Below are positions 1-32,000 of a stretch of DNA of 32,000 nucleotides, piece by piece. Made by a program: the position numbers and the translations under genes. The DNA is from Trichodesmium erythraeum IMS101 (GTDB taxonomy: Bacteria; Cyanobacteriota; Cyanobacteriia; Cyanobacteriales; Microcoleaceae), in NCBI RefSeq assembly GCF_000014265.1, contig NC_008312.1:4140001-4172000 (forward strand), in the 5' to 3' direction. The notes beneath the pieces were generated by a model, which saw only the letters and a list, made by a program, of their open reading frames with translations, did no database searches and was not told the DNA's origin. Each line of letters begins with the position of its first letter. Positions within the stretch are counted from its first letter, which is position 1.

Positions 1-720
1 AGCTTTCTGTAAGTATTCTAATGCCTTTTGGGGTTGACCTATACTGCTGTAAACGTTACCAATATTATTCAGAGTAGTAGCTTCTTGTGAGCGATAGCCC
101 ACTTCTTGCCAGATAGGTAAAGCTTTTTCGAAGAATTCTAATGCCTTTTGGGGTTGACCTATATTAGAGTAAACTAGACCAATATTATTGAGAGTAGTAG
201 CTTCTTGTGAGTGAGCGCCCATTTCTTGCGAGATAGGTAAAGCTTTTTCGTAGTATTCTAATGCCTTTTGGGGTTGACCTATACTGCTGTAAACTAGACC
301 AATATTATTGAGAGTAGTAGCTTCTTGTGAGCGAGCGCCCACTTCTTGCGAGATAGGTAAAGCTTTTTCGTAGTATTCTAATGCCTTTTGGGGTTGACCT
401 ATATTATCGTAAACTAGACCAATATTATTGAGAGTAGTAGCTTCTTGTGAGCGAGCGCCCACTTCTTGCGAGATAGGTAAAGCTTTTTCGTAGAATTCTA
501 ACGCCTTTTGGGGTTGACCTATGTCAGAGTAAACTCCACCAATATTATTGAGAGTAGTAGCTTCTCCAAAGCGATAGCCGACTTCTTGCCAGATAGGTAA
601 AGCTTTTTCGTAGAATTCTAATGCCTTTTGGGGTTGGCCTGTTTGGTCGTAAACATAACCAAGACCAAGGTTAGCCACTGCCTCATATTTTCGGTCTTTA
701 ATTTTTCTAGCAATAGCTAA
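1..720 (-). repeat. Six near-identical 120-bp tandem units plus a degenerate seventh at 721, encoding the TPR units
   Basis: Units start at 1, 121, 241, 361, 481 and 601 with an exact 120-nt period. Each begins agcttt(t/c)t(c/g)g.a..attctaa.gccttttggggttg.cct. Only a few substitutions per unit by eye. Confidence 0.9.
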
Positions 721-921
721 AGCTTCTTGAAGCGTTTCTATAGACTCCTGATATTGGTATTGCCCTATTTGTTGCTGTGCTGTTTTTATTAGTTGCTCTA
801 ACTTTTCTGCCTGAGAGTTTGAACTTTGAGCATAACTGCTTTGTGGTAATAGCGGCAGTATTAGGGCAGTTGTAGTCAGGGTTGTTATTCCTATTAGACA
901 GGTAACAATAATTCGTTTCAT
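1..921 (-). CDS. TPR-repeat protein with N-terminal signal peptide; C-terminal part runs off the left edge of the window
   Basis: Absent from the ORF track because it is open at the window edge. Reverse-strand translation from ATG (921..919) gives MKRIIVTCLIGITTLTTTALILPLLPQSSYAQSS..., then 40-residue units such as ALEFYEKALPIWQEVGYRSQEATTLNNIGNVYSSIGQPQK. This is a TPR_10/12-like pattern. Confidence 0.75.
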   Translation of the reverse strand, partial: MKRIIVTCLIGITTLTTTALILPLLPQSSYAQSSNSQAEKLEQLIKTAQQQIGQYQYQESIETLQEALAIARKIKDRKYEAVANLGLGYVYDQTGQPQKALEFYEKALPIWQEVGYRFGEATTLNNIGGVYSDIGQPQKALEFYEKALPISQEVGARSQEATTLNNIGLVYDNIGQPQKALEYYEKALPISQEVGARSQEATTLNNIGLVYSSIGQPQKALEYYEKALPISQEMGAHSQEATTLNNIGLVYSNIGQPQKALEFFEKALPIWQEVGYRSQEATTLNNIGNVYSSIGQPQKALEYLQKA

Positions 922-1096
922 TTTCTGATTTTCTCCAAATAAATAATTAAATAATTAATCAGGACTTATCCCTAGTCAGAATTCAGTCAGGGATGACTTT
1001 TGAGCGCCCCCCTTGGGGAGACAAAGGGGGGTTGAATTGTAACTTTTGACTTGCCCGTAGTAGTGCTATACCATTACTATCCAGGACCACCAAATA

Positions 1097-1489
1097 TTAT
1101 TCTTTTCTTGACTTTAATGTAGCAGTAATAATCCAAATTTGTCGCTCCGGTTCAAACTCCATCTTACTCACAACATAACGACTATTAATAATATTCCTCA
1201 TCTCCCTGGGTATACCCTCTCTTTCATCCACCCGAATCACACTTTCTGGTTTAATCTCAATAGGATTCTGATCTGCATTTGTCCATACCAACCCATCCAC
1301 TCCCACTTCAAAACGTCGAACCGTCCCTATTTCGTCTACACTACCCCCACGAAGAATTATTATCCCATCAGAAGCGGGCCACCAAAGGTCTCCATAAAAG
1401 CTAATCTCTTGAACATTAGCGATCGCTTCTCGACCACGACTTCCACCTTTTTTAACAGTAATATATTCAGAATTTACATCTATTACCCT
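1097..1489 (-). pseudogene. N-terminally truncated paralog of the 4888..5262 secreted protein, reading through into a 69-codon extension (the 1097..1306 track ORF)
   Basis: 1307..1486 aligns by eye with 4891..5070. The reverse frame is open from the stop at 1490..1492 down to 1097 and reads ...VIDVNSEYITVKKGGSRGREAIANVQEISFYGDLWWPASDGIIILRGGSVDEIGTVRRFE-VGVDGLVWT... It has no ATG and no signal peptide. The track ORF starts at an internal GTG. Confidence 0.55.
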
Positions 1490-1667
1490 TTAACCAAGTT
1501 GCTGACTTTATCACCTTTCTAAAATTTAGAGAAAAGTTAATTAAACTCAACCTAAATACAGAACAATTAGCCCAACTTTATCAAGAATTTGCAGAAGAAG
1601 ATCGTCAACTTGCCGAAGAAGGAATCAATGAATATGCTGATTTATTAACTCAAGAAGATAGACTATG
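1489..1667 (+). pseudogene. 5'-truncated antitoxin gene fragment upstream of the MazF-like gene
   Basis: Frame reads PFNQVADFITFLKFREKLIKLNLNTEQLAQLYQEFAEEDRQLAEEGINEYADLLTQEDRL*. The stop overlaps the ATG of the next gene (ATGA). It matches 5625..5806 but lacks the N-terminus and start codon. Its 5' junction with the secreted-protein paralog lies near 1487. Confidence 0.6.
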
Positions 1668-2009
1668 AAAACTGAACGAGGAGAAATTTGGATTGCCACT
1701 CTTAACCCCACACAAGGTTCTGAACAAGCAGGAATTCGTCCAGTTATTATCTTTCAAGAAAACACGATTTCTCAATTTACTACGACTATTATTACCATCC
1801 CTTTAACTACTAATTTAAGATGAAGTTCTTTACCTAGTTGTTTACTTATTCCCACAAATGAAGGTGGATTAAATCAAGATTCAGTTGCTTTATGTCATCA
1901 ATTAAGAGTATTAGATAAAACTCGTTTAGGTCACAAGTTAGGAAAACTAAGTTCAACTATCGTAAATCAATTAGAAAGTATTGTATTATTTACTTTAGGT
2001 TATAAATGA
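1665..2009 (+). pseudogene. mazF: MazF/PemK-family type II toxin interrupted by an in-frame TGA at 1821..1823
   Basis: Translation MKTERGEIWIATLNPTQGSEQAGIRPVIIFQENTISQFTTTIITIPLTTNLR*SSLPSCLLIPTNEGGLNQDSVALCHQLRVLDKTRLGHKLGKLSSTIVNQLESIVLFTLGYK. The GEIW...P.QGSEQAG.RP motif matches E. coli MazF (KGSEQAGHRP). The frame is continuous apart from one stop at codon 53. Confidence 0.75.
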
Positions 2010-2058
2010 AAAACATATTTCATAGCTCTAAAATTTTCCTCACCTCAACTAAAACTTC

Positions 2059-2158
2059 TGTAGTCAGGGTTGTTATTCCTATTAGACAGGTAACAATAAT
2101 TCGTTTCATTTTCTGATTTTCTCAAAATAAATAATTAAATAATTAATCAGGACTTACC
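2059..2158 (-). repeat. Orphan ~100-bp copy of the 5' end and upstream region of the TPR gene (871..970)
   Basis: tgtagtcagggttgttattcctattagacaggtaacaataattcgtttcattttctgattttctc.aaataaataattaaataattaatcaggactta occurs at both loci with 1-2 mismatches by eye. Confidence 0.85.
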
Positions 2159-2264
2159 CACTGGCACTACACCAGCGTTAGGACGAATGCCATTCGCTCC
2201 TACATATGGCGTTTGCAGAATAAGATCGTCAACTTGCCAAAGAAGGAATCAATTTGAGGTACAT

Positions 2265-3515
2265 TTATGGATAAAGTAGTATTCCCAAGATTCCTGCAAC
2301 GGGAATTACCAAAATCACATCAACTTTGAAGCGTAAGATAGCAAACAACCCACCCATTAAAATTAAAGCTGAGACCCAATGAATTTTCACACCTTGTAAT
2401 AAAATCAATGCTGCAGCAAAAATCATACCAATTACAGCAGGACGAACGCCTTTTAATGCGGTCTGAATTGTAGACGAATTCTTAATCTGTTCTAGTAAGT
2501 CGGAACAAGTAATCATCAACATTGCGGGGGGGAAAAAGATACCAATAGTTGCAACCAAAGAACCTAGTATTCCCTTGACGGCATAACCAATGAAAGCTGC
2601 ACTAATGAGGATTGGACCAGGTGTTATTTGACTTAAAGCGATCGCACTCGCAAATTCTGTTTGGGTAACCCATCCATAATTATTGACAACAATCTCTTGA
2701 ATCATAGGAATGAAAACATAACCACTGCCAAACAAAGTTAGGCTCATCCCTGAAAAAACGATAAAAAGTTTAGCTAGACTAGTATTTTCCAAAAAAGGAA
2801 GTGGAACTAAATACAAAACCAAGAATGCTGAGAGAACAAAGGAAGAAAGAAGCAATTTTGTCTTTGAGATTAATGGAGAAGTGATAGGACTAGAGATATT
2901 ACTAGTAGATAGTTCACTAGCAGTAGCATCATAATATAAAAGGTAACCAAAAATTCCAGACCCTAGTACAATAAGTAAAGTTGTGTAAAATCCACCTACA
3001 AACTTGAGAATAATAAAGGCAGCAACAGCAATTGAAATAGACTTCCAATTTTTAAGTGTTCTAATTGTTTTTTTGCTCAGTCGCCATATAGCTACTAATA
3101 TAATGGCAACCATAGCTGGGATAAATCCAGCAAAAGCTTTACTAATGGCAGAAATTTCACCTACTCGAAAGTAAAAAGCCGTAAAGCTGACAACGAGAAG
3201 ATAAGTTGGTAGCAATACTCCAGTAGTGCTAGCAAACGCTCCTCTAATCCCTCGAATTTTATAACCTATGTAAGCAACAACATTTACAGCAACCGGTCCG
3301 GGAAGAACTGTTGCTAGAGAAATACCATCAAGCATTTCTTCATGAGATAGTAGCTTATGTTGTTGAACAATCATACTTTCACACACTGAAACTAGTGCCA
3401 TAAAGCCCCCAAAAGCCGTACTCCCAATTTTCAAAAATGCCCAAAATAGGAAACTTTCTTTCTTTAACTTTGATTTAGCATCATTTGGGATTGAAGTATC
3501 AGTCATGTCGCCCAT
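2265..3515 (-). CDS. chrA: Chromate ion transporter (CHR family), two-domain form
   Basis: 416-aa polytopic membrane ORF with two CHR half-domains: GSTAFGGFMALVSV...LPGPVAVNVVAYIGY and LTLFGSGYVFIPMIQ...ITPGPILISAAFIGY. Confidence 0.85.
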   Translation of the reverse strand: MGDMTDTSIPNDAKSKLKKESFLFWAFLKIGSTAFGGFMALVSVCESMIVQQHKLLSHEEMLDGISLATVLPGPVAVNVVAYIGYKIRGIRGAFASTTGVLLPTYLLVVSFTAFYFRVGEISAISKAFAGFIPAMVAIILVAIWRLSKKTIRTLKNWKSISIAVAAFIILKFVGGFYTTLLIVLGSGIFGYLLYYDATASELSTSNISSPITSPLISKTKLLLSSFVLSAFLVLYLVPLPFLENTSLAKLFIVFSGMSLTLFGSGYVFIPMIQEIVVNNYGWVTQTEFASAIALSQITPGPILISAAFIGYAVKGILGSLVATIGIFFPPAMLMITCSDLLEQIKNSSTIQTALKGVRPAVIGMIFAAALILLQGVKIHWVSALILMGGLFAILRFKVDVILVIPVAGILGILLYP

Positions 3516-3819
3516 TTTACAAACCTCCTTCTAACTGGACTTTTGAAAAAAATAGATTGAAAATAATCTTAAAACCTTATATAGCGCTACGTGCTAAGGT
3601 TAGGACATTTTTAGATTCCTTAACAATATTTTTTAATACATGAAAGAAGTTAAAAGTGTCCTAACGTCTTTTTGTACTACTATACAATCATGTTTTTACC
3701 TTGAATCAACCGTTTTCTTGATATACCTACGTTTTTAGCTATTTTTAGTTCTTTCAGGTATTTCCCTTGCTAAGACTGGGTTTGGAGCCATTTTCGGTGT
3801 AAAAAATCTCAAAGTCCAG

Positions 3820-4854
3820 CTAATAGGTTTTACTATCGATCAGCGAGCAGCGAGATTTAATGGCCTCTAGTAAAGATAATTGTTGTTCTCGTCGTTTTTT
3901 ATCTTTGACATCTATCATATCTCTGACTTGAGCTTTAGCTTTTTCATTTTGTAGATCAAACTGGGCAATTTCTTCCTGACTAAAGGTTCTAAATTCTCCC
4001 ATATTTGTTTGATTTCGCTCATATCCAAGAGAGTCTAGAACATCCCCTGCAACACTTTCAAAAATTTTGACTTCTTCTTTTGTTGCTTTACTCAGAAATT
4101 TATTAGAATTTTTCTTGATAATAGGTTTAGATACATTAGACCATAGAGTACTAGATGATGATGTATTACTAGCTTCCCTTGAATTATAGAAATCCAACAT
4201 TGTCGGGCTAAATTCTAGCTCTAGAAACCCACATAAATTATATAGACTTAGTTCAGGCGAATTAATCAGATCTTCATAACTCAAACTAAAAAATTGTTCA
4301 CCTCTAAGTTGCTTTTTGATCTTTAAAGCTGCATGTTGGTCTTTTCTCCACTGTTGAGCAATATGAAAAAAATGCTTTTGTCCGACTACTGCTTCCTTGA
4401 AAGAAACTGCTACGTCTCGGCCATCTCTGTAAAGATATAAGTATTTGGCATTAGGAAGATAAGCATTGATTTGAGGAAAATAGTGAACATTAGCTAGGCT
4501 TTTGCAACACCAAATTTTGGCATCCCAAGCTTCAGCATAAATATCATAAACACTTGAGAAAACGGCAACTAATGTATTTTCCATACAACGAGACAAAATA
4601 TTATTTCGGTCAAACTTGATCCTTTCCCAGGGAACAGGGTTTAATTTGATTAATTGACAAGTATCATTAACAAGCTGTTTAAAGTTTTTACTAACTGATA
4701 AATCACCATAGGTAAAGAGTAGGGGCATTAACCTTTGTATTATATGAGGAGGATGAGGTGCCGCAATGATACTTATTTCATTTAAGATAAGTCTCAATAA
4801 ATTCGAGCCTGATCTTTGTGTACCAATCATTATTATAGGCAGTTTTGATGTCAT
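3820..4854 (-). CDS. PAPS-dependent sulfotransferase family protein
   Basis: 344-aa ORF with a 5'-PSB-like motif (MIGTQRSGSNLLRLIL) and a 3'-PB-like motif (YLYRDGRDVAVSF). Confidence 0.75.
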   Translation of the reverse strand: MTSKLPIIMIGTQRSGSNLLRLILNEISIIAAPHPPHIIQRLMPLLFTYGDLSVSKNFKQLVNDTCQLIKLNPVPWERIKFDRNNILSRCMENTLVAVFSSVYDIYAEAWDAKIWCCKSLANVHYFPQINAYLPNAKYLYLYRDGRDVAVSFKEAVVGQKHFFHIAQQWRKDQHAALKIKKQLRGEQFFSLSYEDLINSPELSLYNLCGFLELEFSPTMLDFYNSREASNTSSSSTLWSNVSKPIIKKNSNKFLSKATKEEVKIFESVAGDVLDSLGYERNQTNMGEFRTFSQEEIAQFDLQNEKAKAQVRDMIDVKDKKRREQQLSLLEAIKSRCSLIDSKTY

Positions 4855-4887
4855 ATTTTTAAACCAATAAGTCTAGATATAATCCTA

Positions 4888-5262
4888 TCATTCTTCAAAA
4901 CGTCGAATCTTCCCTATTTTGTCTACATCATCCCCACGAATAACTATTATCCCATCAGAAGCCGGCCACCAAAGGTCTCCATAAAACCTAATCTCTTTAA
5001 CATTAGCGATCGCTTCTCGACGACGACTTCTACCTTTTTTAACGGTAATATATTCAGAATTTACATCTATTACACTACCCGATCGACTATCACCACTGTT
5101 AAGTAACACAGTCCCATTACGAGGCAAAGAAACAGGAATAGGTTTCACAGTTGGTTTAGCTTCAGCTTGGACAATAGATTTAGGATTAGCGATCGCTTCT
5201 CTTGTCTCTCGGGCCATCAAAGTTAGGCAGGCCACCAAAAAAATAATTGTAATTCTAGTCAT
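4888..5262 (-). CDS. Small secreted hypothetical protein
   Basis: 124-aa ORF with a signal-peptide-like N-terminus (MTRITIIFLVACLTLMARETREA). A truncated paralog lies at 1097..1489. No family recognised. Confidence 0.55.
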   Translation of the reverse strand: MTRITIIFLVACLTLMARETREAIANPKSIVQAEAKPTVKPIPVSLPRNGTVLLNSGDSRSGSVIDVNSEYITVKKGRSRRREAIANVKEIRFYGDLWWPASDGIIVIRGDDVDKIGKIRRFEE

Positions 5263-5571
5263 TTTTATTTTCCTGCTTTAATAAAAAGATTATCTATTAC
5301 TAATCTAATCAATAATTACATTGATTTTATAGATTATTTCCACTTAATTTTTATTCATAAATCTTTCACAACCAAATGCTCAAATTGCTATAATAGATAT
5401 TTGAATGCTTTAAAAGGGTGAAAATGCTTATTATAATTGCATCCTTTTCAAGATATTTTGATTATTACACGGAGTCAGTTTTTAAATAGTTTATCTTGAA
5501 ATAAAATGCCAAAAATATGAAAGTTGAAAGCATATAAATAACGAAATACTTACCATAATCTAACTAAAACT

Positions 5572-5806
5572 ATGAACACCAAAGAAAAAATAAATCAACA
5601 ATTCAACCAATTAAATGAAGAGCAACTTAACCAAGTTGTTAAATTTATCGCCCTTCTAAAAATTTAGAGAAAAGTTAATTAAACTAAACCTAGAAACAGA
5701 AAAATTAGCCCAACTTTATCAAGAATTTGCCGAAGAAGATCGTCAACTTGCCGAAGAAGGAATCAATAAATATGGTGATTTATTAACTCAAGAAGATAGA
5801 CTATGA
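5572..5806 (+). pseudogene. Antitoxin gene (same family as 1489..1667) with a +1 frameshift in an A-run; only the first ~14 nt of the toxin gene follow
   Basis: ATG at 5572 gives MNTKEKINQQFNQLNEEQLNQVVKFIALLKI* with the stop at 5665..5667. It has ctaaaaattt where the copy at ~1515 has ctaaaattt. Shifting frame restores ...FREKLIKLNLETEKLAQLYQEFAEEDRQLAEEGINKYGDLLTQEDRL*. The ATGA overlap at 5803..5806 is followed by atgaaaaatgaaca and then unrelated sequence. Confidence 0.6.
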
Positions 5807-5946
5807 AAAATGAACAATTATCTCTTACTAATCTATTCAATCATTATATTGATTTGATAGATAATTTCCACTTAATTTTTATTCATCTAAATAGTCAAAT
5901 TCCTATAGTATATACCTAAGTCAAAACAGAATTTATATTTACAATT

Positions 5947-6816
5947 ATGTTAGGAAAAATTGCCAGTTTATTAAGCTTTTTAGGAATAGGTTTATATTTT
6001 ACAGGTTGGATTTATCGTTGGACTTACTTTGGTTATTTTCAACTAGAAGTCACCACCCTAGATTTACCTTTTGAATCATTTTTAATAGCACCAATACAAG
6101 TATTTTTAGGCAACATATCCATAGGAGACTTTTCCACTATTCTGCGCAGTATAAAAATAGCGATCGCGACTTTTATAATTGTTCAAATAAGTTTCCAAAG
6201 CATTAGATTTGCCAAAGAAGAATTAAGCAAAATTCTAGATAAAATCCGTTTAAAACTATTAAAATTAAGCCTCAAAAGTAAATACGATAAAATCTCTCCC
6301 TTTCTGCAACTACCCCTATATTTTCCTAAAAATAATCGCCAAAAAAAAGGCAAAGCTTTAATAAGTGAAATTGTCATAGTAACCTGGTTATTAACAGCCT
6401 TATTTTTCCTCGGTCAAAGTCAGGGAAAAGTTGATGCTATTCGAGACGCCCGCAACGAAACATCATTATTACCAGTAGTTACCTTAATAGCTCCAAAAGA
6501 TACACTACCATTAGGCAGAAATATTTTCGATCTCACAGACGATCCTAACAGAAGTAATTTTCGAGCGATCGGAGACATTGAACTATATGAACAGCTAATA
6601 CAAAGAGACTATAACAACAAAAGCGACGACAACATTCCCAAAGTAGTGTGGCGACTATTATTTGATGGAAACAGTCAATATTATATATTTCCCTCAATAC
6701 CAAAAAACTCACAACCAAATGCTCGCCCTCCAGTTTTAGTCATTCAACAGAGCGAAGATGGAAAATATATCCTTATTCTCAGCCCTGAAACACCACCTCA
6801 ACCTAAGCAAAATTAA
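5947..6816 (+). CDS. Hypothetical membrane protein
   Basis: 289-aa ORF with hydrophobic segments at the N-terminus and at ISEIVIVTWLLTALFFLG. No family recognised. Confidence 0.5.
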   Translation: MLGKIASLLSFLGIGLYFTGWIYRWTYFGYFQLEVTTLDLPFESFLIAPIQVFLGNISIGDFSTILRSIKIAIATFIIVQISFQSIRFAKEELSKILDKIRLKLLKLSLKSKYDKISPFLQLPLYFPKNNRQKKGKALISEIVIVTWLLTALFFLGQSQGKVDAIRDARNETSLLPVVTLIAPKDTLPLGRNIFDLTDDPNRSNFRAIGDIELYEQLIQRDYNNKSDDNIPKVVWRLLFDGNSQYYIFPSIPKNSQPNARPPVLVIQQSEDGKYILILSPETPPQPKQN

Positions 6817-7066
6817 CAACCATTAGAACCTACTGTATGATGTAGTTCATCAATTTGAAAAGCCCTGTCAATGCAAAAATATTGATCTATAAAGGCTTTA
6901 GTATTTTTAGACTTAAAAAAACGTCTATTTTTCGGTCCTAAGAGCCCAAAATACTAACTTTTTGAGCTCTTCCTAGGCAGAAAAATAAAGGGAAAAATAT
7001 ATCCCACTACCTCCTCTATTAATTTCCTGTTTTTCTGTAGGGAAATTGCATAAAAAAAATGGGTTT

Positions 7067-7110
7067 CATCTCCCGTAGCGAAACCTCCTTACTTCTCCTA
7101 CTGGGAGATG
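7067..7110. terminator. Stem-loop in the convergent intergenic region between 5947..6816 and uvrB
   Basis: catctcccgtag (7067..7078) pairs with ctac-t-gggagatg (7098..7110), giving 12 bp with a one-nt bulge and a 19-nt loop. No clear U-run, so terminator function is uncertain. Confidence 0.3.
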
Positions 7111-7238
7111 TTAAGGATGAGTCTCCTACTTCTGAAAAAGACTTTTTTAGCAAACCCTAACCTAATAATATTTAGCCTTCAAAAATGAGGCTTTAGACCC
7201 AATTATTTTGAGCAAGCAAACTTTTTTTTTGATAAATT

Positions 7239-9239
7239 TCAAGAATTACCGACTAACTTATCCCGCAAATGTTTAATGCGATCGCGTAACTTAGCCGCCT
7301 CTTCAAACTCCAAATTTTTCGCCGCTTCCTTCATCTGACTTTCTAACTTTTTAATCCACTCCGGAACATCATCCAAAGACAAATTATCCACCTGTTCATA
7401 AACCTCTTCCAACTGTTGAGAATTTAAACGGCGCGACACATCCAAAAACGCCAAAATAGCATTACTTTGTTTTTTCACAACAGGCCGTGGCGTAATATTA
7501 TTCATCTTATTATATGCCAACTGAATACCTCGCCTTCTTTCAGTTTCATCAATAGCCTTAATCATACTATCCGTCAAATTATCAGCATATAAAATAGCCT
7601 GACCTCGGATATGACGCGCCGCCCTACCAATAGTCTGAATTAAAGAACGTTCCGCCCGTAAAAATCCCTCCTTATCCGCATCTAAAATAGCCACCAAAGA
7701 AACCTCCGGCAAATCCAAACCTTCCCGTAATAAATTCACCCCAATTAACACATCAAACTCTCCCTCTCTCAACCCCTGTAAAATCTCAATTCTCTTAATA
7801 GAATTAATCTCCGAATGCAAATAACGAACCTTAACACTTTGATCCTCTAAATATTCAGTCAAATCTTCAGCCATCCGCTTAGTTAAAGTCGTAATTAAAA
7901 CCCTCTCTTCCAGCTTAACCCGTTCCCTAATTTCACCCAATAAATCATCAATTTGACCTTCAGTCGGACGCACAAAAATTTTCGGATCAACAACACCAGT
8001 CGGACGAATAATTTGCTCAACAATTCTATCCTCAGATTTTTCTATTTCCCAATTTCCAGGAGTAGCAGAAACCAAAATACATTGATTAACCTTTTCCCAA
8101 AATTCCTCAGATTTTAAAGGTCTATTATCCGTAGCACTAGGCAAACGAAACCCATGTTCAACTAAAACTTTTTTCCTAGCTTGGTCTCCATTATACATTC
8201 CTCGAATTTGGGGAACAGTCACATGAGATTCATCAATAACTAATAACCAATCTTTCGGAAAATAATCAATCAAACATTCCGGCGGTTCCCCTGCTTTTCT
8301 ACCCACTAAATGCCGAGAATAATTTTCCACTCCATTGCAATATCCCACCTCCCGTAACATTTCTATATCGTATCTGGAACGCTGTTCTAAACGTTGAGCT
8401 TCTAACAACTTTCCGGCTTTTTCTAATTCTTTTAATCTCTCATCTAATTCTACTTCAATATCATTACAAGCAATTTCTAATCTTTCTTCAGGAGTAACAA
8501 AGTGACGCGCCGGATATACATTTAAAGACTCTAAACTTTGGAGAATATTTCCAGTTACAGGGTCAATATAACGAATAGCATCTATTTCATCTCCAAAAAA
8601 TTCTACCCGAATAATTCTATCCTCATAAGCAGGTCCGATTTCCAAAACATCACCCTTAACTCTAAATTTTCCTCGACCTAAATTCAAATCATTTCTAGTA
8701 TATTGAACTGTTGCTAAATCTCTCAAAATTTGTCGTTGATTAATTTCTTCTCCCACTTGTAAAGAAATAGCTGCTTTTAAATATTCTGACGGAATTCCTA
8801 AACCGTAAATACAACTAATAGAAGCTACCACAATTACATCTCGACGTTCAAAAAGTGACCTAGTTGCTGAGTGACGCAACATATCAATTTCATCATTAAT
8901 AGAAGCTGTTTTTTCTATATATGTATCCGTTACCGGAATATAAGCCTCCGGTTGATAATAGTCATAATAACTAATAAAATATTCCACAGAATTATCAGGA
9001 AAAAAATCCCTTAATTCATTACATAATTGAGCAGCCAATGTTTTGTTATGAGCCAAAACTAACGTCGGTCTACCAACATTTTCTATGACAGAAGCTATAG
9101 AAAATGTCTTACCTGTACCAGTAGCTCCAAGTAAGGTTTGAAAATTATGCCCAGCTTGAATATTGGTAGTTAACTGAGCGATCGCTTGAGGTTGGTCACC
9201 AGTAGGTTGAAAGGGAGCTTGCAAACAAAATTTTTTCAT
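7239..9239 (-). CDS. uvrB: Excinuclease ABC subunit B
   Basis: [23 protein letters not shown], Walker A GATGTGKT, helicase motifs, and a C-terminal UVR domain ([16 protein letters not shown]). The track ORF extends to 9272, but the N-terminus conserved among UvrB proteins begins at the Met at 9239. Confidence 0.95.
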
Positions 9240-9438
9240 GATTATTTTAAAATTAATTGTACCATTCTTCATGGTATCTTGAATTCGTCAAATTAGGATG
9301 AAAAGAAGGAAAAAAAATCGCACATTGACCCACTTTCTAGCCTGAAAGCGCGGATATTTCACTCAACTGCAACTCCAGCGAGTCGCACTTACATTTATCC
9401 CCCCCATGTTCGTTTAATGTCAACATTTTTAGGTATAT

Positions 9439-10699
9439 TTATGGATAAAGTAGTATTCCCAAAATTCCTGCGATGGGAATTATCAGAATAACATCAACTT
9501 TGAAGCGTAAGAGAGCAAACAACCCACCGATTAAAATTAAAGCTGAGACCAAATGAATTTCAACACCTTGTAATAAAATAAATGCTGTAGTAAAAATTAT
9601 ACCAATTACAGCAGAACGAACGCCTTTTAATGCGGCCTGAATTGTAGATAAATTCTTAATCTGTTATAGTAAGTCAGAACAAGTCATCATCAACATTGCG
9701 GGGGGTAAAAACATACCAATAGTTGTAACCAAAGAACCTAGTATTCCCTTGACAGCATAACCAATGAAAGCCGCACTAATGAGCATGGGACCAGGTGTTA
9801 TTTGACTTAAAGCGATCGCACTGGCAAATTATGTTTGGGTTACCCATCCATAAGTATTGATAACAGTCTATTGAATCATAGGAATGAAAACATAACCACC
9901 ACCAAACAAAGTTAGGCTCATCCCTGAAAAAACCATAAAAAGTTTAGCTAGACTAGTATTTTCCAAAAAAGGAAGTGGAACTAAATACAAAACCAAGAAC
10001 GCTGAGAGAACAAAGAAAGAAAGAACTAATTTTGTCTTTGAGATTAATGGAGAAGTGGTAGAATTAGAGATATTACTAGTAGATAGTTCACTAGCAGTAG
10101 TATCATAATATAAAAGGTAACCAAAAATTCCAGACCCTAGTACAATAAGCAAAGTTGTGTAAAATCCTTATACAAACTTGAGAATGATGAAGGCGGCAAC
10201 GGCAATTGAAATAGACTGCCAATTTTTAAGTGTTCTAATTGTTTTTTTACTCAGTCCCCATATAGCTACTAATATAATGGCAACCATAGCTGGAATAAAT
10301 CCAGCAAAAGCTTTACTAATGGCAGAAATTTCACCTACTTGAAAGTAAAAAGCCGTAAAGCTGACAACGAGAATATAGGTGGGTAGCAATACTCCAGTAG
10401 TGCTGGCAAATGCTCCTCTAATTCCTCAAATTTTTAACTTATGTAAGCGACAACATTTACCGCAACCGGTCCGGGAAGAATTGTTGCCAGAGAGATACCA
10501 TCAAGTATTTCTTCATGAGATAGTAGCTTATATTGTCGAACAATTATACTTTCACACACTGAAACCAGTGCCAGAAAGCCCCCAAAAGATGTACTCCCAA
10601 TTTTCAAACAATTTTCAAAAATGCCCAAAATAGAAAACTTTCTTTCTTTAACTTTGATTTAGCATCATTTGGGGTTGAAGTATCAATCATTCTGCCCAT
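9439..10699 (-). pseudogene. chrA: Decayed second copy of the chromate transporter gene
   Basis: Collinear by-eye nucleotide alignment with 2265..3515. The reading frame is broken into track ORFs 9868..10152, 10168..10389 and 10434..10628, each closely matching parts of the intact ChrA. Further stops occur in 9439..9867, for example ctgttatagtaagtc versus ctgttctagtaagtc. Confidence 0.85.
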
Positions 10700-10757
10700 T
10701 TTATAAACATCCTGATCATAGATTTTATTATCTATTGATCAGTGATATTTAATAGCT

Positions 10758-11032
10758 TTCAGTAAAAATAATTATTGTTCTCGTCGTTTTTTATCTTTGA
10801 CATCCATAATATCTCTGACTAGAGCTTTAGTTTTTTCATTTTGTAAATTAAACTAAGCAATTTCTTCGTGACTAAACGTTCTAAATTCTCCTAACTTTCA
10901 AAAATTTTGATTTCTTTTTTTGTTGCCTTACTCAGATATTGATTAGAATTTTTCTTGATAATAGGTTTAGAGACATTAGACAATAGAATACTAGATGATG
11001 CTGTAGTTATAAGCTTCCCTTGACTTATTTGA
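10758..11032 (-). pseudogene. Decayed fragment of the sulfotransferase gene (matches 3869..4185)
   Basis: ataatt(a)ttgttctcgtcgttttttatctttgacatc...ttttcattttgta.at.aaact..gcaatttcttc and ...ttagaatttttcttgataataggtttaga.acattagac match the intact gene. The fragment has an internal deletion and stops. Confidence 0.75.
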
Positions 11033-11286
11033 GGCCATGCACCGAAAGACAGCACTTGCTAATGTCTGAAATCTGGGACTAGGTCCTCACACGGTATCCC
11101 CGTGGGAAGTAATTTAACCTTCATAAGTATCAGAGTTATCCTTTTAAAGGACTGAGCAAATGTAAAACGTTAGAGTTTACTTAGGTCAAAGGAATTGCAT
11201 ACCCTCAATAATAGGATTTATCCTGACTTCTGCTGGGGTAGTTCACAGTAGCAAATACATCTATAAAATATCTATTAGAGTTTCTT

Positions 11287-11547
11287 GTGGTAAACACTAC
11301 ACAAAAAAGACCAGTAAAGTATGTAGGTTCAAATATTGCCCTATTACTGACTCCATACCTACAAAAATTAGCAAAATTGCTCTATCGCACTTATCTCGAG
11401 ACCCATCCTAGCCAAGTTAGACTTCCTCAAGGTGTGGCCATTAGTCTCATTAGTTATCGAGCTGGTCTAATATTCTCCCAAAAGCCAATTTTATTACCAG
11501 GGGAATTTTTTGTCCCTTTAGAGTTGATTGAATCAAAAATTTATTGA
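11287..11547 (+). CDS. Hypothetical protein (GTG start in track); coding status uncertain
   Basis: 86-aa ORF only. No motif recognised, and it lies next to decayed sequence. Confidence 0.25.
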   Translation: MVNTTQKRPVKYVGSNIALLLTPYLQKLAKLLYRTYLETHPSQVRLPQGVAISLISYRAGLIFSQKPILLPGEFFVPLELIESKIY

Positions 11548-11935
11548 TAAATTAGTTTTGATTTTATACTCTCCGCCATATAGAACTTGGCTCCTTAAAC
11601 AGTGAAAATTTCGACTCTTAAAGGGATGATCAAACTCCATCTACGAACCCCCAGAAAATCTCAAAGTTATTCCTATTTCAGGATATAAGAATATTAGTAG
11701 CCCTAGATAGTAGTGGTAGATAGAATAATTTGGTGATGGGTTTATTGGAGTATTGGTCAAACTTTTTTCTTTTAAGCCATCAGGTATAGGCTCATGAGCA
11801 ATTGGCACGATACACTAATTAAGTTAACAAATCTTCACTTGACTGTAAAATTAATTATGCCAGAAGTAATGAGAAAAGATTAGAAGGAAGTAACCTCAAA
11901 AGCTAGGAATGTCACTTTGAACTTTTGATAATTAT

Positions 11936-12757
11936 ATGGATTTACTTATAATGTGGCCTCTAACTCTAATTGTATTTCCCCTAGGCGCATCTATTGGTAG
12001 CTTTCTCAACGTTGTCATTTATCGGATACCTGCAGGATTATCTATTCTGTGGCCTCCATCTCGATGTCCCAAATGTCATAGTAGATTAAAAGCTACAGAA
12101 AATATCCCTATATTTGGTTGGCTACGGTTGCGCGGACGTTGTGGTCATTGTCATAGCCCTATTTCTATTCGCTATCCAATAGTAGAATTAATTACAGCCT
12201 TACTATTTTTAGTTGTTTTTGGGAAATTTGGAATTACTATCTCTACCCTAGGCTACTGGTTTTTTTTTAGTTGGTTACTGGCTTTGTCTATGATTGACTT
12301 GGACACTATGACTCTGCCTAATCCTTTAACTCAATCAGGGTTAATTGTAGGTTTGTTTTTTCAAATGCTTACCACATTTGAAGAAAATTTTCAAGTAAAT
12401 AATCTAGTAAATTATTTGATAATAGGTATTATTGGAGCGGTAGTTGGTCTATGGCTTTTTGACTTAATATCTATATTTGGTTCCATAGCTTTTGGGCAAA
12501 CAGTTATGGGTGGAGGAGATGCCAAACTAGCAGCGATGATAGGAGCTTGGTTGGGCTGGAAATATTTATTATTAACTTGTTTTCTGGCCTGTGCTATGGG
12601 AGCACTTGTTGGTGGAGGAGCGATCGCCTTACGTTTACTAGATCGACGACAACCAATACCTTTTGGACCATTTTTAGCAATGGGGGCTGGTTTAACCGTT
12701 ATCTGGGGTGATAATATACTATCTACTTACCTTAATCTTTTTTTTCCTGGGTTCTAA
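11936..12757 (+). CDS. pilD: Type IV prepilin peptidase / N-methyltransferase (peptidase A24)
   Basis: Cys-pair motif CPKCHSRL...CGHCHSPI, polytopic membrane profile, and catalytic Asp motifs (MIDLDTMTLP and GGGDAKLAAMIGAWLG). Confidence 0.9.
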   Translation: MDLLIMWPLTLIVFPLGASIGSFLNVVIYRIPAGLSILWPPSRCPKCHSRLKATENIPIFGWLRLRGRCGHCHSPISIRYPIVELITALLFLVVFGKFGITISTLGYWFFFSWLLALSMIDLDTMTLPNPLTQSGLIVGLFFQMLTTFEENFQVNNLVNYLIIGIIGAVVGLWLFDLISIFGSIAFGQTVMGGGDAKLAAMIGAWLGWKYLLLTCFLACAMGALVGGGAIALRLLDRRQPIPFGPFLAMGAGLTVIWGDNILSTYLNLFFPGF

Positions 12758-13086
12758 TTTTTCCCTGAGTTCTAATCTTGATTTTTAGAGATTAGGGAGT
12801 TTGGCCACAGTTTTTTATATAAAAATACACCAAAATTATCAAACTAAATTTTACAATATTACATAGATTACTTGAATTTATAGTCCATGAACAGAAATTA
12901 GGATATAGAATTTTAATGGCATAACAAAGTATGTCATCAATGTACTCATCCAGAATTTTCTTATATTGCTCTAACCTTAACTTGTAGAACTAAAGATTTT
13001 TTGCCTGAAAACTTATTTTAATAAAAGTATAATGGTGAGCTTTAGCAAAAGTATAATCACAAAATAATTAACTCAAAAATATTTTA

Positions 13087-14067
13087 ATGTCTCTATTTGA
13101 TTGGTTTGCAAATCGACGGAAATCATCTCAGGACCCTCAACAGAGACCTGAGCGAGAAATTGCTGATGGACTTTGGATCAAATGTGAAGCTTGTGGTACT
13201 CTGACTTACACAAAAGACCTACAAGCAAATCAAATGGTTTGCCCAGAATGCACACACCATATACGAGTATCTAGTGAACAGCGAATTCAGCAATTAATAG
13301 ATTTTAACACCTGGGTGCCAATTGACCCAGAACTCAGAGCAACAGACCCTTTAAAATTTAGCGATCGCAAACCATACAGTGATCGACTCCTTGAATATCA
13401 AAGAAAAACTGGGCTTCCAGATGCTGTACAGACAGGTATCGGCAATATTGAAACTGAACCTGTGGCCTTGGGAGTTATGGACTTTGGATTTATGGGAGGA
13501 AGTATGGGTTCAGTTGTGGGAGAAAAACTGACCAGATTAATCGAAAAGGCCACTCAAGAAAGTTTACCTGTAATAATTATTTGTGCTTCTGGTGGAGCCA
13601 GAATGCAAGAAGGTCTTTTAAGTCTGATGCAAATGGCCAAGATCTCTGGTGCTCTAGAACAGCATAGAGAAGCTAAACAGCTATATATTCCAATTTTAAC
13701 TCATCCGACTACAGGTGGTGTAACTGCAAGTTTTGCCATGCTTGGAGATATTATTATCGCTGAACCAAAAGCCACAATAGGTTTTGCTGGACGGCGGGTG
13801 ATTGAACAAACAGTTCGTGAAAAGCTACCCGAAAACTTTCAGACTTCTGAGTATCTATTGAAACATGGTTTTATAGATGCCATTGTACCTCGTACCCAGT
13901 TAAAGAAAACTCTAGTTAAGTTAATTCGCTTGCATAAACCTCATTCTCTTACCTTAATTTCCGATGAATCATTAGAAACTGGACCACACTGTCATTTACC
14001 CTTTCAGGCAGAGTCACATAATTTATCAACAACTGATAATAAAATTCAACCCACACCTCAGGGTTAA
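13087..14067 (+). CDS. accD: Acetyl-CoA carboxylase carboxyltransferase beta subunit
   Basis: N-terminal zinc ribbon ([26 protein letters not shown]) followed by a carboxyltransferase domain ([24 protein letters not shown]). Confidence 0.95.
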
Positions 14068-14412
14068 ATTCTCAGTTTTTGATGGCTGAAGTAAAAAGGG
14101 GTGAATTGGCCCGAGAACATGAAAAATGTCCTTATGGTACTGACAAATTTTCTGAGAGAAAAAATGCCTGGAGAAGGCAGCAGAACTCAGCAAATCTTAG
14201 TCTGGGCCAAATCATTCTGTCTATTATCTAAAACTATCTAAAACCTTTGCTTTTCCAAGGACTTATGCTTTTGGGAGATATGGTCCTTTGTCTGTCTATA
14301 ATTAAGTTTATTTTTTACTTGTCAGTCCCAATAACCCCCCTGAGAACTGTTGTCAAAAATTTTTTTATTAGCTTTATCTAAATTAAATTAAAATATAAAT
14401 TAACAAAATATT

Positions 14413-14598
14413 ATGGGTTTTGCAGATATATCAATCCAAGAAATAGCGGAAGACTTTAATGTCCATGTAAATGAGGTACTTCGTCTGTGTGACCAAATGA
14501 GGATTTCTTATAAACATTCTCAAACTCGTTTGGCCTTAGAGGATGCCAAAGCAATTATGTCTCATTTACTAGCTCAACAACAAAAGTCTGATTCCTAA
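14413..14598 (+). CDS. Small protein resembling the IF-2 N-terminal (IF2_N) domain
   Basis: 61-aa ORF. The ISIQEIAEDFNVHVNEVLRLCDQMRISYK pattern resembles the IF2_N helical motif. Assignment rests on pattern memory only. Confidence 0.45.
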   Translation: MGFADISIQEIAEDFNVHVNEVLRLCDQMRISYKHSQTRLALEDAKAIMSHLLAQQQKSDS

Positions 14599-14772
14599 TA
14601 AAAGTTATTAAGTACTTGACTAATTGACACCTGAAGACCGATAAATAAAAATTAGAGAAAAGTTAAACAAACCTAAAGTTTTGTAACTTTTGGTTCCTGC
14701 ATAAATATTTCTAGTAATCAACATACTTGTATTGGTTGATTAACTAACTTGCCAGTTTTAAGGAGAAGAAAC

Positions 14773-15258
14773 TTGAAAAAATTTTTCATATCTGTGGTTT
14801 TTATAGTATTGCTGACATTTACAACGTTCATCAACAGTGCCACTGCTGCCAAATTAGATGATAATGTTCGTACTTTACCTCTGAATGAGGACAAAGAAGT
14901 TGTACTTACTATTAAAGAATACACACAAGGCAAAAGGGAATTTACTAATGTTTGTTCTCAGTGTCATGTAGGAGGAATTACCAAAACAAATCCTGATGTT
15001 TCTTTAGACCCAGAAACTTTAGCATTGGCCTATCCAGCACGAGATAACATAGAAGGTCTGATAGACTATATGCAAAACCCTACTACTTATGATGGGTTTA
15101 TTGAGATATCTGAATTTCACCCAAGTATCAAGAGTGCTGATATTTACCCAGAAATGAGAAATCTCACTGAGGATGATCTATATGCGATCGCCGGTTACAT
15201 TCTTGTACAACCTAAAGTTCTAGGTAAACAGTGGGGAGGCGGTAAAATCTTCCGCTAA
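14773..15258 (+). CDS. psbV: Photosystem II cytochrome c-550
   Basis: Signal peptide, heme motif CSQCHVGG, sixth-ligand His in EFHPS, and YPEMRNLTEDD...WGGGKIF. The track ORF starts at TTG 14749. I prefer the in-frame TTG at 14773 (LKKFFISVV...), which follows AAGGAG by 7 nt and matches PsbV N-termini. Confidence 0.9.
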   Translation: MKKFFISVVFIVLLTFTTFINSATAAKLDDNVRTLPLNEDKEVVLTIKEYTQGKREFTNVCSQCHVGGITKTNPDVSLDPETLALAYPARDNIEGLIDYMQNPTTYDGFIEISEFHPSIKSADIYPEMRNLTEDDLYAIAGYILVQPKVLGKQWGGGKIFR

Positions 15259-15525
15259 TATTCTTTTTGTTGAAAATATTGATTAATGATTTTAGATTAT
15301 TGTTTTTTTGATGGGAGATAAAGTTTTCTGTTAATTAAACCCTAATCTAAAATCAGTTATTGATGTTTAATATTTATAAATAGGTAGGCATAAAATTTAC
15401 GTTTTTACAAAAAATTTCAAAAAGAAACTAGAAGCAATTTATAAACTGTTTCTCACTGTTTTGAATTCATCAATTTTTAGAACAATTAAAACTACCTACC
15501 TAGTTACCAAAGTAATTAAAGTATC

Positions 15526-16023
15526 ATGTTGAATAAATCATTACTGATTCGTTTTGTACTAACAATATTAATTATTGTTCAGGTAATAATTTTTGATACT
15601 CAACCAGTTCAAGCTGCTGTAGATTCATATGTCAAAAGGTATTTAGATGCAGAAATACCAGTAGGAATTAAATTAAATAAGCAAGGTGAGCTAAAGAATT
15701 TTTCTGCTGAAGATTTATCTGAGGGTAAACAAACTTTTGCTAAAAATTGTCTAAATTGTCATGTAGGGGGGGCAAATTTAGTTAATCCTTCAGTATCTCT
15801 ATCCTTGGAAAAACTTAAGGGAGCAACACCTCCAAGAGATGATCTGAATAACTTAGTTGCTTTCTTGAGAGACCCGATGATATATGACGGTAGTAGTTAT
15901 ACACTTTTCTGTCGTCAAATTACTGAAAATTGGATGTCTCAACAGGAAGTAGAAAATATAGCGGCATTTATTTTAAGGGCTGCACAGAAAGCTCCTTATT
16001 GGGGAGTAGAAAATGTTCGCTGA
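15526..16023 (+). CDS. psbV2: Cytochrome c-550-like protein PsbV2
   Basis: Signal peptide and heme motif CLNCHVGG. Overall PsbV-like, but it has Cys (YTLFCRQ) at the position of the PsbV distal His. It lies immediately downstream of psbV. Confidence 0.8.
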   Translation: MLNKSLLIRFVLTILIIVQVIIFDTQPVQAAVDSYVKRYLDAEIPVGIKLNKQGELKNFSAEDLSEGKQTFAKNCLNCHVGGANLVNPSVSLSLEKLKGATPPRDDLNNLVAFLRDPMIYDGSSYTLFCRQITENWMSQQEVENIAAFILRAAQKAPYWGVENVR

Positions 16024-16348
16024 TATACTCCCTGGCCTTTACAGTGGGAGTGTTGTGACTTCACTGAAATTGCATAGCAGAAACATTAACTCCTGTCCCT
16101 ATATTTTGATCCTTCCTCAACTTTTTTCTGGTCTGGGGTGAAGGTACATCAGAGCAATTTTCCTGCGCGGTATACTCCAGTAGGAATTTTGCATATAACC
16201 TCCCTACTGGTTTTGGCTGATGATGATCTGGTTCATCAATTTTAAAAATGCTGTCGTCTTTTTTCTTTAAACCCTTGAGCTGCTGTCAACTGTAGTCACA
16301 ATTCAAACAAGAAGAAAATCACTTAGATAAATGCTGTGATGTATAATA

Positions 16349-18544
16349 TTAATATCGGCTCTGAACCTGTGTCACTTCTGTTGCTGTAGATGCTCCGATA
16401 CGGGGTGCAGGTGGGTCAGAAAGCTGGGAATTAGATATATCCAAATCATCCAGTGGTTTAACTTGAAAACTTGCAGAAATATCTGCTCCGTTAACAATAA
16501 CTCCTAAAAATTTTGGCCCAGATGTACTTTCTTCATCTTCTTCGTCATTTGTTAGCTGTTCTATAATTTCTGTCAGTATACCTGATGTAGTATAATATGG
16601 TCGAGTTATAATAATCATTCCATCAGTATATGGCTCCAGAATAAAAGCGTCATTATTCTGGTTCAGACAAGAAGTATCTAGAATGACAAAATCAAAACGA
16701 TGTCGGGAGTCTGAAAGTAACTTTTGCATTTCACTAGATTCTATTATTCTTCCTGGTTGTTTGACAACAGCAGGGCTAGGTATAATATAAAGGTTTTCTA
16801 CCTCTAATACTTGTCTAATACAACTATTAATATCCCCATAATAACGGAGTGGTTCAACACAGCTATCTGGATCAGGAAAAATTTTGAGGGACTCAGCTTT
16901 TGATGGTGACCTTAAGTCGGTTTCAATGAGAAGTGTTCGTTTACCTGCTCGTGCCGCAGCGATCGCTAAATTATAAGCACAAAATGTTTTCCCTTCTCCT
17001 TTAACTCCACTACTCAAAAGCACAACTTTTGGAGCTTGACTTCCCTGAAGAGACAAGTTTGTCCGCAACTTTTCATAGAATTCTAGTTCTGGTGAATTAC
17101 GCTCTATTAACAAAGGCATTTTCTCTAACTTCATATCTGGGTCAAAATTTATCACATCAGGCAATACTCCCAATAAGGGCACCTCTTTTTCTTTTAAAAC
17201 TATTTTAATTTCTTCCCAATAATAGAACTTACCAGAAAGCATTCCCAAGATAAAAATTAAACCTCCACCAAGAACTATACCTGCAATTCCTCCTCCTACC
17301 ATCATTAAAGGCATTGCTATTTCTCCTGTCTTACCTAGCTTACTAACATAAGCTTCCTCAGAAACCGTTAAACTGCTAGTTATCTCTGCCTCTGCTACCT
17401 CAGCATCTTCTAAGGTAGATCGCATCTGATCAAGACGAGACTTTTTCAGAGCAACTTTTTCTTGCAACTGAGTCAGTTCTAATTGCTTATTAGGAATATT
17501 TCTATACTCTAATTGTAATTTTTGCTCAGTTTCAATTGTTGTCTGTAATTGTCGTTGTAACTGCTCTTTTTGAGCTTTTAAAGCAATTAGAGTTTCTGCT
17601 AACTGTTGTCTTGTAGGGTCTAAAGAAGCATCAACTCTAATTTGCTCTACTTGTCTCAATGGTGCTGCAATACCATTACCTCCTAAAACTTCTGCGGCAC
17701 GTTGTTGTAGTTGTTGTTCTGCAACTTGTTTTCGCCTACGCAACTCAACTACGGGTGGATACTTTTCTGTAAAATCTAATAATAATTTATCTAACTCATT
17801 TTCTACTTGATACAACTCTACTCGGAGATTTGCTATAATTGGATCTGCTGCTAGTGCCCGGGCTACATAAGCTTGATCTGCAGTTAACCCTAACTGTTCT
17901 TCTAAACTATTAATTTGAGCTTCCACCCCTTCTAACTGTAATTTCATCTGAGTTTGTTGTTGTCGGTTACCTGCTATCTCTCCTGGTAAAGCACCTGCTC
18001 TTGATGTTATCAACAAAGCTTCTTCTTCTCTCTCAAATTTCTGTAGTTCTTGTTGAGTGTTTCTCAATTCTTCAATGGCTGCAGGCAAGCGCTTATTGAC
18101 TTCTTCAATAATAGCTCTTTGATAAGTAGTATTAATTTTTCGGCTTTGCTTGACTATTTCTGCCATCAGCATATTTACTATTTCTAGGGCTTTTGCCTTG
18201 TCTGTATCTTGATAAGATATTGTGTATATACCTTTTTTCTGTCGTAATTTCAGTATTTTTGGGTCTACCAAAAATTTTTCTGCTACTACTTTTCTAACTT
18301 CATCATTTAGCAACCTCTCTGTAGTAACTGCGGCAGCTTGTTCTTGAATTTTAGTACCAGTCTCAGAAAATAATACTGCAGGACGAATATTTATCAGTTT
18401 ACCTGCAATTGTATGTTTTGCTTTAGGAACTGGCCGCATAGCAACTATTCCTGAAACACCTAATGCTAGTGCAAAAGTTGCGACTCCGACCCACTTGTAT
18501 AGTTCTAAAACAATTAAATAACGTTTAACAATAGGTATAGCCAT
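16349..18544 (-). CDS. GumC/Wzc-like polysaccharide co-polymerase fused to a P-loop BY-kinase-like ATPase domain
   Basis: 731-aa ORF with an N-terminal TM, a long coiled-coil periplasmic region and a second TM. It then has Walker A (SSGVKGEGKTF), A' (LLIETDLRSP) and B (FDFVILDTS) motifs. Confidence 0.85.
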   Translation of the reverse strand: MAIPIVKRYLIVLELYKWVGVATFALALGVSGIVAMRPVPKAKHTIAGKLINIRPAVLFSETGTKIQEQAAAVTTERLLNDEVRKVVAEKFLVDPKILKLRQKKGIYTISYQDTDKAKALEIVNMLMAEIVKQSRKINTTYQRAIIEEVNKRLPAAIEELRNTQQELQKFEREEEALLITSRAGALPGEIAGNRQQQTQMKLQLEGVEAQINSLEEQLGLTADQAYVARALAADPIIANLRVELYQVENELDKLLLDFTEKYPPVVELRRRKQVAEQQLQQRAAEVLGGNGIAAPLRQVEQIRVDASLDPTRQQLAETLIALKAQKEQLQRQLQTTIETEQKLQLEYRNIPNKQLELTQLQEKVALKKSRLDQMRSTLEDAEVAEAEITSSLTVSEEAYVSKLGKTGEIAMPLMMVGGGIAGIVLGGGLIFILGMLSGKFYYWEEIKIVLKEKEVPLLGVLPDVINFDPDMKLEKMPLLIERNSPELEFYEKLRTNLSLQGSQAPKVVLLSSGVKGEGKTFCAYNLAIAAARAGKRTLLIETDLRSPSKAESLKIFPDPDSCVEPLRYYGDINSCIRQVLEVENLYIIPSPAVVKQPGRIIESSEMQKLLSDSRHRFDFVILDTSCLNQNNDAFILEPYTDGMIIITRPYYTTSGILTEIIEQLTNDEEDEESTSGPKFLGVIVNGADISASFQVKPLDDLDISNSQLSDPPAPRIGASTATEVTQVQSRY

Positions 18545-18850
18545 AATCCAATTTTTATTGATAAATAGAATATATTACAACTGAGTTTTTGGAGACTGTT
18601 TGTTATGCTAAAGGTGAAAAAAAGAATGTGTTTACATAATAAACGGAATAAAAGGACTTTACTTGAGGGCTGCTTTATCAAACTTAGACAAAACGCTACA
18701 TAGCCTGACTAGTTGATGTTGACTTCTTGCTGCTGCTGATGCCGTCGGTGGTTACTCATCCACAGCTATTCACGGGTTTTTCCTGACTCCATTTCTTAAG
18801 TTGATACTTACATTCAGATGGCGGTTTATAGATATCCTACTATTAGGTTT

Positions 18851-18979
18851 GATATCATGGCGACTTTGTTCTGATGGTGTTTTAATGGGGTTTATTTCTC
18901 CACTTTTTTCCCATCTAACTAAAGTGCGGACGTTGACTCCTAATATTTCACCAGCTTCTCTAGGTTTGACGAATTTTAC
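18851..18979 (-). pseudogene. Remnant of a MerR/excisionase-type HTH as found at the N-terminus of IS607-family serine-recombinase transposases
   Basis: Reverse-strand translation gives VKFVKPREAGEILGVNVRTLVRWEKSGEINPIKTPSEQSRHD, matching the pattern ..ILGV.V.TL.RW...G...P.RTP.G.RRYD. There is no ATG and no recombinase catalytic domain follows. Confidence 0.5.
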
Positions 18980-19428
18980 TACATTATTATTAAAGACAAC
19001 TAGTTTATTATATCACTTGATAACGTAAGTTGTCAACTAACTCAATTCTCTATTTTTCATTGTTTAGCTATGGCGATCGCCTAATTTTTATATCATCTCC
19101 TGTTGAATAATTCCACTTTGGAGGAGGTAAGGCAGGAGGCTCTGTGGCTATCAGCAAGAGGATAAAATTGGCATTTACACAGAATTTACCGACTGGCACG
19201 TCCTGACGGTGAGGATGAATACCAGAAAGCCTATAAATATTCTGTTTTCAAGGTTATTTGTCTAGGTCCTTATTATACTGCAATTTGATTGATATTCTGC
19301 CTAGCATTCTTGAGTAATGTATTAAATATGCTACATCAGTTTTAAAAAAAAATTTCGACCCCCTAAAGCGGGACAATAAAGGAAAAAGAAAAACAGGGCA
19401 AAGGGCAAAAGGGGAAAAGAGAAAAGGG

Positions 19429-21774
19429 TTAAAGAGTTCTCCCGCCATCGCAGACAAGACGAAAACCAAAAGTGAGGCTGTGGTCGTCGCGCCTATTATA
19501 GTAGAGGCGAACCGCAGAACGGCAAAAAAGAGGATTGTTGCTCCAAGAACCGCCCCGCAGCGGTGATCGAGCTTTATTTCCATTTAGCCAAACACTGCCA
19601 TCTGTAGGCGCACCATCATAGTTATCATGCCATTCATCAGCACACCATTCCCAAACATTCCCGTGCATATCGTACAAACCAAAACTATTGGGTGGAAAAA
19701 TTCCCACATCTGTTGTTTCTTTTCTATATATTCCTTTTGGCGCATTACCGTAAGTGTAGTTGCCATCATAGTTAACTAACTCAGGTGTTATAGTCTCTCC
19801 AAAATAAAATGGTGTTGTTGTTCCGGCTCGACAAGCATATTCCCATTGACTCTCACTGGGCAAACTATATTTTCTTCCTGTTATTTGTGAGAGTTTCTGA
19901 CAAAATTTTATCGCGTCATTCCAACTTACTCTTTCCACAGGACGACTTGCACCTTTAAACTTAGCAGGGTTATTTCCCATAACTGCTTGCCATTGTGCTT
20001 GAGTAACTACATACTTTCCCATGAAAAATTCCGGCACATCTACATAATGTTGCGGATCTTCGTTATCACGTCTTCCTGCTTCCGTCTCTGGAGACCCCAT
20101 CAAAAACCTACCTCCGGGAATTTTTACCATTTCTAGAGAAACTCTATTACCCAGGTTTTCTGTCATTACTTCTGCTTTACCTTTAGTGCGGCTTATTATT
20201 TTTCCTGTGTTGTTCAGTTTAACAGTGGTAAACTCCTGGGTAACAGTTTTTTGTTGTGGTGGAGTAGAAATATCTGCTGGTTCTAAAAGTGCTTCTTGGT
20301 CAGAAGTAGAAATATTTTCTGTAGATGGTTCCTTGAGAAATCTTTGAGTTAAAACCGTCCCCACAAACCCGCTTCCGGCTAAACCTCCTAATATCAAAAA
20401 TATGCGGCTTATTATTTCTCCTGTGTTGTTCAGTTTAACAGTGGTAAACTCCTGGGTAACAGTTTTTTGTTGTGGTGGAGTAGAAATATCTGCTGGTTCT
20501 AAAAGTGCTTCTTGGTCAGAACTAGAAATATTTTCTGTAGATGGTTCCTTGAAAAATATTTGAGTTAAAACCGTCCCCACAAACCCGCTTCCGGCTAGAC
20601 CTCCTAATATCAATATTTGCCTTCTGGTTTTTTTGCCTGGGAGTTGGGTTTTAGGTATAGATCTAGTTGGAGTTTTTGCTTTTGGCTTTGGTTCCGACTT
20701 TGGTTTCGACCTTCCTTGTGGCTTTCCTTGTGGCTTTCCTTGTGGTTTTGATGGAGTTTGAATATTTAAACTTTCTAATAATTCTGTTGACTTTGGTGGT
20801 TGAGTTTCTGAAGTAGGTAAATTCTCAAAATTCTCTGGTTTTGGACTAAATGGAAACTGACTAAAATCTCCCAATTTTTCCTGAATAGCTATCTCATTCA
20901 GAGCTTCTATTGCATCTTCATCAGGACCTTGAGCCGCATTAAGTACCATTCTCCAAAGAGACTTAGCCTTTCCAAATTCTCTTTTGCTTTGTGCCCTAAA
21001 TGCATCAAGTTTTAAAGTTGCAATATCAGCTAAAGTTGCATACTTTGGCATCAAAATTAAATGAGATTTTTCCAGAGGATCAATAGTAATACGAGGAGTT
21101 TGTTTTCCCTTATCTTGAGATAATTCTTTCACCCTATATTTTAGGTAATCATTCAGTTTTTCTACAGTTGCTTTTTGACCTTTACTACCTAACCCTTCTA
21201 ATAATGCATAAGTAAAAGCTCCTTGTTGAAATTCTTCTAATTCCCAAGAATATTCATTAGGACTACAAGAAAAAATAGTAATTACTCCCTTTTCAATAGC
21301 TTCCAGTTCTGTTTGTTCTCCTATTCCTTTACCTCCCCTTCTTGCATCACCCTCATCTCTACAAGCATCCAATATCAAAACTACATTATCGGCTCCACAT
21401 TTTTGAAGTTGTTGAATAATATAATTAACAGAAATTCCACTTTTTTGAACATTTTTATAACCATCAACAGGAATGAGATAATCAATACCATTCTCTCTAA
21501 GACCATGACCACTAAAAAAAAACCAAAAATTATCACCAATACCCATAAATGGTTCTTTAAACTGATTTTCTAACAAGAATTCTAAATTAGAACGAGTTGG
21601 GCGAGTATAATCACCATTAATCTCTGGAGAATAATCTGAGTAGTAAAGAACCTCATCAAAACCTGCTTCTTCCAGCAAAAAATTCCTCATCTTTTCAGCA
21701 TCATTAGCTGCATATTTCAGAGGAGAAAAAAACTGATATTTCTGAACACCTATAGTAATTGCTTTATTAGTCAT
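19429..21774 (-). CDS. Caspase-like peptidase (C14) - Pro/Lys-rich linker - duplicated TM segment - FGE-sulfatase (SUMF1/lectin-fold) domain protein
   Basis: The N-terminus has a caspase His/Cys dyad context (FFFSGHG ... VLILDACRDEG). The C-terminus reads GRFLMGSPETE...RVSWNDAIKFCQKLS...GLYDMHGNVWEWCADEW...LRGGSW...CRSA.R...GFRLVC, typical of the FGE-sulfatase fold. The hydrophobic segment ILILGGLAGSGFVGTVLTQ occurs twice. Confidence 0.85.
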   Translation of the reverse strand: MTNKAITIGVQKYQFFSPLKYAANDAEKMRNFLLEEAGFDEVLYYSDYSPEINGDYTRPTRSNLEFLLENQFKEPFMGIGDNFWFFFSGHGLRENGIDYLIPVDGYKNVQKSGISVNYIIQQLQKCGADNVVLILDACRDEGDARRGGKGIGEQTELEAIEKGVITIFSCSPNEYSWELEEFQQGAFTYALLEGLGSKGQKATVEKLNDYLKYRVKELSQDKGKQTPRITIDPLEKSHLILMPKYATLADIATLKLDAFRAQSKREFGKAKSLWRMVLNAAQGPDEDAIEALNEIAIQEKLGDFSQFPFSPKPENFENLPTSETQPPKSTELLESLNIQTPSKPQGKPQGKPQGRSKPKSEPKPKAKTPTRSIPKTQLPGKKTRRQILILGGLAGSGFVGTVLTQIFFKEPSTENISSSDQEALLEPADISTPPQQKTVTQEFTTVKLNNTGEIISRIFLILGGLAGSGFVGTVLTQRFLKEPSTENISTSDQEALLEPADISTPPQQKTVTQEFTTVKLNNTGKIISRTKGKAEVMTENLGNRVSLEMVKIPGGRFLMGSPETEAGRRDNEDPQHYVDVPEFFMGKYVVTQAQWQAVMGNNPAKFKGASRPVERVSWNDAIKFCQKLSQITGRKYSLPSESQWEYACRAGTTTPFYFGETITPELVNYDGNYTYGNAPKGIYRKETTDVGIFPPNSFGLYDMHGNVWEWCADEWHDNYDGAPTDGSVWLNGNKARSPLRGGSWSNNPLFCRSAVRLYYNRRDDHSLTFGFRLVCDGGRTL
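19465..19560 (-). other. Candidate DGR variable region (VR) at the extreme 3' end of the FGE-sulfatase domain
   Basis: Coding-strand codons read ctg cgg ggc ggt tct tgg agc aac aat cct ctt ttt tgc cgt tct gcg gtt cgc ctc tac tat aat agg cgc gac gac cac agc ctc act ttt ggt ttt cgt. Non-framework codons are almost all NNY and can be derived from AAY. No TR or RT is seen in the window. Confidence 0.4.
20188..20619 (-). repeat. In-frame 216-bp tandem duplication (2 x 72 codons) inside the caspase/FGE-sulfatase gene
   Basis: 20188..20396 aligns with 20404..20612 with about 5 mismatches by eye. The encoded units are ILILGGLAGSGFVGTVLTQIFFKEPSTENISSSDQEALLEPADISTPPQQKTVTQEFTTVKLNNTGEIISR and a near-identical second copy. 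Confidence 0.9.
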
Positions 21775-22180
21775 CCTTTCTCTGCTGTCGTTTAAACTTC
21801 AGCTTAATAGCACCTTTCCCACCAGCTTGGGCCCCATTTCCTAAAATACTAATTTTTCCTTCTCCATTTACTTCAACTGAAAGCTCAATTTCATCCAAAG
21901 CAATTTCATTACGAGTTTGTTTTTCAGCCCTAGTTAATAACCGCTCAACAACGTCAATTAAATGACTCATTTCTGATTCTAGAGTATCTACTTTAACTTC
22001 AAATTCTCCAACATTTTGAACTTTACTTTTATCTGATAATTTAGAAGAATTGCTATGAGAAAATTTAGGAGTAGGTGGAATAAAAGTATCAAGGCTTTTA
22101 GCTCCATCTTTCTGACTATTTTGATTAGTATCAGGAATATTAGCATCACCATAAGTAATAATTCTAATTGTGTCTGACAT
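21767..22180 (-). CDS. Small protein with a trypco2-like (trypsin-co-occurring domain 2 / CU044_2847-like) C-terminal region
   Basis: 137-aa ORF. Its C-terminal LDEIELSVEVNGEGKISILGNGAQAGGKGAIKLKFKR resembles the beta-rich trypco2 signature as I remember it. Its stop overlaps the caspase gene start (ATGACTAA). Confidence 0.55.
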   Translation of the reverse strand: MSDTIRIITYGDANIPDTNQNSQKDGAKSLDTFIPPTPKFSHSNSSKLSDKSKVQNVGEFEVKVDTLESEMSHLIDVVERLLTRAEKQTRNEIALDEIELSVEVNGEGKISILGNGAQAGGKGAIKLKFKRQQRKDD

Positions 22181-22777
22181 AAAAGTTATTTCTCCTTAAC
22201 TACTTTTTATCTATCCGCCTCAAAAGAAGACCGACATTATAAATAATTTTAGCATAGGTTAAGTTTTCATCAATCCCTAAAAAGTAACTTTTCCTCGGAA
22301 GAGAGCTTAACCCACCGCAACTATTTTTGGGAGGGGAGCTTGTTGTCGCCGTGAGGGTACCTGATCAACCTGAAATATGCTGTATGTGTTCTGGTACTTA
22401 TTATTTAGAAAAATTCCTAAAGCCCCTTTCAAATTGATGAACTGCATCGCCATCACCAAAACCTTTTAGGAACCTTGCATATAGGGAACTTACATCAGGT
22501 TGTCTCACTGTGTTCTACCGAGATCAAAACTACTGTAACCACAAGCATTACTCCATGGAACCCCATAATTCTAATTTTCAAACTGCAAACACCACAAATA
22601 GGTAGCCGCTTATTTTGAGAACAGTTGAATACCTCGCCGTTTTTTCAAGTTAAGTACAAAGTTCCAAAAAAAAAGAGAGCCTTTAAACCAAATTTTTAGG
22701 TAAATAATTTTGTGTAAATACTGAAAACATAATTTATTAATTTCCTTCTTTACTTATTGCTAAAAATTAATTCTTAA

Positions 22778-24304
22778 TTAATTCCTTCTACGATTATTAT
22801 TTCTACGATTATTTCCACCACCACCTAAAAATAAATTAGAGGCATCCTGTTGTAAAGAACGGAAAAACAGCAACAATTCCAGGGAACTTCTGACAGGAAG
22901 TGTATATTTTTCAAATAAATAATTAATTTGATTAATCCAAGTACGGTCAATCACAACTATATCCTCATTCTGAAGTAAAATATTTTGAGAACTATCCCCA
23001 AATATCGCTTTTTTACCATTCAGTTCTCGCCTAATTATTTTGCTTTTTTCCTTATCAAATCTAATTAAATTAATTGCCTCCAAATGTGCTGAGTCTACCG
23101 CTATACCATTGAGAATATCTATTAATTTGCTACCATTTGGAAGATTAGTAGTAGCCAAAGTATCATTAGGATGACTAAAAATACGAACAGTAATTTGTTG
23201 TTGACTCAAAGTTGACTTAGCAACTAACTCCCGGTTATAACCAAAATCTGATCCTGGTTCTAGTGGAGGCACAATGATAGCATCCCCATCCTTTAAAGGA
23301 ATATTAGGCAAGTCAGTAGAATTTTGCAAAGGAGTATATAAATCAATTATTTCCTCGATCACACTACCATCACCTAAAGTCCGCCGAACTAAAATTCTGC
23401 GCAGATCCGCAGTTAGAGAAGCGCCACCAGCAGCGAACAAAGCAGAAGATACCTGACTTGCAGGGTAATAACCAGGTCGAGTCACTTCTCCATTTACAGT
23501 AATAATACCAGTAGTTAAAGCCCCTGCCTGACTATAGTTAGTGAGTAGTTCTCTGTCTTTCTCTTCAGGTTTAATAGACTTGAGAGAAGGTATAATGACT
23601 ACATCCCCATCTTCTAAGCGTAAATTAGGAGGAGGACCACCTTCCTGTAGTGGAGTTAAAATATTTACTATCTGACTAACTATAGAGCCATCAGCTAAAG
23701 TCCGACGCACCTCTATATTCCGTAGGTCTGCTGTAAAAGTTGTTCCACCTGCTGCCGAGAGAGCATCTGAAATTTGATAATTTCCTCCTACTGGATAATA
23801 ACCAGGTCTTGTAATTTCTCCAGCTATAGTGACTCGGACCGGACGTTGTACAACCAAAGATATTGATACTTCTGCATCAATGATAAATTGACTGAGGCCA
23901 GAAGTAATTTTTGCGATCGCCTCTGATATAGTTAAATTTTGCAATAGCACAGTTCCGATCAGAGGCATTTGAATTGTACCTTCAGGACCTATAGCTATTG
24001 TTACATTTAAATCAGGAAATCTTTGAACTTGAATTGAAAGTTGATCTCCAGGTCCGAGCAAATAACGTCTGAGTCGTAAATTTGGATCCGAGTCGAAATT
24101 AGGATCTAAAGGCGGAGAGCCTATAGATGGATATTTTATATTATTATTATTTTGTGAAATATTTGGTTGAGAATTATTAGGTAATTGAAGTTGCCCATAA
24201 GCAATTTTGGGAAAAATTAATCCAGCTAAAGTAATGGTTATAGTACTAGAATAAAAGTTTGCTAAAAATAAATAAATTAACTTTCGATAATAGTCATTAA
24301 TCAT
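22778..24304 (-). CDS. Polysaccharide export protein (Wza-like; Poly_export plus two SLBB domains)
   Basis: 508-aa ORF with an N-terminal hydrophobic signal and LGPGDQLSIQV. Two SLBB-like units follow: GE(I/V)TRPGYYP...AAGG...ADLR.I.VRRTL.DGS...L.DGD..I(I/V)P. The tail is a low-complexity GGGGNNRRNNNRRRN. Confidence 0.85.
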   Translation of the reverse strand: MINDYYRKLIYLFLANFYSSTITITLAGLIFPKIAYGQLQLPNNSQPNISQNNNNIKYPSIGSPPLDPNFDSDPNLRLRRYLLGPGDQLSIQVQRFPDLNVTIAIGPEGTIQMPLIGTVLLQNLTISEAIAKITSGLSQFIIDAEVSISLVVQRPVRVTIAGEITRPGYYPVGGNYQISDALSAAGGTTFTADLRNIEVRRTLADGSIVSQIVNILTPLQEGGPPPNLRLEDGDVVIIPSLKSIKPEEKDRELLTNYSQAGALTTGIITVNGEVTRPGYYPASQVSSALFAAGGASLTADLRRILVRRTLGDGSVIEEIIDLYTPLQNSTDLPNIPLKDGDAIIVPPLEPGSDFGYNRELVAKSTLSQQQITVRIFSHPNDTLATTNLPNGSKLIDILNGIAVDSAHLEAINLIRFDKEKSKIIRRELNGKKAIFGDSSQNILLQNEDIVVIDRTWINQINYLFEKYTLPVRSSLELLLFFRSLQQDASNLFLGGGGNNRRNNNRRRN

Positions 24305-24430
24305 AATTTTTAACTAGTTTTGTTTGATGCAATTTTCTTATTACAATAAGTAACTATTCATTGATTTTAACTATGTGATATGTGAAAAGTTAGAGTAACT
24401 TAATCTAATTGTAATTTTGATATTTAAGGA

Positions 24431-25150
24431 TTATTTGAATGCGTTTTTTATCAGTGACGCTTGAGTTTTTTGCCCAATAGAAATGAGCTCTGGGAGATAG
24501 GGATCTATATCTGTTAGAGGTTCGATAGGAAATATAATACTTACTGCTACCCAAGGCATGCGCTTTTTAGAAGCCATAGCGAATCTATCAGCCCAAAACC
24601 AATCCCTAGGTTCTGGACTTCCTCCTCCAGGCCAAGCATACCACTGCATAATTGCATAAGTTTGTTCACTTGTCCAACCTCGAAAGAATCTAGCCTTTAT
24701 ATTAGGATATTGTTTTTTTATCTCTGTAGTTCCATTATCATCTTCTACTGTTTTCAAAGTAAATTTAACAGTCTTTTGGGAATCTATTTTCCAACGATTA
24801 AGCCCACTTATATCCATCCATTCTACTTGAGGCTTGTCTTCTGGTCCATTAGGAGTTAACAGTAAAAAAACTATTTCTCTAGTATCATTTTTAACTTTTT
24901 GCAGTAACCATTTATGATTAGAAATTATCAATTGTTGACGATATATTATTGGCAAACCAGAAATAGTTAATCCGTCTTTTCTTATTTGTCTTAAACTTTT
25001 TAAATAAGGTATAGAGGCTGTATTTTCCCATGACCATTTTCCTGCTATATAACCAGGCAAAGTTCCTACTACTAAAATAATTAGCAGAAATAGTACTAAG
25101 ATCACTTGTGGAAATTGATGTTTTTGTAATTTATTGAAAGGATAAAGCAT
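24431..25150 (-). CDS. Exosortase system-associated (EpsI-like) protein
   Basis: 239-aa ORF with a single N-terminal TM (VILVLFLLIILVVGTLPGYI). It lies immediately downstream of, and co-oriented with, the exosortase gene. Assignment is mainly by context. Confidence 0.55.
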   Translation of the reverse strand: MLYPFNKLQKHQFPQVILVLFLLIILVVGTLPGYIAGKWSWENTASIPYLKSLRQIRKDGLTISGLPIIYRQQLIISNHKWLLQKVKNDTREIVFLLLTPNGPEDKPQVEWMDISGLNRWKIDSQKTVKFTLKTVEDDNGTTEIKKQYPNIKARFFRGWTSEQTYAIMQWYAWPGGGSPEPRDWFWADRFAMASKKRMPWVAVSIIFPIEPLTDIDPYLPELISIGQKTQASLIKNAFK

Positions 25151-25262
25151 AATAAAAACCTCTGATATTTGGTGATAATTTTGATATTAAATCTAGTTAA
25201 ATTAAATCTCATCAAGAAATAAATAAATAAATAAATACTTCTAATTTAATAAATAACCCTAT

Positions 25263-26156
25263 CTATATATCAGATTTATTGGGAAAATCAAGTGAGCTTA
25301 TGAGATAATTATCTACCCATTTCATAATTATAATTAATAAAACCAAAATACCAGCAGAATACATATCACCACCCCATCCATCATGTAACCAATGAAAAGC
25401 TTCATCCTGACCTGTACCATGAAAAATTGTTAGTACAGTATTTCTGAAAATATTTGCACTGACACTAAGTAATACTGCACTAACCAGTAAAAAAGTAGTC
25501 TGAATACGACTCCCTATCGCTCCATTCCAATAAAGTAACATTAAAGAAAAATAGAGACTAGTAAATAACATTTTTAAACCTACACAATGGGGTGCAACCT
25601 CAACAATTTTACCACCGACATATAAATATATTTGATCAATAGTAACGTTCATCTGCAACTGAATCAAAATAAACCCAGCAATTCCAGCAATAAACTTTTG
25701 TAGAGGTAAAGCATAAGGCTCAATTAAATAGGGAATACTATTAGGACTAGCAAGCAAAATAAATAGTAATGGCATACCCATTAATTTCAATCCAGGCATT
25801 CCTTTAAACCAAAGGCAAATTCCTACCAACATTATGATCAAAGATAAGTTGATCAAGTCTGGAATAGCACTGATATACCAAACTCCTGCAATTCCTAATA
25901 ATACTGCTCCCAAGGGATGAAAAACATTAGCTAAATTTTGCCATTTTTGCCTATTAGTCCAAGCAATATAACCAGCAAAAGGTAAGCCTATTATTCCATG
26001 ACTAAAATATTCATGTTCTACACTAATACTTTTATTTAGCCATCCATCGTACCAATACATGATCAGAGGAGCATACATCAAAAATATTAAGACAGCGATC
26101 GCTACTGTCAGTAAGTTTTGTTCAAGAGCAATAATAAATTTTTGACGAGTTGACAT
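25263..26156 (-). CDS. Exosortase (cyanoexosortase-type; the A versus B subtype cannot be resolved by eye)
   Basis: 297-aa polytopic membrane ORF. It carries exosortase-like Cys (APHCVGLKMLF), Arg (NIFRNTVL) and His (FHWLHDGWGG) motifs in the expected order. Confidence 0.75.
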   Translation of the reverse strand: MSTRQKFIIALEQNLLTVAIAVLIFLMYAPLIMYWYDGWLNKSISVEHEYFSHGIIGLPFAGYIAWTNRQKWQNLANVFHPLGAVLLGIAGVWYISAIPDLINLSLIIMLVGICLWFKGMPGLKLMGMPLLFILLASPNSIPYLIEPYALPLQKFIAGIAGFILIQLQMNVTIDQIYLYVGGKIVEVAPHCVGLKMLFTSLYFSLMLLYWNGAIGSRIQTTFLLVSAVLLSVSANIFRNTVLTIFHGTGQDEAFHWLHDGWGGDMYSAGILVLLIIIMKWVDNYLISSLDFPNKSDI

Positions 26157-26809
26157 ATTTTTTAGTTTTATTGTTTACTATTTCAAAAGTTCAAAATCTG
26201 TCTTTAGGATTTAATTAGTAATTATTTTGATAGTTATAGATCAGGACTTTATTCTTCTGATATCGAAAAAAGTGCCAGTTAGTCTAAAAGCTCACAAAAT
26301 GAGAGTATTAGGATTTTTGGCAAAATAATTATAGAGGACAGCAAAGGACAAAGATATCTGATTACTTCCTCTATAATACCAATTATTAAGCGCTTGGCTC
26401 GACTTTAGTTTAACATTAATAAATACTATTTATAAATGGCATTCATTAATTATTATTTATGTGTCATCTATCTAGTAATTTGGAATACATTGGTAGAGCT
26501 ATGTAACTATTTTTTTTAATGGAAATTAAACCATTTTTTTCTGAATCATAATTTTCTACTTATTACTACCTAAAATATTTTTTTCTAGCTATTTTAAAAG
26601 AAAATATTAATTTAAAAATAGTTAAATTATTAGACAATAAAAAGTCATATTATATGTTTCTATTTACCCTAGTTGAAAACTTAAATTACTGATTTTAAAT
26701 GATATTTTTATAATAGTATCATAAATTTAAAATCAATTAAATAATTAATTAGGGAAAAAGAATTTTTATTATGTATTTCATACAAAGCTGATAGCTTTTT
26801 ACTTAACAC

Positions 26810-27952
26810 TTACTGACTGATAATTTGAATAATTGTCTCAACAACAAGATTAATTTGTTCTTCACTAATTACAGGATACATAGGTAAAGATAAAATCTGT
26901 TGACTCAGAGTTTCACTGTTAGGAAAATCTCCTTTTTTATAGCCTAAGTGTTGATAAGCTGGTTGGAGATGACAGGGTATAGGGTAATGGATACCAACAG
27001 AAATTCCTGCTACTCCTAATTTATCTTTCAGAGTATCGCGGTCTATTGGAGACTTGTCAGTAATTCGAATCACATATAAATGATAAATATGCCCAGTACC
27101 ACTCAAATTCTGTATCGGAATAATACCTTTCTCTTTCATCGGACTGAGGAGGGTATCGTATTTTTGAGCTGCTTGGTTGCGATCGCTATTCCAACCTTTC
27201 AAGTAAGGAAGCTTAACATTTAGTACTGCTGCTTGTAAAGTATCTAATCTACTATTAGTACCTAATTCCTCATAGACATATTTACGAGGAGCACCATAAT
27301 TACGAAGCATTCGCATTTTACTTGCTACCTTTTGGTCACTAGTAACGACCATACCTCCATCCCCAAAACAACCTAAATTTTTACTAGGATAAAAGCTAAA
27401 TGCAGCAGCAGTTCCAATACTTCCAGCACGATATCCTTCTCTTTGAGCCAAATGAGCCTGAGCTGCATCCTCAAATATAATGAGCTTATTAGCTTGAGCA
27501 AAGTCTAGTAATTTACTGGGAGCTACCATTTGACCATAAAGATGTACTGGCAATATTACCTTAGTTTTGTTTGTGACAGCTTTTTGAGCAATTTCTAAAT
27601 CAATTAATGCTGTTTCCTCATCGCAGTCTACTAGCACTGGGGTCGCACCAGTATGAAGTACACCTATTAAAGTAGCAATAAATGTATTAGCTGGTAAAAT
27701 TACCTCATCTCCTGCACTAACACCACAAGCTTGAAGTCCAAGTGCTATAGCATCTGTGCCACAAGCAACTCCAATAGCATTTTCAACTCCACAAGTTGTA
27801 GCAAATGAGGATTCAAACTTTGCCACTGCTTGACCAAGTATAAAGTCTCCTCTTTCTAATACTTCCTGAATTGATTTTTTGAACTCACTTTCTAGTGGTT
27901 GATGTTGTAATTTTAGGTCAATGAAAGGAATATTTTTTAGCATTATGTTCAA
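26810..27952 (-). CDS. DegT/DnrJ/EryC1/StrS-family PLP-dependent sugar aminotransferase
   Basis: 380-aa ORF with IPFIDLKLQH, GDEVILPANTFIAT and the PLP-lysine context AFSFYPSKNLG. Confidence 0.9.
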   Translation of the reverse strand: MNIMLKNIPFIDLKLQHQPLESEFKKSIQEVLERGDFILGQAVAKFESSFATTCGVENAIGVACGTDAIALGLQACGVSAGDEVILPANTFIATLIGVLHTGATPVLVDCDEETALIDLEIAQKAVTNKTKVILPVHLYGQMVAPSKLLDFAQANKLIIFEDAAQAHLAQREGYRAGSIGTAAAFSFYPSKNLGCFGDGGMVVTSDQKVASKMRMLRNYGAPRKYVYEELGTNSRLDTLQAAVLNVKLPYLKGWNSDRNQAAQKYDTLLSPMKEKGIIPIQNLSGTGHIYHLYVIRITDKSPIDRDTLKDKLGVAGISVGIHYPIPCHLQPAYQHLGYKKGDFPNSETLSQQILSLPMYPVISEEQINLVVETIIQIISQ

Positions 27953-28929
27953 ATAATATTAATAGTTCAAATCAACTATATTAGACGAGTCAACTAAGTA
28001 TTTTCACTGAAAACCAAAGTTCATAAGCCTCGTCATCAAAGGAAGGCTTTATCAAATCTATTTGATAGTTCCTCCCTTAACCATTATTACAGTTTCTTGG
28101 TTTAATCATTATGGGGATAAATAATTTCCACTCGGCCATTAAAAGCGCCCAAAATTACTTAATCTACTACCTACTTCAGCAAGAGTCTTCAACTTGAAAA
28201 AAGACACCAAATAGGTTCTATAATTCTATATTTAAGTTGGTTATGGAAGATTAGCCCTCACTCCTGTGGTAAATCAATTATCAGTAAAAGCTAATATCAA
28301 AAGAGCTTTTGATCGGTTTCGGGACTTAAACAGAGGCATTAGTATTTTGATCATGAATTGTGAATGACAAGTTTTTCAAAGCAATGAGGAGATAACTCCC
28401 TAGCAGGTTAAATTTTGTTATACATTGTTAAACATTTGGAGCGTACCCATAGTATCGGATCAAGATTTTGCCATTGATAAATAGGTAGCCATGAAAAAAC
28501 TTAGCTATATTAAGACTTATGTACTAACCCCAAGCTCCTCCAAAAAGTTGACTTGAGATGAATTTATATTTTTTTAGATAGCGAAAAACTTTAACACCGA
28601 CCTACTTATATGGCTGTATATTCGTCCCTTTGTTTATAACTATCCACTTACAGAGAGAAAATACTGGGTTCACTTCCAAAAATGCCGGGTATATCGCTGC
28701 TATACCTCGTTTGAGTACATAATTTATTTCACGAGAAAAAAAAATTCCTAATTATGTGAGTCAGTATCAAGCTCTGACTAAGGCCAACAAAGAGAACTAA
28801 TATCTGAAAATTCTCCTATCTTAAGTGTTTTTAGCAAACACATATATCACTTGACACCCTATTTGTTTATATGTAGTTCACAGGATGTGAGTTTCCTCAT
28901 TTCAAGAAGCTGATGCAGCCAATAGATAA

Positions 28930-29455
28930 CTACAGAATAAATTAAGAAAGATTCAAGAGGCTAGCTGAAAGTGAAAAAACAAATTGGGTAGCTGTAGGAA
29001 AAGATTTACCTAGCAAGAAAAAATTTATAGTTTTTGACAGCATATCAAAAGTGTAAATAAGTGGGAATAATATTTGCAGAAGATTTAAACCTGAAAGCAT
29101 TAGGGAAGTTTGCTTGAGAAAATATTTGTTTAGACCCTATTCGTGAGTTTATTTTTGACTATTCTGGGTAAACCGATTATACATTTTACCAAACTAGACG
29201 CCAATAGTCAAAGTCAAATATGCCCTAATTGTGGTATTAACCATGGTAAGAAGCAGCTATCTGAGGGAGTTAATTCAAGTTGAGCTGTATCACTGATAGA
29301 GATGTGACTAATAGAAAGAGAATTAAGTACCATCACCGCAGATGGGAAAAAAGCTCACGGAGTGTAAAGAGGTAGTGGCAGGGGTTGATACTCATGCTAG
29401 GCTCTTTGATATAAAGTGAGAATTCCCTACCGTTAATGGTGGGGAGTATGTCAAT
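28930..29455 (+). mobile_element. tnpB: Heavily decayed IS200/IS605-family tnpB 3' portion with a right-end hairpin
   Basis: Multi-frame fragments include IIFAEDLNLKALGK (RuvC-II E context), LDANSQSQICPNCGINHGKKQLSE (zinc-finger motif TSQ.C..CG) and ITDRDVTNRKRI (RuvC-III DRD.N). A subterminal hairpin ccctacc-gttaat-ggtgggg is followed by gagtatgtcaa at 29425..29455. Many stops and frameshifts. Confidence 0.55.
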
Positions 29456-29524
29456 ATTATCCATAGAAAACAACATTTACTCACCCGGGTATCTATTCTA
29501 TATTAATAAGTTAGGAAAAAATAA

Positions 29525-30607
29525 ATGGCTTCAGCTACAGATAACAAAGAAAAACAAAAAGCTTTAGATTCAGTCCTCAAAACCATAGAAAAAACTTTTG
29601 GTAAAGGGTCAATTGTCCGTTTGGGAGATGCTACCCGCATGAAGGTAGAAACAATCTCGAGTGGCGCACTTACCTTAGATTTGGCATTAGGAGGTGGCTT
29701 ACCCAAGGGCAGAGTTATTGAAATTTACGGACCAGAAAGTTCTGGAAAAACGACTCTAGCATTACATGCGATCGCCGAAACTCAGAAAAGTGGTGGTATA
29801 GCAGCTTTTGTAGATGCAGAACACGCTCTAGACCCTACTTATGCTGCTGCATTAGGAGTAGATATTGAAAATTTATTGGTCTCTCAACCTGATACTGGAG
29901 AGATGGCCTTAGAAGTAGTGGATCATCTTGTTCGTTCTGTAGCTGTTGATATTGTGGTTGTTGACTCGGTAGCAGCGTTAGTACCTAGAGCTGAAATTGA
30001 GGGAGATATGGGAGATTCTCACATGGGTCTCCAAGCTCGTTTAATGAGTCAAGCACTACGGAAAATTACAGGAAATATTGGTAAATCAGGTTGTACAGTA
30101 GTTTTCCTCAACCAACTTCGCCAAAAGATAGGTGTTGTTTATGGTAATCCAGAAACTACTACTGGTGGTAATGCTCTTAAATTTTATGCTTCGGTTAGAC
30201 TTGATATTCGTCGCACACAAACTCTCAAGAAATCTTCAGAGGAATATGGTATTCATGCTAAGGTCAAAGTTGCTAAGAATAAGGTCGCTCCTCCATTCCG
30301 CGTAGCTGAATTTGATATTATTTTTGGTAAAGGAATTTCTAATGTCGGCTGTATTATTGACTTAGCCGAAGAGACAGATGTAATTAAACGTAAAGGTGCT
30401 TGGTATAGTTACCAAGGAAGTAATTTTGCTCAAGGTCGAGAAAAAGCTATTGCTTATATGGAATCTAATATTGACTTTGCCAAAAAAATTGAAAAGCAAG
30501 TTCGAGATCATTTAAGTCAAGGTGCTTTGGTTTCTGCTAATTCTGTGGCACGGGTTGATGAGATAGAAGAGGATGAAGATGAGGATGAAGCTCTAGAAGA
30601 AGAGTAA
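29525..30607 (+). CDS. recA: Recombinase A
   Basis: 360-aa ORF with [21 protein letters not shown], Walker [10 protein letters not shown], and [18 protein letters not shown]. Acidic C-terminal tail. Confidence 0.97.
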
Positions 30608-30842
30608 ATTTTAGGGCGTTGGTGAATCAAGTCTATGAAAATTAAATTTGGCCAAAGATAAAATTCTTTTGAATTAATAGTTAGGGGATTATTATTAAAC
30701 CATAATCACCCGCCAAAATCACCAACGCCAATTTTATCTGTGCCTAAGTGTTTCATCATTGCCTTAATTGAACTTCTAATTATAAACAATTTTGCATAGG
30801 GTAGAACAATAGGCACAATTAAATAATTTACCTAAATAATGA

Positions 30843-31718
30843 TTATTTTTTTCTCAAAAAATTCAGCAACTCCCTATTTACTGTGTGGGGAACTTCTTGC
30901 TGAATCCAATGACCACAGTCAGGAATAACTTTTAACTGGAAAGGAGCAGCAATTAATTTATCTAAACCTTCTGTAAGTTTTTGGCTTAAAAAATAATCTT
31001 CTTTACCCCATAAAATTAAAGTAGGTGATGTAACTAGTTGTGGCTTATTAAAGTTTTTTAGCCAGTTTTGAGGCCAAAGAAATTGACGATAGTGATTAAT
31101 TGCAGCTACTAAAGCTCCTGGTTTCTCTAAAGCTGCCTGATAAATCTGAGTAATTTCAGCAGTAAAAGCACTTTTACGAATTGCCTGTCCTTGGAAAAGT
31201 CCTTTGATAAATTCTCCTAAGTTTTGCTGAATTACCCATTCAGGAATTCCAGGAACTTGAAAAGCTAATATATACCAACTTCTGCGTAATTGATCTAAAT
31301 TTCCTAGCAGTTCTTGAACGAATTTTTGTGGATGAGCTGCATTTAAAATTGCTAGACGGTTTAAATGTTGAGGAAATTTTTGAGCTAGGTGCCATGCGAT
31401 CGCTCCTCCCCAATCATGGCCAACAATATGCGCCTTAACATAACCGCAACGCTCAATTAGTCCCCGAATATCAGCAGCTAAAGTATCTAAGTCATAACCA
31501 TTATCTGGTTTATCTGAATCATTGTAGCCACGTAAATCTGGAACTACAACCTTAAAATGACGTGCTAATGCAGGCATTTGATAACGCCAAGAATACCAGA
31601 ATTCTGGGAAGCCATGAAGGAGTATAACTAATTCTCCCTCACCTTGAGTCACACAATGCAGGCGAATATCATTAGTGTCTATAAAGAAATGTTTCCATTG
31701 AGATTCTAGAATATTCAT
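30843..31718 (-). CDS. Alpha/beta hydrolase, epoxide-hydrolase/haloalkane-dehalogenase-like
   Basis: 291-aa ORF with HGFPEFWYSWRYQ (HGXP oxyanion motif), an Asp nucleophile in GHDWGG, and a C-terminal His in CGHWIQQE. Confidence 0.85.
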   Translation of the reverse strand: MNILESQWKHFFIDTNDIRLHCVTQGEGELVILLHGFPEFWYSWRYQMPALARHFKVVVPDLRGYNDSDKPDNGYDLDTLAADIRGLIERCGYVKAHIVGHDWGGAIAWHLAQKFPQHLNRLAILNAAHPQKFVQELLGNLDQLRRSWYILAFQVPGIPEWVIQQNLGEFIKGLFQGQAIRKSAFTAEITQIYQAALEKPGALVAAINHYRQFLWPQNWLKNFNKPQLVTSPTLILWGKEDYFLSQKLTEGLDKLIAAPFQLKVIPDCGHWIQQEVPHTVNRELLNFLRKK

Positions 31719-32000
31719 AGTTTGTTATCAACTCTCCTATCTTGCCAAACTTCTTCAAAATCAATTAGTAGTAATTTGTTGTCAGCTAATGCTAAAAATT
31801 TAACTTGTTTTTTTGTACCTATAGATTAACATCTGGCTCACGTAAAATTTGTTCCTTAGTAACGAGCCTAACATTTATTGTCTAAGTTAAGGGAATAGAG
31901 AATCCGAAATATATACCACCATTAAGTAGTCTCTAACTATCCTCAAAAATGCCATAATATTAGTTACTTTTTAATTTTTATTCCAGACAATATTAATATA

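Follow-up and report, generated by a model that had tools for sequence, protein, structure and literature searches.

Pepco–orthocaspase gene pair with a DGR-type variable region in Trichodesmium erythraeum: a putative protease-gated cell-death module

Two overlapping genes of the marine cyanobacterium Trichodesmium erythraeum IMS101 raise the question of what a small protein could do together with a large protein that joins a caspase-like protease to a lectin-fold domain. The question was addressed in a stretch of 32,000 nucleotides (NC_008312.1:4140001-4172000; hereinafter, the window), and all coordinates are counted from its first letter.

The gene pair and its surroundings

The following features define the pair and its putative signals.

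21767..22180, minus strand: Pepco gene (137 aa), predicted pore-forming pro-toxin (Pfam, alignment, AF2 model)
19429..21774, minus strand: orthocaspase-TM-FGE/CLec gene (781 aa; ORF and Pfam)
21767..21774, minus strand: ATGACTAA overlap of the Pepco stop with the caspase gene start, translational coupling
22192..22197, minus strand: ribosome-binding site AAGGAG, 11 nt 5' of the Pepco ATG, read from the sequence
22246..22273, minus strand: promoter-like TTGATG-16-TAAAAT with TG, ~66 nt 5' of the Pepco start (consensus scan, weak)
19358..19374, minus strand: short GC hairpin and subsequent T-run, 55 nt past the stop, terminator-like (consensus scan only)

The minus strand reads AAGG ATG ACT AA, so that the ATG of the large ORF and the TAA of the small ORF share 8 nt. 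An overlap of the same 8 nt, or a gap of 1–10 nt, was found in most related loci. The ORFs and their overlap given in a preliminary description of this DNA proved exact, and the pair is tightly coupled. The small protein is identical to ABG51879.1 of T. erythraeum IMS101; the large one was assigned to ABG51878.1 by accession adjacency. As for the promoter-like sites, their number in the region does not exceed that in shuffled sequences (consensus scan).

The preliminary description had proposed a survey of the adjacency of the small ORF and the caspase gene. Among the reference cyanobacterial genomes, a C14 ORF is located directly downstream of Pepco in 70 of the 80 Pepco loci, and for nearly all of these ORFs the start lies within −8 to +30 nt of the Pepco stop. 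The full caspase-FGE protein is encoded in 44 of these 70 loci. The Pepco-C14 adjacency is far beyond chance.

The pair is flanked by a Wza-like gene (22778..24304) and a Wzc-like gene (16349..18544), with an exosortase gene adjoining, and three other Trichodesmium species retain this placement. Polysaccharide export and housekeeping are the functions of the neighbouring genes, which do not form a defence island. The wzc-like gene has a perfect consensus promoter of its own, and the promoter-like and terminator-like signals of the pair are separate. Outside Trichodesmium, the module occurs in unrelated contexts: it follows ndhC-K-J in Nostoc or adjoins a DGR RT. Domains of the vWA, MoxR and STAND NTPase types are absent from the large protein and from every window ORF of at least 100 aa, and the 32-kb window contains no sulfatase gene.

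Domain structure of the two proteins

According to the Pfam analysis, the small protein belongs to the Pepco family (PF24393; 98.3 bits versus a cut-off of 27, E=4.9e-28, profile positions 8–112 of 112), and the profile is matched by all 34 sequences compared (the window protein and 33 relatives). The preliminary description had named it trypco2-like; this identity was rejected, since neither the window protein nor its 33 relatives match Trypco2 at E<=1. Trypco1 remained below the threshold (14.2 bits versus a cut-off of 24.6), the best E among the relatives being 0.0022. PADLOC (2023) has no model matching Pepco. The accompanying background, in which both caspase-like and trypsin-like effectors are paired with trypco domains, was imprecise: Trypco domains pair with trypsin-like peptidases, as had been said, whereas caspases pair with alpha/beta-hydrolases (Kaur 2020, PMC7159879).

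The Pepco protein consists of an N-terminal strand (aa 4–10), a disordered variable linker (aa 13–54), an amphipathic helix (aa 64–88) and beta-strands, and, according to the alignment, it ends with the invariant KGAIKLKFKR followed by a 6-aa tail. The invariant residues include Ile125-Lys126 of GAIKLKFKR, and 1–6 residues follow KFKR in 67 relatives. In the AF2 monomer, the helix of aa 64–88 is predicted with a pLDDT of ~90 and has a hydrophobic moment of 0.55, and charged and hydrophobic residues are predicted to alternate in the strands EIELSVEV and AIKLKFKR. The predicted pattern of helix and strands matches the published barrel with its charged lumen and hydrophobic exterior. In the Streptomyces module tested together with its trypsin-like Avs4 protease, Pepco forms a 9–10-mer beta-barrel, and its toxicity needs the catalytic Ser of the protease and cleavage of the C-terminal tail; the study showed Pepco to be a pre-assembled beta-barrel pore toxin switched on by the neighbouring protease (Evans 2025, bioRxiv 10.1101/2025.11.14.688446). 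The tail of Streptomyces Pepco has ~20 aa versus 6 aa here; for this reason, cleavage may occur at another site and release may proceed by another mechanism.

The protease half of the large protein contains the following features.

21079..21768, minus strand: Peptidase_C14 (p20-like), aa 3–232 (Pfam E=9e-27)
21700..21702, minus strand: Asp25 of the conserved ND motif (Asn24-Asp25), from the sequence
21505..21507, minus strand: catalytic His90, by alignment to metacaspases
21361..21363, minus strand: catalytic Cys138, by alignment to metacaspases and MALT1

The Peptidase_C14 score is 94.7 bits versus a cut-off of 21.4. The motifs SGHG (aa 88–91) and DACR (aa 136–139) carry the dyad: His90 corresponds in the alignment to the SGHG motif that holds the catalytic His of Arabidopsis metacaspases 4 and 9, and FFSGHG...LDACR aligns with YAGHG...LDMCR of MALT1. 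Judging by these alignments, the His90/Cys138 dyad is intact, which bears out the caspase-like dyad of the preliminary description. Nearly all 70 C14 partner proteins retain the GHG and D[AST]C motifs. The profile of the EACC1-associated caspase (NF047832) gave 59.5 bits, below its cut-off of 140. Orthocaspases cleave after basic residues, Arg or Lys (Klemencic & Funk 2017, PMC5756287), and basic sites for cleavage of this type are present in the invariant KLKFKR of Pepco.

The protease is connected to the C-terminal domain by a linker and hydrophobic segments.

20620..20862, minus strand: Pro/Lys-rich low-complexity linker, aa 305–385, from the sequence
20187..20613, minus strand: in-frame tandem duplication, 2 x 216 nt (72 aa; TRF and ungapped comparison)
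20551..20619, minus strand: hydrophobic helix 1, aa 386–408, QILILGGLAGSGFVGTVLTQIFF, hydropathy 1.55
20335..20403, minus strand: hydrophobic helix 2, aa 458–480, the duplicated copy, hydropathy 1.88

The linker, in which KPQG occurs three times (12-nt repeats, 20712..20749), and the TM helix or helices had been predicted in the preliminary description; both are present, the latter as two hydrophobic segments. The duplicated 72 aa comprise a TM helix, an acidic spacer and the start of a beta-hairpin preceding the FGE domain, and the copies are 97% identical (2–4% diverged) without indels. The flank charges of helix 1 (+7 in the 20 residues before, −4 after) favour the N-in/C-out orientation, and those of helix 2 (0 before, −4 after) leave its orientation ambiguous. 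The duplication is strain-polymorphic: it is absent from the allele L002 and from the locus of Trichodesmium MAG_R03 (L013) and is retained in several independent assemblies; several metagenome contigs stop at or near it (aa ~402–417). All 44 caspase-FGE relatives have one TM or none, the two-TM form being absent among these 44. The topology of the two-TM allele is ambiguous, and its sensor could be uncoupled from the protease.

19453..20133, minus strand: FGE-sulfatase / C-type-lectin-fold domain, aa 548–774 (Pfam E=9e-56)

The Pfam match is in line with the C-terminal FGE-sulfatase domain described earlier. The best solved relatives of the domain are PvdO and the DGR variable protein TvpA. 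Asn746 aligns with the catalytic Cys336 of human FGE, and Cys751 aligns with Cys341; the codon of Asn746 is one of the hypervariable codons considered below. The incomplete cysteine pair contradicts a true formylglycine-generating enzyme, and the domain is read, from the alignment, as a non-catalytic sensor.

Variable region and its relation to DGRs

The DGR-type variable region (VR), like the TM duplication and the loss of the FGE catalytic Cys, is absent from the preliminary description.

19468..19542, minus strand: DGR-type VR, aa 745–769 (comparison of alleles and paralogues)
19401..19467, minus strand: conserved 3' element, GGTTTTCGTCTTGTCTGCGATGGCGGGAGAACTCTTTAA with a C/T-rich 3' UTR (comparison of VR genes)

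About 16 NNC/NNT codons of the VR differ from one allele or paralogue to another, and only at their first and second positions. Between the window and L002, which come from near-identical T. erythraeum genomes, 17 of 90 nt differ in the VR (18.9%; 7, 10 and 0 at codon positions 1, 2 and 3), with only 0.1% divergence in the C14 domain. The comparison with L013 gave 23 VR differences (10/12/1), and the same VR codons vary in the paralogues L108–L110. The 3' half of L002 is 2–3% diverged overall and has one extra codon, which indicates that recombination with another allele or paralogue contributed. No VR differences separate the three T. erythraeum assemblies represented by the window, L001 and L003.

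A TR was inferred from six VRs (window, L002, L013, L108, L109 and L110). All 16 mismatches of the VR to it fall on inferred adenines, a count that is partly circular, the TR being built from the same VRs; the TR-adenine specificity of the window VR is therefore putative. The 3' element is common to other VR genes of Trichodesmium and similar to the 3' ends of VRs and TRs in cyanobacterial DGRs. It is a candidate homing (IMH-like) region, and the terminator-like hairpin at 19358..19374 could be a DGR target hairpin. RT, Avd and TR were not found in the 32-kb window. According to published work, T. erythraeum has two DGRs, located elsewhere than the window, with many remote targets; at least 12 of the targets have an FGE domain, one of them with a caspase domain. 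The VRs were reported to vary in wild populations of the species and were not seen to change in culture. Of the two DGR RTs, Tery_1728/9 is a pseudogene in IMS101; for the second, Tery_1035 (ABG50407.1), a protein accession is given and no disruption is described. In the catalogue of Vallota-Eastman 2020 (PMC7517822), ABG51878.1 itself is listed among the CLec paralogues and not among the remote variable proteins.

More evidence was obtained from related loci in which the DGR and the module are linked. In L127/L128, the gene order is caspase-FGE, Avd, RT, TR, Pepco, caspase-FGE, and 15 of the 18 TR/VR mismatches of the Pepco-linked gene fall on TR adenines. A TR-like repeat of at least 79 nt is present ~200 nt past the caspase-FGE stop in 22 of the 43 assessable reference loci. 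When those 22 loci are pooled with one 23-nt match, TR adenines account for 285 of the 460 mismatches. The sensor tip looks hypermutated by a retroelement.

Proposed module, alternative explanations and known systems

The T. erythraeum pair is probably a three-part protease-gated cell-death module with a DGR-written sensor. A sensor-protease conflict or cell-death module, as already put forward in the preliminary description, is the best reading and agrees with Kaur 2020 (PMC7159879) and Evans 2025 (bioRxiv 10.1101/2025.11.14.688446). The sensor would be the non-enzymatic FGE/C-type-lectin-fold domain, and its binding surface would be the VR, with the sequence supplied by a retroelement template located elsewhere. 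With a single TM, as in the ancestral form, the sensor would lie in the periplasm and the N-terminal orthocaspase in the cytoplasm. We infer every activation step. Ligand binding may cluster or rearrange the receptor and thereby activate the His90/Cys138 protease through dimerisation induced by proximity, through autoprocessing in the Lys/Arg-rich linker or through a combination of the two. The protease would then cleave the co-translated Pepco, probably after a basic residue in or near the invariant KGAIKLKFKR or, alternatively, in the disordered linker of aa 13–54. By homology, Pepco would pre-assemble as an oligomeric beta-barrel with an amphipathic helix and, once cleaved, would form a membrane-permeabilising pore, so that the cell is killed or arrested. 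For an organism that forms filaments and colonies, this could mean abortive infection or a death that protects kin. The small protein had earlier been viewed as a regulator or substrate; the role of substrate is retained, sharpened by the family homologue to that of a death effector, a pore-forming pro-toxin.

It is possible, and proposed here only tentatively, that a hypervariable receptor written by a retroelement is coupled directly both to a caspase-like protease and to a pore toxin assembled beforehand, not only in Trichodesmium but also in many Nostocales. If true, this would be a minimal three-part anticipatory pathway leading from an immune receptor through a caspase to pore death, with the receptor extracytoplasmic in one-TM forms and cytoplasmic in TM-less and possibly two-TM forms. 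The 72-aa TM duplication would then be a natural topology switch that moved the sensor from outside to inside the cell, and the module would be what carries out, at the molecular level, the caspase-like collapse of Trichodesmium blooms that has long been debated.

The same machinery might execute stress-induced PCD of Trichodesmium blooms (Fe/P starvation, oxidative stress) rather than respond to phage, the lectin domain reading a self-derived or environmental cue. PCD with up-regulation of orthocaspase (TeMC) genes is documented in the literature for Trichodesmium, and the gene lies amid chromosomal housekeeping and EPS genes, in synteny across Trichodesmium species and not in a mobile defence island. 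However, a hypervariable DGR-written binding site better suits a fast-evolving foreign ligand than a fixed self or abiotic cue, the Pepco-protease modules tested to date answer phage proteins (Evans 2025), and the caspase-substrate assays of PCD studies do not report orthocaspase activity (PMC5756287). We therefore consider this explanation rather unlikely.

Still less probable is a decaying or disabled copy, in which the TM duplication misplaces the sensor, the VR is frozen and the module is a non-signalling relic. Both ORFs are intact, with the dyad and all invariant Pepco residues retained, and the duplication is in frame, present in several independent assemblies and already 2–4% diverged between its copies. 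The lack of two-TM relatives among the 44 caspase-FGE partners would fit a relic, but TM-less relatives exist in the family and show that a cytoplasmic sensor also works. A relic would also agree with a VR that is the same in three T. erythraeum assemblies and was not seen to change in culture, and with a gene that is not flagged as a remote variable protein; one IMS101 RT is a pseudogene, but the second, Tery_1035 (ABG50407.1), is not described as disrupted.

It is quite improbable that the large protein is a regulatory protease of the surrounding exosortase/Wza/Wzc polysaccharide-export locus that senses sheath/EPS carbohydrate, with Pepco as its inhibitor or chaperone and not a toxin. The lectin fold of the sensor and the position between the Wza-like and Wzc-like genes near the exosortase, kept in three other Trichodesmium species, agree with such a role; the unrelated contexts outside Trichodesmium, the separate transcription signals of the pair and of the wzc-like gene, and the toxin function of the tested family member argue against it. 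Finally, a true formylglycine-generating enzyme maturing sulfatases, with the caspase processing the same substrates, was suggested by the strong Pfam match and by a similar speculation (Asplund-Samuelsson 2012, PMC3501461) and can be practically dismissed in view of Asn746 at the Cys336 position in a hypervariable codon, of PvdO and TvpA as nearest solved relatives and of the lack of a sulfatase gene in the window.

As for known systems, the protease resembles cyanobacterial orthocaspases, including TeMC, in its p20-type C14 domain, His/Cys dyad and C-terminal accessory domain (Jiang 2010, PMC2853523; Asplund-Samuelsson 2012, PMC3501461; Klemencic & Funk 2017, PMC5756287). The same surveys already reported the metacaspase-FGE-sulfatase architecture, including a cyanobacterial variant with a TM-helix pair between the domains, but the small gene located upstream, the VR and the formation of the TM pair by duplication were outside their scope. 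The pair also resembles the caspase/gasdermin, trypsin/Trypco and caspase/hydrolase pairs of Kaur 2020, in which a latent death effector is licensed by the protease, and recognition in multicellular cyanobacteria is the task of a hypervariable FGS (FGE) domain. It differs from these systems in having no vWA-MoxR, STAND or EAD component, no detected Trypco2, and Pepco as the effector instead of gasdermin or a hydrolase.

Similarity with DGR variable proteins (Pfreundt 2014, PMC4143802; Vallota-Eastman 2020, PMC7517822; Dore 2024, PMC10907252; TvpA, 2y3c) is seen in the VR formed by the last ~25 codons of the FGE fold, in NNC/NNT codons that vary only at positions 1 and 2, in the conserved 3' element after the VR, and in a host with two DGRs and many remote targets. 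Unlike the catalogued targets, ABG51878.1 was entered as a paralogue, and TR, Avd and RT are absent from the 32-kb window. The three DGR papers do not spell out the link of a diversified sensor to a Pepco toxin.

The closest counterpart is the Pepco-protease module (PF24393). In the module tested, the partner is the trypsin-like Avs4 with a STAND ATPase sensor, the tail has ~20 aa and P1 is Ile, in accordance with the conserved Ile-at-P1 rule reported for serine-protease partners; here, the partner is a C14 orthocaspase with a TM-anchored lectin domain, the tail has 6 aa and the expected P1 is basic. The preliminary assumption that few or no such systems have been tested does not hold for the Pepco family (Evans 2025) and holds for its caspase-linked and cyanobacterial members. 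FGE-fused proteases and cyanobacteria have been named as Pepco contexts (Evans 2025). Common to the window pair and these modules are a small Pepco gene located directly 5' of, and coupled to, the gene of a sensor-bearing protease, and a Pepco with a predicted amphipathic helix and predicted strands of alternating charged and hydrophobic residues. The module belongs to this recently described family, and the kind of system is not new.

The Pepco-caspase gene pair and its conservation

The gene pair is a real feature. The positions and strand of the 137-aa and 781-aa ORFs given in the preliminary description were reproduced exactly, and the ATG of the small ORF is preceded at 11 nt by an AAGGAG ribosome-binding site. 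At the junction on the minus strand, the frame of the small ORF reads GAT GAC TAA and that of the large ORF ATG ACT AAT; the 8 nt ATGACTAA thus belong to both ORFs. A 109-aa ORF (19254..19583) overlapping the 3' end of the large gene has no family match and was treated as spurious.

Features of the gene pair
21767..22180, minus strand, small ORF (Pepco, 137 aa; ORF call)
Small protein aa 4-10, conserved N-terminal strand (this and the next four: alignment and AF2)
Small protein aa 13-54, disordered and hypervariable linker
Small protein aa 57-63, strand
Small protein aa 64-88, amphipathic helix, hydrophobic moment 0.55
Small protein, after the helix, three strands
19429..21774, minus strand, large ORF (caspase-FGE, 781 aa; ORF call)
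Large protein aa 3-232, minus strand, Peptidase_C14 (Pfam E=9e-27)
20187..20613, minus strand, 216-nt in-frame tandem duplication, copies 97% identical (repeat comparison)
Large protein aa 548-774, minus strand, FGE-sulfatase (Pfam E=9e-56)

The window Pepco is identical to ABG51879.1 of T. erythraeum IMS101, and identical proteins occur in further T. erythraeum genomes and MAGs; the window is collinear with the contigs that carry it. The exact 781-aa product has no record in the protein collection; the identification of the large gene with ABG51878.1 rests on accession adjacency to ABG51879.1. Vallota-Eastman et al. 2020 (PMC7517822) list ABG51878.1 as a Peptidase_C14-CLec (C-type-lectin fold) protein of IMS101 and class it as a 'paralogue' of the variable proteins of diversity-generating retroelements (DGRs), not as a remote variable protein.

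The small protein had been taken for a Trypco2-like protein, and this assignment was rejected. It scores 98.3 bits against Pfam Pepco (PF24393; cut-off 27), Trypco1 stays below threshold (14.2 vs 24.6 bits), and the Pfam profiles gave no Trypco2 match in the protein or in 33 aligned relatives. A profile built from cyanobacterial members matches 1056 clusters (50% identity), and the family is prevalent in cyanobacteria (Evans et al. 2025, bioRxiv 10.1101/2025.11.14.688446). The AF2 monomer has a mean pLDDT of 65 (75-94 in the core), and its layout agrees with the alignment of relatives. Charged and hydrophobic residues alternate in EIELSVEV and AIKLKFKR, as a predicted barrel with a charged lumen and a hydrophobic exterior requires. 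No solved structure resembles the protein by sequence; by fold, the best Foldseek E value was 0.96, with leukocidin and hemolysin fragments among the matches at insignificant scores only, and PADLOC returned no Pepco match.

In all caspase-linked cyanobacterial Pepcos the invariant KGAIKLKFKR stands no more than 1-6 residues from the C-terminus; the motif also occurs in more distant relatives, where a Pro-rich tail of 15-25 residues is added. Since orthocaspases cleave after basic residues (PMC5756287) and the motif is invariant near the terminus, the most likely place for a licensing cut would be inside KLKFKR or directly behind it, with the disordered linker near the N-terminus as a second candidate. 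Visual inspection of sequences suggests fusions of Pepco domains to other modules: a CHASE2-like C-terminal region with TM helices in P0348, a GUN4-like one in P0289 and P0349, and an N-terminal extension in P0358.

As for the large protein, a profile search backed the proposed C14 homology. His90 (SGHG) lines up with the motif that holds the catalytic His in Arabidopsis metacaspases 4 and 9, and FFSGHG...LDACR aligns to YAGHG...LDMCR of MALT1; the His/Cys dyad is therefore intact, as had been described. Readings of the protein as an EACC1-type caspase and of the pair as a vWA-MoxR or STAND system were rejected. Earlier metacaspase surveys (PMC2853523; PMC3501461; PMC5756287) had described the metacaspase-FGE-sulfatase architecture and, in cyanobacteria, a variant in which two TM helices lie between the domains.

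Conservation of the pair was surveyed by a degenerate-pattern scan with one genome per species, which yielded 223 confirmed Pepco loci. Among the best 80 of these 223, a C14 ORF lies directly 3' of Pepco in 70, starting in nearly all of them at -8 to +30 nt from the Pepco stop, and the GHG and D[AST]C motifs are kept in nearly all 70 downstream proteins. Full caspase-FGE proteins make up 44 of the 70, the remainder being caspases alone or with other C-termini. The C14 homology, the alignment of the dyad and the adjacency of the two genes thus stand, and the Trypco2 assignment does not. A second Pepco type (L112 6001..7447, also contigs L113-L115), about 50% identical, shares the 8-nt overlap with a stand-alone 350-aa C14 caspase without a sensor domain; its relative P0055 comes from Trichodesmium sp. 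MO_231.B1.

Variable region of the FGE domain and DGR-linked relatives

The C-terminal FGE-sulfatase domain that had been noticed in the sequence was recovered in Pfam; among solved structures it is closest to PvdO and to TvpA, a Treponema DGR variable protein. A true FGE enzyme was rejected as virtually impossible: Asn746 stands opposite the catalytic Cys336 of human FGE, and only the equivalent of Cys341 (Cys751) is retained. The domain is instead, to judge from its sequence, a sensor with a DGR-type variable region (VR). Between the window and the T. erythraeum allele L002 (GCA_022448615.1), divergence is 0.5% in Pepco, 0.1% in the C14 domain, 2.7% in the FGE core and 18.9% in aa 741-770. 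In the last segment 17 of 90 nt differ, distributed over codon positions 1/2/3 as 7/10/0. The same ~16 NNC/NNT codons vary in MAG_R03, another Trichodesmium (L013), and in three paralogous Trichodesmium-type VR genes (L108-L110); the codons between them, the next 37 nt, the stop codon and the C/T-rich 3' UTR are conserved. As far as these alleles tell, the pattern is the one classically left by adenine-directed mutagenic homing. It agrees with that of the IMS101 targets of Pfreundt et al. 2014 (PMC4143802), who reported at least 12 FGE-domain targets, 17 codons open to rewriting, hypervariability confined to codon positions 1 and 2, and a 35-bp conserved 3' stretch; one of these targets, Tery_2077, has a caspase domain. 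VR variation is also documented in wild T. erythraeum (Paul & Eren 2022).

Allele L002 also shows 2-3% divergence across its 3' half and an extra codon there, so that recombination contributed too. This codon (about 12470..12480) lies inside the VR, is found in no other VR aligned and is unexpected under pure template copying. The metagenome allele L001 equals the window across Pepco, caspase, linker and VR and carries 12 clustered substitutions in the FGE core only (19555..20187), which points to a mosaic or recombinant tract, or else to a chimeric assembly of paralogues.

Neither a template repeat (TR)-like sequence nor a reverse transcriptase (RT) was found inside the 32-kb window. IMS101 has two TRs: one lies 3' of Tery_1728/9 and is transcribed as a 265-nt RNA (TSS 2632789r), the other is part of the DGR at Tery_1035. 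Searches for the T. erythraeum TR gave nothing with an A-free 22-mer from the VR in genome contigs, nothing with a guessed 27-mer (wrong at two codons according to the third allele) in metagenome contigs, and nothing in viral contigs; a conserved 19-mer matched 18 metagenome contigs, two of them Trichodesmium-like with a VR and no TR. No DGR RT lies beside the FGE paralogues P0141, P0139, P0163, P0153 and P0158, one of which has a group II intron RT. The Fischerella DGR RT (plasmid record) retrieved many cyanobacterial RTs, none named Trichodesmium; the clusters obtained were non-Trichodesmium DGRs, including contigs L127 and L128.

These two contigs (GCA_029976255.1 / GCA_013332695.1; a cyanobacterium of 43% G+C) carry a complete DGR between two caspase-FGE targets (L127 2480..8987) in the order caspase-FGE, Avd (bAvd), RT, TR (6154..6286), Pepco (6809..7162) and caspase-FGE (7155..8987). 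The last two genes overlap by 8 nt, as in the window, and TR adenines account for 19 of 21 mismatches between TR and VR1 and 15 of 18 between TR and VR2. The DGR link of the caspase-FGE class is direct.

Of the 43 reference loci that could be assessed, 22, mostly Nostoc, also have a TR-like repeat of at least 79 nt about 200 nt past the caspase-FGE stop; when these are counted together with a single 23-nt match, TR adenines account for 285 of the 460 mismatches. The share reaches at least 80% in several loci (L048 8596..8710, L060 8335..8469, L071 8276..8410 and L087 4493..4627). No RT was found in the fetched flanks of these four, the only loci checked. Besides these four, about 18 of the loci with an adenine-biased repeat are Nostoc. 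The repeats may be templates that are orphaned or act in trans, or remnants of decayed DGRs. Just past the repeat of L060, a 108-aa ORF (8489..8815) shows a weak NdhJ match (Complex1_30kDa, E=3e-4), and an intact ndhC-K-J lies upstream of Pepco; the ORF may be a duplicated ndhJ fragment marking cassette insertion.

Membrane topology and genomic neighbourhood

The two hydrophobic helices of the large protein arise from the 216-nt duplication, which copied a TM helix and its spacer. The window, L001 and L003 (a further T. erythraeum allele) carry both copies; L002, of the same species, and MAG_R03 have one; several metagenome contigs stop at or near the repeat. Among the 44 caspase-FGE partners, one TM helix is predicted in 25, none in 19 and two in 0. 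The flanking charges of helix 1 (+7 before, -4 after) favour an N-in/C-out orientation, with the caspase cytoplasmic and the sensor outside; those of helix 2 (0 before, -4 after) leave its orientation frustrated. The duplication may therefore be a topology switch that brings the sensor back into the cytoplasm, the predicted location of the sensor in TM-less relatives. Alternatively, one hydrophobic segment of the two-TM allele possibly does not insert. That the locus is a disabled relic in the T. erythraeum lineage is doubtful.

The pair is placed between Wza-like and Wzc-like genes, with an exosortase, an EpsI-like gene and a DegT aminotransferase nearby and the housekeeping genes uvrB, accD, psbV and recA around the locus.

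Features of the neighbourhood
25263..26156, minus strand, exosortase (polysaccharide-export locus)
24431..25150, minus strand, 239-aa gene without Pfam match (polysaccharide-export locus)
22778..24304, minus strand, Wza-like gene (polysaccharide-export locus)
19007..19036, minus strand, perfect sigma-70 consensus, TTGACA-18-TATAAT with extended-10 TG, in the 885-nt spacer that precedes the Wzc-like gene
16349..18544, minus strand, Wzc-like gene (polysaccharide-export locus)
14749..16023, plus strand, two tandem cytochrome c-550 genes (psbV and a psbV2-like copy)

This placement is common to three other Trichodesmium species. The upstream part (DegT, exosortase, 239-aa gene, Wza-like gene, module) is found again in MAG_R03 and, for the most part, in MAG_R04; in MAG_R02 only a Wza fragment lies upstream of the module. 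The placement was not seen in other genera, the cassette lies downstream of ndhC-K-J in the four Nostoc loci inspected, and the pair has its own promoter-like and terminator-like signals; the EPS neighbourhood is therefore read as incidental, and a role of the pair as an EPS-pathway regulator is improbable.

Long stretches of the window (9273..11935 and 27953..29524) contain no ORF of at least 100 aa, and Rfam and tRNA scans gave no match anywhere in it, in agreement with published reports of an unusually large non-coding fraction in T. erythraeum.

Proposed mechanism and comparison with known systems

Trichodesmium is a nitrogen fixer of global importance. Its sudden bloom collapse has been ascribed to 'caspase-like' programmed cell death, for which, to our knowledge, the executioner substrate has never been defined. 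The locus would offer a concrete, testable chain from a diversified lectin sensor through an orthocaspase to a Pepco pore. We consider it probable that Pepco is a pro-toxin licensed by the membrane-anchored orthocaspase, which the DGR-diversified lectin sensor would control, the outcome being abortive infection or kin-protective death. Use of the same machinery for stress-induced programmed cell death in blooms is possible, though we think it rather unlikely. The locus would also widen the newly described Pepco mechanism from serine to cysteine proteases, and it would tie DGR hypermutation to a defined death effector.

Streptomyces Pepco forms SDS- and heat-resistant 9-10-mer beta-barrels and needs its amphipathic helix. 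Its toxicity depends on Avs4, a trypsin-like protease encoded next to it, and specifically on the catalytic Ser of that enzyme; cleavage after Ile97 removes a C-terminal tail of ~2 kDa, and the protein truncated exactly at Ile97 is lethal to E. coli (Evans et al. 2025). In contrast to that tail, the caspase-linked cyanobacterial Pepcos are near-tailless beyond KFKR. FGE-fused serine and cysteine proteases are named among the Pepco partners (Evans et al. 2025).

In the 2014-2025 Pepco, DGR and conflict-system papers cited we found neither DGR-type allelic variation at this caspase-FGE gene nor an explicit RT-TR-Pepco-caspase-FGE cassette, and the near-tailless KFKR terminus and the duplication origin of the TM pair were likewise not found in them. 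The sequence of sensor, protease and latent pore toxin is already published, as are DGR-diversified FGE sensors in multicellular cyanobacteria: orthocaspase-CLec DGR targets appeared in 2014 (PMC4143802) and 2020 (PMC7517822), conflict systems with hypervariable FGS domains in 2020 (PMC7159879) and 2024 (PMC10907252), and Pepco-protease modules including FGE sensors in 2025 (Evans et al., bioRxiv 10.1101/2025.11.14.688446). The gain is therefore a well-anatomised instance rather than a new principle.

What the first reader, a model, noticed from the sequence alone, without database searches (positions are those of the whole stretch)
19465..19560. 3' end of the FGE-sulfatase domain carries the codon signature of a diversity-generating-retroelement variable region (orphan VR)
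Seen in sequence:
- Between GGSW and GFRLVC the protein reads SNNPLFCRSAVRLYYNRRDDHSLTF.
- The framework residues of this fold (GGSW, P, CRSA, R, GFR) are retained.
- Nearly every other codon is NNY: agc aac aat / ctt ttt / gtt / ctc tac tat aat / gac gac cac agc ctc act ttt.
- Each of these can be reached from AAC or AAT by changing only the adenine positions.
- The stretch looks GC-richer than its surroundings.

Established knowledge:
- DGRs substitute at template adenines.
- Templates are rich in AAC/AAT.
- VRs sit at the extreme C-terminus of C-type-lectin / FGE-sulfatase folds.
- Cyanobacterial DGR targets are often multidomain signalling or protease proteins.

Inference: this is a DGR target whose TR/RT lies elsewhere. 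I found no RT, Avd or TR-like AAC-rich copy in these 32 kb.
Basis: partly seen in the sequence, partly recalled or inferred. Interest (0 to 1): 0.75.

Follow-up and report, generated by a model that had tools for sequence, protein, structure and literature searches.

The report
Orphaned retroelement hypervariable region, Trichodesmium
The end of this caspase-sensor gene in Trichodesmium erythraeum IMS101 is a genuine target site of a mutagenic retroelement, already listed in the literature, but its matching template and enzyme appear to have been deleted from this strain and survive only in sister lineages.

Summary
The window is T. erythraeum IMS101, about 4,140,001-4,172,000. The gene at 19429..21774(-) is Tery_2689/ABG51878.1: caspase, a transmembrane segment and an FGE-type lectin domain, co-transcribed with a Pepco pore-toxin gene.

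Its last 131 nt (19430..19560) form a DGR variable region.
- 23 of 25 codons are NNY, against 46% in the rest of the gene.
- Syntenic orthologues differ about 15-fold more here than elsewhere.
- I predicted the template from variable regions alone, then found it beside Avd and a reverse transcriptase in Trichodesmium sp. MAG_R01. There, 13 of 14 mismatches fall on template adenines (P about 2e-7).

IMS101's two published templates do not fit. TR2 has 28 non-adenine mismatches and a different 3' end; TR1 has 53. At the syntenic cassette site, IMS101-like genomes keep only 30 Avd codons and 133 nt of RT, with no template.

So this looks like a well-preserved but probably frozen target of a third DGR, one that is polymorphic across Trichodesmium. 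I could not scan the IMS101 chromosome itself.

Paul & Eren 2022 already list Tery_2689 as a hypervariable remote target, assigned to TR2. The kind and the gene are therefore known. The new points are the template reassignment and the cassette loss. Interest is modest.

The parts
19429..21774 (-). Target gene Tery_2689 / ABG51878.1, 781 aa: caspase, duplicated transmembrane segment, FGE-type lectin domain
   Evidence: ORF. Pfam Peptidase_C14 (aa 3-232) and FGE-sulfatase (aa 548-774). Coordinates match IMS101 4159428-4161774(-) in Paul & Eren Table S2. Neighbouring proteins are identical to ABG51873, 76, 77, 79 and 80.
21079..21768 (-). Caspase (Peptidase_C14) domain with His (SGHG, aa 88-91) and Cys (DACRD, aa 136-140) motifs present
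20187..20618 (-). Tandem duplication, 2 x 216 nt, that duplicates the only strongly hydrophobic segment (aa 387-408 and 458-480). Orthologues L003 and L018 carry one copy.
19453..20133 (-). FGE-sulfatase / C-type-lectin-like domain, the putative ligand sensor
   Evidence: Pfam E = 9e-56. PDB sequence matches include Treponema denticola variable protein 1, 2Y3C, at E = 4e-24.
19430..19560 (-). Variable region: 131 nt homologous to the 'TR3' template found beside Avd-RT in Trichodesmium sp. MAG_R01 (L027, about 11081-11211)
   Evidence: 13 mismatches at template adenines and 1 at a non-adenine within the 131-nt repeat. Binomial P = 1.8e-7.
19468..19542 (-). The 25-codon variable block. 17 codons carry template adenines, and 9 of those 17 are changed in this copy.
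19430..19467 (-). Invariant 3' segment GGTTTTCGTCTTGTCTGCGATGGCGGGAGAACTCTTTA. It is identical to the template's 3' end and is the likely homing (IMH-like) site.
   Evidence: The role is inferred from Guo et al. 2008 as cited in PMC4143802.
19376..19428 (-). Pyrimidine-rich 3' flank (CCCTTTTCTCTTTTCCCCTTTTGCCCTTTGCCC...) shared by paralogous targets but not by the template
   Evidence: 82-93% identical among 4 other target genes, two of which have unalignable upstream sequence, and 13% against the template's flank. One target (L014, 287 aa) lacks it.
19345..19374 (-). Terminator-like hairpin plus T-run. The stem sequence differs between paralogous targets but the hairpin is kept.
21767..22180 (-). 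Pepco gene (ABG51879.1), overlapping the caspase gene start by 8 nt. It is the presumed protease-activated pore-forming effector.
   Evidence: Pfam PF24393 scores 98.3 bits against a cut-off of 27. Exact match. Function from Evans et al. 2025 preprint, PMC12642450.

Best explanation
Window 19430..19560(-) is the variable region of a remote target of a diversity-generating retroelement (DGR).

How the element works (established DGR mechanism, inferred here):
- In lineages with the intact cassette (Avd, RT, then a 131-nt template I call TR3), the template RNA is reverse-transcribed with random misincorporation opposite adenines.
- The cDNA replaces the homologous 3' end of target genes.
- Targets are recognised through the invariant 38-nt 3' segment, and possibly through the conserved pyrimidine-rich flank.
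- This rewrites up to 17 codons on the ligand-binding face of the FGE-type lectin domain.

What the target does (inferred from domains and from work on homologues):
- The target is the sensor half of a two-gene death module.
- The lectin sensor is fused through a membrane segment to a caspase.
- The caspase presumably cleaves the upstream-encoded Pepco pro-toxin into an active pore.
- Hypermutation would retune what the sensor recognises, for example phage components.

State in this genome:
- In T. erythraeum IMS101 the cognate cassette appears to have been deleted from its ancestral site between ABG51310 and ABG51312.
- The two remaining DGR templates (TR1, TR2) do not match this variable region.
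- So this variable region is intact and still homing-competent by sequence, but most likely frozen.

What is shown:
- The variable-region anatomy.
- The adenine-specific relation to TR3.
- Allelic hypervariation between orthologues.
- Cassette degradation in IMS101-like genomes.

What is inferred:
- Absence of TR3 anywhere else in IMS101.
- The homing mechanism.
- The sensor-protease-Pepco function.
For: Signature in the sequence:
- NNY codons, adenine depletion and GC enrichment.

Variation between copies:
- Across 8 variable regions of this family, 29 of 33 template-adenine columns vary against 7 of 98 other columns (P = 3e-18).
- Syntenic orthologues L003 and L018 differ from the window at 0.18-0.23 per nt in the variable region, against 0.012-0.014 elsewhere.

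The template:
- I predicted it from variable regions alone.
- It was found almost exactly as predicted beside bAvd and an RT in L015/L016 and L027-L032.
- Avd passes the NCBIfam DGR-Avd cut-off, 135.9 against 80.
- The RT has IGNLTSQ and YVDD motifs. Its best PDB match is the 328-aa RT of entries 8UB7-8UBE, E = 1e-47.
- L027 template against the window: 13 adenine mismatches and 1 other.

This genome:
- Window identity with IMS101.
- TR2 against the variable region gives 15 adenine and 28 non-adenine mismatches with a different 3' end. TR1 gives 19 and 53.
- The MAG_R01 cassette locus is syntenic with IMS101 ABG51306-ABG51315.
- In L034 (GBRTRLIN201, whose 281-aa target equals ABG51310.1) and L033, the intergenic space is 558 nt against 1,949 nt. 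It holds 30 Avd codons and 133 nt of RT, and no template.
- Vallota-Eastman 2020 did not flag ABG51878.1, ABG51310.1 or ABG51312.1 as DGR targets. Paul & Eren list only two DGR RTs.

Function:
- Pepco-protease-FGE modules are described in PMC12642450.
- DGR-diversified conflict-system sensors are described in PMC10907252.
Against: - I could not scan the IMS101 chromosome itself. The one genome-collection scan did not even return the window's own variable region, so that collection lacks this sequence.
- Absence of TR3 elsewhere in IMS101 rests on synteny in near-identical genomes and on published surveys.
- L033's 281-aa protein is not identical to ABG51310.1. L034's is, and the intergenic region is identical in both.
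- Paul & Eren report this gene as 'hypervariable: yes' and assign it to TR2.
- One non-adenine mismatch to the best template allele remains: ACT against TTT in the last variable codon.
- No experiment links this caspase to this Pepco.
Confidence: 0.8

Rival explanations
1. The variable region is a live remote target of IMS101's own DGR2, using template TR2 next to Tery_1728/1729, as annotated by Paul & Eren 2022.
For: Table S2 of PMC8867640 lists Tery_2689 with 'TR homology: TR2' and 'hypervariable: yes'. TR2 and this variable region are the same length and share the framework codons.
Against: - There are 28 mismatches at non-adenine template positions against 15 at adenines.
- The 3' ends differ completely: GTGAGTTTCCCCCCCAGC against GTCTGCGATGGCGGGAGA.
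- TR2-type targets end ...GFRLVSFPPRTPE (P0011, P0013, P0015), not ...CDGGRTL.
- The DGR2 RT carries a premature stop in IMS101.
Confidence: 0.04
2. A cognate TR3, with or without its own RT, survives elsewhere in the IMS101 chromosome, so the variable region is still diversified in this strain.
For: - I could not scan CP000393 directly.
- The variable region and its 38-nt 3' segment show almost no decay relative to TR3.
- In another lineage (L013/L014) the template persists although a TnpB insertion destroyed the RT.
Against: - The syntenic site in IMS101-like genomes has lost the template.
- Two surveys of IMS101 found only TR1 and TR2, two DGR RTs, and no template match for ABG51878.1.
- Only one template transcript was detected, and resequencing of the 12 TR2-type variable regions showed no change.
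- The Avd and RT 90%-identity clusters show no IMS101 accession among named members.
Confidence: 0.13
3. There is no retroelement involvement. The pattern comes from ordinary paralogue divergence, gene conversion among FGE-domain genes, or positive selection on a binding surface.
For: Gene conversion does seem to occur nearby. 12 clustered substitutions separate L017 from the window at 19910-19998. The variable region plus flank is a repeated cassette shared by many genes.
Against: - Variation is confined to first and second codon positions that are adenines in a non-coding template beside an RT.
- The template was predicted before it was found.
- P values are 2e-7 to 3e-18.
Confidence: 0.02

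Closest known systems
T. erythraeum IMS101 DGR2 (Tery_1728/1729 RT, TR2) with 12 or more remote targets, including the caspase-DUF323 protein Tery_2077 (Pfreundt et al. 2014, PMC4143802; Paul & Eren 2022, PMC8867640)
   Same: - Same organism and the same kind of element.
- One template serves many dispersed FGE-domain genes.
- The variable region sits in the last ~130 nt of the ORF, with about 17 rewritable codons.
- A conserved 3' stretch of ~35 nt and a conserved 3' UTR follow it.
- The RT has been inactivated in the cultured strain.
   Different: - This variable region belongs to a different template family. Its tail is CDGGRTL, not SFPPRTPE, and it has 28 non-adenine mismatches to TR2.
- Its cassette sits at a different locus, ABG51310-51312, next to Tery_2077.
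- In IMS101-like genomes that cassette is deleted rather than point-mutated.
Bordetella phage BPP-1 DGR (bRT, Avd, TR, Mtd variable region, IMH)
   Same: - Adenine-specific template-to-target mismatches.
- An Avd plus RT pair.
- The variable region lies at the C-terminus of a C-type-lectin-like fold.
- An invariant 3' homing segment.
- The RT's best PDB match is the 328-aa RT of 8UB7-8UBE. I take that to be bRT, from memory only.
   Different: - Chromosomal rather than phage-borne.
- Many targets in trans.
- An FGE-subtype lectin fold fused to a protease.
- No cassette near this target.
Treponema denticola TvpA (PDB 2Y3C), a DGR variable protein with the FGE-type fold
   Same: FGE-sulfatase-type lectin domain whose C-terminal strands carry the variable residues. 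Sequence match E = 4e-24.
   Different: TvpA is a surface lipoprotein with no protease. Here the domain is the C-terminal sensor of a membrane-anchored caspase.
Pepco-protease defence modules (Evans et al. 2025 preprint, PMC12642450) and DGR-diversified conflict-system sensors in multicellular bacteria (Dore et al. 2024, PMC10907252)
   Same: - A Pepco gene lies immediately upstream of a protease that is fused to a sensor.
- FGE is explicitly listed among such sensors.
- The MAG_R01 cassette sits beside MoxR, EAD7-VMAP-C and EAD7-CHAT genes, the kind of context described for cyanobacterial DGRs.
   Different: - The characterised Pepco partner was a trypsin-like Avs4, not a caspase.
- Cleavage and toxicity are untested for this pair.
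- The duplicated membrane segment in IMS101 may alter topology.

Membership tests
Diversity-generating retroelement (target / variable region) | A template/variable repeat pair whose mismatches fall at template adenines | tested here: met
   Against the L027 template (Trichodesmium sp. MAG_R01): 13 mismatches at adenines and 1 elsewhere over 131 nt, P = 1.8e-7. Family-wide, 29 of 33 adenine columns vary against 7 of 98 others. The template comes from a sister genome, not from this one.
Diversity-generating retroelement (target / variable region) | The template lies beside a DGR-clade reverse transcriptase and an Avd accessory gene | tested here: met
   L027, L028-L032 and L015 carry bAvd (NCBIfam DivGenRetAVD 135.9 against cut-off 80), a 352-aa RT (RVT_1; IGNLTSQ and YVDD motifs), then the template 22 nt downstream. 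No DGR-specific RT model was available in the libraries used.
Diversity-generating retroelement (target / variable region) | A cognate template and RT are present in the same genome as the variable region | tested here: inconclusive
   - They are not in the window.
- The published IMS101 templates TR1 and TR2 do not match.
- The syntenic cassette is degraded in L033 and L034.
- The IMS101 chromosome itself could not be scanned.
Diversity-generating retroelement (target / variable region) | The variable region lies at the 3' end of an ORF encoding a C-type-lectin / FGE-type fold | tested here: met
   The variable region ends 1 nt into the stop codon. The FGE-sulfatase domain covers aa 548-774. 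It matches TvpA, 2Y3C.
Diversity-generating retroelement (target / variable region) | An invariant 3' homing segment (IMH) is shared with the template, and homology ends just after it | tested here: met
   38 nt are identical to the L027 template. Homology breaks at ...CTCTTTA| in L013, L014 and L027. Its function in homing was not tested.
Diversity-generating retroelement (target / variable region) | Diversification is observed between individuals or populations | tested here: met
   - Syntenic orthologues L003, L018 and L004 carry different variable regions on otherwise 98.6-98.8% (L003, L018) or about 86% (L004) identical genes.
- Paul & Eren score the gene 'hypervariable: yes'.
- Within IMS101-type assemblies the variable region is identical (L017).
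Pepco-protease death module | A Pepco-family gene adjacent to a protease gene that carries a sensor domain | tested here: met
   PF24393 scores 98.3 bits against cut-off 27. There is an 8-nt overlap with the caspase-FGE gene, and the same pairing occurs in L003, L004, L005 and L017-L026.
Pepco-protease death module | The protease cleaves the Pepco C-terminal tail and this causes toxicity | not testable with these tools
   Only the catalytic His and Cys motifs could be checked, and both are present.

The most novel reading that the evidence does not exclude
T. erythraeum IMS101 keeps at least three well-preserved variable regions of a third DGR: Tery_2689, ABG51310 and ABG51312. That element's Avd-RT-template cassette has been deleted from this strain.
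- The same cassette is intact in a sister lineage (MAG_R01).
- It was knocked out independently elsewhere by a TnpB insertion.
- IMS101's DGR2 RT carries a stop codon.

On this reading, hypermutation of death-module sensors is repeatedly switched off within the genus. The cassette is a presence/absence polymorphism. Published assignments of such targets to TR2 are wrong. Frozen targets could be reactivated if the cassette were reacquired.
Probability: 0.7. Interest if true: 0.45.

Novelty: already known. Interest (0 to 1): 0.3.

Why it matters
DGR targeting of FGE-domain kinases and caspases in Trichodesmium is established, and this gene is already in a published target table. The finding therefore adds no new kind of system.

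Three things are useful to specialists:
- The two published surveys disagree about this gene, and both can be explained by a third template family.
- IMS101, the laboratory model, seems to have lost that cassette entirely. Its targets are fossils with a fixed specificity.
- Three independent inactivations (deletion, TnpB insertion, stop codon) suggest that switching hypermutation off is common.

These points matter for reading metagenomic 'hypervariability' maps. They also matter for any experiment on Trichodesmium cell-death sensors.

Tried and rejected
- **Exact look-up of the 781-aa protein:** not on record.
- **Genome-collection scan with a variable-region frame pattern:**
  - It returned only L001 and L002, and not the window's own sequence, so the source genome is absent from that collection.
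  - The pattern fixed CGT, so it would also have missed CGC-type templates.
- **Metagenome scan with the predicted template 32-mer:** it hit L006, a related cyanobacterial DGR. Its template is one codon shorter and is not cognate.
- **RT homology search seeded from L006:**
  - It gave only other cyanobacterial DGRs (L007-L012).
  - These were useful as reference anatomy.
  - No Trichodesmium hit appeared in the 120 listed.
- **Two viral-contig scans:** empty.
- **What worked:** a protein search with the predicted template translated in three frames and concatenated.
- **Look-up of ABG51310.1 (P0470):** failed and cost a look-up. The neighbouring glycosyltransferase was used instead.
- **Rfam:** no family in the window or L027.
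- **Rejected readings:** TR2 and TR1 as templates, and chance or composition as an explanation.
- **Not done:** structure prediction, because sequence-level PDB matches sufficed.
Full report
**1. What is there**

The finding lies at the 3' end of a 781-aa ORF on the minus strand, 19429..21774. Pfam finds Peptidase_C14 at aa 3-232 and FGE-sulfatase at aa 548-774. The catalytic His (SGHG) and Cys (DACRD) motifs are present.

A 2 x 216-nt tandem duplication at 20187-20618 duplicates the only strongly hydrophobic segment.

The upstream gene, 21767..22180, overlaps the caspase gene by 8 nt and is a Pepco-family protein.

**2. Is the signature more than chance?**

- Between GGSW and GFR, 23 of 25 codons are NNY, against 339 of 740 elsewhere in the gene (P = 2e-6).
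- Adenine is 20% against 35.5%. GC is 49% against 37%.
- No RT, Avd or template-like repeat is in the window.

**3. Source**

Five window proteins are identical to T. erythraeum IMS101 proteins ABG51873, 76, 77, 79 and 80. The gene's coordinates coincide with Tery_2689, 4159428-4161774(-), in Table S2 of Paul & Eren 2022. The window is therefore CP000393, about 4,140,001-4,172,000, and the gene is ABG51878.1.

**4. Variation in relatives**

- Homologues with the same ...GFRLVCDGGRTL tail are hypervariable at exactly the same residue positions.
- Two contigs are syntenic orthologues (SLBB, Pepco, caspase-FGE; L004 also carries the downstream tyrosine-kinase-like ATPase and PsbV genes): L003 (Trichodesmium sp. 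St16_bin4-tuft) and L004. L018 (ALOHA_ZT_67) is a third orthologue.
- Window against L003 or L018: 0.18-0.23 differences per nt in the variable block, against 0.012-0.014 elsewhere.
- In a five-way DNA alignment that includes paralogous genes, only first and second positions of NNY codons vary. The block from CTGCGGGGCGGTTCTTGG to the stop codon, plus about 55 nt of 3' flank, is otherwise nearly invariant even where the upstream gene bodies are unalignable.

**5. Finding the template**

From those variable regions alone I predicted the template.

- A metagenome scan with a 32-mer of the prediction hit a related but non-cognate DGR, L006.
- An RT search from L006 gave other cyanobacterial DGRs, which show the standard anatomy: target, Avd, RT, template.
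- A protein search with the predicted template translated in three frames then found small ORFs called across the real template.
- Their contigs carry bAvd, a 352-aa RT, then the template (L015, L016), or a cassette in which an IS605-type TnpB has replaced most of the RT (L013, L014).
- The RT's 90% cluster contains Trichodesmium sp. MAG_R01.
- That locus (L027) reads MoxR, Cupin, an 84-aa ORF, TauE, 900-aa FGE target, Avd, RT, template, 281-aa FGE target.
- Avd passes the NCBIfam DGR-Avd cut-off.
- The RT has IGNLTSQ and YVDD motifs. Its best PDB match is the 328-aa RT of 8UB7-8UBE.

**6. Fit to the window**

- L027 template against window 19430..19560: 13 mismatches at template adenines and one elsewhere (ACT against TTT in the last variable codon). 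Everything else is identical, including the 38-nt 3' segment. P(at least 13 of 14 on adenines) = 1.8e-7.
- Other template alleles have ATT at that last codon (L013, L015), and variable regions vary at its middle base. This suggests an ancestral AAT.
- Across eight variable regions, 29 of 33 adenine columns vary against 7 of 98 others.
- Homology between template and target ends at ...CTCTTTA|. After that point targets share a pyrimidine-rich flank and the template does not.

**7. Is the cognate template in this genome?**

- Paul & Eren give IMS101's two templates.
  - TR2 against this variable region: 15 adenine and 28 non-adenine mismatches, and an unrelated 3' end.
  - TR1: 19 and 53.
  - TR2-type targets end ...SFPPRTPE, for example P0011, which I take to be Tery_2077.
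- The MAG_R01 cassette locus is syntenic with IMS101 ABG51306-ABG51315. GatA, HpsP, the 281-aa target (ABG51310.1), Cupin and MoxR all fall in the same 90% clusters, and some are identical.
- In L034 (T. erythraeum GBRTRLIN201, whose 281-aa target equals ABG51310.1) and L033 (other proteins equal to ABG51306, 14 and 15), the space between the two targets is 558 nt instead of 1,949 nt.
  - It retains the first 30 Avd codons and 133 nt of the RT.
  - It has no template.
- IMS101 has exactly one protein accession between ABG51310 and ABG51312, and no RT is listed there.
- Vallota-Eastman 2020 list ABG51878.1, ABG51310.1 and ABG51312.1 as lectin paralogues not matched to any template.

I therefore infer that IMS101 has lost this third cassette. 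I could not scan the chromosome directly. The one genome-collection scan missed even the window's own sequence.

**8. Function**

- Pepco proteins are pre-assembled beta-barrel pro-toxins activated by an adjacent protease. The associated proteases are fused to sensors, FGE domains among them (PMC12642450).
- DGR-diversified lectin sensors of conflict systems in multicellular bacteria are described in PMC10907252.
- The likely logic is that ligand binding by the hypervariable lectin face activates the caspase, which cleaves Pepco, and the cell dies. None of this was tested here.

**9. Comparison with the literature and verdict**

- Pfreundt 2014 described TR2 with 12 remote targets and an RT stop codon.
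- Paul & Eren 2022 list Tery_2689 as a hypervariable remote target of TR2.
- Vallota-Eastman 2020 do not count it as a target.

The present analysis reconciles these. It is a true DGR variable region, but of a third template family whose cassette is degraded in IMS101-type genomes. The kind of system, and this gene's status as a target, are already known. The reassignment and the cassette loss are modest refinements.

Noticed in passing
window 20187-20618: A 216-nt tandem duplication inside Tery_2689 duplicates the predicted membrane-spanning segment (aa 387-408 and 458-480). Orthologues L003 (709 aa) and L018 (710 aa) have one copy. With two copies, the IMS101 protein should place the lectin domain on the same side of the membrane as the caspase.
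   Followed up: partly
window 19910-19998, compared with L017 at 8182-8270: L017 (ENA ERZ529327) is identical to the window over 12.4 kb except for 15 substitutions. 12 of them cluster within 90 nt of the FGE domain, just upstream of the variable region. This looks like gene conversion from a paralogue or an assembly chimera.
   Followed up: no
L013 4081-5576; L014: In another Trichodesmium population the same cassette is inactivated differently. An IS605-type TnpB gene replaces the end of Avd and most of the RT, leaving an 89-aa RT remnant, while the template is retained.
   Followed up: partly
L033 7650-8208; L034 7773-8331: IMS101-like genomes keep only 30 Avd codons and 133 nt of RT between the 892-aa and 281-aa targets. 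About 135-180 nt of unrelated sequence has been inserted there.
   Followed up: yes
L015 about 700-915(-); L016: Here the template is followed by the pyrimidine-rich flank and hairpin typical of targets, closest to that of L005, rather than by the usual spacer sequence. This could be recombination between template and target, or an assembly artefact seen in two independent assemblies.
   Followed up: no
window 19376-19428; the same position in L002, L005, L027, L007 and L010: A pyrimidine-rich stretch of about 55 nt right after the stop codon is 82-93% identical among paralogous targets. A similar tract follows the variable regions of other cyanobacterial DGRs. It may be part of target recognition.
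   Followed up: partly
L018 about 8411-8545: The ALOHA_ZT_67 orthologue's variable region has one extra codon: five codons instead of four between CGC and AGG.
   Followed up: no
window 15-640: A 120-nt tandem repeat, 5.2 copies at 91% identity, at the window's left end.
   Followed up: no
window 2250-4165 and 9424-11005: Dispersed duplicate segments, about 86-92% identical in pieces, overlap the chromate-transporter and sulfotransferase genes. Smaller related pieces lie at 1295-1677 and 4882-5815.
   Followed up: no
L001 2107-2226 and 3293-3428: A contig labelled Crocosphaera sp. Alani8 carries two FGE-domain genes with Trichodesmium-like variable-region frames. One has a decayed tail (...CRSAICFIQSFRFMTLYFNGFRIVCVLGN).
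   Followed up: no
L027 76-4585: The intact cassette in MAG_R01 sits beside EAD7-CHAT-DUF900, EAD7-VMAP-C and MoxR AAA_5 genes. In IMS101 the TR2-type caspase target Tery_2077 (ABG51318) appears to lie next to this same cluster.
   Followed up: partly
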